Shown: positions 1-64,000 of the stretch, piece after piece
Numbering within the stretch: position 1 is the stretch's first letter
How the letters are laid out: each line of letters begins with the position of its first letter
Assembly (NCBI RefSeq): GCF_032062105.1
Contig: NW_026937503.1
Span: 1-64,000 of the forward strand
Length of the DNA stretch: 64,000 bases
Direction: 5' to 3'
Source: Saccostrea cucullata
Taxonomy: Eukaryota
Program-made: the position numbers and the translations under genes
Notes under the pieces: model-generated
Databases searched by the model: none
What the model was told of the DNA's origin: nothing
The model's input: the letters and a program-made list of their open reading frames with translations, nothing else

Positions 1-324
1 AAAAAAAAAGATTGTTAGTAAACAGCTAACGAAAATACGGCCACTCTTGACAAAAAACAAAATGATGATGAAAGGTACTAATCAGCTTTTGGCTGAAACT
101 AAAATCGAGATACCCTCATGGGGTGCGTTATGTAACTACTTACATGAAAAACTCTGTACAATGATTGGATAAAATTGTACAAAGAAGGCCCTGGTAGGTG
201 CATTACAAAACATATTACATAAACAAAAACATGAGATAGGGGGTCACAATAAAATACCTAAACATACTTACATAAAATCCGTGATAAAATCGCATATTAA
301 AAAATTGAGGTGCAATATGAAAAC

Positions 325-840
325 CATTTACCCTTCTGTATTCAATAATCCAGACGTGAAAAAAAGAACTAGATAGATTACATGATCAGTACGTACTGGT
401 CCCTGCTGACTAAGCAGGTTACAACATTGTCTATATTTGAAAGGCTCATTATATAAATTGTATTTAGGAAGAACTTGGATTTAGATCTACAAGTGGTAAT
501 CCAACTTATACTCATAGTTCCCTTTTAAGGAGGAAATTCTTCATAATCTTATGTCAATTCTGAATATTTTTAATATCCAAAAGAACCAAAATGATTTTTG
601 GTCCATGTACATATATATTGAATTCCGGAACTTCAAAAGAATTCTTGCAAAAAAAAGATACATGGCAGGGTTCCAGTCAATGTTCAACCAATGCCTTTTT
701 ATTTACTCCTCACTAACACATTTTCAGTAATGAAGGAGGAAAACTTCAAGAGTACTGCGCAACAATATATTCAAAAAGTGGTGTAAATCAGTTATGGGTA
801 CTTAAAAATTCCAAGGAACTTGTGGACAGTTTGAAGTAAT
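325..840 (+). mobile_element. Naiad-type Penelope-like element (PLE) fragment, RT N-terminal part, degraded
   Basis: Broken frames give YPSVFNNPDVKKELDRLHDQYVLVPAD and GVNQLWVLKNSKEL; same family as the 41.2-42.8 kb copy. Confidence 0.75.
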
Positions 841-2049
841 TTAATTTCAATTGTATTCTCGTCTCTCATTGGTTGAATTCCAAAGAGGAACGCAAATTAT
901 TTTGTATAATTCGGTTTGGTATGGGGACACACGCCCTTGACGACCAGCTTAATCATCTTATCCATGCAATCCCCTCATTTCCATCTTATCCATGCAATCC
1001 CCTCATTTTCAGTCCTCGGAATCCATGGAAAATTCCAGATTTGATAAATGTACCTTTAACTTCAAACAATTACTCGATCTTAAATCGTGTTAACAAACAT
1101 CATGGCTGCTAGATCTGTAAAGCCTTTAAGTGAATTAGTAGGGTGTTTTTCATTATTTATTGTAGTAGTACATAAGTCGTAGTAAGAAACTGAAAAATAA
1201 ACAACACAGTCATAAGTACAATGTTACCAAAAAAAAAAAAACAGCACAATAAATGCAACTCGGGCAGACTAGTATATATTACTATGTGTTTCATTCTCTA
1301 AATGACTCAATAAAATATCTCTCTTAATACAAACTTGATTCTTATGACATTTTGTAAATAAACAATTTGAAAAACTTAATATGTAATGAAATTTACTGTT
1401 TTGACTAGATAATTCGAGTTGACAATATTTATAATCATTCGTACATGAATTATTCGACTGAATACGTGACATACAAAGACCATGTGCGCCCTAACCTTGA
1501 CACATTAGCTACCGTAACTAAATTAAGACAAAAGTACCGAAACATTTTTTTCATAAAAATCTACACATACTACAAATGTATACATGTTCATCTTGCACAA
1601 GGTTTATAATTAATAATTAAGGCATGTAATAAACAAGAAAAACTTACTCTATGCGGGACTAAAACAGCCAAACATGACATAAGGGTTGCTGATTTGATGC
1701 GGGCACCATGTCGTATACAATACACAAACGGAAATAATGTGTAAAAACAAACAGATAACGGTTTCAATCCGGAAAGATAACTAAGGGGAACAACTCAATT
1801 TCATGTAACACTTCAAGATCTATGTATCAGTTATTACCTCCCCTAGCTTCCAATCACTTCCGTCACTACGGTTGTATTATTGTGCGGTTAATTTGAACGC
1901 ATAAAAAGCAACACAATTTTTTACATCCAGAGTTGTTTCATTATTTTAAATTAAATTATAAGGAATGACTCTGATTCTTGGCCAAATTATCGAGCATAAT
2001 CTGGTTTGGGTCAGTTCCCGCTATTTTATAATCCGCGAAGCGAAATATC

Positions 2050-2750
2050 ACATTTAACTCCACATTTGAATATATCGACGACGTATTGTCAGTTAACGCG
2101 ATTGTAATTTCCATTCCTACGTCGATACAATAAATACTGGTGAGCTTGAGAAAAAAAGATACCATAGAGTCTGACACATCTGTTTCATATTTTGATATTT
2201 TACTTGAAAAAGACACTAATGGTTATATAACAACCAAGCTTTATGATAAACGTGGTGACTTTAACTTTTCTCTTACTTATGGAGAAATATACCTTCATCA
2301 CCTTATACGGAGTTTATATATCTCAGCTGATTCGATATACAAGAGCATGCTCTCAGTATGAACAATTTCCAAAACGAGGAAAATTATTGACAAACAAGTT
2401 GATGAAACAAGAATATCAGCAGTCTCTTTTAAAATCATTATTTTGTAAGTTGGCCGATACTATGGCCTTATCTATCAACAAATACATTTTATCATTGAGT
2501 CAAATGCTGACTGGCGTTTTTCACACTAATTGTAAGTCCATTATTTATAATTGAATTGACGACTGATTTTTCCCTTATTTCCTGATCATGACGAAAAGCA
2601 CACGGCGGGTGTGGCCGGTCGGCAGAAGATGTTCAGTCTTGTATGGCACATGATCCCACCTCTAATGTTTTGGAGGTCCGTTTTTGCTCTGCTCCTATTT
2701 TGTATTTTATGGACTTTTGATCTTGAGTATTGTTCTTTATCTGCATATGT
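2050..2750 (+). mobile_element. Naiad PLE 3' fragment (RT C-terminus plus conserved 3' UTR/pLTR)
   Basis: YIDDVLS, DTIESDTSVSYFDILL, LYDKRGDFNF, YGVYISQLIRYTRACS; followed by the family 3' motif gcgggtgtg...gatcccacctct...ggaggtccg. Confidence 0.85.
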
Positions 2751-3242
2751 TTCACATATCAAATACAACATTCAACTATGTATAACTTTACTTAAAACGA
2801 TTTATTACCAATTAATTTATCTTATCAATGACATGCATGGTCAAAGAACATGTAACATTTAAATACTTACAAATTCATGATACAAACAGTCTATTTTTAT
2901 GTACCTTCCAGTTTCTATCTTTAAAGTATGAGTTTAAAACATGTAGTTGCTTTTCTGTATTGTACATGAAAAGGCTTCTTCAAAAAATTTTGCAAACAAA
3001 TATGATCAACTAAGTATACAAAATGCATTTTGGTGATTTACATATATGAAATATAACTTTCTGCATAAAAACATCACACGTTGATATATCTAATATAAAA
3101 CGTTTTGACTACTATGAAAGCAATTCAGCCCAATCTAGAGTGAACATTTTATTTTCATTTTTATACTCAAAAAATCGGATGATAGGGATTTTCATTCTCT
3201 ACCATATTTCAATAACATACACTCAAATACAACTATTACTTT

Positions 3243-3640
3243 TTAAGGCACCTCAGTAAAGTCAGGTGACCCATTGCTATCTCTATTCCTCCATTGAAGT
3301 TCGTACATTTTAAACTTCTTCTCTGCAACCGCTTAAAGCTTAACCATTTACAACCAATTTTTGCGTCTATGAGTTAAGGGGGAAATTGTGAATTTTATGG
3401 ACCCTGTCCCCCTGTATCATGATGGGGGTTGGGGCCAAAACCACTAAAAGTACTGTTATCTTTAAAAATCTTCTTCTTTTCTGCTGGACATCAAGCATTT
3501 AAACTGCTGACCTGATTGTAATCAATATTGAGTCCTCTACAAAAAGTGTGAAATTTATGGCCCCAGGGTCAGGAGTTTTAGTGTTTGGGTGGGGCTAAAT
3601 GGATTAGATAGTAATAATGCACTATTTCCCAAAACATAAT
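3243..3640 (+). mobile_element. HINE-like (Helentron-associated) non-autonomous repeat, degraded
   Basis: Starts ttttaaggcacctcag...caggtgacc; internal aaaatcttctt, gtgaaatttatggcccc and ggtggggc units shared with the 37-39 kb repeats. Confidence 0.45.
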
Positions 3641-3727
3641 ACATATCAAAATATTTATGCAATGCTTGAATGAATACGGCAAGCTAAACTGATATCACTA
3701 CAAAAGTATTTTACAAAAATTCAACAG

Positions 3728-6700
3728 GAGATGGCTATGTAGTTCACCTCGGTGGGAATGACAATTATGGGATCAACTGGAACCCTAGTCACATTTCTTC
3801 AATTACTGGAAAAGCCATCGTAAAAATGGAACATTTCTTTACAGTGTGCAAGAATTCTAAGGCTACCATCAACAATAAAAAAGACAGGAAATTCAGGTTT
3901 TAAACACATTGACAAATTTTTTTTTATTATTTTATGTGTTAAAAATAATTTGCATGTACCAATCAAATTAATTTTGTTTTTCAAAGCAATAAATAATACA
4001 TCTGCAGAGCAAATTTACTTCTGAAATCATTTTGTGTAAATGCTAAAAATCTGTTTATGTTACATTACATGTAATATTGATTTGGAAATATTTCTGATAT
4101 ATCTAGTAAATTTCTCCAGATGTGGGATTTAAAGAAACTTCAATTTTCTGCTTCGGTGTTATGCAATTACGAATAATAACTGAATATTTATTTTGTAGTC
4201 CACGCCAAATACAAGAAATAAAAACTGCAGCCTTTATTAACATCGGCAAAGAAGGATACAATTTGCTTACCCAAAATTGCGAACATTTTGCATCGTATTG
4301 TAGATACGGTGTGAATTGTTCTGACCAGGTATTTGCATACATTTATACATGTTTTTTAAAGAGATGAAAGATATTTTAATTACTTTTGTATTTGTAATTT
4401 ATATAAGTTTTTATCAGTTTGAAACAAAACCAATGTCATCATAGAGATTATTTTAATCATTTTAACAACGTGTACAGTTGATATTTAATATATTTCTATA
4501 TTAATAAAATCCCTATGTAGTACAGGTCATACATACAGTATACAAAGATAGTAACAGATCTTATTATAAAATAAAATGTAAAATGATCATTAAGAGGACA
4601 TAAAATTAAAAAATGATATCTTCAAAAACAGTATAAGATTTAATGCAATATCTTTTATCTCTGGTATTATTGCATTACAATATCCGCAAAGCTTTATCTG
4701 TTATTTTGTTTTTAACCGAAACACATGAAATTTATATGTGCCGTCAACGGATATAATTATTCGCCACTTGAAAATGGCCGACAATATTTTCCACATCGCG
4801 CACCTTGATATTTAGGGGCTGTTTAAAAAAAAATGCCCATCTTACGGCAATACTTTGTTAAATTGCCTTTCATCTTCAATTCTTCATTAATTCTACCGGG
4901 AATTGTCTTATACGGGTCTCAATGTCGGAGGTTTGTACATTTTCCCAGGCAGTCTGGATTTCCGCCATTACCTGATCTTTTGTTGTTACAAATTCGGCAC
5001 GGGTTTTCAATGTTCTTTTAATTTAATTTATGTTAATTTTAATCAAATCTTCTCGATAATATTTACTCCATGAACGGAAGCATTGTCGTCCATAAATACA
5101 TACTTGTTATCTGAAAAATGTCTGGCTAAAACGGGCCAGTGTCTTTTGTCTAATATTTCAATATATTTTTTTTACTTTCTTACTTTTCGTCTTTTCGAGA
5201 TATAAACTTTCTTATTTTTTCCAATCACTATCTGGCTTTCGCCACTGAACACCAATCTATTCCACTCACGATCAATAGTCCAATTTCTTCTCTCCTTGCA
5301 CCACTTACAGGGAGCTTTTTTGTTGGCCTCACGAATAACGACTTTTTTCTTGGCAACTCTTCGTTTATATCCCAGCTCTTGGAATTTTTATTTTTATAGT
5401 TCTATATGGAGATAACGAACAGTATTCAATCTCAACGTCCATTAAACAATATACAAAATTAGAGCAGAGCAAACAGGGACCTCTGAAACATCAGAGGTGG
5501 GATCAGGTGCCTTGGAGGAGTGAGCATCCCCTGCCGACCGGTCACACCCGCCGTGTGCTCGTTGTCATGATCAGGAAATAACGGAAAAAATCCGTCGTCA
5601 ATTCAGTGTATAAATAATGGACTAACAATTGGTATGAAAAACGTCAGTCAGCATTTGACTCAATGATAAATTGTATTCGCTGACAAGCTCATTGTATAGA
5701 TCATTGAAATTACGAAATGATGACTTTAAACGATACTGCTGATATTTTTGTTTCATCAACTTGCTTGTCAATAATTTACCTCGTTTAAGAAATTGTTCAT
5801 ACGTAGAGCATGCTCTTGCGTAGCGAATCAACTAAGATATATATACTCCGTATGCAGGTGATGAAGGTATATTGCTGCATAAGTAAGGGAAGTTGACGAT
5901 AGAAAAGTTAAAGTCATCACGTTTATCATATAGCTTGGTTGTTAGATTACCATTAGTGTCTTTTTCAAGTAAAATATCCAGGTATGAAGCAGAAGTGTCG
6001 GACTCTGTGGTATTTTTTATCTCAAGCTAACCAGCATATATCGTATCGACGTAGGAATGGAAATTATCATTATTAATTGACAATACGTCGTCGATATATC
6101 TAAATGTCGAGTTGAAGGCCACAGCAAGTGTTTTCTTCTTTTCATGCATAAGATTTTGCAAAAATTCTGCTTCATATGAATATTACAAAATCTATTATTG
6201 TTTTCCTCATTTATTATACCTGTGATGTCTTCATTAGTTCGTCGTCTGTTTTCTTTAACTACACGTGAAAGTTTGTTTTTATCTCCGTCTGTAAACACTT
6301 TCTTCCTCCCTCTTCCTCGTCGATTTTCTACCTGTCCCGTTTCATCAAACTTTATAACAATACTACGTATTGTTTACTTAGGGTTTTCTTATATTCTCGC
6401 CAATTCTGATGCATTTCTGTTGTATTATACGTTTCTTCAACCATTCTTCTGACGGACGCATCTAATTCTTTCCCCATCAAAACCATGTTATTTTTACATA
6501 AATTTTTCGATAAATAATAATGTAGTCGATAAAACTATTGTGTATACGTCATCAATTTTAGTATTAAAACACAAAGATAGAAAAAAAATTAAACAATTAA
6601 ACATGTGAGAAACCGTGATGCTATTTGTGCGGAAGTGGGGAATAATTATGTCCCTGGACTGTACACAGATATGCAATTGCATAAAAATAAAGTGGACCAG

Positions 6701-6929
6701 GACCTAAGCGTACCCTTGCTTTATCCCTACCTCAATTTTTATATTCCATGCTGGCAGACTTCAACTTGTTCACATTTTCTAAAATTTTATTTAATATTAA
6801 TAAAATCTTCTACAGGTCAGCAAATTCCTATTCATCACCGGCATTGTAGTGTTATTTCTTGTCCTGGGACTATTCCTCATCTGGTTTATTGTTAGAAGAA
6901 GAAAGAAGGGACAGAAGAAGACTAAATAG
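3728..6929 (+). CDS. PLAAT/LRAT-like (permuted NlpC/P60) phospholipase/acyltransferase, copy 1; exons 3728-3896, 4199-4328, 6816-6929; first coding exon not found in window
   Basis: GDGYVVHL, then YNLLTQNCEHFASYCRYG, then hydrophobic tail FLFITGIVVLFLVLGLFLIWFIV-RRRKK-stop; GT-AG boundaries with compatible phases. Confidence 0.85.
4830..6480 (-). pseudogene. Degraded Tc1-family transposase, split by a Naiad insertion
   Basis: N-terminal HTH region (KFDETGQVENRRGRGRKKVFT) at 6180-6477; WCKERRNWT..WNRLVFSGES and YVFMDDNA at 4830-5390. Confidence 0.7.
5405..6185 (-). mobile_element. Naiad PLE 3' fragment nested in the Tc1 relic
   Basis: FRYIDDVLSIN, LYDKRDDFNFSIVNFP, LIRYARACSTYEQF plus family 3' UTR. 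Confidence 0.9.
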
Positions 6930-7056
6930 ACATTGACATTTGTTTTTCTTTTTAAAGCTTATTTCATAAAGGTTTTGTCACTGTAAACCCCTAGCATAGG
7001 CATCGGTGACAGCAGTGGTTTCCCTATTATTTTTTTAAAATCAGGTTCATTCTTTA

Positions 7057-7310
7057 GGACAGACTGACAGAATGACAGAGAATTACACAGCATGACAGAC
7101 TGACAGAGAATTACACACTGACTGATTGACAGAAAATGACAGAAAATGACAGACTAACAAAATGACAGGAAATGACAGAATGACAGAAAATGACAGAATG
7201 ACAGACTGACAGAATGACACAGAATGACAGAGAATTACAGACTGACAAAATGACAGACTGACAGAATGAAAGAATGATATAGTATTACAGAAGGACAGAC
7301 TTATAAGAAT
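7057..7310. repeat. Imperfect GACA/GACAGAAT compound microsatellite
   Basis: Directly visible tandem gacagact/gacagaat units. Confidence 0.9.
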
Positions 7311-7929
7311 GAAAGAATGCACACTTCAATAATTGATTTAGAAATAATATATATAAAATTTGAATAAATCATCAATTTAGGATAATCCATACCATGATTG
7401 AACCTGCATGTACAACTGAAGCCACATCATGATTGAACTAGCATGTTTAGAAGAAACCACATCATAACTTTACTTGCATGGATGATATCACCCAAATTTT
7501 GTTTGAACGTGCTTTGATGTGAGCTTTTTTTTAATATTCCGTTGCCGTTTCCATATATCTTTTTTTTTTTTAATAATTGTATTTTCCAAATTTAATCATT
7601 AATATTCTAATCTATCTATTTTCTAAATTTTACTGGGTTTTTTGATAAATAAATTTTCATAAATTATCTTGCCTTGTCATTGGTCGCTTGCAAAAGTATC
7701 TTGTCAAGAATTATGCTGATTGTACACAAAAGTTTATTTCAAAAAGTATATTGAGTTTCTGAATAACAATTTGTATGTGAATTTGAAGACCAGGTCTTCC
7801 TATATTCGGTTAAAATTGCAAAGGTACAAATAAGGCCGTGTTATTTAAAAACTTTCAGTGCAACTATATGAAGGAGATTTTTTTTAAGAAATCATCTAAT
7901 ATATCAAATTCATAATTGTAATTTTCTAA

Positions 7930-9440
7930 GTATGCCCTTCGTATACTGGATTATGACAGTGCCTATGGTTTCCTGGACTTCTTTCTTCTTTCTGAAAAAA
8001 AAAAATATTTTTTCAAGTTTGGAAAATGAAGCAATTCAAATGTTTAAGATCTGACGAATATTGTTGGTGTGACAAAAAATGAAATCTCTGTTTATCTCCA
8101 AAACTCCTTTTCTCTTCATTACGTGTTGGTTCGGGTGATGTCGTAAAGAAAAATAAAGTTACATTAATGATTTCTGATTCAGGTTCCTTCCTCTGTAAAA
8201 TATTTTTAATTTTCTGCAAAATTGAGTTTTTTAAACTAATCCAGAAATTCAACTGCTTCCGCAAAGGAATCTGAAGAACAAAACAACTACTATTGAACAA
8301 AATGGCATGTAAAACTTTGCATCTGTTCTTGCAATTCAGAACTTTCCTGTTTTGGTCAAGTGCGTCTTGGTCCAAATTTTTCTTGAGAAGCAATGAACCC
8401 AGGTCTTATTATGTGTTAGAGTATCAGACAAATATGAATAACTATCGCTGCAGATTGTAGCTCTCTGAAAATATATATACACTGAGTATTTATTGCACAC
8501 AAAAAGTTGTGCTTAGTTCTGAACTAATTCTTTCAATTCTTTCCTTAAAACCAAAAAAAAAAAGATATTTTTTTTTATATTCCTTACTCCGAGATGAAGT
8601 ACTCTCGTATTTCATATCTGCAATGTTGGACTGAATTATCTTGCAAACCAAAACGGCAGTATATATAGACAAAATTTTTTATCACGATTTCAGGTCAGGA
8701 CGGCTTTTAACAACAATTATAAAGAATGTTTTGTTGTGGAAACAGTATAAGAAAATGTTAGGAATTCCTGGTCAGTAATATTTTGAGATGAAGTTTAAAA
8801 ATGTGGAGAAATAAATCGAGAAAACAGCGCACTTTTTTGTGCGCAATAATCATACAGTTTTTACAATGTGTGGCACTGAAGCTTTCCGGTCTGTCAATAT
8901 ATTTTTTTCGGAGAGCTACAGATCTGCAGCTAGGATAACTACGCCTAAAAATTCTTAAAAGTAATTGTTTTGATATTCTTACACGCTATCATTTCATTCT
9001 TTGGTCAAAACAGGATAACCATTGTGTACCTAGCTTTTTCAGAGCCTTTCTCTAAAATAATGTGAACTACCCACAAAAATATGCCTATTAAATTTGCTAT
9101 GCGATTTAATCTCAATCAAACATCATCAGTGAATATTTGTTGAATTTTGCAAAACGTTACACACATTGTTGCAAGTCCTAGTCGCCAAGTACAGTACCAA
9201 TATTTGATGCCCATTATTTTCTTTTTGGTCGTTGAAATTCCCCCTGCTCATGTGTCTATAAAACAAATACGTGTTGCTGTAAATATTACTTATTTCCGTG
9301 AATATTTCCTTGGGATTCTTTCCAGCTTTTACAGTATCTTTTACGAAGCTTTGAATTTCAGTCATGTTTACGTCCTCAGTAGTCAAAAAATTGAGACGAA
9401 AGAGAACTCTTCTTTCCATAAAATGTTTTGTAGGCCTTGA
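7930..9440 (-). mobile_element. Degraded mariner-derived element, related to 18472-20123 and 49592-50922
   Basis: EIQSFVKDTVKAGKNPKEIFTEISNIYSNTYLFYRH resembles a mariner N-terminal HTH; 7930-8390 is visibly similar to 18960-19430. Confidence 0.55.
8447..8931. mobile_element. MITE-like insertion with terminal inverted repeats
   Basis: Left gctgcagattgtagctctctgaaaa versus right ttttcggagagctacagatctgcagc. Confidence 0.55.
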
Positions 9441-10009
9441 TACCCTGACCTGAACCTCTCTTGCTAAAATGACCCAAAACTGCTCAGAAGGAGTGACCAA
9501 TTGACGCCAAATTGAAAGGTCTGTATCTCTCTTAGTTTTCAAGCAATTTTCAAAGTCTTGGTGTCATTAAAAAGCTATTGGAAAGTTCTGTCCACTATCC
9601 GAAGATGGTTGTTAAAGGTAAAAAACGGCAAAAATTGCGTTGGCTGAAAGATGTCTGTGTAAGCTGCGTGGGCACACCTAGGCAATATTTGCTCTAGAAA
9701 GCCTAAAAAATTGATTAATCGTTCTGACTATTAGTGCATTACATAGACTTTGTCCAGAACTTTCTGACAAGCTCGAGAACTTGAAAGTCCATAACGCAAT
9801 AAAGATTGTCTGCCGTTTGCAAGGCTTTTAAGAAAATCGCTTGTTATTCAACTTTGTGCTCTCTGAAATGACAATATCATGATATCAGCATAAAGAGAAT
9901 TTCAAGACGACACCAGGAAGGTTGACATCGGAGCAGTCAGTCAAAAAGTATGAGCAAAAAACGAAAAATAAGTGTTTGCAGGGGTTAAAGACAGGGATTG
10001 GTGTTAGGG

Positions 10010-13000
10010 TTCAAGTTAAAGACTACACCTTGTTTTTCTACAATTATACATCGACCATTGCTTCCAACTTTTCAATTACAAAAACACTTTACATGGCCTG
10101 GATACCGAGTATCTGAAACATAATCCTCCATCGTGTTCATGTTCTTTTTTGCCCTATTACTATAATCCTGCTGGACACGTTATTACAGGTGACGTAAATA
10201 TAGTTAATAATGAGGACCTTAAATCACTTATTTTAAATGGTTCTAAATATAGAGAACCCTGATCCTTCAACAGGCGTCGGAATTTCAAAAAAATTATGGA
10301 TTCTGTTGAAAATTACGCATAGATAAATGACATGATCAGTACGTACTGGTCCCAGCCTACAAAGTAGGTAGCAACATTGTCTTCGTTTGTAAGGCTCATT
10401 ATATAAATTGTATTTTAGAAGAACTTGGATTTAATTCTACAAATGGTAATCCTATTTACACTCATACTACCCTTTCTAATTATAAAGAAGAAGGATATGG
10501 AGATAACGAACAGCTTTCAGTCTCAAAGTCCATAAAACAATACAAAATAAGAGCGGAGCAAACACGGACCTTCGAAACATCAGAGGTGGGATCAGGTGCC
10601 ACGGAGGAGTGAACATCCCCTGCCGACCGGTCACACCAGCCATGTGCTCCTTGTCATGATAAGGAAATAACGGAAAAAATCCGTCGTCAATTCAGTGTAT
10701 AAATAATGGACTAACAATTGGAATGAAAAACGTCAGTCAGCATTTGACTTAATGATAAATTGTATTTGCTGACAAGGTCATTGTATCGACCATTGAACAC
10801 GAAATGAGTACTTTAAACGAGACTGCTGATATTCTTCACTACTGTCAGTATCTTAGTGAGGAGTAACGAAAGAGGCTTGGTTGAACATTTACTGGAGTCT
10901 GCAATGTATCTTTGTTTGTAAGGATTCTTATGAAGTTTTGGAATCTTATATATATAAGGTAGCTCAGATTCATTTTTGCTCTGTGGAATATTAAAAGTAT
11001 TCAAAACTGACAGGTGATTTTGAAGAATTTCTTCCTTAGAAAGGAAAGTATGAGTATAAGTAGGATTACCTCTTGTAGAATTAAATCCAAGTTCTTCTAG
11101 AATGAAATTTATACAATGAGCCTTACAAAAGAAGACAATGTTGTTACCTGCTTTGTCGGTATATACTGATCGTGTAATCTATCTAATTTTTTTCACTTCT
11201 GGTTTATTGAACACAGAAGGATAGATGGTTTTCATATTGCCCCTCAATCTTTTAAAACGTGACTTTTAAATGGATCTGATACATTTAATCCATTCTGACA
11301 AGGTGTCAACGTCTTCTTTTTCATATCTTGGCCCATCGTCTAGCGTAATTTTCAACAGAATCCATAATATTTTTGAAATTCCGACGCCTGTTGAAGGATC
11401 AGGGTTCTCTATATTTAGAACCATGTAAAATAAGTGATTTAAGGTCCTCATTCTAACTATATTTACGTCACCTGTAATGACGTGTCCAGCAGGACTATAG
11501 TAATAGGGCAAAGAAGAACATGAACACGATGGAGGATTATGTTTCAGATACTCGGTATCCAGGCCATGTAAAGTTTTTCATGTAATTGAAAAGTTTGGAA
11601 GCAATGGTCGATGAATATTTGTAGGAAATACAAGGTGTATGCTTTAGTTAACTAGAAATATGGTGGAATACAAGACTAGACCCTTTTGTGATTAAGAATA
11701 TTACTTACATTAACTGCGTCAATTCCCTTATTGGCATATTGAAGTTTAAGGAAAAGACGGATTGTTTTAGCTGCGTGTATGATGTATTGGTTTTATACCA
11801 AAACCAAAAAACAATAACCTTGTCAGCCACCACATTCTATCATTAATTCAAATGCTGACTGACGTTTTTCATTCCAATTGTTAGTCTACTATTTATATAC
11901 TGAATTGACGACAGATTATTTCTGTCATTTCCTGATCATGACAAGGAGCACATGGCGGGTGTGACCGGTTGGCAGGGGATACTAACACCTCCATGGCACT
12001 TGATCCCACCTCTGATGTATCATGGGTCCTTGTTTGCTCTGCACTAATTTTGTATTGTTTTATGGACTTTGAGACTGAATACTGTTCGTTATCTCCATAT
12101 CCTTCTTCAAAATCATATGTCAGTTTTAACTACTTTTAATATTCAACAGAGCCAAAATGAATTTGAACTACCCTATATACCAGTATATTGGATTCCAAAA
12201 CTTCATAATAATCCTTCCAAACAAAGATACATTGCGGGTTCCAGTAAATGTTCAACCAAGCCTCTTTCCTTTTTCCTCACTAAGATATTGACAGTAGTGA
12301 AGGAAAAACTTCAAGAGAACAGTGCAACAATATATTCAAGAAGTGGCGTGAATCAGATGTGGGTACTAAAAAATTCCGAAGAACGTTTGGACAATTTGAA
12401 ATCACAAGATTTTACCAAAATCAACAGCTTAAAAACTTACAACTTTTCAACTTAATACACAACAATTCCCAATCCTGGCTTTTTGACAGCTGCTTCTTCA
12501 ATAAAAATGGAACTCATAAATTTACTTACCTGGTCATTGGTTATTTGCAAAATTATTTTGTTAAAAAGATTCTGATTGTACACATAAAAACTCTGAAATT
12601 GACATTAAGAAGTTGCTTGAGTTTCTTATTGACAATATCTATGTGGTTTTTGGAGACCAGGTCTTCCAACAATCTATTGGAATTCCCATGGCAGCTAATT
12701 GGGCTCCGTTATAAGCAGACCTATTTCTGTATTCATATGAAGCAGAACTTATGCAAAATCGAATGCGTGAACAGTAGAAAACAGTTGCTGTGGCCTTCAA
12801 CTCGACATTCAGATATATGGACGACGTATTGTCAATTAACAATGGTAATATCCATTCCTACGTCGATACGAAATATCCTGGAGAACTTGAGATAAAAAAT
12901 ACCACATCTGTGTCATACTTGGATATTTTACTTGAAAAGGACGTTAATGGTAACCTAGCAACCAAGTTATTTTATAAACGTGACGACTTTAACGTTTCTA

Positions 13001-13495
13001 TCGTCAGGGTTACTTACTTATGCAGCAGTATACCTTCATCACCTGCATACGGAGTTTCTATATATCAGTTGATTCGATACGCAAGAGCATGCTCTACGAA
13101 TGAACAAGTTCTAAAACGATGTAAATTATTGGCAAGCAAGTTGATGAAACAAGAATATCAGCAGTCTCGTTTTAAGTTATCATTTCGTAATTTCTATGAT
13201 CTATACAATTAGCTTGTCAGCAAATACAATTTATCATTGAGTCAAACGCTGACTGACGTTTTTCATACCAATTGTTACTCCATTATCTATACACTGAATT
13301 GACGACGATTTTTACCGTTATTTCAAGATGATGACAATAAGCACACGACGGGTGTGACAGGTCAGCAGAGGATGCTCACTCCTCCATGGCACCTGATTCC
13401 ACCTCCAATGTTTCGGAGGTCCGTGTTTGCTCTGCTCCTATTTTGTATTGTTTTATGGACTTTGATATTGAATACTGTACGTTATCTCCATATTA
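10010..13495. mobile_element. Complex tandem/inverted cluster of Naiad PLE fragments (+10010-10480, -10495-10815, -10830-11770, +11845-12105, +12105-13495)
   Basis: CxC linker (PPSCSC), YWIPKLHNNPSKQRYIAGSSKCSTKPLS, GIPMAANWAP, FRYMDDVLSIN; three copies of the 3' UTR; many frameshifts and stops. Confidence 0.9.
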
Positions 13496-13519
13496 TTCAT
13501 TGTAATTTTGGAGCAGGAA

Positions 13520-13955
13520 GATTTATTCGTGATTCTCCTTTAAAATGACCACATTTCCGACGGAATCCAAAGACAAATAAACTAGGAGTGTATGGATTCG
13601 GAATATAAATCGCCAAAATCAAAATGGTGCAATTCAAGACCAAATAATGACCCTAGAATTTGCTCCAGTCATTTTTTTGGATGGGTAACCTGCACCTGGT
13701 AATCCATACCCAACAATTAATATGGGACACAAAGAAAAGGTTACCATGGGAAGACAGGCACCAAAAGAAAGATCTGCGGAGGTTCCTACCAAGAAAAGAA
13801 AGTCAACATCCAACTCTGACATACTTAGTGACTCTGATGTGACAAACAATGTTAATCATCATTTGATTGACCATGACTATTTAGAGTTCTGTGACACATG
13901 TATTTACAATGTAGGAGAAATAAGAAAACTAAAAGATCATGTATGGATAATGTAA
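13520..13955 (+). pseudogene. THAP zinc-finger relic, probably derived from a DNA transposon
   Basis: FPTESKD..RSVWIRNINR, then (frameshift) RICSSHF.DG..PGNPYPTINMGH, then a downstream DHDY HCF-binding-like motif; contains stops. Confidence 0.65.
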
Positions 13956-15302
13956 CGGAGCAGAGCAAGAATCAGGACAAGGTGCTTCAACTCTCTACCA
14001 AATTTTATTAAGTCACATATAGTCATCAAAAACAACAGTGATCGTATAGTTTTTAAATAAAGTTAGAAGAATAAAAATTAAAGTCTTTTCAATGTTAACA
14101 GTTCGGAATTAAAAATTAAAGTCTTTTCAAAGTTAAAATTCGGAATTGCCGTTAACTTATCCCAAGTGTCCAGACCAGATCAGGGGAGGAATAACGGGGG
14201 TCCAGTAACTCTCGTGGTATTTCAGAAGCCGTCTCTCTGGGCTCTCCCTGTTCCTCCCTTTTATACCGAAAATTTTTATTTACTTTTCGGGCCATTTGTC
14301 TGAAGAAAGCCAAAAATAGTTTTGTTTATTTGCTATTTCCCTTTGCAGCAGATGGAGAGTCAATTTCAATGTCCACTCCAATGTTTGTACTAAATACTTC
14401 GAGATTGTCTCTTTTTAGTTGGAGTTTATTATTCTCATCCATAAATGTTATGCCCATCTGTTCCCCTCTTGTTTCCTTACCAGTAAGTGTTTAAACTCCT
14501 CCAAGAATTATGCAAGAAAGTCATTTTGCAATAGTCCCCGATTTGACCGACTATCATCTAATATTTTACTATACAATGTACAGTATTGACCTATAAATTG
14601 ATTCAAGAAAAACACACAATATTTATAATTACATCTAAAAGTATACAACATAAATATTATTTATGATAAGGAATCTGCAGACACCTTAGACAAGCCTAGG
14701 GATTATTATGCCCTATAAACACTTGCTTGTCTTATTTAATTAAAGCACTAATACTCGGCTGTAGATATCAAAGAAATTAATCACGGCTGTGGATATCAAT
14801 TGTGTTACAATAATAACCTCTAAACATACGATTTTATTCAAAATCTTTAAAATTTTATTTAAAATCATGCTGAAGAGAAATTTTTATTGTTGTTGAATTT
14901 TTGTTTATTTGTGATTTTATTTATAATAGAATCATAGATGAGTATCGGAAAAAGGAGTAATATATATTATTTTTATTGCTCTTAGTAATAAGTATACATA
15001 ATACATAATGTCACATAAATACAAGGAAAAACAGTAAATGTATGTTTCCTTTTCGTACTCTCTTCCAAAGTGATAAATTTGTGATTCTATCGGTTATATA
15101 CAAGTACATATGTTTCCTGTTGCAAAACATATTAAAAATGTCTTGAACATTTCTTATTCCCACCCCAATATACCACTGAATAGAAAAAAAATATTTATTT
15201 TCCTCAAAGTGATCAAAGTAATAAAACAAAATTTAATGTTTCTAGACTAAGTACTTGTACAAAATCTTGTTAAATAAGTGCCATTAATCTGCTTTTTTTC
15301 TC

Positions 15303-15563
15303 GTGGGGATCCGGGTTAGAATAGGTCCTCAGTACCCCCTTGCTTGTCGTAAAAGGCGACTAAATGGGGCGGTCCTTCGGATGAGACCGTATAAACCGAG
15401 GCCCCGTTTCACAGCAGGTGTGGCACAATAAAATCCCTCCTTGCTCAAAGGCCATAAGTGCCGAGCATAGGCCAAAATTTGCAGCCCTTCACCGGCAATG
15501 GTGACGTCTCCATATCAGTGAAATATTCTGGAGAGGGACGTTAAACAGTATACAATCAATCAA
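15303..15563 (+). mobile_element. SINE with Nin/Deu-like conserved core (5' truncated)
   Basis: gtccttcggatgagaccgtataaaccgaggccccgt...tggcac..taaaatccc core and (CAAT)n tail; related pieces at 20590 and 29995. Confidence 0.7.
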
Positions 15564-16146
15564 TATGCCTTTTTATAAAAGAAGTACATGAAATCTGCAA
15601 CATTTCCTTTAACACTGTATAAAATCTATGATGTTTTGATAGTGCTTTTGAGCACCTCCTATTCTACATTATAATTCGTAGGATATTTGCCTTTCCCATA
15701 ACAATGATTTCCCTTTAAACTCATGCTGTGGGCTGGTATGATACTATGAGCTAAATTCTCAAACTTATTTCTGAACTTTTCAGAGATTTATAAAATTTAA
15801 TATGGTTCAGAAAAATATAAATTTTGCTGAAATTTTCACTTCTGTTGTATTAAATGTTTACGATTTAATTTAAAGAATTATGATAATCTACTTAATCTAC
15901 GGATTTTTTCGTTATCTTCTTTAGACAGGGACCACAGAGTGTAATCTATCTATATGGAATGATTACTACCCGATGGCACCTGATCTTACCTCTGGTGTTT
16001 TTGCGGTCGGCTTCTGCTCTTCTCACCTCCTGTGTTTCAATTCACATTTGTGCTGGAAATTTGTTCATTATCTTCTTATTTCACTCTAACAATAATTTAT
16101 AATTTTTCAAGAATATATGACTTTATTTCTTTAAAATAAAACTTAC

Positions 16147-16323
16147 AGTGTAATCAAATATCATCCCAGTTCCTCTAGTATTGATTTTTGCTCCGGAGAA
16201 TCGAGGATAGGTTTTTGCGACAAAGCCTATTTCTCCGGCACAATCACTTGTTTGTCCAAAAGGAAGACTAAAATTCCCTGTTCGAACTGTGAACGTATAA
16301 TCTGTTCCATTCACCGACATATC
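16147..16323 (-). pseudogene. Isolated GON-domain exon (ADAMTS9/20 C-terminal-like), copy 1
   Basis: DMSVNGTDYTF...FGQTSDCAG...KINTRGTG with AG/GT boundaries; paralog of 46491-46661; upstream GON exon not found in this copy. Confidence 0.7.
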
Positions 16324-18304
16324 CTATAGGTATAAATATATACAGGAGACATACGTACCACAAGAAATATCAAATTAAATAAGTGCGCCAGAATCATCAG
16401 AAAATATTGCAAGAGCACAGATTATACTGCCGTAATAAGCATTTTTGTTATTACTATACGAAATACTTATATACGAGGTATATTCTGAAAGATAAAGGAA
16501 ATGCACAGTTTCCGAATTTAGAGAGAGAGGGAGAGAGATTTCATAAATTGCAGTAGAAATGGTAATTTTTTAAAAAAATATCTCTTCAATTTAACGTAAC
16601 TGAGCTTTCATGATGAACTCCGTTGTATGAAAAATTATTTGATGCCCAGTTAAGGTGGAATATCCCTCTGATAAGAGAGATAATTCTTCTGATAAGAGAG
16701 ATAACTTTTTGCAGACATTTTGTCATGAAATACAGTGAATTGTCATGCAATTTTTTTTTCAAATTTAATTCATAAGGAACATTTTATAGTCAACTCAATC
16801 AAACCTGTTCTATCGTACAGATGTTGATTTCTAGTTTGTATTGCTAGTATATTTATTAATTATTTTTAATAGTTTATCTAAAACATTTATACTCAGTTTC
16901 TTTAAACGGTGTAAATTGAGAAAATTTTATCTCTTAACGTATGTCTTTTAATTGTACAGAAATTTCAGACGCAGAATTTTTTAAAAACATTTAATTAATA
17001 ATTTGTTTCATAAAAAATATTATCAAGGGCGATAATGGAACGATAACTATTGTTTCTGAATGCGTGTTATTTTACATGCACAGAAAACAATTTGATTTTC
17101 TGGTTAAAAAAGCAAAGCTTTAGTATGTTTTCTAATGGGAATTAGATAGGTATGAGAGTAAATATTATATTTATATGTACCTAATATTTCTAATTCAATA
17201 GTGAGATAAAAAATAATTAATCTTTCTATCTACCATATCAAATTTTCTTCACATCATGATTTGACATATTATTCATTTCTTAAAAAGAAAACAACGCTTC
17301 ATACTTCAAACTATTTTCCATTTGAGTTTAATGATACAGGTGTTGCTGTAAAATCAATGTTTGGAATTTAAAAAAAAAATAGAAATTTGGAGCAGAGGGA
17401 TATTGCCCCTTAAACAGCAGTTGAACTTAAGGTGAAATATCCTTCTGCTCCAAATTTACAATAGGCAATCCTCGCCTGACTCCGCTTTGCTCAATTCAAA
17501 CATCGGATATGGTAAATGGGGGGAATACATCCTTACATTTCTCCGCCGGAAACTGCCTTATAACTCATTTTATATTTCGCTCTGTATAATGTTCTTCGAA
17601 AATCTTTCTGAAATTCTTAATCGTAAACAGGTTTTGATTATAACCTCATGTTAATAGGCTTTGAAAGCAAGAAAAAACTGTTGAGTGTGGCACAAAATAA
17701 ATTCGATTTCAAATGTATGATATTGGAAAGAAATTCAAATAATATTACATTATTGAATTAGCAAGATGGTAGATCACCGTTGACGTCCGAGGTTATGTGC
17801 GCGGTGAAGTCTCATGTAGTGAAGTGTGTTGCGAAGCATGTACATGTACGAGCCTAGATCCGTTGCGTTATGGTTTTACACATATGTCTTTGACCAAAAC
17901 GCTACATATCCCGTTTTGCAAAAAAGGTGCAATTAACGGCGCAATATTTTTTGCACTCTTTTTTGGTAGAATTTTTCTACTTTCCAGCATCAGTCAATTA
18001 AGTTCCTTTCAACACCCTATTTCTAGGCACATTATTTAATTAATCTGTATACTAGTATTTTATCCATCTCCCAACCTTTTATAGTTGTCTCTACAAGTGA
18101 TAAACTCGCTTGATTAAAATCACTTGTAAGATTACTGCAAATTCACTTCAAGCGAGTTTATTGCTTGTAGAGACAGCTATTAATGAATGGGAGGTAGATA
18201 AGATATACATATTGCGTACAGAATGTCAAGAATTAGGTTGTGAAAGTTACTTGATTAACCAATACTAAAAGGTGGAGAAAGTCTCCCAAAAGTGCGCAAA
18301 AAAT

Positions 18305-20630
18305 AAGATATCCCTGTCTTTTTTCGGATGAGATATTAGAAAAAAAATGTTCCAGTCATCAGCAAATTGAAACATATTCAAAATTAATCAGTCATCAGTC
18401 GTACTAAATATAGATTAAACATTTATTTAAAAAAAATATCAAACGGTAGTTTTAGCATGATCAATAAAAAATACGGGGGCTGTTCAATTAAGGAATGTTT
18501 TTAAGTTTTGTGTGAGTTATTGAAGCTAGCGCTTCATGAAAAATATGCCTACGTGCAAGTCTGTGTGATTCACACTCCAATAATTCACACTAAACTGAAA
18601 AACATTCCTTATATTTACATTTTACCTGTTTGGAAGCAACTAAAATATACTCAATATTTGAATTTCTCGCTGATTTTTACTAACGTCGCTACAGCCTCAT
18701 AGTGACGACACGTTTACGCACGTTTCTCCATGTATATTTCTACACGTGAGTATACACAGAAATGACTTTCAAATCAATTTCACAGTTGGCTTAGTAGAAA
18801 AACACAGCAAATGTAAATATTAGATAAAATCCTCGATGCTTGGAAAGAAAAAAAAAACGCTTTTCAATGATGTAGTCTTAATGATTTTACGTAAAATTCT
18901 TTTAAAATGTTTTTAAACATTTTTAACTAATGCCTGATTGTTTTTATAACTCATTTTTGAGTATGACCCTTCGTATACTTGAAAATGGCAGATCCCATGA
19001 TTTCAATGACTTGATACTTCTTTCTGAAAAGATTTTTTTCAAGTTTGGAAAATGAAACAAGTCACAAGGTGAAAGATCTGGCGAATATTGTTGGTGTGAC
19101 AAAACATTAACTTTCTGTTTATCCCCAAAGCTCCTTCACTTTTAAGGACATGCTGTTTTGGATAGTGTCATGAAGAAATTTAATGTAGCGGATTCCTGAT
19201 TTTGGTTCCTCCCTCTCATAAACCTTTCGATTTTTGCAAAGAGTTTGCTTTCTAGACTCCTTCAGAATTTAAAATGCATCCATGAGTATGAATTTGAACA
19301 ACAAGACCAGTAATATTTAAGAAAATGGCATATAAATCTGTCTTTGTGCTTCTGTAATTCTTTCCTCTTCTCAGACCTTTTCTGTTTTTGTCAGGTATAT
19401 CTTATTGTAAATTTTGTTTCGAGGGTTTTAAGCAATAGATACAAGTTTCATTATCTATTTGAATTTCAGACAAATGTTAATAAGTCAATTTCTTATGTTT
19501 TAAAATAATTGTTTAGATATTCTTACACGCTGTCATTTTCAATATTTTTTTTTTTCAAAACATAGGGTGACCTTTGAATACTTAGCTTTCACTGTTAAAT
19601 GTTTCTTAATGATGTCTATCAAATTCATCTATATTCACTAAAACTATCTTCAAGTCAATCATACATAATCAGTGATTATTTGTTGAATATTGGCAAACAG
19701 TACATTGGTTGTTACAATTTCTTGTCGCCAAGGTCGGTGCCCTTTTTTGATGCTCGTTATATTATGTTTGTTCATTGAAATCCACCTGCATATGTGTCTA
19801 TAAAACAGACATTGGTTGCTGTAAATTTGATTATTTCTTTGGATTCTTAACCAGTTTTTCAGCAGCCTTGATGAAGCGCTTAATTTCATTCTATAGTTTT
19901 TTTTATTCTTTACCTTTCATTTTTAATGCAGTGTCTCGAATAGCCCTTTTTCTCTAGCTTTTCACAATGAAACTATGTGATTAAAAGTGGTTACATGAAC
20001 TGTTACAAATTCATTAAAGATCCAATAATGAGAGAAATTCAAGCTTAATGTCATATGATATCTATGTTGTATGTCATAGAGTTATTAGTCTTAGAGGACA
20101 TTATGTATTGAGCAGCCTTCGTAATTAAAATAATGGACTTTTGAGTCTGATTACCGTTAGTTATCTCCATACATGTATATTTCATTAACTAATTTGAACA
20201 GCATGGAACCTCCTTTTAATCTTACATGTTCAAATGTAATTGTTTTAAGGGCTGTGGATGGAAAAGGTTGTTTCATGAAAAAAGCATTGGAATATAACAA
20301 TAAAATTTTAATTTAAAACTCATTAATTTTTCAAGTTAATTAATTTCACCAGAATCGACTGTTTTAACCAACCTATTAATTGTACAAATAACCAAAGAAA
20401 TTATTCATATAAATAGTGAAAAGTTAAGTATTATCATTTGTATTCAAAAACAAAATTTTATGCACTTATAACATACATCAGTAAAATGCACAAATAAATC
20501 CTTCCGCATGGTTCGGACCTACAATTTCCCGTCTCTAGCGCTCAAATTAAGTTCAAGATGTTTGGAATTTTGCATGCTCTTTCGAAAAAACCATTTTCCT
20601 CGGATGAGACCTTAAACACTGACGTCCCGT
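18305..20630 (+). repeat. Segmental-duplication block, paralogous to 49425-51416
   Basis: Near-colinear high similarity by eye, including the mariner element and both flanks; 16120-16650 also matches 46470-46990. Confidence 0.9.
18472..20123 (-). mobile_element. Non-autonomous mariner-like element, copy 1 (extra ~330 bp insert at 18500-18830)
   Basis: TIRs tacgggggctgttcaattaaggaatg and cattatgtattgagcagccttcgta; HTH relic at 19660-19890. Confidence 0.7.
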
Positions 20631-20790
20631 ATTTAACACGCGTAGTTGCTGGCACAAAAAAGATCCGTCATTGCTAAATGATCGTCAATGTCGAGCAGAG
20701 GTAAAAATAGGCAGCTCTCCATCGGCAAGTGGTGGCGACTCTATACAAGTAAAATTTCTCAAGAGATACATTAAACAACAAATAAATAAA
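20590..20790 (+). mobile_element. Degenerate Nin/Deu SINE; uninterrupted paralog of the PLE insertion site
   Basis: cctcggatgagaccttaaacactgacgtcccgt...ggcacaaaaaagatcc...aaacaacaaataaataaa. Confidence 0.65.
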
Positions 20791-21126
20791 AGGAGCATTG
20801 ACAAAAAATAGGTTTTTATCATTGTATAGTTTCTTTGAAGTTATCTTGTCTTTAATGTTTGTATACATTATTGCCAAAAATACCCCCTCCCCCTTCAAAA
20901 AAAAAAAATCATAAATCACCTAAAATTAAAATTCCCTTAAAACATTATGTATGATAAATTAAGACTTTCAAAACTAAACTTTTTACTTTTAAATTTTTAA
21001 AGAAAAATTTGTTTTTTTTTTAATGTTAAAACTTGGAAGCATAACATTAAAAAAAATGTTTCAAGTTTATATACAAGAAAAAAAAACCACAATTCAAAAG
21101 TAGTGTCGATTCGTCTCCGATGTACA

Positions 21127-21127
<1 letters not shown>

Positions 21128-21187
<60 letters not shown>

Positions 21188-22085
21188 TGTCGTTGTTGTC
21201 GTTGTCGGCGTAAACTTTTCACATTTTCAGCTTGAACTCCTCAATGACCACTGGGCCAATTTCAACCAAACTTACCACAAAGTATTCTTGGATGAAGGGG
21301 ATTCAAGTTTTTTAAATGAAGAACCAAGACCTCTTCCAAGGGGAGATAATTATGAATAAATGAAAAATTAATGGCATCTTTTAAAAATCTTCTTCTACAG
21401 AACCACTGTGCCAGGAAAGATGGAACTTATAGAAAAGCATCCTCAGGTAGTGTAGATTCAAGTTTGTTCAAATCTTGACCCCTGGGGGTAGGGCGGGGCC
21501 AAAATGGCCGCTCAAAGTTTAACATAGAAATACATGGGAAAATTATTTTGAAATGTTCTTCTCAAGAACCACTGTACCAGGAGAGATGAAACTTATATGA
21601 AAGCATCCTCAGGTAGTGTAAATTGAAGTTTGTTCAAATCATGACCCCTGGGGGTAGGGCGGGGCCACAATGGCCGCTCAAAGTTTAACATAGAAATACA
21701 TGGGAAAATTATTTAAAAATGTTCTTCTCAAGAACCACTCTGCCAGGAGAGATAAAACTTATAGGGATGCACCCTGGGGTAGTGTAAATTGAAGTTTGTT
21801 CAAATCATCACCCCTGGGGGTAGGGCGGGGCCACAATGGCCGCTCAAAGTTTAACATAGAAATACATGGGAAAATTATTCAAAAATGTTCTTCTCAAGAA
21901 CCACTCTGCCAGGAGAGATAAAACTTATAGGGAAGCAGCCTCAGGTAGTGTTTATTCAAGTTAGTTAAAATCATGACCCTTGGGGGCAGGGTGAGGCCTC
22001 AATGGCCGCTCAAAATTTTAAATTAATATATAGGAAAATTCTTTAAAAATCTGCTTCTCAAGAACCACTGTGCCAAGAAAAATGA
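21128..22085 (+). mobile_element. HINE (Helentron non-autonomous) element carrying ~5 copies of a 166-bp Cg170/HindIII-like satellite
   Basis: 5' ttagctcacctgagccgaaggctcaagtgagct hairpin, (GTC/GTT)n tract, aaccact recurring at 21401, 21567, 21733, 21899, 22063. Confidence 0.85.
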
Positions 22086-22089
22086 AACT

Positions 22090-22400
22090 TTTAATACTAC
22101 ACATAATGATGAATGTACTGTATATAATGTGAGAAGTACGTAATATATTGTTGTCTTTACTGCATATAATGTTAGAACTACCGCATATAATGTTAGAACT
22201 ACCGCATATAATATTAGAACTACCGCATATAATGTTAAAAGCACTTCATATAATGATAGATGTACATAATATAATGACATATCTACATCATATAATGAGA
22301 TAAGTACTGCATATAATGGAGGTTGTAAACGATATAAAGTAAAAACTACTTCATATTATAAAAATAGTACCGCATATAATGAAGGAAACACTGCATATAA
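22090..22400. repeat. 21-bp minisatellite (gcatataatgttagaactacc-like)
   Basis: Directly visible; translates to (LTLYAVV)n on the minus strand. Confidence 0.85.
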
Positions 22401-23094
22401 TATCTAATCCTCATATAAGACAGTCCCGACGTTCCACTAGGCTTTGATTTTTAAGGCTCTTTAAGACCCGCAACTCTTACATGTATATCTAGCACTTGGC
22501 AAAAGAAACAGTTGCTTCCTTTGATCAGTCGCAGCCGGATTTAAAACACGACAAACCGATTATAGTACAAGCTTTCTACTGACTGAGCAACCGTAACCAC
22601 CGATCAACAGTCCCTTGTTCAAATCTGTACATCAAAAAAATCATCATCTTGACCTACATAAGACCTTTGGTCTGATTTCAAAAAACCTATTGTCAGGAAA
22701 TCTACATTCACAGGCTGTTTTGATCTCTACTTTATAATCTATGGTTGTATTTTTCTACACTATGTTGAAATATTAATGAAATCTTCTTTTATTGACATTT
22801 TCAAAAGCCTATTGTTTTACATACTTCATGCATACAATGTAATTTCCTTTTCTATGGTGAAAGATGATTTCAATGGCTTCACAGCTCCAATATGGATCTC
22901 CATATCTAAGTATCTACATAAGAAAGAGTATTTTTACGCCATAATCAAGTTTTTCAAAGACTTCTGGTATATCCTACTCATTCTGTTCTTAATTTTGCAT
23001 TAGCCAGAGGTCAGCTTTAATTAAAATGTTCAAAAAAGATGTGTTGCTAATATATGATTATTTGGGTTGCTTTTAAAAATATATTTATAGAAAA

Positions 23095-23385
23095 CCTTTT
23101 GCATGAGAGCAGGACAGGAACCAACGGAGGTACACATAAGACAGAGGAAGTGGGGTTGGATTGGACACACATTAAGGAAGTTACCATCCAGCATCAAACG
23201 CAAAAGAAAACGAGGACGACCTAGAAACAGCTGGAGGCGTGACTCGGAGTTAGAGTTAAGAGCACAAGATATGACCTGGCACGATGCAGCCAGAGCAGCT
23301 ATAAAATCGTGTTCGTTGGAGGACTGTCATTGATGGCCTATGTTCCACATGGAACGACAGGCCTTAGTAATTATAGTAAGTAAGT
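23095..23385 (+). mobile_element. RTE-clade LINE 3' end
   Basis: RKWGWIGHTLRK...KRKRGRPRNSWRR...MTW, followed by a (TAAG)-like tail. Confidence 0.8.
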
Positions 23386-23472
23386 TTGGTATGTTCCAGC
23401 ATTTCAGCCTTTCTTTTCATTGAGACTGGATATTTTTAAAACTTGGATAACAATTGATGATTTTCTTTCTTT

Positions 23473-23505
<33 letters not shown>

Positions 23506-23844
23506 CAGCATAAATTGAAAATTTTAATTTTCCTGCTTCAGTCAACATTTCACTTAATGTTAGATTGAATTTGCTGACAATTAAGGTCCCTTTATCGACC
23601 ACGAAAGAATTTACGAAATACACCCCTACTTATGTGATCATATAACATTTTTTTTTATTGTTGTTACGTGTTGCATAAAATTCAAGGTGTCTATTTCACC
23701 TCTTACATGAGATCTGAACAAGTCCCTTTAAGATTTAGACAGGAACTAGATGTATGGTTTTGGATTTATGCATTTAACGCAAGTATCAATTTTTTTTACC
23801 TTTATAAACCTTCTTTTACAATTAAGATTTGAATTATGCAGCCT

Positions 23845-23913
<69 letters not shown>
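23845..23913. repeat. (TTTA)n microsatellite
   Basis: Perfect tetranucleotide run. Confidence 0.95.
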
Positions 23914-23917
<4 letters not shown>

Positions 23918-25882
23918 ATAGCCTCAAACACTTGACTCGAAAAATGTTTAATCACATACATTTAGAGTTATCATCCTTTGTTTACGTACCTCCATGTGGT
24001 TATTTAAGAAAAAATATTTTGAGTTGTAAAAATACATAGGTATTGTCAATGTATTGTCAAAAAATTAATGTTCTTTGTCTTGTTAAATATTTTACCAAAG
24101 TATTGAAAAAGTTTAAAATGATTTATGAATTTGCATTATATCGGGTCTTTTCGTCAGAGGTCGGAAAAAGAAACGAATGCATTAACATAACCGGATGTTA
24201 AAAATTCATGCATCTTCCTATTCAGTTAAATAAGGATAGCCGGAGTTTAAAGTTCCTCTTATAGTATATTACAGTATAGTATATAAGAATATCTTTCCAT
24301 TCAATAAAGTTTAATCCCGTACTCCCCAGATAGAAGGTCTTCCAACATCTATTTTAAAGTTTGTGAAAAGGGGGGTTAAGTTATCATGGCTCCTACGTAG
24401 CATTTCCGTTGGTCGGAAATACCCGAAAATTTACGATTTCAATTTAATGTGTAGAACATATTATAGTCTGTTTTAATTTTTACATCAACAAAATAAACAG
24501 AGTCACACTAATCATTTTTCAGTTGATTGCATTTAATTTGAAGTAATCATATGTCAAGTGATCCACTGGTGATTAAACAGCTAAGTTATAAACAGCTCTC
24601 TCTAAAATGAAAAGAAAAAAAAGAATGTAAAAATTATACTTAAAGTTAGGTTGCACAGCTTAAGTTTTCTCCAGACTTTGCTCACTAGTCAACATGGCCT
24701 TCAGCAGAGAGAAATTATCGTTGAACCAAAAATTGATAAAGGTTAAACTCAAACATATACCATATTCATGTATTTAATTAAAAAAAAAATTAATTCTACT
24801 CAATTCACGTTTTTCCAAACCTGAAACAATGCAGACACTGAACTTTTTATAAATTAATTTTGTAATTTCTTTGTTGTTTTTTTTTTAGATCGATCACTGT
24901 TATTTGTCTCCCCGTATCACACTGAGAGGTAAGATTTACTAATAGGAAATTCCATAACAAATACCCTATACACCAATATTTTCAATAAATAAGATATTTA
25001 CATGTATTCACAGCAGACAAATGTAAACAAAATAAGGGAGAGTGTATGATTACAAAAAAAAATGTATTTGAAATGTTGTTACAATTCGTAATATCATTTT
25101 ACGATTATCATTACAATGTATGAAAGTGTTCTTTACATTCATTGTAATTTACATGCATAGATCAATGTTTTATATTATAGTGACTCTTTTAGTTGGAGGG
25201 TGAATCTTGGTACCATGCACATAAGGGTTGCAAAAAATGTTTGGGGGGGATGAAGTCCCTGAAGCACTTGAGAATCATCAATGAAAGACCCTTATTTTGA
25301 CACATAAATGAATTTACTTTTACCTTTCTTACACCAGTATAAGACAGTGAAAACCATATACCTTTATAGCATATGAAACCATTCTTTGGAGGGGGCTAGT
25401 GCTAGGATTGCCCTTACCTGAAGTGCGTGCCTGTTTTATAATTTAAGTGATTAACATATGCACGTGCTTTTAGTTTTTAAACAAATAAGTAATACAGAAA
25501 ATAAATTTTTACACATCCTAAAAGCACAAGATTCAAGATAATGACCAATCAATTACTTTCAAGATGTTAAAATCTTGTAAAAATATTTATAATTACAAGG
25601 GTTTCGGTTTAAAGATTGAAATATATACCAATTTACTTCTGATATCTTCGAAAATTTGTACACAATCCCTATGTCTGTTACTGATTTTTTTTATGCATGA
25701 TTTCTCAACTACTTTTATTGGTTAGGAAGTGGTGAAGGGGATGTTAATAAAGATTTAATTTTCAAATTTGAGGAAACGATTCAACTTTTTAATGATTCTT
25801 CACAACCAAAAGCAAAGCTTGGTAATTTATTTCTAGATGTATTGGAACACAATGTTTAAAGTAAACAGTCATTTGACAAATA

Positions 25883-27427
25883 TACTGAATGGCAAAAGAA
25901 ACGTCGCATTTTTTAAAGAAATAATTGATAATATGAAATATTGTTTGTAAATATTATAATCTGTGCTAAATATGCATGAACACGAAAAGCGAACTCTACA
26001 ATCATTTAAAGGTAAGTTACGCTTCACTGATTTTAGCAACACGTTCAATTGTCATTGAATCTTTCTCCTCCCGTGGTACACACTTTCCAGCATTAAATTG
26101 AAAAATAATAATGCTCATGCTTTTCACGCTTCATTAGGGGTATAAATACCGCGAACATTTAAATGATTATCAGTATAAGTTTTGAAAGCAGAGCTATGCC
26201 ACGTTTGAATCGACAACAGAGGGACCAAGACATAGGAAGATTGCATGCTGGGCAAGCTGCCAGGGTGAGAGCAAACGACTTCAACTGCAGTATACGCACA
26301 ATTGGACGTTTACGCCAACGTTTCAATGCAACTAACAGCACAGACGATCGCCCACGTAGCGGTAGACCACAAGTTACAACGCAAAGACAGAACAGGTTCA
26401 TAGTGCGCCAGCATTTGAATGACCGATTCACAAGGGCATCAGAAACAGCACGCAATACCATTGGAACACATCAGCGACCCATAAGTGACGACATAGTACG
26501 TCGTCGGTTAGCAGCAAATAACCTCAGATGTCGCCGTCCATACAAAGGTCCTGTCCTTACACAAAGACAACGTCGGGCACGTCTACAGTGGGCTTTACAG
26601 CGGCAAAACTGGCGTAATCGACAATGGAGTAATGTCATCTTCTCCGATGAAAGCCGATATTGCATTTCCACACACGATGATCGAGCAAGAGTTTGGCGAA
26701 GAAAGGGTGAGCTTTACAATGACAACTGTGTTATGGAAACTAATCCATGGGGCGGGCCGAGCATCATGGTGTGGGGTGGTATTGGCCTGTATTCGGAACT
26801 TGGCCCCGTTGTCTTCCAGAGTCTTGGTCCAGGCAGAGGAAATGGTGTAACAGCTGCCCGCTACATTGATCAAGTCCTGAGGCCTCATGTTGTACAGCAT
26901 TTCAACCAACATCCACATAAGACGTTCCAGCAAGATAACGCGCGTGCGCATACAGCAAGAGTAACTAGGGACTACTTGCAGCAGAACAACATCGCAGTTA
27001 TTGACTGGCCAGCTCTTAGTCCCGATCTAAACCCCATTGAACATTTATGGGATCATATCCAGTTGAAGCTAAACCAACAACAACCAAGACCTACAACTGC
27101 TGCTGAACTTTCTATGGCATATCAGCGTGTGTGGGCGACTATTCCAATGACCTTCATCAGTCGACTCATCAACTCTATGTATCGAAGATGCATGGCTGTA
27201 ATTAATGCCAATGGTTGCCATACACGTTACTAACGGAAGTGCACTCAGGACAATAGGAATCTGTGATATTGACATTATTTGACATAAAATTGAATGTGTA
27301 TAACTCTAAGACAAATGTTAGATAATTAAAAACACATTACATCAATTACATATTCGTTATTTTTTATTTCAAAATAAGTGCATTACTTTTTCAAAATCTA
27401 ATGCGACGTTTCTTTTGCGGTTCAGTA
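25883..27427 (+). mobile_element. Full-length Tc1 DNA transposon with ~28-bp TIRs and TA target duplication
   Basis: tactgaatggcaaaagaaacgtcgcatt and aatgcgacgtttcttttgcggttcagta (2 mismatches), each flanked by TA. Confidence 0.93.
26196..27233 (+). CDS. Tc1 transposase, DD34E, uninterrupted ORF (345 aa from MPRL)
   Basis: GRP motif, FSDES, FQQDNA, SPDLNPIE with 34 residues between the second D and E. Confidence 0.93.
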   Translation: MPRLNRQQRDQDIGRLHAGQAARVRANDFNCSIRTIGRLRQRFNATNSTDDRPRSGRPQVTTQRQNRFIVRQHLNDRFTRASETARNTIGTHQRPISDDIVRRRLAANNLRCRRPYKGPVLTQRQRRARLQWALQRQNWRNRQWSNVIFSDESRYCISTHDDRARVWRRKGELYNDNCVMETNPWGGPSIMVWGGIGLYSELGPVVFQSLGPGRGNGVTAARYIDQVLRPHVVQHFNQHPHKTFQQDNARAHTARVTRDYLQQNNIAVIDWPALSPDLNPIEHLWDHIQLKLNQQQPRPTTAAELSMAYQRVWATIPMTFISRLINSMYRRCMAVINANGCHTRY

Positions 27428-27434
27428 TATAATT

Positions 27435-28280
27435 TCTAACGCGAGGTACGTCTTTGACAAATAAGTTGATGAATCAAGAATATCAGCGGTCTCGTTTTAT
27501 GTCATCATTTCATAAATTTTATCGTCCAAACATTGACCTTGTCAACAATACACATGCTATCATTAATAAATCAGAAATCCAATGCTGACGGACATTTTTT
27601 TATTGTGTTGCCATAATTTATACACTTAATTGGCGACTGATTTTCGTTAGGGTTTCCGATTATGACATTAGCACTTGGCGGGTGTGACCGGTCGGAAATG
27701 GATGCACATAAACCTCTTCAGAGGTTGAATTAGGCAACATGGAGGACCAGAGTACATAATCCCATCTCTGTTGTTTTTGAGGCCCGTGTTTCCTATGTTC
27801 CTGAATTGTATTGCCAAATGAACTTCTGACCATGATTACTGTTTATTATCATGACAGATTTCATTTATACTGCCATTTTCAATCAAAAATGAAAAAAAAA
27901 TCACCTATAAATATGGTAGTTATTTGAGATTTCTTTGCCATCACAGACCAAGGAAATGTAACTATGAAACATGTGGAGATAACGAACAGTATTCAAGGTC
28001 AAAAATCCATTAAACAATAGAAAATAGGAGTAGAGCAAAGGCGGCCCTCCAAAACATCAGAGGTGGGACCAGGTGTCATGGAGGAGTGAACATCCCCTAT
28101 CGACCGGTCACACCCGTCGTGTGCTCCTTGTCATGTTCGATAAAAAATGGACTAACAATTATTATGAAAAACTTCAAGAAGCATTTGACTGAATGATAAA
28201 TTGTTTTTGCTGACATATCATTGTATCGATAATTGAACTTACGAAATGATGACTTTAAACGATAGAGCTGAAAATATTGC
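27435..28280. mobile_element. Two Naiad 3' UTR fragments in opposite orientation (+27435-27860, -27970-28280)
   Basis: Family 3' motif on both strands. Confidence 0.75.
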
Positions 28281-29364
28281 ATACAGAAAACAATTTTTAT
28301 AATTTATCTTCTTCTTCTTTATGATAAAATATTGTTACCCTGCTTACTTTGACATGATGCAAATTAAATTTTGTAAAAATGCTTCATTTTCTACATTATT
28401 ATTATAGCTATAAAGTAGAGAAAAGGTAAGTTTTAATTGCTCATGATGCTATAAAATATTTAGCACCCAAAAGACAGTATAAACATGATCATGACAATAA
28501 GTTATACAGGTTATTTTGCAATGTTTTACATCTTTTGATTCAATTTTGATAATGATTTTAACATGGATAATAAACTTTCAGGTCTCTACCTCAATGATAT
28601 TTCACAATAATATTGAACTGTTCCTCAATCGCCCCATATCTCTATTTTGAAACACGATACAGTTGCGGTACATTAAGATTTGGACAATCAGTCACCTGCA
28701 ATTTCCAATGTCCTGCAAATGAAGTTAAGAAAACTTTGAGTAAAATTGACAGCCCTCTCACATCTACAAATACAGAGGTACTTGAAAAAATAGATAACAA
28801 ACAGTATTCAACAAATGTATATGTCCTTAAGCTCTAGAAGCTAAGGGAACTTTCTAATAGAAATATGTCTGTTGTGTATTGAGGTATTCATTGTGAGCAT
28901 TATTGTTTTTGTCATCTTTGTTAAGTTTTCTTTGTCAGTCCCATCGGGCAAATTTCAACCAACATGGCAAAAAGTTTTTTTTGAAAAAGGGGATTTAGTT
29001 ATTTTAAAATGTTTAAAGGAATGGAAACAACCCTTCCAAGTAGAAAATTACACTTTTGATTGGGCTCATTCCGACTAGATCCCTTCACAAAAGGGTAGTG
29101 ATCTAGATGGAACTGATCAAATATCTAATTCTGATTACATTGTTGTACCCTGACTTTGTTTCCATTGTCCTGGAGGGTTGGGTACTATAGTAGAATTACT
29201 ATGATGCAAAAATAACATTTGGCTTTTGAAAATCAGTATAGAAATCTAGGGCCATGATTAGAATGATATAAAATATATACAAGTGCATAATGAAGATTGT
29301 TCAAATCAACTCTGGTGAAAGTGTCCGATACAATATGGAGAACCAATTGCACTCCGTTATATGC

Positions 29365-29750
29365 AGGCCTATTTTAGTGTTCAAATGAAGCAGAATTTGT
29401 TAAAAATCTTATAGGTGAAGAGAAAAAAACAGTTGCCGTGAACGTCAACTCGACATTTTTTACTTAACAATGTTTTTGTCGATTCCTATGCAGATAAGAT
29501 ATATGCCAGAGAGCTTTAAATTAAAGATACCAAGAAGTCTATTTTATATTTTGATATTTTGTAAAAATGGACGTTAATGATGATCTAACAACCAAGCTAA
29601 TGATAAACGTGATGACTTTATGTTTTCACTTGTCAACTTCCCCTATCCATGCAGCAATATACCTTTATTACCTGTGTACCGGGTACATATGTCTCAGTTT
29701 ATTCTATATACAAAAGCAAACTCTGCGTATGGAGAATTTCTTAAAAGAAA
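29365..29750 (+). mobile_element. Old Naiad RT fragment
   Basis: Degenerate match to the 12720-13120 region (caaccaagcta..tgataaacgtgatgac). Confidence 0.6.
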
Positions 29751-29994
29751 CTAGTGCTAATTGTAACGGGAACCGTTACAGATGTTCCCCAAACGCTCCC
29801 CAACTCCCTTTTGGTGCCATATTTCCTCTAAGCTTCAATAAATAAGACATCTGTGCATATTTACTTTAACAACGTTTTCCCAGAAGGATACCAATTATAT
29901 TCAAATTTTAGAATTGCACGCGTGTGCATGTGAATGCATGTGCGTAATGACTATATCATTTTGTATACACTATCTATATATTTTAATATACTAT

Positions 29995-30153
29995 ATGTCA
30001 CAGTAGGTGTGCCACGATAAAGATCCCTCCCTGCTCAGTGGCCCTGAGTACCGAGCATAGGCCTAAATTTGCAGCCCTTCACCGGCAAAGGTGACGTCTC
30101 CATATCAGTGAAATATCCTTGAGAGGGACGTAAAACAGTATAAAATCAATCAA
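29995..30153 (+). mobile_element. Nin/Deu SINE 3' half
   Basis: Close match to 15408-15563. Confidence 0.75.
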
Positions 30154-31914
30154 TCCTATATATTTTTCAACCCAGTGAATAAACTTCTTGAAGAAATACT
30201 ATTATAGAAAGCACAAGTATTTTATTTCAGAAGATTCCCCCTTCCACAACAGCCCGGTTTTGAACACTGGATATATGAAGTTTGTCTCCTTACAGTACAG
30301 GAATAGCACACTAGAACAATAGGCTATCTAGACAAGTAAAAACCTGTTTTTGATGCCAATGGAATTTTCGCGGCTCCTCCCTACATTACACGGACATAGA
30401 AGTAAGATACATGGACGGAAGTAGATATCCTGATTTATTTGAAATTTGAAGAAATTTTGACATTCTCTCATTGGTTTTTAGAACTTTATTGAGAAGTTGA
30501 ACAATAGGTGTCATGTTCTAATTTTTGGATTGTAAATCGTAACGAAAGGATAAATGTGATGACTTTAACTTTTCTATCGTCAACTTACCTTACTTATGCA
30601 GCAATATACCTTCATCGCCTGCATACAGAGTTTATCTCCGTTGATTCGATACCCAAGGGCCTGCTCTACAACAATTTCTACAACGAGGTAGATTATTTAC
30701 AAACAAATTAATGAAACAAGAATAACAGCCGTCTCGTTTAAATAATGAGATTTATGTTTCTTAAAATAAATACTTCATTTTCTGGGTTAACTTCTTACTT
30801 TTTTCTAGAATCGCATTAAAAATTTCTGTTGGAAAGCTTTTTAATGATTTTGTTATTGTAATAATTAGCATCCATTATCACCACATTTCATTCCTTGTCA
30901 ACTTCTTCAATAACAATAATATAGGCATTTGATAATATTTTTTACCGTCATCTTCATCTTTTGTTAGATTACTTTTCTTATCTAATTCCATATTGTTGTC
31001 ACCAAGATGAATATTTTCTGAAGTATGACAAACGGTTTCTTGCCAATATAAGTTTCCATTTAACATGTACATATTTTAATACTTTTTGCCAATTCTATCG
31101 TCATTGTTATTAGAATAACAAGACGTCGGTGTATATTTAAGTCTTTTAGAAATTAATTTAATCTCCGCAATAAGGTTTATTTTAATTGTATGTTGTAATG
31201 ATTTGTAAGTCTGAAGCGTTCATCTTGATTTGCCTGCACTTAACACATTATGAGATATCTTTCTTCCAATGCAGGATGTTTCAAAAAAAAAACCCAACAT
31301 TTTTCTTGAAATTGGTATGTCAAGGAATGTAATGTAAAGGATTTAAAACTTAAATACTGTTCAAAATCTCCATATAATATTTCATGCAGTAGCAGATCTA
31401 GAATCTTTTAAGAGGAGGGGGTGAAGAAGAAAAGATTAATTACAATGTATCTTTTACAAATAGATACGTACATATAATTAAATAATTAAAAAGGATACAG
31501 GATTAAGTATGGTTTTCAATCGTTGGAGGTTGATCAACCTGGGCAAAAATACTTGTATGGATTTAACACCCTTACATTAACCCTGAAAAAATAAAGGGTT
31601 TTGTATCTCTGAACTGGAAATTCTATTTCGTAAATGGGTTGAGGTTTATGAATTTTATGATATATTACAACATTAATCGCCCTTCACTGAACATTTTCGA
31701 AAGTTAAAACACAATATAAATTTGGGACTCTCTTCCTTCTCTCTCTTTTTCGCAAATCCAAATGAGAGGTTGCTACCCCCATTCCCCCCCCCTCTGGATC
31801 CGCCACTGTCATGAATAGAAAACAGACTATAGTTTCTGGTGACATTTGATTGGTTTAAAAAAAAACTGCGTCATTATACTCTTATAAAGGCAACTGGCGT
31901 CTTCTTCACATCAT

Positions 31915-33373
31915 ATGATCGGAGGCACACAAAAGACATCATGTAACTATATAGTATTTAATATATTAAAACGGGCTAAGCCCGGTGATTTAATAGAAAT
32001 ATATAGATTTTTTTATAAACATTGGGCTGTCTACATTGGTGAGTATATATGTATATATATATTATTTTAAATATGATGTGACTTACGGCCTGCAGTAAAA
32101 TAAAATCAAGTGTTTAACTTTATTCTACTTTTTACATGTTACTAATCACTGATCTGTGTACCTTAATGGAATACTACTATGAACAAAAATGGAAGCGTAC
32201 TTTGGAAGATATAGATTTTTCATTTGAGTAGGGGTATCATATTTATATCAAATACCCATAAATTTTTTGCCACGCCCCACTCTCTGAAGATTGAACTCAA
32301 CTGCGCTCACGTGTTATATTTTAAACATTCATTTGATAGAATCTAGCTGGCTTTTCCCATTATGAACACATTTACAAATTGATCTAGAAATATACATAAA
32401 GTTTTGTAAAACGTTTGGTGGGCAATTAGATAGGATAATAGACATAGGTGAACCGCCCTGTATTTTTTTATACAGTAGAAAATGAGTTTTATGAATGACT
32501 TCACATTCATGTGACATGACAATTCGTTTATTTAACAGCAAATCAAATTTTACGAGGATAATCAGTTTGAATAAAGTAATAAGGTTACAAGTTAAGTTGA
32601 CGAAGTTACCAATCATTAAACAATGCACTTTGCGCCACAGCGAGTTAATTTAGAGGATGATGCAATAGAAGGTCAGTAAGTAGGACAATGAAGACAAGCA
32701 TACTCAAAGCTTTTCGGGTGGCTGGTACCTTGCACACTTACCTCAGTTGGTATGCTCTACACAAACCTCAATTTATCGCAGGGTCTGAAAAAGAAGACGC
32801 AATTGCAAATAACCATAGCGCTTTTTGACCAATCGTTAAATATAATAATAATTTTGCTTTAAAACACAATCTAACCAGAGAGAAAGCCTCTGACTAACAA
32901 TTCCATCATTATATACTCAACAAAAAAAGAAACGCATATTCAGAAGAATATGAAAATCTAAGTTTTCAGTTTAAACCTTATTTTATTTTAGCGATTCTAG
33001 CTTGTGTTCTGATAAAAAATCAAACATGTCCTATGTTGGAAATTGAAAAGTCAAATTGATATCATTTTCATCGCCCCAAAATTCAAGGGACACAACAATA
33101 TGTACTGTGCGACGTCTCAATGCTAGTGGGTTTCCAATGTACGGATATCGTGGAGGAATACCATCTCTTTTCAGTCTCTTGCGAACAATTTATGCACTTT
33201 TATGCTGATTTTTTCCAGCAACTGTAGCAGCAGTTTTTACAGCAAGTTCTGAATAGCATGAGGTGGTGAAGGGGGTGAGTGTGTCTGATGGTCCTGCCTG
33301 GTTGTGGTTACCTGCGGATGGCCAGATAACGGTCTTCAGACGACGTTAGTTAAACGGTTGCAAAGCCCATTGA

Positions 33374-33408
<35 letters not shown>

Positions 33409-36400
33409 CTACTGATTCTGTTGGTAAAGATTATTATTCTTTTTTTTTCTGCTTCCTAGACCGCAACTTTGAGGCCTCATATCTCGCTCATTTCTCAACG
33501 GATTTCTCTCAAATTTTCAGACGTTATAGACGTTAATAAATTCTATCAGAATTCTGTCTAAAATTTCAAAAAGCCACTTCCGGTTTTGAGTTATTTCCCT
33601 TTAAAGGAAAATTTATATGCTTTCGTTTCCAGACAAAGGCTCAGAGACGGCTAAAGCTGGAGCAGAAATTCTACTGATTTTAGATAAAAGAAGGATTGAA
33701 GTTGTGCACATCGGTTTTTGTTTTTTGATTTCTCTATTCAAAATGGCGCTTTATAGGGGTCAAAAATTAGAACGCTTAAAAGAACCAAAAATTACTCATA
33801 TTTTTCTTTTAATCTTCTAAACTAAAAATATTTTTTTAAAATATATAGAACATTATTTGTGTAGAATTAGAAGATCTTTCAAATGATATGTCAGAAATAG
33901 GGCTGACCCCTAAATTAAGGGACCTAGAGGGGCCAAAAGTTTTTTCCAGATATTTCAAAAAGTATTGAGAATTTGTTATGCATCAAAGAAGCAAAGTTGT
34001 TCAAAATATCAAGCTTCCTCTTATGGGATCGTCAAAATACGTCCGGCGACGTCACTTCCGGGCGAACCGGAAGTAGTCAGAAAATGCATATTTTTGCCGT
34101 TTTTGACAGGTTTTTGGGTAACATGTCTCACTAGAAGCTTAAATATTAATTATCCGTCCGTCGTCGTCACTTCCCGTCAAACCGGAAGTACCAAAGAATG
34201 GCTTTAGTTTGCTATACTTAACATAGATTTAGAGGATTAACCCATTTTTGGACTTCATTACTTTTTTGTTCAAAATGAAAGTTACTTCCGGTCAAACAGG
34301 ACGGAAGACCTACTCGTTGCGCAACGAGCTCGGCTCTAGTTCTAAATACAGTTGCAACTTCCTGTTGCGTATCTCCGTTTAGTATCATCGTTAGCCTGGT
34401 TGTGTTCATCTTTGTTTCGGCGTGGCATTGCAGCATCAACACTGCAATTAAATCTTACATATGGGTTTATAAGAAGTGTTAATAGTTTCTCTTAATCCAA
34501 AATTTCAACGAAAATAGACATCCGATTTAGAAGAAATCACGAAAAACACTACTTTCATAAACATGTTTAATCAAGGGAGATAATTCAACACTTGAGTTTT
34601 AAAACCCCATGTTTTCCTTTTAATAGGTCACAGGTATCCAATGATATAAAAAATAGTTGTTCCGTGTACATTTTAAAAATTTCTTTGACGAGTAAAACAA
34701 TATGCGTTTCTTTTTTTGTTGAGTATATATTATTAGCTAACCTTCTATATAAATTGTAATTAAGCATTTTGAACTGTTTCATGATTCATTTTATGTTTTT
34801 GCGTGATTATGAAACAGTCGAACTGTTGACCGGGCCACAGAATGAACTGTTGCCTGGTTAAAGCGTCATCGTGATATTCAAGCGTTTTGATGATTACACA
34901 TCACTATTTACCTGCTATATAATTAACTAAATTGGAATAAAACACACAATCAATTTATCAATTATTAATTAAAATTATCAAATATTGATTTAATCTTTAC
35001 ATTCTGTGTTCAGCTAATTAATAGACTGGTATGTGGATAAACAGTTTTTAAAACTCTTAATTGATTGTTTGTGTGTTTTATTCTAATTTAGTTAATTATA
35101 TCGTAGGTCAGGTAATAAAACACCTAACTAGTTTGCCTGTTTACCTCTTAGTCATTAAATAAGTGTACACTGTTGAGTTCAACACGACATTTGAAGCTCG
35201 GTGTTTAGTATAGAATTAGTAGCACCTGTATTGTATTATGTAATAATGACGACTGTGCTCTTTTTAGAAGAAAATTGTTATTCAAATTTTACAAACATTT
35301 AACAGGAAATGGTGATGTAGTTCATCATGGTGGAAAGACTAGGAAATTTTTTCCATTATCCATTAAAAAGGCAGAGGAGGGCATTGTCAAAACAGAAAAG
35401 TTACTTGATGTTTGCAAACACTCAATTGCAATCATCAACAATGACAAGGACAAGATATTGACGTAATGCATATTGATAAGTAAAAATATTTTTTACACAA
35501 AACAAGGGTGTTGGGAAATATTTGTAACTTCCAGTTTAATTTGTTGTTTTTCAGAAGTTATCGTCCTGTGTTTATCTATTCACAAAAACATTTTAAAGTA
35601 ATATACGCCGTATGGATGCCGATTTGTATGTGAAACAAAATGATTGAATGATTTGAAACACATAAAAATAATGAAAAAATAATATTTCCACAAACTATAA
35701 CTATAAAACTCGTTGTAATAACAGAACAATAAAACAATATCTGCAATCAAGAATTCAGTCTTTTCATGAATATTGATAAAGGAAGTGCGTAAACAGTAGG
35801 TCTAAATATAGACACGTATGTCCACGGGAAATATTATAGACAACGAGGCACGTTGCATTTTGACATCGATTATTAATAAAAGGTTAATATGCGTCATAAC
35901 AGAGTATAGATTTTTGAAACTGATTACATTTAAAGATAAGTTATATTAATAATAACACGCCATCCATGTCAAAAGTGAGTTGTATCTCAAAGGGCTTACC
36001 TCGTTTTCTTGACGACGTGTTTGTTTATCAATCTAAAAGTAGCGACGGCGTCACGTGGTGGATTTACTTAAAAATAGACATTATTCCCCTTGCAGGATAA
36101 TAAATAATTATAATTTGATAACTTTATAACGAATTTTATTTAAATGGTGTAATTTACAGCATTTTCGTAACTTTTATTGGTAAACAAAATATATAAATTT
36201 CCAGCCGTATTTTAAAATGGCGCACGTTATAGCGTATATTACTTTAATGTATGGGCAAAAATATTTTAGAAAGAGTGAATATATTTCAAAGAATTAAGAA
36301 TGACTCTTAATTTATTTGTTTTGCAAGCTCAAAATCTTGTGTTTTAAGTTTTATGCATATGAAAAAAATTGAATGAATTTTTTTTATTGTAGACCACTTC

Positions 36401-36522
36401 CAAGAAACGATATAGTTAAGCTAGCGCTAGAGAATGTGGGTAAACCTGGATACAATCTACTGACGAACAATTGCGAACACTTCGCATCGTACTGTAGATA
36501 CGGCGTAAAAGTATCAAACCAG
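31915..36522 (+). CDS. PLAAT/LRAT-like gene, copy 2; exons 31915-32038, 35306-35462, 36393-36522; probable degenerate last exon ~39620-39745
   Basis: KPGDLIEIYRFFYKHWAVYIG, NGDVVHHGG, YNLLTNNCEHFASYCRYG give the His/His/Cys triad; GT-AG phases consistent; start codon tentative. Confidence 0.85.
32914..34725 (-). mobile_element. Internally deleted Tc1 element in PLAAT copy-2 intron 1
   Basis: TIRs tactcaacaaaaaaagaaacgcatatt and aatatgcgtttcttttttgttgagta with TA flanks; MPRRNKDEHNQ..SGHPQVTT relic similar to the 26196 transposase. Confidence 0.75.
33378..34340 (+). mobile_element. HINE/Helentron-like non-autonomous element nested in the Tc1 relic
   Basis: 5' ggtcttccgtttccaacggaagacc inverted repeat, 3' subterminal ggacggaagacc plus hairpin ctcgttgcgcaacgag; T-rich insertion site. 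Confidence 0.7.
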
Positions 36523-37059
36523 GTATCAAATTATCTTATCAGGTATTTTTTATACACTTATATTCAAAATGTTTTTCATTCCAAACTTTGATGTTTTGGA
36601 GGTCCGTATTTGCTATGTTCTTATTTTTTTTAATGATATATGATATTGCTTATTGTTCGTTATTTCCATTTACTTTATTCAGTTTCGTAATCATAGTTGA
36701 AATAAGTTTTACTTGAAAATCAATACAGTCCTTGTAATTATTTCAATTTCTCACATGTACAGTTGAATGTTAACAGGTTCTGTAGGAATGGTATAAGAAA
36801 CCATCACAAAAAATACTACATTCTTGTACTACGGGTAAATAGTTCCTGTAAAATTTAGATTTTAAATTAAAATTTATTTGTGTAAAATTTGTGCTCTATT
36901 CATCGTAGAGTGAAAAAGCATGGATTCTTTTAAATGCAAGTATGCAATAATTCTTTGGAAACAAAACAAAATCTCCTCTTCTGCACATCTAAATGGCAAA
37001 CAAAGTACGTGTACGTAATTGTAAAATAAAAGCATTTTGATAATATAGTGAAAATACAT

Positions 37060-39372
37060 TAATTCTTTAAGAATCTTCTTCTCTACTCCTGGGTATTAAA
37101 TAAACTAACTAAGGACATAGTCATGATGAGCAAGAACACTTCTTCCAGAACAGTAAATTTTATGCCTCCAGGGTCAGAAGTTCTTGTGGTAGGGCGGGGC
37201 TCTATAGATTATATATTTAAGATACATACAATGTTTTTGAAAATTTTTTTCTATGCTCCTTGGTATTAAGCAAATGAGTTACCTGTATAAGTTATGATGA
37301 GCAAAGTTCTTTGTCCAGAATTGTGAATTTCAAGCCCCCCTGGGGTAGGGGTACCATAGATGGTGGGGGCTCTACTTATATACTGGATATGAATCAATCG
37401 TTTAAAATTTGTTCCGTGGTATTAATCAAACAATTTTATAAGGAAGCACGCCTTTTTAAAAGTTGTGCTATGTGAGGACGTGAAGCAAGGGTTTCATGTG
37501 TGGTACATGTAGGGACACAACTTATTATTGCTGACTATTACTAATTAGTTGAAATGCATTTTTGTTCCCTTGCTTTGCCTTTGAGTATTGAGTAACAAAA
37601 TTGGAAAGCTGTTGCATGATGCTCAGGTGAGCTATAAGAACCCAGGGCTTCTTGTTGTAATCAGTATTTTTTGGAAAAGTAGCCAAAACAGAGCCCTGGG
37701 ATTAGGGCGGAAGTTAATGCTATCTTTAACTTTTCTTCTTTTTTCACGAGGCACAAGCCTAATAATTTTCCCGATATGTGGAATATGTAGAATACTATAG
37801 GAAACGTAACTACAATATGCTTGTGCTCCCTCAATAAAAACCCCAACTCAAAATATTTGGCTGTGCCCCCTTACCCCCCCCCCCCCCCCGAACTGAAATA
37901 GATTCCTACATTACTGTTTCCTTTTCACCAAGTAGTGTAGTGAAAATTTCAGAATGATTATGATTGTAATAAGGGTTAACCCTCTATAAAAGAAATTTTT
38001 CATTTAAGAAATACTAGTTCAGTCCAGACATCTTATTATTTGTTTTCAACTAATTTCATTCATTAAAAGGTGGGGTCGCCTCTTCCGGATATGCAGAGTA
38101 ATAAAATGTATATGCTAAAGCAAATCAAAAAGATTTGATAACATATTCTTTCAAAAGTGTACAGAAGATTATTTTTCATAACATATATATGTTACATTGC
38201 AATAATGATTTTATGAGAAAATTTTTAACCCCGAGACCTCATGATTTTTTTTGTTTTACTATCTGTTTTCATCCGTAGTCGTCGTCGCGTGTTTACTTTT
38301 AAACATTTTCAGCTTCTTCTCTGCGACCGCTCAGCCAAATCGAATTAATTTTGGCATAAACCGTCTATGGGTAAAGGAGAAAAAAAATTGACGAATTCCA
38401 TGGGCCCTTGCCTCCCTGGGACCTGAGAGGTGCCACTAAAATTAATTCAATCTGTAAAAATCTTCTTCATTACTCCTTATATCTAGCAGTCAAGGTGTTT
38501 GGCATGCAGGGGTTTTAGTGCTAGGGCGGAGCTAAATAGATTATTTAATAAAAATGCTTTTTTTTCTTTAAAAATCTTCTTCTCTACTCCGTAGCGTTAA
38601 ATAACCTAACCAAGTACATGATCATGTGGAATAAGACTGCCTCTTCCACCATTGTTAATTGACCCTGGTTTATGGTTTGTATAGTGCTAGGGCGGGACAA
38701 TATAAATTATATTGCATTATTTCTGTGAAAATCTTCTCTTCTTCTAGGTATTATATTCACTTACTCAAAAGTTAGGGACCATCACTCTTTTTCTTGAAAA
38801 TTCTTTAAACATTTCATTAACTCATACCTATCCAATTAAATATTTTAATTTTCGATTATTTTATTTTTTGATTATATATATAAAAATGCATGAATTATTT
38901 GGAAATCTTTTTCTTCAATCCTGGGTATTATGCCAATGATGTACAAACAAGTACATATTTATGAAGAAGATATGTGCTCTTTCCAAAACGGTTAATGTTA
39001 TAGCCCCTTGAAGGGTACTGTGGGTGGTCATAAAGTCTGAAATTGAATTAATGCTTTGAAGTCTTTGAAGTGGTATAAATGAACCATCTATGATGAAATA
39101 AAATTTATGATAAATTTGCCAAAATATTGAAATATTTGGACTTAGGTCAGTGGTGCACAACCCGGTATAAAAAGAATGGATTTCCTCTTTGTTAGTCACA
39201 TCTACCTCTAGGTATTAAGTAACTAACGTAAGCATGCTTAGTTTATAGTTATGACAAGTTGTGGTACCTCTTTCAAAATTGTAAATTCCATGGCCTCTTT
39301 GAAACACGAACCAAATTCTATTGTTGGAAACATATAACTCGGGGTAACTCATAAAGCACATCGGTCTCTTGT
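37060..39372 (+). mobile_element. Degraded HINE-like elements with satellite-like internal units (~37060-37650, ~38222-39372)
   Basis: Recurrent aaaatcttcttctctactcc and tagggcgg units; (GTC)n 5' tract at 38275. Confidence 0.5.
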
Positions 39373-40799
39373 TAATATCAAAATTAAAGTACCATTAAGT
39401 AAATCTGAAAAATAAAATGATTGGTTCATGCCTCACGCAGCTATAGCCCCCCATACCAACGGAGCGCTTGATAAATCAAATGCAAACAGCCGATCACATA
39501 TGCATGTATATATTTGGGTTTTATATTGTCAAAACATTTTACCAAAAACTCCTTTAACAGTTACATTGACAACCTTCCACTTATTTTCACTTGTGTATAT
39601 ATGTTTAAAATTTCCTATGTATTTAAACAAAACTCACTACCCTACGTACGTGCGGCTTTGCTATGACATGCCTTTTTACCTATTGGTTTTACAAGAAAAA
39701 GAAAAGAGGGACAGAAGAAGCCTTTTACTTTGAGAATGACTTTAGTTTAAATACCATCCGTTTTTTTCAATACAAGGACGGATGGGAATTTCAAGAATAT
39801 TCCTAGAAATTTATTGAATTGATATAATGATTTATATAATGATATAATGATTGAATAATATAACTAAAATGAATTAATTAAGAATTGTCTAGAATATGTA
39901 AGAATTTGATGACCTAGAATATTATAGAAATTGTCTGTAAAACATACAACAGACTGTATTTGAACTCAAAGAAAAAAAAGAAATTTCCTTTATACAAGTT
40001 GTATATAAGGCAGAGTATTTTGAAAAAAAATAAAAAGATGTTCACTTGATAGCATTTAAATTTATATATAATAAAAAATATTTCTTTTATACTTAAAGTA
40101 TATAAGGAATTGTATCTGAAAAAAAATGCCAATTTTTTTCAGTTGTAGCATATAAGGGAGAATATTTAATATAATGCAAAAAAAAGTTCCTTTATAATAT
40201 ATGTCGGAACGTTTTTTAAAATCAAACAAAAAATTGAGGAAGAGTATTTGAAAAAATACAGAAAAGAAAACATTGAGTGGTACTGCAATTGTTTATGTTG
40301 AAAATTTGTCATTTGCATTAATTGCCAATTAAACAACTGAATTTTTTTTCTTGTGATTGTGTTTTTTTCCACATACAAATGTTGCTTGATTCATAACTCT
40401 GGATCGGAATGTCACTGGTTTGGAATGTAGCTCGATTTCGGAATGGTTCGTATTGAGTACTTAGTAGGGCTCATGAACACTCCGCTCAAAACTGTTTACT
40501 TGTGGAGCATTAGGATATAGTGAGCAGTTACAGTAGCGTGAAGTTTTTTTCCCAGTGGCGTTCATTTACCTCCAGATTTTTCTAGCATGAAAGAATAATC
40601 AGAAAGGAATTTAGAAATTCACACACTTCTCCTAGGCCCAATCTGGCCCAGTGAGTTTAAAATCTTCTAATAAAAGTTTTGTAGGTAAACTTTTAATATT
40701 TGAATATATTAACATGTATTTGTATAGGAAAGACTTCATGAAAGACAGTTTAGACATTAAATCAGCAATTATCCCCTTTAAAGAAGTACAATGCAGGAT

Positions 40800-42790
40800 A
40801 TAAAGATAACGAACAGTATTCAAGATCAAAATTCCATAAAATAAAGCTAAATAGGAGCATATCAAACACGGACCTCCGAAACATCAGAGGTAGGACCAGA
40901 TGCCTTGGAGGAGTGAGCATCCCCTGTCGACTGGTCGACCCCGCCTTGTGCTCCTTGTCATGATCTGTAATGAACGGAAAAATCAGTGTATCACTAATGA
41001 ACGAATAATTAGTATGAAAAACATCGGTCAGCATTTGACTCATTGATGAATTGCACTTGCTGATATTGTATCGACCATAGAACGTACGAAATGATGATTT
41101 TAAACGAGACAGCTAAAATTCTTTGTTCTGTTTCATCAACTTGTTTTCTAATAATTTACCTCGTTTTAGAAATTGCTTTTTCGTATCAAATCAACTGAGA
41201 CGTATGCAGGTGAAGAATGTATATTGAGATACCTTTCCGTAGACAACGAGAAGAATTTTGGATTAGAAAACTAGGGACAGCCTTTCCCTTTGGATATAAT
41301 GACAATGTCGATAGTGTTGGAAGTCTTTCCAGTCTACGTTCGTACAATAACCTGCAGTACACGATGTCTCGTTTGATTTATTACTACCTTATGTAAATCA
41401 ACAATTAGGTCTACATCACATTCGAAAAAATCTTTTCTCTGTTCATTTGAAACTTTTAAATAGGCTTCTTGAAAAGGCCGAGGAACATCCAATTTTAGAG
41501 TCTTCGTCACCTGAATATACTAGTCTTGGATCTGTGATTATGGATATTGTATATAATACACATGTAGGCTTTTTAAACCCGCTCGTTTCACGAAAGAAAA
41601 TGCAGCTAAAACAATGTCTTTTCCTGAAACTTCATTATGCCAATAAAGGAATTGAAGCGGTTAATATAAGTAATATTCTTAATCACAAAAGGGTCCAATC
41701 TTATATTCCACTATATTTCATGTTAAAGACTACACCTTGTATTTCCTACAAATATACGTCGACCATTGCTTCCAAACTTTTCAAAAACAAAAAATCTTTA
41801 CATGGCTTGGATACCGACTATCTGAAACATAATCCTCCTTCGTGTTCATGTTCTTCTTCGTCCTATAACTACATTCCTGCTGGACACGTTATTACAGGTG
41901 ACATAAATATAGTTCGTAAAGAGGGCCTAAGATCACTTATTTTAAAATGTCCTAAATATAGGGAATCCCGATCCTTCAACTGGCATCGGAATTTCATAAA
42001 TATTATTGATTCTGTTGAAAATTACGCCAGACGATGGGCCACATATGAAAAAGAGGACGTTGACACTTTGTCAGAATGGATTAAATGTATCAGATACATG
42101 TTAAAGTCAGCTATTAAAAGATTGAGATGCAATACGAAGACCATCTATCCTTCTGTGTTCAATAAACCAGAAGTGAAAAAAGAATTAGATAGATTACACG
42201 AATCAGTACGTACTTGTTTCTGACGACAAAGCAGGTAACAACATTGTCTTCGTTTGTAAGGCTCATTATATAAATTGCATTCTAGAAGAACTTGGATTTA
42301 ATTCTACAAGTAGTAATCATACTTATACTCATACTTCCCTTTCTAAGGAAGATATTCTTATATTATGGATTCTGTTGAAAATGAGTCATAATGAATTTGA
42401 ACTACCTTAAATATACTGGATTCCGAAACTTCATAAGAATCCTTACAAACAAAGATACATTGCAGGTTCCAATAAATATTCAACTAAGCCTCTTTCGTTA
42501 CTCCTCACTAGCATATTGACAGAAGTGAAGTAAAAACTTCAAGAGTACTGTGCAACTATATATTCAAGAAATGAGGTGAATCAGATGTGGATATAAAAAA
42601 TTCAAAAGAACTTTTGGACAATTTGAAATCACAAGACTTTACAAAAATCAATAGCTTGAAAATTTACGACTTTTTAACTTTATACACAACACTTCCCCTT
42701 GACAAATTAAAATCCAGGCTTTTTGATTTCATTGACAACTGCTTCTTCAATAAAAATGGAATTTTACCTCGTCATTGGTCATTTCCACTG
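40800..42790. mobile_element. Naiad PLE: inverted 3' fragment (-40800-41225) plus N-terminal-EN, CxC linker and RT fragment (+41235-42790)
   Basis: GIY-YIG C-terminal motif QREEFWIRKLGTAFPFGYND lies upstream of PPSCSC, PAGHVITGD and RT motifs; this permuted order is diagnostic of Naiad. Confidence 0.85.
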
Positions 42791-42799
42791 CCTAATATC

Positions 42800-43560
42800 A
42801 AGAGCAAAGTGTCTTCTGAAGTCCTTCTTATGCAAAAGAGGTTACAATGCCCGCACCGTACAAACAGCTAATGATGAGATGGCGGGAAATGACAGGAAAA
42901 ACCTATTACGCTACAAGTAGAAAGACAATAGCGGGACGGTCCCTCTGGTAACCATATACGATCCCGTCCTTAAAAACCTTAGCGGTATCCTTCAAAAGAA
43001 CCTACCAATTCTCCATTCAAACAAACGAATGGCAGAGGTCTTTCAGAAACCCCCATTAACCGCATACAGACGCCCAAGGAACCTAAAGGACATGGTAGTA
43101 AGAACCAGACTGGACAACCCATTACCTAACGGGGGCTTTATAACTTGCTCTGAGAGAAGAGGTCTTCTTCGTAAGAACAGCACTGACACAGACAGTTTTA
43201 ACAGCCCTGCTTCAGGCCGCAGCTACAAAATACTAGGGAATTTGTCCTGTCATACTGACAACTGCATTTACATGTATCTCATCAGCTGCAAAGTTTGCTC
43301 CAAACAGTATATTGGTGAAACAGGAGATCTCTGCAGTAAAGTCAATAACCACCGTTCGACCATTAGGACCAAAAATTAAATGAACCCGTTGTTGAACATT
43401 TCAACCTTGAGGGTCACAAATGGGAGGACATGACAGTAGTGGTGATTTACCATAACCCAAGATGTACAGATGCTCAGAGAAAAAAGCAAAGAAAAGTTCT
43501 GGATGCACAGATTGAAATCAATCCGCACAATGGTATTAACAAACTTAGTGACTTCGCCAG
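42800..43560 (+). mobile_element. C-terminal-EN PLE (Neptune-like) 3' fragment with GIY-YIG endonuclease
   Basis: RGY...PPLTAYRRPRNLKDMVVR...NCIY(MY)LISCKVCSKQYIGETG...NNHRSTI...EHF...KFWMHRLKS...GIN; disrupted. Confidence 0.85.
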
Positions 43561-43896
43561 AATGAATGTAAACTAGACCCAATTCCTGATGATACTAAAC
43601 AAGTTTATTCTCTCAATTTAGTGTAAACTCTACAGTTAATTTGCGTTACCAACTCTAGAACAACTCACATAACCATGTATTGCTTACGCCTTTGTTAATT
43701 ATTTTTTTCCCATAATCAGTCCTAAAACATTGCAGAATTTTTTAAATAGATCATAATTCATATTTTTTTAAAATCCATGCTACATTATTTTTCTTTGATT
43801 ATTCTTTATCAAGTATAGTTACGCTATTTTGAGAGAATGAAACAATTTACTAAACTACTAAACACTAGATATTTACATACTTAATTACATTGAATA

Positions 43897-44695
43897 AAAT
43901 GCTGACTGACGTTTTTCATACCAATTGTTAGTCCATTATTTATACACTGAATTGACCACGGATTTTTTCCGTTATTTCCTGATTATGACAACGAGCACAC
44001 GCCGGATGTGACAGGTCGGCAGGGGATGCTCACTCCTCCATGGCACCTGATCCCACCTCTGATGTTTCGGAGGTCCGTGTTTGCTCTGCTCTTATTTTGT
44101 ATATTTGTTTAATGGACGTTGAGATTGAATACTGTTCGTTATTTCCATATCCTTCATGATGAATTGGAAATTTTTAAGAACACTAATAAAGAAAGAAATC
44201 CGGACCGCTATTAAATGCGTCCGGTCTATCGGGTATACTCGGCTATATATATATATTGTTCACAGGATAGATTACATTATGATTTTTTTTGATAATAAGA
44301 GTAAAACGTGTCAAAATTAACAATAACCCCACCCTTATCCACCCACCTGCCCATTTTACCAAACATAATAAAAATGTTACCCTTTAAAACTTCAAAGTCA
44401 ACGTAATATTGATAAATAAAAATCGCGTTCGGTTTCTTAATTGAGGAAGTGCATAAAATTTAAGTTTTCATTTACTTATCTTGGTCTAAGGTTTTAATTT
44501 TTGGAATTAATCAATAATTATATATACAATACAGATTGGCAATATGAAATAAAATAAATCAGGGGATGCTCACTCCTCCATGGCACCCGATCCCACCTCT
44601 GATGTTTCGGAGGTCCGTGTTTGCTCTGCTCTTATTTTGTATATTGTTTAATAGACGTTGAGATTGAATACTGTTCGTTATCTCCATATCCTTCT
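43897..44695 (+). mobile_element. Two Naiad 3' UTR/pLTR fragments (43897-44155, 44560-44695)
   Basis: Family 3' motif, near-identical to the 5405-5660 copy. Confidence 0.85.
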
Positions 44696-45387
44696 TTTAT
44701 GTGATATCAAATAGTAGATGAGTCTACATTAGCTACAGAGCTATAGCGTTATGGTTTTATATTTAATTATCTGAGCATAGCGTTATGGTTAAAGACTAAA
44801 ATATACTATTAAAACCTTATAACGCTTCAGTTCGATTGAACAGTTGTCTCACTGCACAAATGTACCATTTATAAATGTTATGAAATATATACCCTCTAAT
44901 CACTTTGCAGTGTAAGGACGATTCTTAATACATTGTATATCATACCTAGTAATAATTTTCTCCCTCATCAGTGATCTATTAAAAAATTGGCCGACCTACT
45001 TATTCTCCAAGTCAACGATAAGAAATTATGATATTCTACAAATACGTGTTTAGTGTTCTGTTTAATGAGAAAAATAAGATTATATACATACTTTAAATAA
45101 AATATAATCCAATTTTTTTTTTTCGTTTTGATACATAAAACATTTTTTCTTGCATTATCATTTCAGCAAATGACCCATTTACTATAAATATATTCAACAG
45201 TTTTTTGATAGTAAAAACATAATAAACTGGAGTTATCAAATGTTGAACCCGCTTTTGATTGGCTAGTTTGGATCTTGAAATTCGAAACTCAAATTTCGAA
45301 TCTAGTATTTCGAAACTCGAACCTCCCCGATAACACCTGATCTTACCTCTAGCGTTTTTGAGGTGCGCTTTTGCTCTTCTCACCTCT

Positions 45388-46005
45388 TAGTCTTCCCCGC
45401 TTTCGTATAAGCGAGGGGACATTAAATCTTATTCGTCTGCCCGTCTGTCCGTCTCTCTGTCTGTCCGTCTCTCCGTCAGTCTGTCCGTCCGTCACAAAAA
45501 CTTTTACCTTGCCCATAACTTTTGATTAAGTGGAGCTATGACTTTTATATTTCACAAGTGTATTTCTTGTGACAAGACCTTTCTTTGACCTTTTCATCTT
45601 GACCTTGGAGTTTGACCCACTCTTACACAAAAATTCCACACTTTTACTTTGTCCATAACTTTTGAATGGTAAAAACTAGGATTTTCATATTTCACATATG
45701 GATTTCTTGTGGCAAGGCCTTTTATTGGTTACCCATAACTTTGACCTATTGACCTTGACCTTAGAGATTTCTGTACTTGTGAAAAACTTTAACCTTTTCC
45801 ATAACTTTTGAACAGTAAGGGATAGGGCTTTCTTACTTCTTCTTATGAGAAGACCCTTCATTGGATACAAGAACTTTGACCCTTTAACCTTGACCTTGGA
45901 GTTTAACTTAATTTAGAAAAAACAAACCTTGACCATAACTTTTAAAGTGTTAGGGCTAAGGCTTTCAATATCCTTGTGTCAGGAACTTTCATTGGATTTC
46001 AAGAA

Positions 46006-46036
<31 letters not shown>

Positions 46037-46148
46037 GATAAAAAAATCTTTAGGTCTGACTTAATAAATTTAATTTGCATATCAGAAAAATTTAATCTTT
46101 GCTATGTTACCATTAGGGGTTCTCAGTGTTTCAGAAACACATCTTGTT
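45388..46148 (+). mobile_element. HINE-like element with (GTCC/GTCT)n tract and ttgaccttgacct-type internal repeats
   Basis: 5' ccccgctt..aagcgagggg inverted repeat, microsatellite, 3' gtgtttcagaaacac hairpin. Confidence 0.7.
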
Positions 46149-46490
46149 CCTTATATTGAGAAGAGATATGGCTTTCATATTTGACATGTGCAATACCTGT
46201 GACAAAATATTTCCCAGCATGCTATGATATGTGACCTATTGACTTAGACCTTCAGGATTGATTTTTAAATTTCTAAATGACATATGATAGGGCATTCATA
46301 CTTGAGACAATATGTCCTAAAAAAATGACATCTCACCCACAAAGAGGTGACCACAATTCGTTGAATTTGCTTGTTTTGTATCAATTGACATTTGAGCTGG
46401 GAATTGGTTCATTATCTTCTTATTTTACTCGAAGAATAATTTTTAAATTTTTAAGGACAAATGACTTTATTTATATAAAATAAAACTTAC

Positions 46491-48843
46491 AATTGGATGA
46501 AATATCAACCCTGTTCCCCGAGTATTGATTTTTACTTCAGAGAATCGAGAGCAGGCTGAAATCCACTCTTCTCCAGCACAGTCACTTGTTTATCCAAAAG
46601 TTAGATTGAAATCCCCTGTACGCAATGCAAACGTATAATCTGTTCCATCCACCGACATATCCGATGGGTATAACAATATACAGAAAGACATGTGTACCAC
46701 AAGAAATATCAAATTAAATTGCGCCAAAATCATCAGAAAATATTGCAAGAGCAGAGATTATACTGGTGTAATTACCATTTTCGTCATATCGTACGAAAAA
46801 CTTACATACGAGGTATGTTATGACATATAAAGGAAATGCAGTTTCCAAATTTAGAGAGAGAGAGAGGGAGAGAGATTTCACAAATTGCAGTAGAAATGGC
46901 AAGTTCTTTTTTAAAAATATCTCTTCAATTTAACGTAACTGAGCTTTCATGATGAACTCCGTTGTATGAAAAATTATTTGGTTCCCAGTTACACAAGATA
47001 TAAAGACTAAATCGCAGTATCAACCGTTCATGCCAGTGTAAAGCTGTGGAGAGTACAAGACGTGTGTGAACGGACAGCGATTTAAGTAAGTGAGACTATT
47101 ACGTCAGCTTACAGAAGAAGTCGACCTTATAAGATAAAAGTCTAGTCTACAAGAATAGTAAGAAATAAAGGCTGTTGTGTTGTTCGAGTGGCAAGCCACT
47201 CAGAGGCTAACCAGTTACGGAGGTTAGCCACTTCAGCTGTAATTCGTCTTGTTGACCAGTCTAGCGACCAGGCTGTTGTGTGCAGTGTGTCTGCCTGAAT
47301 AAGACTAGCAGTGTGCACAGCAGTTGAAGGGCTGTCACTTGTACTGACTGTGTCCTGAATAAGGCTGCAGTGCAACTGTCAGTCCGATTTTGGTCAGTGT
47401 AAGGGATAGCCTACCCACTGCCATTTTCTTAATCATCTGTAATTACTTAATTTACTATTCAATATTAACGTGATTACTAACCGAGATAAAGTTGGCCATT
47501 TATTTGTTTATTTTGCAGGCCTTTATAATCTATCATTTGTCAATCATTTATGAAGAATGATTATATTATATTGGAAATCATCCCCCAAAACCTTGAATCG
47601 ACAAGGTACGACCCCGGATTGCTAAAAATATTCCGCTCGACACGTTACAATTTGGCTCCGGTAAAAAATGGGAAAAAAATATTGTAAGGAGGATTGAGTA
47701 TTAAGTGAATTAATGTGTACATTGTGTTTAAAGTGGTTTTGCGATGATTTATTGATATTATTTGACTAACTTTGTCAAGGATTCGGAAGTATACTTTTGC
47801 AATATTAGAAAATTCCATTGTTTGAAAATATTTCCGGTTCACCCATGAACTCAGCTCACTTTAGAATGTACATATAGTACAGTATAAATGACGGTGTATA
47901 AATAAGAAGTGGCCAGAATTTCGATACTTTCTGAATCTCTTCCTTTACAAACTTAGTATGTCTAAAACTGTAGCTGATATTACAAAGATTACAAAGATTT
48001 TAGTGGAAATTCACTTTCTGAATCTCTTTCTTTACAAACTGAGTATGTCTAAAACTGTAGCTGATATTACAAAGATTTTAGTGGAAAGTCACTCCGTTAT
48101 ATTGTAATGAATCAATTTGTGAAAACAAGGACAATATAGTGAGTAAAGAAAAGAACATAAAACTTACCAATACTGAACTGAAAAACTTGAAACTAGATTG
48201 ACGGCAATTGAGGCGGGGATTGTGTCTTTGAGAGAAATTCAAGGGTTCCTGGGCGCAATGAAGTCGCATGTTGTGAAGTGTGTTGAGAAGGATGTACATG
48301 TAAAAGCCTAGCTGCAGATCTGTAGCGTTATGGTTTTACATATTTGTCTTTCATAGCATTCAATATTGGTTTCTTAAGAAATATTAACAATAAATACAAT
48401 GGAATAAAAAAATATTTCAACAATTAGTGCATCTCTCTCTCATAATCACAGTCGGGTGAATTTAGAATTGGGCGATTTCAAAGAAGACGATATACATGTA
48501 ATTTGAAATACCAGTAGTTAAAACGGACCAAAATTGATTGCAATTGCGAAGTAACGCCGTATGTAGGGTTACCTCTATGTTAATGGCCACTTTCAAAAAA
48601 ACTGCTTTCTTTAGTGGAGGCGTATATGTAGAGGTGCAGCGTTCGTATGCACTTAACCAGTTAGAACGGTCGTGTTGAATAAAGGAGCTTTCATTCTTAG
48701 AGTGACATACTCTTTTGGATCTGTTTGCATGTCATGACAATAAATCTTCACCCTTGTCCCATTCGTTGCTGCAGGATACAACCAGTATTCACCATCCTTA
48801 GTTATTCCAGAGCATCCAGCGATGTCGGAACACGACTGGGGTA
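46491..48843 (-). pseudogene. GON-domain gene, copy 2, pseudogenised; exons 48573-48843 and 46491-46661
   Basis: PQSCSDI...DGEYWLYP...KIYCHDMQTDPKEYVTL, then FG*TSDCAG..KINTRGTG; frameshifts, in-frame TAA and acceptor AG changed to CG. Confidence 0.8.
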
Positions 48844-48929
48844 CTTCATTAAATACAATTAAAATTTTACAAAACAACGATTTACGATAACAAAAATAAT
48901 AATGCATAATATTAATATTAGTATTGTTG

Positions 48930-49230
48930 TATTGATGATGATGATGATGATGTTGATGTTGATGAGGATATTGGTGATGATAATATTGATGTTGATAATA
49001 TAAATGAAGAAGATGTTGATTTTAAAGATAAGGATATTGATGATGCTGATTGATGACGATGTTAATGATGATATTGATGTTGATTATATTGATGATGATG
49101 ATGATGATGAAGATGACGATAATAATATTGATGTTGATTGATAATGTTGATTGATGACAATTTTAATGATGATGATGGTGATGATGATATTGATTGATGA
49201 TGATGATAGTTATGATGATGATGATGGTTA
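48930..49230. repeat. Imperfect (GAT)n microsatellite
   Basis: Directly visible. Confidence 0.9.
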
Positions 49231-49591
49231 TTAATATCATTATTGAGTCTGACGTGTATAACCCTTAAAGATCTATATTGAACATAAAAAACAAAATATC
49301 AGGATATGCAAAATGTATCAAACCAAAGTACTTTCGGGGACCACACCAATAAACTTCGGAAACGACGCATTAATATATATTGCTGATTCAAAATTAACAT
49401 CAAAGACTTCGTGATTTTACTTCATAAGATATCCCTGTCATTTTTCGTATGAATAATTAGAAAAAATTGTTCCAGTCATCAGCAAATTGAAACATATTCA
49501 AAATTAATCAGTCACCAGTCGTACTAAATATAGATTAAACATTTATTTAAAAAAAAATATCAAACGGTAGTTTTAGCATGATCAATAAAAA

Positions 49592-50922
49592 TACGAGGGC
49601 TGTTCAATAAATAATGTCCTCGTTGCTTGGAAAAAAAAGCTTTTCAATGATGTAGTCTTAATGATTTTACGTAAAAATTCTTTTTAAAATAAGATACACG
49701 TCCGTAACATTTTTAACTAATGCCTGATTGTTTTTATAACTCATTTTTGAGTATGTCCCTTCGTATACTTGAAAATGGCATATCCTATGATTTCATTGAC
49801 TTGTTACTTCTTTCTGAAAAGATTTTTTTCAAGTTTGGAAAATGAATCAAGTCACAAGGTGAAAGATCTGGCGAATATTGTTTGTGTGACAAAACATTAA
49901 CTTTCTGTTTATCCCCAAGCTCCTTCACTTTTAAGGACTTGCTGTTTTGGACGGTGTCATGAAGAAATTTAATGTAGCGGATTCCTGATTTTGGTTCCTT
50001 CCTCTCATAAACCTTTCGATTTTTTGCAAAGATTTTGCTTTCTAGACTCCTTCAGAATTAAAAATGCATCCGCGAGTATGAATTTGAACAACAAGACCAC
50101 TAATATTTAAGAAAATGGAATATAAATCTGTTTTTGTGCTCCTGCAATTCTTTCCTCTTCTCAGACCTTTTCTGTTTTTGTCAGGTATATCTTATTGTAA
50201 ATTTTGTTTCGAGGGTTTTAAGCAATAGATACAAGTTTCATTATCTGTTTGAATTTCAGACAAACGTTAATAAGTACAATTTCTTATGTTTTAAAATAAT
50301 TTAGATATTCTTACACGCTATCATTTTCAATATTTCTTTTTCAAAACATAGGGTGACCTTTGAATACTAAGCATTCAGTGTTAAATGTTTCTTAATTATA
50401 TCTATCAAATTTATCTATCTTCACTAAAACTATCGGCAAGTCAATCATACATAATCAGTGATTATTTGTTGAATATTGGCAAACAGTACATTGGTTGTAA
50501 CAATTCCTTGTCGCCAAGGTCGGTGCCCATTTGTGATGCTCATTATATTATGTTTGTTCATTGAAATCCACCTGCATATGTGTCTATAAAACAGACATAT
50601 GGTTGCTGTAAATTTGACATATTTCAGTGATTATTTCTTTAGGATTCTTAACAAGTTTTTCAGCAGCTTTGATAAAGCGCTCAATTTCACACTATAGTTT
50701 ATTGATTCTTCACCTTTCATTTTTAATGCAGTGTCTCGAATAGCCCTTATTCTCTAGCTTTTCACAATGACACTATGTGATGAAAAGTGGTTACATAAAC
50801 TGTTCAAATTCATTAAAGATCCAATAATGAGAGAAATTCAAGCTAAATGTCAAATGATATCTATGTTATATGTCATAGAGTTATTAGTCATAGAGGACAT
50901 TATTTATTGAGCAGACTTCGTA
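49592..50922 (-). mobile_element. Non-autonomous mariner-like element, copy 2
   Basis: TIRs tacgagggctgttcaataaataatgtcctc and gaggacattatttattgagcagacttcgta. Confidence 0.75.
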
Positions 50923-51375
50923 ATTAAAAAAATGGACCTTTGAGTCTGATTACTGTTCGTTATCTCCACACATGTATATTTCATTAATTAATTTGAACAG
51001 CATGGACCCTCACTTTAATCTTACATGCAAAAATGTAATTGTTCATGGTCTGTGAATGGAAAAGGTTGTGTTTCATGAAAACAGCATTGGAATATAACAA
51101 TAAATTTTTAATTTAAAACTCATTAATTTTTCAAGTTAATTAATTTCACCAGAATCGACTGCTTTAACCAACCTATTAGTTGTACAAATAGCCAGAAAAA
51201 TTGTTCATATAAATAGTGAAAAGCTAAGTATTATCATTTATAATCAAAAACAAAATTTTATGCACTTATAATATACTTCAGTAAAATGCACAAATAAATC
51301 CTTCCGCATGGTTAGGACCTACAATTCCCCGTCTCTAGCGCTCAAATTAAGTTCAAGATGTTTAAATTTTGCATG

Positions 51376-51416
51376 CTCTTTCGAAAAAAGCATTTTCCTC
51401 GGATGAGACCTTATAC
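51376..51416 (+). repeat. Left copy of ~41-bp target-site duplication
   Basis: ctctttcgaaaaaagcattttcctcggatgagaccttatac is identical to 63950-63990; single copy at the paralogous site 20577-20617. Confidence 0.92.
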
Positions 51417-51461
51417 TGTAAAATAAAGTTGCCACCCGGCACCACGTGTGCCGACGGAAGA

Positions 51462-51534
51462 GGACCTGACACCTGAATCGGTGTTTCGGGCACATTTTAG
51501 GAATGTTCCAGGGTCTGCCACTCATCAGAGGTCC
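51462..51534 (-). ncRNA. Type I hammerhead ribozyme (family A, 3' copy)
   Basis: Minus strand GGACCU-CUGAUGA-G(U)GGCA..UGCCC-GAAA-CACC gauuca GGUG-UC^AGGUCC; all core nucleotides and stems I-III present. Confidence 0.9.
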
Positions 51535-51981
51535 AACCCAAATTAAGTTATCATATTTTAGTTGTATATCTCTGGCATGGTGGTGTTTCATGCAATAATA
51601 TTTGTAGTGGACATGTATTCTGTTACTGTTCCACTAATTAAGCTTTGTGAATAAAAAGCTTTATGTTTTGGATATGTCAATGAATAAGACAATATCAAGG
51701 AGAATTAATATTCTCTGTGGTGCGAGCTTAAATTGTTTGCTCGTCTTGTTTTGTGGTACATGTTGTACTAAACGGCTCTTAGATAGAGCTGCAGTTGAGA
51801 TTCGTTAGAATCGGGCGGGGCGACCGTCACATAGTCGCGCTGGAAGAGTTAATGCACGTGGCACGAGAAAGCGCATTGGTTGTTTGTTTGGAGTGTTGGG
51901 TAATTGACAGCCACCTGTTCCCTGATATCTGCTTTGCATGCTTTTCGCTATCACGGATTGTCTGATTTGTTAATTGATATG

Positions 51982-53955
51982 CTATCTGTTCGAGTTTAAG
52001 AGCTCATTTAAGTTTCTATTTCGCTTGTATCCAATGATAGGAGGCATAGGAAATAACTCAGAACACTGTTTATCCTTTTGAATTAATTTCCAATGTTTGC
52101 GTAATATTTTCCCCAGTTTTCTGACTGCAGGATTGTACTTGGTAACAAGCACAGAGGGCGGTCTGTTAGATTTAGTCTTGCTATTTTTTAGCAATTCCTG
52201 TCTATTAATTGTTTGCGTTTCTGAAACAATACTGTCTATTTCAGATTCCGAGTACCCCCTTGATATAAGTCGTTCCTTGAACTGTGAAATTAATTGTTTG
52301 GTTTTGTGTGGGTCAGAGGTGTTCCTCTTATGACGGATAATTTCCCCCTTAATAAATCCTCTGAAGGTAGCATTGGGATGTGCACTGCTGCGATGCAGAT
52401 ACATAAATGTTTCTGTAGGTTTGATGAAAGTTTCAAAGTCTAAGACTCCGGACTGTTTAAATCTCTGTCCTTTGTAGACTTTTGTGTCCAGAAACACAGT
52501 CCCGTTTAAGTGAATATTGTATGTAAATTTCAGGTATTTGTGCTCCTGATTTGCAAGTTCAAAAAACTGCAGTATTTCACTTTCTGTGGCGTCCATTGCC
52601 ATAAAACCGTCATCTCTGTATCTAAAGTGAGCCAGAATTTTGTTTTTATGATTGTATTTTTTGATAATATTTTCAAGGATATCAAAAAGGCGCAGGTCAC
52701 ATATCTCGGGGGACGGGACCGCCCCCATACTGGCTCCTAATATTTGTTTATACAGGTGACCATTAAATTCAAATTCATTGTTCTCTAACAGAATTTGTAA
52801 CAATTTGATTAGGTAACTGATATCTGGGATCGGTATTGTAACATCAGTTTGTTTCAATTTTGTGAGTGCTTTTGCTGCAGATTGGAGAAGTTCCGTGGCT
52901 GTCATGTTAGTATACATGGAAGTTACATCATAGGTAACTAGCCGGGTTTCGGGTTTCAAATGCAGGGATTCAACTTTGCTGATAAAGTGTTTGGTATCTC
53001 TGACATATGTGTGTTGTTTTTGTACTAATGGCACAAGGAAGTAGTCTATGAAGTGCCCTATAGGCATTGTAGGGGAGGCGCATTGAGAGATAATTGGCCT
53101 CCCCGGTATACTCATTCCACGCTGCAGGGCCTCGGCCCCTTTGAAGTTTTCAATGTCAGAAATGCAGATTTTATGTATTTTAGGTAGTAAGTATAACCTG
53201 CCAGGGCGGAATGTAAGGGACTGCGACAGAAATCTGTGGGTAATACTGTCGATTTCAGAATTGATTTGCATTTCACATACAATCTTGTTGATCAGATCGT
53301 GTATTTCATGTGTTCTGTCTTTGTGAATTGCGGCGTAATGAATGCCGTCATTTAAATGTCTTAGTCCCTCCGCTGCATAATTTGTGCGGTTCTGAACTAC
53401 AACAGTAGTAGATTTGTCTGCCTTTTTTATTACAATGTTTGTCTCGTTTCGGAGACTGGTCAGCGCATTCCGCTCTTTTTTTGTTAAATTATCTCTAAAT
53501 TTGTGAAAGTGGATTTTACATAGCTCCATTTTGGTTGCATAGAGATAATTTTCTAAAGCTGTGCACGTTGTGTTGCCGGGATTATAATTCGTATTGATAT
53601 ATAAGGGATGCAATTGTTTATCATCCTCATTTGTATGAAAGAGTATCTTGCATCTCATTTTCCTGGCTAGTTCATTGAAGCTACAGATCAAATTCTGTCT
53701 TATATTTTGCGTCCCTGGTGTGGGAATAAATTTGAGACCTTTGCTAAGTAAAGATGTTTCAGCTTCAGACAGAGTATAATCTGAGAGATTGAGAACATTG
53801 TTATTAGTGTTCTCTGACAGGCGTTTAATACGCCTGATATTGCGAGCTTTTCTGTTGTTCGCTCGTCTTATTTTATATTTTTTCTGTTTTTGCGTTTTGG
53901 AGAGCCTCCTGCTAGGCATGTTAGCGTAGTGCCGATCTGGGAGCCAAATCTGCAT
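51982..53955 (-). CDS. PLE reverse transcriptase without GIY-YIG domain (family A, 657 aa; alternative start 53919)
   Basis: NLSDYTLS..LLSKGLKFIP, IKKADK, YLLPKIHK, PGRPIIS, YDVTSMYTN, YKQILGASMG, RYRDDGF, FLDT, YLHRSSAHP, RGY; stops right after YKRNRNLNELL. Confidence 0.95.
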   Translation of the reverse strand: MQIWLPDRHYANMPSRRLSKTQKQKKYKIRRANNRKARNIRRIKRLSENTNNNVLNLSDYTLSEAETSLLSKGLKFIPTPGTQNIRQNLICSFNELARKMRCKILFHTNEDDKQLHPLYINTNYNPGNTTCTALENYLYATKMELCKIHFHKFRDNLTKKERNALTSLRNETNIVIKKADKSTTVVVQNRTNYAAEGLRHLNDGIHYAAIHKDRTHEIHDLINKIVCEMQINSEIDSITHRFLSQSLTFRPGRLYLLPKIHKICISDIENFKGAEALQRGMSIPGRPIISQCASPTMPIGHFIDYFLVPLVQKQHTYVRDTKHFISKVESLHLKPETRLVTYDVTSMYTNMTATELLQSAAKALTKLKQTDVTIPIPDISYLIKLLQILLENNEFEFNGHLYKQILGASMGAVPSPEICDLRLFDILENIIKKYNHKNKILAHFRYRDDGFMAMDATESEILQFFELANQEHKYLKFTYNIHLNGTVFLDTKVYKGQRFKQSGVLDFETFIKPTETFMYLHRSSAHPNATFRGFIKGEIIRHKRNTSDPHKTKQLISQFKERLISRGYSESEIDSIVSETQTINRQELLKNSKTKSNRPPSVLVTKYNPAVRKLGKILRKHWKLIQKDKQCSELFPMPPIIGYKRNRNLNELLNSNR

Positions 53956-54649
53956 TGATTGCTAAGAAAAGTGAACAAGGTATGATCAACAGGGGTTCCC
54001 TGGGGGTGTAATTCAACCGCACAGATTAACATGCGGGTTTATCTTGGGGCACCGGCAGGCATGCGTTTACTTCTTAGGTGCAGTAAAGATCTGTGAATAC
54101 CTGCATGATGCAATAGGTAAAAAGCATGATTATATTATTTGACATCAAGCTTGCTGCGGGACAAAGTATAGGTTCTGTCCAGCAGGATGGGGATATGGTG
54201 TGTGTTCAAACCCTGAGGTTAAGAGTGACACTGAGAATTCTTGTAGATGTTGCAGTCAGGTTAATTTCTAGTTGGCGCACATTGTGCAATTGTAATTGTA
54301 AATTCCCTTGTTTTGGTGATTGTATCAATAAACGCCTTTTTATGCACTATGAGGTATGCCAAACCATACCTATAGTTGAAGATGGAGATAGACTATGACT
54401 GTTAACTGTGATTTATTGTACATATATTTTAATATGTTAAGGTTTTCATAGTACAAAATATGTTTGTTTTAAGTTTATAAGCTCAATGTACAATAAACGT
54501 TTCTTCTTTAAATGGTTCATAAGTTTGATATGGCGGTAGATCTTACCATATGTATAAGCAGTCCAACAATATCAATTGTCCCGTGTATATACACGTAAGA
54601 TATGGCGTTCAACCATCACAATTGATTATATGACAGGTAACTAATCATG

Positions 54650-55480
54650 TCACTTATGAGTTGGATCTTGTAGCATATTGGTCAATTTCCTTAGTTCTTG
54701 GATAATAGACGGTTGGGCGGTCCTGGATCTTCTCTGAGCATTGTCACGTCCTCTAGACCATGGTCTAGGCTGGCTGGTCCTTGGGCGTTTCTGCTCGTCA
54801 TGTCTAGCGGGTGCACGCATTTTGTATTGATTTATCTTCTCAGTCCACTTTTGTTTGAGAACTTCCAGGTCAGAAAAGAATTTGGCCCGGTGAGTGCCCG
54901 CTTCACGATCATTTATCGTTAATTTGTTTTTGGTCTCGGTTACTTTTTCCTTGATTTCCTCGTTTTTTTCGCGGATGATATGTGCACATTTTTCTTGTAG
55001 TGTGGTTATGAGTTTGAGGAGCCCCTTCTGATGGAGGTCTTTGATGATACCCTTAAATATTTCCTGGCTAACTTCATCACAGCTTGCTGTAAAGTTTATC
55101 TGAAAGCTGAGGAAGGCGGGTAGATTTGGGTTTTCCGCACCGGTGTCCACCTGGTCGATGCAATGTTTGATGGTGGCGATTCTGTGTCTTTTAAACATAA
55201 GAGTGTCAACTTCCTTGATGGTGCTCTCCACCATTTTTTGGTATTCTTCACTTTTACTCGCTGATGCGACGAGTGTTGTTTCGTTTAGGTCCAGATCAGG
55301 ATCACTATCGTACATGTAGTCGGGTGGTGTGTCCTTTTGTTTTTGGCCCGGTGTAGGGTAGCTGTGCGTCAAATCAAGATTGTCAGTCTCCATGTCATTG
55401 TTATCCATATTTGCCATATTCCAATGTAGCAATGGAGGGATAAAACTGCTTTTGGTGGATTTACGGAGACCTGAGGACAT
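54650..55480 (-). CDS. Family A ORF1: acidic N-terminus, predicted coiled coil, Arg-rich C-terminus (open to 55669; ATGs at 55480 and 55417)
   Basis: Long ORF co-oriented with and upstream of the RT, inside the repeat unit; K/E-rich helical stretch, then KRPRTSQPRPWSRGRDNAQRRSR. Confidence 0.75.
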   Translation of the reverse strand: MSSGLRKSTKSSFIPPLLHWNMANMDNNDMETDNLDLTHSYPTPGQKQKDTPPDYMYDSDPDLDLNETTLVASASKSEEYQKMVESTIKEVDTLMFKRHRIATIKHCIDQVDTGAENPNLPAFLSFQINFTASCDEVSQEIFKGIIKDLHQKGLLKLITTLQEKCAHIIREKNEEIKEKVTETKNKLTINDREAGTHRAKFFSDLEVLKQKWTEKINQYKMRAPARHDEQKRPRTSQPRPWSRGRDNAQRRSRTAQPSIIQELRKLTNMLQDPTHK

Positions 55481-56190
55481 TTGTTGTGAATTCAGAATTC
55501 TTAATGACACTTGGATCTTATAAAAAGTGTTTATGTAGTTTTGTGGGGGGTACGTCCTAATTAAGCGTAATTCCCCGCTATTGAAATGTGACCGAGCTGC
55601 ATATAGGTGTTGAGTTTGATTTATTAGCATCCATGTGAAATTGTGAATTTCAATTTCCGCTGAGATCAAGGGAAGTGGGGGATTGGTGTGAGTTACGGTT
55701 TGTTAGAACCGAATGACAGCCTGAGAATTGGCTGTATGAGGTTTTTGTATCCCTTGCAGGTGTTTGTGGATGGTGGACTTTGGTTTAATTTATGAGATGA
55801 CAGGCGCAGTGTTTGATTGCAAGACAATACTCTATCGTATATATTGATTGTGTATTGTATATTTCGCTCTGTCCTCTGTGTTAAACTTAGTTTGGTTCTG
55901 GCAGATCTATAGTGGGATCTGGCGCAAGTATTTTACTTTATTAGAGGAGTTCATGTAATAAATGATATTTTGCTATTTTGATTTAGAAAGTTCAGTTTGT
56001 TAAAGAAGTTCGTTAAAATATAGTGTGTGCCCGGAACACCAATAATGGTGACACGTGCCTCAACCGACCTAGCACACGGATCGAGAATGGATTCCAAATC
56101 GATACACGGGAGGGTGACAAGGGGTACGAGGTACCAAGATCACAGTGTAAAATAAAGTTGCCACCCGGCACCACGTGTGCCGACGGAAGA

Positions 56191-56263
56191 GGACCTGACA
56201 CCTGAATCGGTGTTTCGGGCACATTTTAGGAATGTTCCAGGGTCTGCCACTCATCAGAGGTCC
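56191..56263 (-). ncRNA. Type I hammerhead ribozyme (family A, 5' copy)
   Basis: Identical to 51462-51534. Confidence 0.9.
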
Positions 56264-56710
56264 AACCCAAATTAAGTTATCATATTTTAGTTGTATATCT
56301 CTGGCATGGTGGTGTTTCATGCAATAATATTTGTAGTGGACATGTATTCTGTTACTGTTCCACTAATTAAGCTTTGTGAATAAAAAGCTTTATGTTTTGG
56401 ATATGTCAATGAATAAGACAATATCAAGGAGAATTAATATTCTCTGTGGTGCGAGCTTAAATTGTTTGCTCGTCTTGTTTTGTGGTACATGTTGTACTAA
56501 ACGGCTCTTAGATAGAGCTGCAGTTGAGATTCGTTAGAATCGGGCGGGGCGACCGTCACATAGTCGCGCTGGAAGAGTTAATGCACGTGGCACGAGAAAG
56601 CGCATTGGTTGTTTGTTTGGAGTGTTGGGTAATTGACAGCCACCTGTTCCCTGATATCTGCTTTGCATGCTTTTCGCTATCACGGATTGTCTGATTTGTT
56701 AATTGATATG

Positions 56711-57220
56711 CTATCTGTTCGAGTTTAAGAGCTCATTTAAGTTTCTATTTCGCTTGTATCCAATGATAGGAGGCATAGGAAATAACTCAGAACACTGTTT
56801 ATCCTTTTGAATTAATTTCCAATGTTTGCGTAATATTTTCCCCAGTTTTCTGACTGCAGGATTGTACTTGGTAACAAGCACAGAGGGCGGTCTGTTAGAT
56901 TTAGTCTTGCTATTTTTTAGCAATTCCTGTCTATTAATTGTTTGCGTTTCTGAAACAATACTGTCTATTTCAGATTCCGAGTACCCCCTTGATATAAGTC
57001 GTTCCTTGAACTGTGAAATTAATTGTTTGGTTTTGTGTGGGTCAGAGGTGTTCCTCTTATGACGGATAATTTCCCCCTTAATAAATCCTCTGAAGGTAGC
57101 ATTGGGATGTGCACTGCTGCGATGCAGATACATAAATGTTTCTGTAGGTTTGATGAAAGTTTCAAAGTCTAAGACTCCGGACTGTTTAAATCTCTGTCCT
57201 TTGTAGACTTTTGTGTCCAG
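56711..57220 (-). pseudogene. 5'-truncated duplicate of the family A RT C-terminus (part of the pseudo-LTR)
   Basis: Matches 51982-52491. Confidence 0.9.
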
Positions 57221-57634
57221 TTTGGATCTTATTTAATGTACAATAATTTCATAATGTATAGACCAGTCTAATACTTGTACATTTTAACTACTCTGACGTT
57301 TTTAATAACATTGATATTATCAAGGAAGCTACATCTTTGTTTGTTTTGAATGCAATATTCCTTATATTATAATCTCTAATTATTTTAGAACTTGTGTTTT
57401 TACTTCTTAAAACATTTGACCAACAACATGGTCACCTATTGGTTGATTGTATTAGCTTCAGTTTGACTGAAAGGAGGCGTGGCTATTCGCTTCTGCGCGC
57501 TTCTTTCATCTTCTTGACATTGCTTTTATTTAGCCAGTGCGAGTAAGCACGGCAGGATTAATTTTTGTGCCACTTATTTGTTTGCTTTGCAAATTATACA
57601 CGGAAATTTTATTATCAATTACGTATGTGCCTTA

Positions 57635-57766
57635 TACCCTCTATTAATACGCTCAGACGTATTATAGACGTGGTGTTATTATAATTAATCGGCACTTATT
57701 GGTTTACCCTCTATTTATACGCTCAGACGTATAATAGACGTGGTGCTTTTTTATATTATCAGCAAC
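57635..57766 (+). repeat. 70-bp-period imperfect duplication upstream of the family B RT (also ~61605-61736)
   Basis: taccctctatt(a/t)atacgctcagacgtat(t/a)atagacgtggtg at 57635 and 57705. Confidence 0.85.
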
Positions 57767-57840
57767 ATCATTTATCCTCTGAGATAATTAATTCAATCTT
57801 AAACCATTAGAGTTATAAGATATTCAAGCCGTTTCTAACA

Positions 57841-59787
57841 ATGGCGCGACGTTTCAGGCGTCTAGATAAACAGAAGAAAAGTGTATTAAGAGCGTCTAAT
57901 GCATTTGCTCATAAACAACGTATTCACAGAGCAAGCGTAATAAATGCAAAAAAATTTGTTCTTAATTTATCCTCATGTGGTCTTCAAGATAACGAATACA
58001 TACTGCTAGCCAAAGGACTTAAATTCATCCCGTCACCACAAAGCAGCAATGTCAAAAGGTTTCTCCTAAAGGACTTTGACGAGTTTTCTAGAAAACTCAG
58101 ATGCAAATTCTTCTTTGATACCGGGGAAAATAATAAACTTCATCCCTTCAGAACATCTACTGGTTATAAACCCGATCAGGCATGCGGTGCTCTTGAAAAT
58201 TATATTGACAAAACCAAATTAGAATTATCATCTATGCCAATAAAACAATATCGGGATAATTTAACTAACCAGGAAAGGGCGGCATTGGTCTCATTAAAAA
58301 ACAATCGCCATATTGTAATCAAAAAAGCTGATAAAAGTAACACTGTGGTCATCATGGACAGAGATAAATATGTCACTGAAGCTTTACGTCAACTTGAATC
58401 AAAACACTACCTTGAAGTTGAAAAACCTGATTTGTCACATTTACGTAATACCATACAAGAAAAAATATCTGATATGTTTATTGGAGGAGCTTTAGACAAA
58501 GAAACATATCGTTATCTAAGTGATAGCGATTCGTCCCTTAAATGCGGACATTTATACTTGCTCCCTAAAATACACAAGATCAAAGATAAAATCATGACTG
58601 CCCTTATGAACGGCACTTGCAGCCTCAGACGGCTACCACCTGGGCGACCAATTATTTCACAATGCGATACACCAACACATAGGATTGGTGCTTACTGTGA
58701 TTATTTTCTTATCCCGATTGTTCAAAAACAATCGACGTACATAAAGGATACTACGGATTTCATCAATAAAATCGAAGCCTTATGCTTACCATCGCAAATC
58801 ATACTGATCACTTATGATGTTACAAGTATGTATACTAACATGGAGTTTGATGAATTATTAAGCGCTGTTGAAGAGGCCTACCGAAATAACAAACGAGATT
58901 TATCAGATCTGCCTTATCCCGAGGTCTCAGATCTCCTCTTTCTTCTAAAGTGCATACTTGAAAATAATTATTTTGAGTTTAATGGAAAATATTACAAACA
59001 AATAATCGGTTGCGCAATGGGTTCAACTGTTTCCCCTGAGGTATCTGATATAAGAATGTTCCAGATAACTCAATCAATCATGGCGCAATTTCAATATGCC
59101 AATAAAGTCTTGTTTCACGGCAGATTTAGAGATGATGGTTTTATTATTTTCAACGGGTCTGAGAATGAGATTCTTGATTTCTTTCAAATTGGCAATCAAT
59201 GCCACCCGCATTTGAAATTCACTTTTGAAATCTCAATTGACTCTGTGAATTTTTTAGACACAACAGTGTACAAAGGAAGAAAATTCCAAGAATCCAACAA
59301 ACTAGATATTAAGTCGTACATTAAACCAACAAATAATTTTCAATATCTACACAGAGAAAGCTCTCACAACCCAGCAGTATTCAAAGGTTTCATTAAGGGA
59401 GAATGCATTAGACATATGAGAAATACCAATGACAATGCAACCCTCAGCACAATCCTACAAGACTTCAAGAAACACTTGTCAAAGAGAGGCTACTCTGATA
59501 CAGAAATAGACCCTATTATCACAGACGTAACTGGAACGGACAGAAATAAGATGCTAAACAAAAACAACAGTGAATCTAAACTCTGCAATCCATTAGTTAT
59601 GGTTACAAAATATAATCCGAGAATCAAAGGATTAAAAAGACGCATCTTAAAATATTGGAATGAAATGAAAACAGACACAAGATGCAAAGAAATATTTACA
59701 TCGGAACCAGTTGTAGCTTATAGCAAGCACAAAAGCATAGGAGATATGATTATAAGATCACGTTTACCACAAGAATACAACTGCTAA
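57841..59787 (+). CDS. PLE reverse transcriptase without GIY-YIG domain (family B, copy 1, 648 aa)
   Basis: LAKGLKFIP, IKKADK, YLLPKIHK, PGRPIIS, YDVTSMYTN, YKQIIGCAMG, RFRDDGF, FLDT, YLHRESSH, RGY; ends AYSKHKSIGDMIIRSRLPQEYNC*. Confidence 0.95.
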   Translation: MARRFRRLDKQKKSVLRASNAFAHKQRIHRASVINAKKFVLNLSSCGLQDNEYILLAKGLKFIPSPQSSNVKRFLLKDFDEFSRKLRCKFFFDTGENNKLHPFRTSTGYKPDQACGALENYIDKTKLELSSMPIKQYRDNLTNQERAALVSLKNNRHIVIKKADKSNTVVIMDRDKYVTEALRQLESKHYLEVEKPDLSHLRNTIQEKISDMFIGGALDKETYRYLSDSDSSLKCGHLYLLPKIHKIKDKIMTALMNGTCSLRRLPPGRPIISQCDTPTHRIGAYCDYFLIPIVQKQSTYIKDTTDFINKIEALCLPSQIILITYDVTSMYTNMEFDELLSAVEEAYRNNKRDLSDLPYPEVSDLLFLLKCILENNYFEFNGKYYKQIIGCAMGSTVSPEVSDIRMFQITQSIMAQFQYANKVLFHGRFRDDGFIIFNGSENEILDFFQIGNQCHPHLKFTFEISIDSVNFLDTTVYKGRKFQESNKLDIKSYIKPTNNFQYLHRESSHNPAVFKGFIKGECIRHMRNTNDNATLSTILQDFKKHLSKRGYSDTEIDPIITDVTGTDRNKMLNKNNSESKLCNPLVMVTKYNPRIKGLKRRILKYWNEMKTDTRCKEIFTSEPVVAYSKHKSIGDMIIRSRLPQEYNC

Positions 59788-59790
59788 GGT

Positions 59791-59930
59791 GGACCCCTGA
59801 TGAGGCGGGCCTTAGGGCATATAGCCGTTTTTTTAAAAAACCGCCGAAACACTCTTTACTATATAATGATGTATGAATCAAAATTAAAATTAAAAAAATG
59901 TCACAAAGTTTGGTTAAGAGTGTCGGGTCC
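59791..59930 (+). ncRNA. Type I hammerhead ribozyme with enlarged loops (family B, copy 1)
   Basis: GGACCC-CUGAUGA-GGCGG..(32 nt)..CCGCC-GAAA-CACUCUU..(59 nt)..AAGAGUG-UC^GGGUCC; begins 3 nt after the RT stop codon. Confidence 0.9.
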
Positions 59931-60293
59931 TAATAAATTTCATGAACAGTTTGGCTGATTGATGTCCTTTTTCTCACACCTTGTATCTAGGGACAATGTC
60001 CCACAGGCATCATCCCACAGGCATCATCCCGTGAATCGCCTTCTTTGAACGCGATCGACTTGTTCTTAATTTATTGGGGCTTCTCCCTCTGACCATTTTC
60101 GACATTTTTATTGAAACCAAAAGAACAGTAACACATTAACGCTTCCTAGCTAATTTTTTCATCCGCTTATAATGGGAGACCTCTTGAACATCACAGAATT
60201 CGATTGATTTATTACAATCTAAGGAGTGATACCGAGATTGACATCTCAAAGTTATATAGTTAAATTCTGCACAATTACAACACTTAAGACGTA

Positions 60294-61031
60294 ATGCTAC
60301 AAAGACTTAGTCGACTTTCTCTGAAAAAAGCAACCAAAGCTAACATGGATGACGATTTCCAGATACCGTCAAACCAAGAAGCCTTGTCACAGATTGATGA
60401 TTTGGATTTAAAAATCCGTTTACCGGACGCAAATAATACCTACACGAGAGCTACAGAAAATGGATTGGCTGAAATATCAAAAACTCTCAAAGAACGACTC
60501 TAACTAATTAGTCTAATTCATGGTAACAGGACCGGGAATTACCCTACATGGTATAATGTAAACACAAAGTGTTTCCTAAACCTACCTAATGAGCAGGAGG
60601 AGCAGAAATTCAGGAGTTTCTGGAAAGAACTGAGCAACGCCATCGAAAAACAAGCCTCGCAGAAAGTAATAGACTTCCTCGCAAACCAAATCAAGGAAAA
60701 GGAAAATGAGGCCAACAGGATTAGGGCTGAGAACATAAAGCGTGTAGGTTTTGCTACAGAGGAAAGTGCCTCTATCAGAAAACAGTTGGACACAGACATC
60801 CTCAATCTACACAATGAAAACACAAAGGAACTGGAGGATTACCGCAGGCATTTGGGCTCTATGCAACAGAGCTCCTCTAACTCTAGGACTGCAACAGCCT
60901 CCAAGGCCCCAGGAAGGAACACCCGAGTACCTCGGAAGGACTGGAATCATCACAACCAAAGAAACTCTTTCTCAGGTTATCGTCCTCAAGAGAAAAGAGG
61001 TCAATTCCGACGAAGATACCACCCATATTAA
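60294..61031 (+). CDS. Family B ORF1 (245 codons, one in-frame TAA at 60501-60503): predicted coiled coil, basic tail ending RRRYHPY
   Basis: ORFs 60294-60503 and 60786-61031 are in the same frame and the sequence between them is open (LISLIHGNRTGNYPTWY...FRSFWKEL...IKEKENEANRIR). Confidence 0.75.
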
Positions 61032-61810
61032 CAGTCTTACATGTGGACTTGAAACATCCTCTCATCTGGTGATGTTTATTTTTAATTATCTGTGCGTACT
61101 ATAATTACTACAAACAATAGTGACATCTGCAATATGGAAAACTTTACTAGTGAGGTCTATCGAATATTCGGGCGGATTAAAAATATTATGCAGTTTGGAT
61201 CTTATTTAATGTACAATAATTTCATAATGTATAGACCAGTCTAATACTTGTACATTTTAACTACTCTGACGTTTTTAATAACATTGATATTATCAAGGAA
61301 GCTACATCTTTGTTTGTTTTGAATGCAATATTCCTTATATTATAATCTCTAATTATTTTAGAACTTGTGTTTTTACTTCTTAAAACATTTGACCAACAAC
61401 ATGGTCACCTATTGGTTGATTGTATTAGCTTCAGTTTGACTGAAAGGAGGCGTGGCTATTCGCTTCTGCGCGCTTCTTTCATCTTGACATTGCTTTTATT
61501 TAGCCAGTGCGAGTAAGCACGGCAGGATTAATTTCTGTGCCACTTATTTGTTTGCTTTGCAAATTATACACGGAAATTTTATTATCAATTACGTATGTGC
61601 CTTATACCCTCTATTAATACGCTCAGACGTATTATAGACGTGGTGTTATTATAATTAATCGGCACTTATTGGTTTACCCTCTATTTATACGCTCAGACGT
61701 ATAATAGACGTGGTGCTTTTTTATATTATCAGCAACATCATTTATCCTCTGAGATAATTAATTCAATCTTAAACCATTAGAGTTATAAGATATTCAAGCC
61801 GTTTCTAACA

Positions 61811-63757
61811 ATGGCGCGACGTTTCAGGCGTCTAGATAAACAGAAGAAAAGTGTATTAAGAGCGTCTAATGCATTTGCTCATAAACAACGTATTCACAGA
61901 GCAGGCGTAATAAATGCAAAAAAATTTGTTCTTAATTTATCCTCATGTGGTCTTCAAGATAACGAATACATACTGCTAGCCAAAGGACTTAAATTCATCC
62001 CGTCACCACAAAGCAGCAATGTCAAAAGGTTTCTTTTTAAGGATTTTGACGAATTTGCTAGAAAACTCAGATGCAAATTCTTCTTTGATATCGGTGAAAA
62101 TAATAAACTTCATCCCTTCAGAACATCTACTGGTTATAAACCCGATCAGGCATGCGGTGCTCTTGAAAATTATATTGACAAAACCAAATTAGAATTATCA
62201 TCTATGCCAATAAAACAATATCGGGATAATTTAACTAACCAGGAAAGGGCGGCATTGGTCTCATTAAAAAACAATCGCCATATTGTAATCAAAAAAGCTG
62301 ATAAAAGTAACACTGTGGTCATCATGGACAGAGATAAATATGTCACTGAAGCTTTACGTCAACTTGAATCAAAACACTACCTTGAAGTTGAAAAACCTGA
62401 TTTGTCACATTTACGTAATACCATACAAGAAAAAATATCTGATATGTTTATTGGAGGAGCTTTAGACAAAGAAACATATCGTTATCTAAGTGATAGCGAT
62501 TCGTCCCTTAAATGCGGACATTTATACTTGCTCCCTAAAATACACAAGATCAAAGATAAAATCATGACTGCCCTTATGAACGGCACTTGCAGCCTCAGAC
62601 GGCTACCACCTGGGCGACCAATTATTTCACAATGCGATACACCAACACATAGGATTGGTGCTTACTGTGATTATTTTCTTATCCCGATTGTTCAAAAACA
62701 ATCGACGTACATAAAGGATACTACGGATTTCATCAATAAAATCGAAGCCTTATGCTTACCATCGCAAATCATACTGATCACTTATGATGTTACAAGTATG
62801 TATACTAACATGGAGTTTGATGAATTATTAAGCGCTGTTGAAGAGGCCTACCGAAATAACAAACGAGATTTATCAGATCTGCCTTATCCCGAGGTCTCAG
62901 ATCTCCTCTTTCTTCTAAAGTGCATACTTGAAAATAATTATTTTGAGTTTAATGGAAAATATTACAAACAAATAATCGGTTGCGCAATGGGTTCAACTGT
63001 TTCCCCTGAGGTATCTGATATAAGAATGTTCCAGATAACTCAATCAATCATGGCGCAATTTCAATATGCCAATAAAGTCTTGTTTCACGGCAGATTTAGA
63101 GATGATGGTTTTATTATTTTCAACGGGTCTGAGAATGAGATTCTTGATTTCTTTCAAATTGGCAATCAATGCCACCCGCATTTGAAATTCACTTTTGAAA
63201 TCTCAATTGACTCTGTGAATTTTTTAGACACAACAGTGTACAAAGGAAGAAAATTCCAAGAATCCAACAAACTAGATATTAAGTCGTACATTAAACCAAC
63301 AAATAATTTTCAATATCTACACAGAGAAAGCTCTCACAACCCAGCAGTATTCAAAGGTTTCATTAAGGGAGAATGCATTAGACATATGAGAAATACCAAT
63401 GACAATGCAACCCTCAGCACAATCCTACAAGACTTCAAGAAACACTTGTCAAAGAGAGGCTACTCTGATACAGAAATAGACCCTATTATCACAGACGTAA
63501 CTGGAACGGACAGAAATAAGATGCTAAACAAAAACAACAGTGAATCTAAACTCTGCAATCCATTAGTTATGATTACAAAATATAATCCGAGAATCAAAGG
63601 ATTAAAAAGACGCATCTTAAAATATTGGAATGAAATGAAAACAGACACAAGATGCAAAGAAATATTTACATCGGAACCAGTTGTAGCTTATAGCAAGCAC
63701 AAAAGCATAGGAGATATGATTATAAGATCACGTTTACCACAAGAATACAACTGCTAA
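61811..63757 (+). CDS. PLE reverse transcriptase without GIY-YIG domain (family B, copy 2, 648 aa)
   Basis: Five amino-acid differences from 57841-59787. Confidence 0.95.
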   Translation: MARRFRRLDKQKKSVLRASNAFAHKQRIHRAGVINAKKFVLNLSSCGLQDNEYILLAKGLKFIPSPQSSNVKRFLFKDFDEFARKLRCKFFFDIGENNKLHPFRTSTGYKPDQACGALENYIDKTKLELSSMPIKQYRDNLTNQERAALVSLKNNRHIVIKKADKSNTVVIMDRDKYVTEALRQLESKHYLEVEKPDLSHLRNTIQEKISDMFIGGALDKETYRYLSDSDSSLKCGHLYLLPKIHKIKDKIMTALMNGTCSLRRLPPGRPIISQCDTPTHRIGAYCDYFLIPIVQKQSTYIKDTTDFINKIEALCLPSQIILITYDVTSMYTNMEFDELLSAVEEAYRNNKRDLSDLPYPEVSDLLFLLKCILENNYFEFNGKYYKQIIGCAMGSTVSPEVSDIRMFQITQSIMAQFQYANKVLFHGRFRDDGFIIFNGSENEILDFFQIGNQCHPHLKFTFEISIDSVNFLDTTVYKGRKFQESNKLDIKSYIKPTNNFQYLHRESSHNPAVFKGFIKGECIRHMRNTNDNATLSTILQDFKKHLSKRGYSDTEIDPIITDVTGTDRNKMLNKNNSESKLCNPLVMITKYNPRIKGLKRRILKYWNEMKTDTRCKEIFTSEPVVAYSKHKSIGDMIIRSRLPQEYNC

Positions 63758-63760
63758 GGT

Positions 63761-63900
63761 GGACCCCTGATGAGGCGGGCCTTAGGGCATATAGCCGTTT
63801 TTTTAAAAAACCGCCGAAACACTCTTTACTATATAATGATGTATGAATCAAAATTAAAATTAAAAAAATGTCACAAAGTTTGGTTAAGAGTGTCGGGTCC
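63761..63900 (+). ncRNA. Type I hammerhead ribozyme (family B, copy 2)
   Basis: Identical to 59791-59930. Confidence 0.9.
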
Positions 63901-63949
63901 TAATAAATTTCATGAACAGTTTGGCTGATTGATGTCCTTTTTCTCACAC

Positions 63950-63990
63950 CTCTTTCGAAAAAAGCATTTTCCTCGGATGAGACCTTATAC
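63950..63990 (+). repeat. Right copy of ~41-bp target-site duplication
   Basis: Identical to 51376-51416; followed by actgaggtcc, which matches the continuation of the empty site (actgacgtcc at 20618). Confidence 0.92.
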
Positions 63991-64000
63991 ACTGAGGTCC

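What the first reader, a model, noticed from the sequence alone, without database searches (positions are those of the whole stretch)
51376..63990. Two different retroelement families fused head-to-head inside one 41-bp TSD: apparent two-sided RT healing of a break
Seen: family A's 3' end abuts the left TSD and family B's 3' end abuts the right TSD. Their truncated 5' ends join through a shared CAG (57218-57220; A continues cagaaac at 52489, B is preceded by tatg at 61187). The TSD is perfect and unusually long. Inference: a staggered break with ~40-nt 3' overhangs gave two primers. Each was extended on a different element RNA and the two cDNAs were joined by microhomology. This is twin priming with two templates, a telomerase-like repair reaction needing no element-encoded nuclease. 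Alternatively, A and B travel together as one bidirectional composite.
Basis: partly seen in the sequence, partly recalled or inferred. Interest (0 to 1): 0.88.

Follow-up and report, generated by a model that had tools for sequence, protein, structure and literature searches.

The report
Two retroelement families, one insertion site
Two related endonuclease-less Penelope-like retrotransposons sit 5'-end to 5'-end inside one genuine 41-bp target duplication. This is the usual inverted Penelope layout, but built from two different families, which argues that each arm was copied from its own RNA at its own DNA end.

Summary
The 41-bp repeat is perfect, and three paralogous uninterrupted sites carry it only once, so it is a true target-site duplication with no target loss.

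Family A lies on the minus strand and family B on the plus strand. Their reverse transcriptases (RTs) are 44% identical. Each arm ends at its family's canonical 3' terminus against one copy of the duplication. The truncated 5' ends meet at a 3-nt CAG overlap, and that junction occurs nowhere else in the 1.17-Gb assembly.

Both families are Penelope-like elements (PLEs). They form partial tandems, carry a hammerhead-like motif about 50 nt from the 3' end, and encode ORF1 plus a roughly 650-aa RT with no GIY-YIG nuclease.

A partial tandem with an adjacent inverted 5'-truncated copy inside one duplication is the textbook PLE layout. Same-family head-to-head structures with variable, asymmetric junctions are common in this genome. 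A PLE protein is also reported to cleave and extend both target strands in vitro.

The two-primer, two-template reading is therefore well supported, but it is a heterotypic case of a known behaviour, not a new reaction. The claim that no nuclease is needed is unproven. Public read data (contigs only) neither confirmed nor refuted the junction.

The parts
51376..51416 (.). Left copy of the 41-bp target-site duplication
   Evidence: Perfect repeat. Present once in three paralogous empty sites.
51417..56145 (-). Family A full unit (4729 bp); its 3' terminus abuts the left copy of the duplication
   Evidence: Self-BLAST. The same 3' terminus is seen in about 28 other copies.
51462..51534 (-). Family A hammerhead-like motif (type I layout). 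The predicted cut lies 51 nt from the 3' terminus. A second copy lies at 56191-56263.
   Evidence: Core sequence and three helices paired by eye and in the MFE fold. The Rfam Hammerhead_1 match is weak (13.6 bits, E 1.8, below the gathering score).
51982..53955 (-). Family A RT ORF (657 aa), no nuclease domain
   Evidence: No GIY-YIG pattern in six frames.
54650..55669 (-). Family A ORF1 (up to 339 aa, basic C-terminus), no Pfam match
56146..57220 (-). Family A upstream 5'-truncated tandem copy (unit positions 3655-4729), 100% identical to the full copy
57218..57220 (.). CAG microhomology at the A/B 5'-to-5' junction (A unit position 3655, B unit position 1212)
   Evidence: The junction is unique in the assembly.
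57218..59979 (+). Family B upstream 5'-truncated tandem copy (unit positions 1212-3970), containing an intact RT ORF at 57841-59787
   Evidence: It differs from the downstream copy by 11 substitutions plus a 3-bp indel.
59980..63949 (+). Family B full unit (3970 bp) with ORF1 remnants (60294-61031) and the RT ORF at 61811-63757. Its 3' terminus abuts the right copy of the duplication.
   Evidence: The same 3' terminus is seen in about 31 other copies.
63761..63901 (+). Family B hammerhead-like motif with very large loops. The predicted cut lies 54 nt from the 3' terminus. A second copy lies at 59791-59931.
   Evidence: Paired by eye, and helix III appears in the MFE fold. No Rfam match.
63950..63990 (.). 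Right copy of the 41-bp target-site duplication
20577..20617 (.). Paralogous uninterrupted (empty) copy of the target in the same window

Best explanation
This is one insertion event of the kind Penelope-like elements (PLEs) normally make, but with two families taking part.

Proposed steps:
1. The target carried two opposite-strand nicks 41 bp apart. The top strand was cut after ...TATAC and the bottom strand was cut at the left edge of the 41 bp. This leaves two 41-nt 3' overhangs.
2. The top-strand 3'-OH primed reverse transcription of a family A RNA at A's usual initiation point.
3. The bottom-strand 3'-OH primed a family B RNA at B's usual initiation point, with 2 nt (CT) of primer-template match.
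4. Each cDNA ran for more than one unit: 1.23 units for A and 1.70 units for B. The template was either a tandem read-through transcript, or the RT jumped to a second RNA.
5. The two growing cDNA 3' ends then annealed at CAG and each was extended on the other. This completes both strands and leaves the 41 bp duplicated.

Shown here: the true target duplication, the canonical 3' ends, the unique junction, the 3-nt overlap, and the absence of a nuclease domain in A and B.

Inferred: that both arms were made in one event, the order of the steps, and the source of the nicks (host damage or a nuclease from another element).
For: - True target duplication with no target loss.
- Both outer ends are the families' canonical 3' termini.
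- There is no second duplication at the inner junction, only a 3-nt overlap.
- The junction is not found elsewhere. Among the roughly 40 best 3'-end hits of each family, this is the only contig holding both.
- Seven same-family head-to-head structures have asymmetric, different breakpoints in the two arms and mostly 0-3 nt of overlap. Two independently growing cDNAs would give this; a simple fold-back would not.
- 3' termini are often joined to internal positions of another copy, which shows that the RT readily starts on a fresh template from a DNA 3' end.
- The two B copies within the arm differ, with 8 of 11 substitutions clustered in 61 bp. The arm is therefore not a post-insertion duplication.
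- Literature: the inverted-plus-tandem layout inside one duplication is typical of PLEs (PMC3846280, PMC2377424, PMC8557442). A PLE protein cleaves and extends both strands and initiates internally on its RNA (PMC11167929).
Against: - This is a single case. No read or second individual confirms the inner junction. Only assembled contigs of public runs were available, and none of the listed pieces bridges 57218-57220.
- A 3-nt overlap is only weakly above chance.
- In the one other head-to-head insertion whose empty site could be reconstructed (C1879), there is no duplication. About 5 bp of target is missing and there is a 59-bp filler. Nine short insertions show no duplication of 10 bp or more. 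A long duplication is therefore not the rule for these families.
- Same-family pairs outnumber this mixed pair by at least 7 to 1. Either the two arms are usually not drawn independently, or A and B are rarely co-active.
Confidence: 0.65

Rival explanations
1. Two sequential insertions. One family inserted first and made the 41-bp duplication. Later the other inserted exactly at the boundary between the first element's truncated 5' end and the neighbouring duplication copy, without making a duplication of its own.
For: Insertions of these families without any duplication do exist, so a second, duplication-less insertion is mechanistically possible.
Against: The second element's 3' terminus would have to land to the base on the edge of the duplication copy, within a locus of several kb. 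No extra or lost target bases are seen against the three empty paralogs. Head-to-head pairs are far too frequent among same-family copies to be chance neighbours.
Confidence: 0.13
2. One primer only. A B cDNA was primed at the bottom strand, and the RT then switched onto a free family A first-strand cDNA or an antisense A RNA. The far end was then ligated to the left overhang.
For: Template switching is frequent in these families. An antisense or self-priming template was proposed for PLE inverted repeats (PMC3846280).
Against: The switched-to template would need a 5' end exactly at A's canonical 3' terminus, which is what a cDNA primed from the top-strand overhang would be. The model therefore collapses into the two-primer model, or else needs an extra end-joining step onto a 41-nt overhang.
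Confidence: 0.1
3. Assembly chimera. Two separate loci or alleles were joined falsely at the A/B junction.
For: No listed public contig bridges the junction. PLE tandem and inverted structures are known to be hard to assemble (PMC8557442, PMC3846280).
Against: The outer flanks are the two halves of one continuous sequence in three paralogs, with exactly 41 bp duplicated. A false join of unrelated loci would not produce this. An assembler would not join on a 3-nt overlap. The runs found are contigs of possibly different individuals, so their silence says nothing about absence.
Confidence: 0.07
4. A and B form one bidirectional composite element that moves as a unit.
For: Both families are young and structurally alike.
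Against: The junction is unique in 1.17 Gb. All other A and B copies examined occur without the other family. Inverted junctions elsewhere all differ.
Confidence: 0.03

Closest known systems
Canonical Penelope-like element (PLE) insertion structure: partial tandem (pseudo-LTR) plus an adjacent inverted 5'-truncated copy, all inside one target duplication (Penelope of Drosophila virilis; Pen2/Pen3 of Adineta vaga; Naiad)
   Same: 5'-truncated upstream tandem copy; inverted copy joined 5'-to-5'; 3' ends facing outward; one duplication around the whole insert; hammerhead motif near the 3' end or pseudo-LTR (PMC2377424, PMC3846280, PMC8557442).
   Different: Here the two arms belong to different families (RTs 44% identical). 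The elements have no GIY-YIG nuclease and carry a separate ORF1. The duplication is 41 bp, against 8-10 bp reported for A. vaga. There is no palindrome at the inverted junction.
Two-strand cleavage and extension by a PLE protein in vitro (PAc of Anolis carolinensis, PMC11167929)
   Same: Both target strands serve as primers, and reverse transcription starts at an internal site of the RNA. In A and B, tandem junctions show that the template continues past the 3' terminus.
   Different: PAc has its own nuclease. The assay used one RNA species. Joining of two cDNAs was not shown.
LINE-1 twin priming, and 5'-to-5' joined pairs of independent L1 insertions in tumours (10.1101/2024.08.27.596794)
   Same: Both 3'-OH ends of a staggered break are used. 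The result is an inverted arrangement with microhomology at the inner junction. In tumours, two distinct L1 copies were found joined at their 5' breakpoints.
   Different: Classical twin priming uses one RNA, with the second primer annealing internally. The tumour cases bridge different chromosomal breaks, with the two duplication copies on different chromosomes. Here both arms start at the canonical 3' site and lie inside one ordinary duplication.
Endonuclease-less PLE clades (Athena, Coprina) and EN-less offshoots of Neptune and Chlamys
   Same: RT without a nuclease; an ORF1 is present; hammerhead motifs; reliance on available 3'-OH ends (PMC8557442).
   Different: Athena and Coprina attach to telomeric overhangs and are reported not to share the tandem/inverted layout (PMC3846280). 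A and B are interstitial, show that layout, and have no telomere-repeat tail at their 3' ends.

Membership tests
Penelope-like elements (PLE) | PLE-type RT, with N-terminal conserved region, a DKG-type motif and the RT core | tested here: inconclusive
   Pfam RVT_1 matches only weakly (E 0.0011, below the cut-off). The motifs KADKS / KADKG, RPIIS and RxRDD are seen by eye in A, B and their homologs, and they resemble PLE motifs as named in PMC8557442 and from my own knowledge. No phylogeny with reference PLE RTs was made. There is no PDB relative.
Penelope-like elements (PLE) | Partial-tandem organisation (pseudo-LTR) with frequent 5' truncation | tested here: met
Penelope-like elements (PLE) | Frequent adjacent inverted 5'-truncated copy (head-to-head) | tested here: met
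   Seven same-family cases plus this one.
Penelope-like elements (PLE) | Hammerhead ribozyme motif in the repeated 3' region | tested here: inconclusive
   The core CUGAUGA...GAAAC and three helices can be paired in both families. Rfam gives only a sub-threshold hit for A and none for B. Cleavage was not tested.
[quoted passage not shown] | GIY-YIG endonuclease fused to the RT (C- or N-terminal) | tested here: not met
   The RT ORFs stop just after the thumb region. No GIY-YIG pattern is found in six frames. Homologs of about 645 aa in several bivalves end at the same point, and the 831-853-aa relatives are longer only at the N-terminus.
Telomere-attached EN- PLE (Athena/Coprina) | Terminal location, with reverse-complement telomeric repeats at the 3' end | tested here: not met
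   The insertion is interstitial and lies between continuous flanks. The 3' termini end in ...TTTTACA and ...CTCACAC, with no repeat tract.
Twin-priming-type insertion (two 3'-OH primers at one staggered break) | Inverted arms with 3' ends outward, a single duplication, and microhomology at the inner junction | tested here: met
Twin-priming-type insertion (two 3'-OH primers at one staggered break) | Both arms made in one event | not testable with these tools
   This needs alleles from other individuals or an experimental system. The reads available were uninformative contigs.

The most novel reading that the evidence does not exclude
RTs of an endonuclease-less, interstitial Penelope-like clade heal pre-existing staggered chromosome breaks. 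They extend both 3' overhangs on whatever element RNAs are at hand, here two different families. The two cDNAs then prime each other to close the gap. This would be a telomerase-like, nuclease-independent repair and insertion pathway operating inside chromosomes.
Probability: 0.25. Interest if true: 0.75.

Novelty: new variant of a known kind. Interest (0 to 1): 0.48.

Why it matters
How Penelope-like elements build their tandem and inverted insertions is still described as undefined. One published proposal is self-priming on a single (antisense) template.

A head-to-head insert whose arms come from two families cannot arise by fold-back of one template. The seven asymmetric same-family junctions point the same way. 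Together they support separate cDNAs primed from both target strands, which matches the two-strand extension reported in vitro.

The locus also shows that nuclease-less members of this group can insert inside a chromosome with a clean, long target duplication. That raises the question of who makes the nicks.

Tried and rejected
- **Rfam.** A scan of 50000-64000 gave no hammerhead at E <= 1. Narrow scans gave a sub-threshold hit for A only.
- **Pfam and PDB.** Pfam gave only a weak RVT_1 match. PDB sequence search gave nothing.
- **Public reads.** Only assembled contigs of four runs could be laid on 51300-57299. No listed piece bridges the A/B junction, and contigs entering B at 57218 carry the canonical B upstream sequence. 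This is uninformative about presence or absence.
- **Large genome fetches.** The survey therefore rests on 3.2-kb loci around the hits.
- **Flank comparison.** Simple comparison of flanks found no duplication for five other head-to-head pairs, for about nine short insertions, or for about 40 3' ends within the sequence available. The 5' boundaries of old copies are uncertain.
- **Empty-site reconstruction.** It worked for C1879: no duplication, about 5 bp lost, and a 59-bp filler. It failed for C14374 and C8353, where the two flanks belong to different repeat families.
- **Predicted palindrome.** A palindromic centre predicted for the C8096 A/A structure was not found. The left arm runs through it.
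- **Composite element.** This reading was rejected.
Full report
**1. What is there**

The 41-bp sequence at 51376-51416 recurs perfectly at 63950-63990.

Between the two copies, self-comparison shows two arms.
- **Arm A (minus strand).** A full 4729-bp unit runs 56145->51417. Upstream of it lies a 1075-bp 5'-truncated tandem copy, 57220->56146, which is 100% identical to the unit's 3' part.
- **Arm B (plus strand).** A 2762-bp 5'-truncated copy (57218-59979) is followed by a full 3970-bp unit (59980-63949).

No other A or B sequence occurs in the window.

**2. The 41 bp is a real target duplication**

The left flank matches three other places in the assembly at 94-96% identity, one of them in this window.
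- The left flank (49632-51414) aligns to 18850-20614.
- The right side (63950-64163) aligns to 20577-20790.

The paralog therefore holds the 41 bp once. An alignment with the paralogs on C9965 and C12831 shows the same thing...GCATG, then the 41 bp, then ACTGAGG..., without interruption. No target base was lost or added.

**3. What the elements are**

*Coding content.* Each family has a roughly 650-aa RT ORF: A at 51982-53955 (minus strand), B at 57841-59787 and 61811-63757. The two are 44% identical over their whole length. Family A has an upstream ORF1 with a basic tail. Family B has ORF1 remnants in two frames.

*No nuclease.* Pfam sees only a weak RVT_1 match. No GIY-YIG pattern is found in any frame.

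*Homologs.* Relatives up to 69% identical occur in Pinctada, Saccostrea, Mytilus and Argopecten, and in marine metagenomes. Nearly all are 640-660 aa long and end at the same point. The 831-853-aa relatives are longer only at the N-terminus. The host is therefore probably a marine bivalve (inference). The lack of a nuclease is a property of the whole clade and not decay of these particular copies.

*Hammerhead-like motifs.* Both families carry the core CUGAUGA...GAAAC with three pairable helices. The predicted cut lies 51 nt (A) or 54 nt (B) before the 3' terminus. Rfam support is sub-threshold for A and absent for B.

These features are the hallmarks of Penelope-like elements: partial tandems, 5' truncation, inverted copies and hammerhead motifs (PMC8557442, PMC3846280, PMC2377424). 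Among them, A and B form an endonuclease-less, two-ORF, interstitial kind. Such EN-less offshoots are mentioned for Neptune and Chlamys (PMC8557442). I did not place A and B in a tree.

**4. The ends and the inner junction**

*Outer ends.* About 28 other A 3' ends and 31 other B 3' ends in the genome stop at the same bases (...TTTTACA and ...CTCACAC) that touch the duplication here.

*Primer-template matching.* In most copies the next base is C, which is also the next base in tandem junctions. This suggests 1-2 nt of pairing between primer and template. Here B has 2 nt (CT) and A has none.

*Inner junction.* It is A unit position 3655 against B unit position 1212, with exactly 3 shared bases (CAG).

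*Uniqueness.* A 301-bp probe across the junction finds only this locus in 1.17 Gb. All other hits stop at the junction on the A side or the B side. Among the best roughly 40 3'-end hits of each family, no other contig carries both families. The composite-element alternative is therefore rejected.

**5. Head-to-head is the families' habit**

Same-family inverted pairs with 3' ends outward occur on C1879, C11339, C8353, C19796 and C16598 (family B), and on C14374, C11045 and C8096 (family A).

The six junctions I could read, given as left-arm | right-arm unit positions:

| Junction | Join |
|---|---|
| 3335 \| 3831 | 1 nt overlap |
| 3214 \| 258 | 15 nt overlap |
| 3194 \| 4243 | 0 |
| 2772 \| 3458 | 1 nt filler |
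| 1792 \| 3302 | 39-nt filler with a small fold-back |
| 2880 \| 3290 | 0 |

The C8096 junction is also asymmetric: the left arm reaches position 767 or lower, while the right arm starts at 1422 or higher. Variable, asymmetric breakpoints are what two independently elongating cDNAs would give. A simple hairpin would give symmetric palindromes.

In addition, many 3' termini are joined directly to internal positions of another copy. The RT therefore readily restarts at its canonical site from a DNA 3' end.

**6. Mechanism**

*Geometry.* A's cDNA lies on the top strand, continuous with the left flank plus the 41 bp. B's cDNA lies on the bottom strand, continuous with the right flank plus the 41 bp. 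The top strand was therefore open at the right edge of the 41 bp and the bottom strand at its left edge.

*Closure.* The two cDNA 3' ends can pair at CAG and copy each other. This closes both strands and duplicates the 41 bp.

*Arm B's template.* The two copies in arm B differ by 11 substitutions and a 3-bp indel, with 8 substitutions inside 61 bp. Its template was therefore heterogeneous: either a read-through RNA from a diverged tandem donor, or two different RNAs.

*Arm A's template.* The two parts of arm A are identical.

*Published proposals.* One proposal for PLE inverted repeats is self-priming on one (antisense) template (PMC3846280). A more recent in vitro study reports that a PLE protein cleaves and extends both strands and initiates internally on its RNA (PMC11167929). 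A mixed-family insert fits the second and cannot be made by the first.

*Analogues in LINE-1.* These are twin priming, and the 5'-to-5' joined pairs of independent L1 copies seen in tumours (10.1101/2024.08.27.596794).

**7. What is not shown**

*One event or two.* I cannot show directly that both arms arose in one event. The sequential-insertion rival needs the second element's 3' end to land exactly on the edge of the duplication copy. That is unlikely but not excluded.

*Source of the nicks.* A and B encode no nuclease, but nuclease-bearing PLEs abound in bivalves (PMC8557442) and could act in trans.

*Target outcomes elsewhere.*
- The one other head-to-head insert with a reconstructable empty site (C1879) has no duplication, about 5 bp missing, and a 59-bp palindrome-rich filler.
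- Nine short insertions show no duplication of 10 bp or more.
- Two further cases could not be resolved.

This spread is suggestive of pre-existing breaks, but the sample is too small to decide.

*Length of the duplication.* Published PLE duplications that I could read are 8-10 bp (PMC3846280), so 41 bp is long by that standard.

**8. Assembly check**

One search for sequencing runs returned only assembled contigs of public runs. I laid them on 51300-57299. No listed piece bridges 57218-57220, and contigs entering B there continue with the canonical B upstream sequence. Contigs show presence and not absence, and the source individual is not identified, so this neither confirms nor refutes the junction.

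Two points argue strongly against a false join: the flanks match three empty paralogs, and the join has only a 3-nt overlap.

**9. Verdict**

The two-primer, two-template reading is the best explanation (about 0.65). It is a mixed-family instance of a layout that is standard for Penelope-like elements and not a new reaction. The nuclease-free, telomerase-like part remains a hypothesis (about 0.25).

The value of this locus is as a natural experiment showing that the two arms of a PLE inverted insert come from separate templates. It also shows that a nuclease-less PLE clade inserts inside chromosomes.

The scan's first readers noted the same stretch under other headings: the EN-less clade, the hammerheads and ORF1.

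Noticed in passing
window 18850-20790 versus 49632-51416 plus 63950-64163; also C9965:29360-29677 and C12831:5549-5862: The insertion target lies in a repeated segment of at least 1.8 kb, with at least four copies at 92-96% identity, two of them 31 kb apart on this contig. I did not determine whether this is another mobile element or a segmental duplication.
   Followed up: partly
window 60000-60027: This B copy has a 14-bp tandem duplication just after the tandem junction. Other genomic B copies lack it.
   Followed up: partly
window 58065-58125 versus 62035-62095: Eight of the 11 substitutions between the two B copies of the arm fall in one 61-bp patch inside the RT ORF's N-terminal part. 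This causes 3 of the 5 amino-acid differences and looks like a recombination or template-switch patch.
   Followed up: no
loci L007, L013, L018, L020, L025, L047, L048, L065, L079, L083: The canonical 3' termini of A or B are joined directly to internal positions of another copy of the same family. Some of the trailing pieces are very short (29-72 bp) and resemble the 'tail' described for PLEs.
   Followed up: partly
C1879:8927-13672 (L071, L092, L066): A young B/B head-to-head insert sits in a high-copy repeat. Compared with more than 10 empty copies, it has about 5 bp of target missing and 59 bp of palindrome-rich filler at the right end.
   Followed up: partly
3' flanks of about 60 A and B copies: The first flanking base is C in roughly three quarters of copies of both families, matching the next template base in tandem junctions. 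This suggests that short primer-template pairing sets the start of reverse transcription.
   Followed up: no
C14374:440121-442406 and C8353:240264-252139: The two flanks of these head-to-head complexes belong to different repeat families, in each case with a satellite on one side. Either the elements sit at repeat boundaries, or the insert bridges two different breaks.
   Followed up: partly
window 57635-57694 / 57705-57764 (and 61605-61664 / 61675-61734): Two roughly 60-bp direct repeats, 87% identical, lie in the B region upstream of the RT ORF.
   Followed up: no
C14581 versus C4848; C8353 versus C699: These contig pairs carry the same insertion with the same flanks, so they are probably haplotigs or duplicated assembly. 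No such partner exists for the window's locus.
   Followed up: no

Follow-up and report, generated by a model that had tools for sequence, protein, structure and literature searches.

Paired full hammerheads and a possible circular RNA template in an endonuclease-less Penelope-like element of Saccostrea cucullata

Element A, found in a 64,000-nt stretch of Saccostrea cucullata DNA (the window), is a Penelope-like retrotransposon (PLE) whose reverse transcriptase (RT) is telomerase-like, with a separate helical ORF1 and without a GIY-YIG endonuclease (EN). We tentatively propose, at a little under an even chance, that its full hammerhead cuts the transcript to a 4729-nt unit and that this unit, likely closed into a circle, serves as the RT template. 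The element is joined 5'-to-5' with element B, and the pair stands inside one perfect 41-bp target-site duplication (TSD). The role of hammerheads in PLEs is called 'still unclear' in PMC8557442. In animal PLEs, the hammerheads examined to date are weak ones of minimal form. The clade of A has intact-looking copies with monomer-type ribozymes, in which the choice between a circular and an uncleaved template becomes directly testable.

Table 1. Positions of the annotated features in the window.
Feature	Position	Strand	Remarks
Left TSD	51376..51416	plus	41 bp, 41/41 identical to 63950-63990
Element A insertion	51417..57220	minus	5804 nt = 1.23 units of 4729
Tail of A	51417..51467	minus	51 nt past predicted cut, 6-bp hairpin; inferred RT start region
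3' hammerhead of A	51462..51534	minus	type I, predicted cut 51468/51467
RT ORF of A	51982..53919	minus	645 aa, TERT-like fold, without GIY-YIG domain
ORF1 of A	54650..55480	minus	276 aa; helices long, tail basic
Upstream pseudo-LTR of A	56146..57220	minus	RT codons 477-end, 3' UTR, hammerhead, tail; same as 51417-52491 at 1075/1075 nt
5' hammerhead of A	56191..56263	minus	type I, predicted cut 56197/56196
Predicted pseudoknot of A	56240..56268	minus	GGGUU (56268-56264) with GACCC (56244-56240); same at 51539-51535 / 51515-51511
A-B joint	57218..57220		3-nt microhomology CAG between 5' ends of A and B
Element B	57218..63950	plus	different family, same clade as A; 1.70 units of about 3970
RT ORF of B, copy 1	57841..59787	plus	648 aa, 45% identity with the RT of A; second copy 61811-63757
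B hammerhead	59791..59930	plus	cut predicted after 59924; 7-bp stem III with 59-nt loop; CUAAGG/CCUUAG predicted to form a pseudoknot; repeated at 63761-63900
B ORF1	60294..61031	plus	homologous to A ORF1; in-frame stop 60501-60503
Right TSD	63950..63990	plus	up to 2 nt overlap with 3' end of B
Empty-site paralogue	20577..20627	plus	target uninterrupted, within host repeat 18821-20627

Layout and coding regions of element A

Element A shows the partial tandem typical of PLEs, complete with its pseudo-LTR, hammerhead and tail, and belongs to an EN-less PLE clade whose named members come from bivalves. An earlier sequence-only reading had placed ORF1 and the RT once each between the two cuts and had put the insertion at about 1.2 units; the ORF coordinates and the measured length (Table 1) agree with both. 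The predicted model of the A RT has a pLDDT of 91.9, and Foldseek ranks 1-9 are all telomerases. The RT clusters with those of GIY-YIG PLEs in a FastTree tree that gave long-branch warnings and was limited to fetched sequences, without named PLE references. Among the 120 homologues listed out of 437, no GIY-YIG-like motif was found in the last 250 residues and none is longer than 706 aa. The local Pfam release gave no match for the A RT or ORF1; the precomputed Pfam entries on homologues are PF28514, PF26215 and PF00078.

ORF1 is likely to be an N-terminal domain that was split off from PLE polyproteins. With a richer ORF1 profile, N-terminal matches appeared in two loci bearing GIY-YIG, L017 and L020 (iE 5.7e-5), and none in the fused EN-less sister group, to whose N-terminus the hhalign comparison was weak (probability 11%, E 0.003). 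All of the 50 profile matches of ORF1 are at most 281 aa long, which indicates a stand-alone family, and our search found no longer forms, a result that weakly suggests the same. The ORF1 of B was matched at iE 2.5e-29 by a profile built without it. We did not observe any usable ORF1 match in the ESM Atlas, any match in the PDB sequence search or any relatives in viral contigs.

Hammerheads and the predicted pseudoknot

The two identical, complete minus-strand type I hammerheads claimed earlier were recovered, with cores at 56257 and 51528 and GUC triplets whose last letters are 56197 and 51468, a spacing of 4729. The CUGANGA/GAAA core, the NUH triplet, three helices and an open stem I, which define type I, are all present in A. 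In both hammerheads the core is intact, and stems I, II and III have 6, 5 and 4 bp, the last with A15.1-U16.1 in addition. The two are identical because both lie within the 1075-nt pseudo-LTR repeat (51417-52491 / 56146-57220), so that their identity is not independent evidence. A hammerhead descriptor found four cores in the window, two in A and two in B, compared with 0.033 per Markov-resampled window (30 resamples). No hammerhead match was obtained in the Rfam scan at the gathering score, and the minimum-energy z-scores are unremarkable (-0.13 to -1.06).

The branched stem II of the sequence-only reading was not borne out, since its two pairings (GGCA/UGCC and ACAUU/AAUGU) both use the U at 56221; a single stem with a bulge on its 5' side takes its place. 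Its view that A differs from the minimal animal-PLE type in having a full, monomer-type hammerhead is upheld by the relatives. Minimal hammerheads occur in eight of the 21 related loci bearing GIY-YIG and convincing full ones in none, and a stem III of 3-6 bp was seen in five of the six close EN-less relatives inspected. Inspection by eye left out the post-RT regions of L004, L007, L008, L021, L033 and L034. One long hammerhead match in the GIY-YIG set (L070) was judged to be due to chance. Locus L006 has ORF1 and RT and no intact hammerhead core in 880-1650.

The 5' bulge of stem II likely forms a pseudoknot, as judged from pairings that covary across the relatives. Among seven hammerheads the covariation was reached by 5 of 5040 permutations, with windows picked after the pairing had been seen; taken singly, three of the seven members have P<0.05 and A itself is not significant (P=0.2). 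An alternative pseudoknot through the CCUAA loop was rejected as the bulge pairing fits the position in the relatives better. Stems I and III show compensatory pairs across relatives, and the commonest core variant falls at the free N7 position (56253). Together with the covarying predicted pseudoknot, these observations argue for selection on the ribozyme. Such pseudoknots accelerate hammerhead cleavage (excerpt of PMC3088659).

ViennaRNA, which does not model pseudoknots, gives stem I of A a probability of 0.43-0.89 with 8-30 nt of upstream sequence and of only 0.04-0.57 with 60-150 nt; for B the value drops to 0.01-0.13 with the longer upstream flank. In their sequence context the ribozymes may therefore cleave slowly.

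Template of reverse transcription

Genomic copies run across the predicted cut of A and stop 39-58 nt downstream of it (3' ends equivalent to 56139-56158), and flank ends cluster at the same positions. Inside the tail, DNA contig depth goes up from about 6-7 to 100-370, and it does not fall off at the cut. The template was therefore continuous over the cut, which rules out a simple linear monomer: with an RT start 51 nt from the 5' end, a cleaved linear molecule would yield only about 51 nt. The earlier interpretation thus stands as to the monomer-type hammerhead and to a template continuous over both cuts, and fails as to the branching of stem II. The ends of L002 overlap by 111 nt, which fits both a circle and a collapsed tandem. 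Run X1 is possibly the source sample of the window and hence not independent.

In the mechanism that we favour, the hammerhead, aided by the predicted pseudoknot, would very probably cleave as a monomer. The resulting 5'-OH and 2',3'-cyclic-phosphate ends, held together by stem I, might then be sealed again, with either the ribozyme itself or RtcB as the ligase, a step that we rate at somewhat less than even. The RT would start internally about 51 nt past the junction, cross it and run 1.23 laps. Placed between the RT start and the body, a fast ribozyme would be costly unless the ends were rejoined. Retrozyme RNAs with hammerheads, from coral, mussel and axolotl, have been studied as circles, and RtcB ligates the mussel and axolotl monomers (both from an excerpt of PMC7229834). 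A circle and more-than-unit model for PLEs has already been published (Cervera 2014, PMC4209133) and is the same as the inference of the sequence-only reading; the role was put forward there tentatively, with no in vivo evidence, and the clade of A adds monomer-type ribozymes. A monomer-active ribozyme would re-cut the circle too.

The template could instead be uncleaved read-through RNA of a tandem array, with the hammerhead blocked by an upstream competing helix or a protein and cleavage serving 5'-end formation, cap-independent translation or the limiting of transposition. We regard this as a serious possibility, well short of even. The two units of B differ, as those of a donor array would (11 substitutions and a 3-nt indel, eight of the differences within one 61-nt patch), so that one circle copied twice would not suffice without template switching or later conversion. 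A competing fold is predicted in both A and B, and type I hammerheads can promote cap-independent translation (excerpt of PMC13725137). In the anole PLE, the only one tested in vitro, cleavage is dispensable and uncleaved RNA is the main substrate (PMC11167929). However, read-through RNA can give more-than-unit daughters only if neither of the two identical ribozymes cuts, and weak ribozymes should then be favoured, as in the EN+ relatives, whereas the clade of A retains full stems and a covarying predicted pseudoknot, and L002 and L005 are predicted in the active fold in every context tried (0.71-0.99). A precise jump of the RT from the 5'-OH end of a cleaved linear monomer to a 3' end, either its own or that of a second molecule, is improbable. 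Contig joints restarting at the tail end (56423 to 56145 with 2 extra letters; 56448 to 56146 with 951 letters between) indicate that discontinuous synthesis occurs, and switching between molecules would account for the mosaic patch of B, but all four cut-site crossings in the window are seamless and no break at 56196/56197 was found among the 16 loose ends listed out of 46 or the four joints.

For the whole 8.7 kb, two poly(A) read sets yielded 45 reads apiece, and at this number neither run gave a pile-up of starts or ends at A or B. One poly(A) run contains 14 reads, from a related family, whose match spans the predicted cut of B (59905-59938); some RNA of that family is thus continuous there.

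The two-family insertion and related elements

The 3' ends of A and B both lie at the recurrent tail end of their own family and at the TSD edges. Two families under a single TSD, together with the empty-site paralogue in the window, point in this one case to twin priming with two distinct RNAs as templates. At a 41-nt staggered break, made by something other than A, one 3' overhang would have primed A, the other overhang would have primed B, and the two cDNAs would have met at the 3-nt microhomology; we consider this step probable. In vitro, both strands are cut and extended by the anole PLE (PMC11167929). Fold-back self-priming (PMC3846280) could not join families that are 45% identical in protein, whereas priming of both broken ends could. 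An inverted second RT was found in none of 79 loci, most of them 1-8 kb. The sequence-only reading mentioned neither the likely pseudoknot nor the tail geometry nor this insertion.

It is highly improbable that the composite reflects two separate insertions or a misassembly, that the tandems arose by DNA recombination and that the paired hammerheads are uninformative on RNA units. The composite is a single locus, no spanning read or contig was seen for the A-B junction, and tandem and inverted PLE structures trouble assemblers (excerpt of PMC8557442). Against this stand the perfect 41-bp duplication around the pair, the known empty site, outer ends that are canonical family tail ends, and contigs of other runs that pass from unit end to unit start in A and B (joints back 4729 and 3973).

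The insertion is a natural test of how inverted PLE structures originate, and it suggests a way in which an element without EN may spread within chromosomes. A wider picture, rather doubtful as a whole, is that of an undescribed, widespread EN-less PLE clade of bivalves and other animals that would make 4-5-kb coding RNA circles by fast pseudoknotted hammerheads, act as autonomous partners of retrozymes and patch staggered breaks by priming both ends, even with RNAs of different families. If true, head-to-head PLE inversions would be explained without self-priming.

Element A shares with the EN+ PLEs (Penelope/Poseidon and Neptune; PAc of Frangieh 2024, PMC11167929) the TERT-like RT, the partial tandem with a hammerhead in the pseudo-LTR, a 30-60-nt tail with two 3'-end clusters, the head-to-head inverted partner and the TSD. 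It differs in the missing GIY-YIG domain, the N-terminal domain apparently split off as ORF1, a full, probably pseudoknotted rather than minimal hammerhead, a partner from another family and a TSD of 41 bp as against 8-10 bp in Adineta. The C- or N-terminal GIY-YIG that marks Hydra, Naiad and Chlamys elements is absent from A, and Naiad lacks a canonical hammerhead. EN-deficient Athena/Terminon and Coprina likewise have no endonuclease, Athena/Terminon with an upstream coiled-coil-type ORF, and the large helix III of A is already known from fungal and protist EN-deficient PLEs. Unlike Athena/Terminon and Coprina, A is interstitial, with a TSD in a host repeat, and has no reverse-complement telomeric repeat after the hammerhead. 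Taking TTAGGG to be the host telomeric repeat, we found no sense-strand CCCUAA in A or in the tails of B.

Offshoots of EN+ clades that have lost the EN are named in PMC8557442, the Neptune-like MjPLE01 and the Chlamys PLE-X, and like A they must obtain the 3'-OH primer otherwise. The separate conserved ORF1 family and the hammerhead type appear to set A apart, and MjPLE01 could be related. Metazoan non-LTR retrozymes also carry type I hammerheads one unit apart, and their monomers, studied in mussel, circularize; they are non-coding and about 300 nt long, whereas the unit of A is coding, 4.7 kb long and a circle only by proposal (excerpt of PMC7229834 for the retrozymes).

Two families under one target duplication

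Two Penelope-like element (PLE) families lacking the GIY-YIG endonuclease (EN-less), A and B, were found 5'-to-5' in a single composite, where the 5' end of A, at reverse transcriptase (RT) codon 477, meets the 5' end of plus-strand B through CAG. The pair is bracketed by a perfect 41-bp target site duplication (TSD; 41/41), and the insertion target is a host repeat of about 1.8 kb whose two copies are 92% identical, the empty site being visible in the paralogue. B shares the anatomy of A, with a length of 1.70 units and an RT 45% identical to that of A.

Each element has its 3' end turned outward, towards the TSD, the arrangement that would result if a staggered break offered two 3' overhangs, each priming a single cDNA. 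A decayed PLE bearing the endonuclease (EN+) in the same window makes it possible that the break was made by an endonuclease supplied in trans; its thumb and GIY-YIG-like motif with CxxC were read by eye. Inverted head-to-head PLE copies have been described (PMC8557442; PMC3846280), and PMC3846280 gives self-priming as their cause, reports TSDs of 8-10 bp, as against 41 bp here, and detected no cross-mobilisation between families.

Positions of annotated features in the window
Feature	Strand	Position
A-B composite		51376-63990
Predicted A hammerhead cuts	-	56197/56196; 51468/51467
A flank junctions, with main clusters		56139-56158; 56145/6, 56156/8
Short tandems restarting at A tail end		56145-56448
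B copy end		59980
B divergent patch and counterpart		62035-62095; 58065-58125
In-frame stop in B ORF1		60501-60503
60-nt repeats 5' of B RT start		57635-57764; 61605-61734
Host repeat copies		18380-20627; 49500-51416
Weaker relatives of host repeat		7923-9360
Empty site in paralogue		20577-20627
Decayed EN+ PLE, 3' fragment	+	about 42800-43570
CTGATGA after this fragment		43586
166-bp tandem array (about 5 copies), then 21-bp minisatellite		21363-22381

Coding regions and clade

The ORF1 and RT that the sequence-only reading placed between the A cuts are present there (276 and 645 aa, about 730 nt apart). The predicted RT structure (pLDDT 91.9) has telomerases as its best nine structural matches. 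Among the 120 listed of 437 RT homologues, all are at most 706 aa long and none has a GIY-YIG-like motif near the C-terminus; an oyster protein from Saccostrea is the nearest named match (99%), and Mytilus, Pinctada and Argopecten are also represented. A FastTree phylogeny was built on 70 rows, namely 24 of these 120 proteins, the two RTs from the window and the 44 ORFs from metagenome loci that passed a coverage filter. A and B lie there in an EN-less clade of 30 rows (support 100), separate from GIY-YIG elements, the deep branches being weak. A is a PLE, though neither canonical EN+ nor Athena-type. No report of the two-family pair or of this clade was found in the mainly open-access literature covered. 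A second EN-less group carries a fused helical N-terminal domain (loci L024, L026, L027 and L035-L038); L035, L036 and L038 have palindromic hammerheads with a 1-bp stem III at the ORF start.

The A ORF1, predicted to form long helices with disordered ends, is a stand-alone family (50/50 matches at most 281 aa). A profile built from it and 39 matches detects the B ORF1 (iE 2.5e-29), the ORF1s of L002 and L006, both already in the seed alignment, and, weakly, L033. It also matches two GIY-YIG polyproteins in their N-terminal region (iE 5.7e-5). ORF1 is therefore probably the N-terminal domain of PLE polyproteins, split off. The in-frame stop breaks ORF1 in this B copy, contigs and reads carrying another base there, while both B RT ORFs are open. 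Two 85%-identical 60-nt repeats with an apparent hairpin just 5' of the B RT start are a possible translation or promoter signal.

Hammerheads of A and its relatives

The claimed pair of identical minus-strand type I hammerheads is a genuine feature: a descriptor scan of both strands of the 64 kb detected four cores, where resampled windows averaged 0.033 each. Each has stem I GGACCU/AGGUCC, core CUGAUGA...GAAA, triplet GUC and stem III CACC/GGUG closed by a 6-nt loop, and the two are identical because both lie within the pseudo-LTR, a 1075-nt perfect direct repeat. The branched stem II proposed earlier does not hold, as its two helices share one U; stem II is unbranched with a bulge on the 5' side. 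In DNA contigs the commonest core variant of the family is at the free N7 position, and a G12 change reaches about 7-12% of contig depth.

Among 79 metagenome loci, five of the six close EN-less relatives with the post-RT region read (L001, L002, L003, L005 and L057) have a hammerhead soon after the RT stop, and in these stem III spans 3-6 bp and the inserts are large and variable; none was found in that region of L006. Of these relatives, only L001, L002 and L005 are in the RT tree. Minimal motifs occur in 8 of 21 GIY-YIG loci, and a 6-nt palindromic spacer in nine other loci. Two-sided changes were observed in stems I and III (the inner pair of stem I being U-A or C-G, for instance).

The segment directly 5' of stem I is complementary to that following the stem II 5' strand, in sequences differing by member, which gives predicted pseudoknots in A (GGGUU/GACCC), B (CUAAGG/CCUUAG), L001 (UGACAG/CUGUCA) and L002 (UACUGC/GCAGUA). 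The native pairing sum is attained by 5 of 5040 re-pairings, with windows picked after the pattern was noticed; that of A alone is not significant, and no good helix was found in L005 or L057. Pseudoknots are described in PMC3088659 as common in this role and as making cleavage faster. L002:1-4362 is a complete unit (ORF1, RT, hammerhead; about 4251 nt with a 111-nt terminal overlap) whose predicted fold is active in all contexts tried.

Copy ends and the RNA template

Depth in the DNA contigs, taken from two runs and not a measure of copy number, climbs from 6-7 to 100-370 inside the A tail, the segment downstream of the predicted cut, with no dip at the cut itself. Eight of the 16 loose ends shown (46 in total) are flank junctions 39-58 nt past the cut, and none of the 16 lies at the cut. 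The B end was found again in another run. This pattern matches the anole PLE studied in vitro, both in its tail and in the internal initiation of RT at two neighbouring positions (PMC11167929). Such ends require RT to traverse the cut after about 50 nt, which excludes a free linear monomer as direct template; the template must be continuous there, whether religated, uncut or spanned by a precise jump.

We tentatively favour a circle, its ends religated after predicted cleavage, given the end geometry, the full ribozyme conserved where cutting would otherwise ruin the template, and the retrozyme circles of other animals (PMC7229834). Against it, the ribozyme would re-cleave the circle, and a competing upstream helix is predicted for A and B, though not for L002 and L005, in folding without pseudoknots. 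The B units also differ at 11 sites and an indel, eight of the substitutions falling within one 61-nt patch (4 of 7 changed codons synonymous) that derives from a diverged family member by template switch, donor difference or conversion. In the anole PLE, moreover, cleavage is reported in PMC11167929 as dispensable and uncleaved RNA as the main substrate, and an uncleaved precursor is a somewhat less probable reading here. A precise RT jump across the cut is unlikely, and artefact or unrelated events are very improbable. The circle idea itself is prior art (PMC4209133). Other literature consulted comprises bioRxiv 10.64898/2026.07.22.740005, PMC13725137, PMC10294476 and PMC6431247.

No pile-up of molecule starts or ends was found in two oligo-dT read sets with a related organism label (45 reads each), libraries that circles would escape; RNA-library contigs span both units and are uninformative on ends and strand. 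Some contigs carry short tandems restarting at the A tail end, with a unit of about 280 nt including the hammerhead, and these are retrozyme-sized derivatives of family A.
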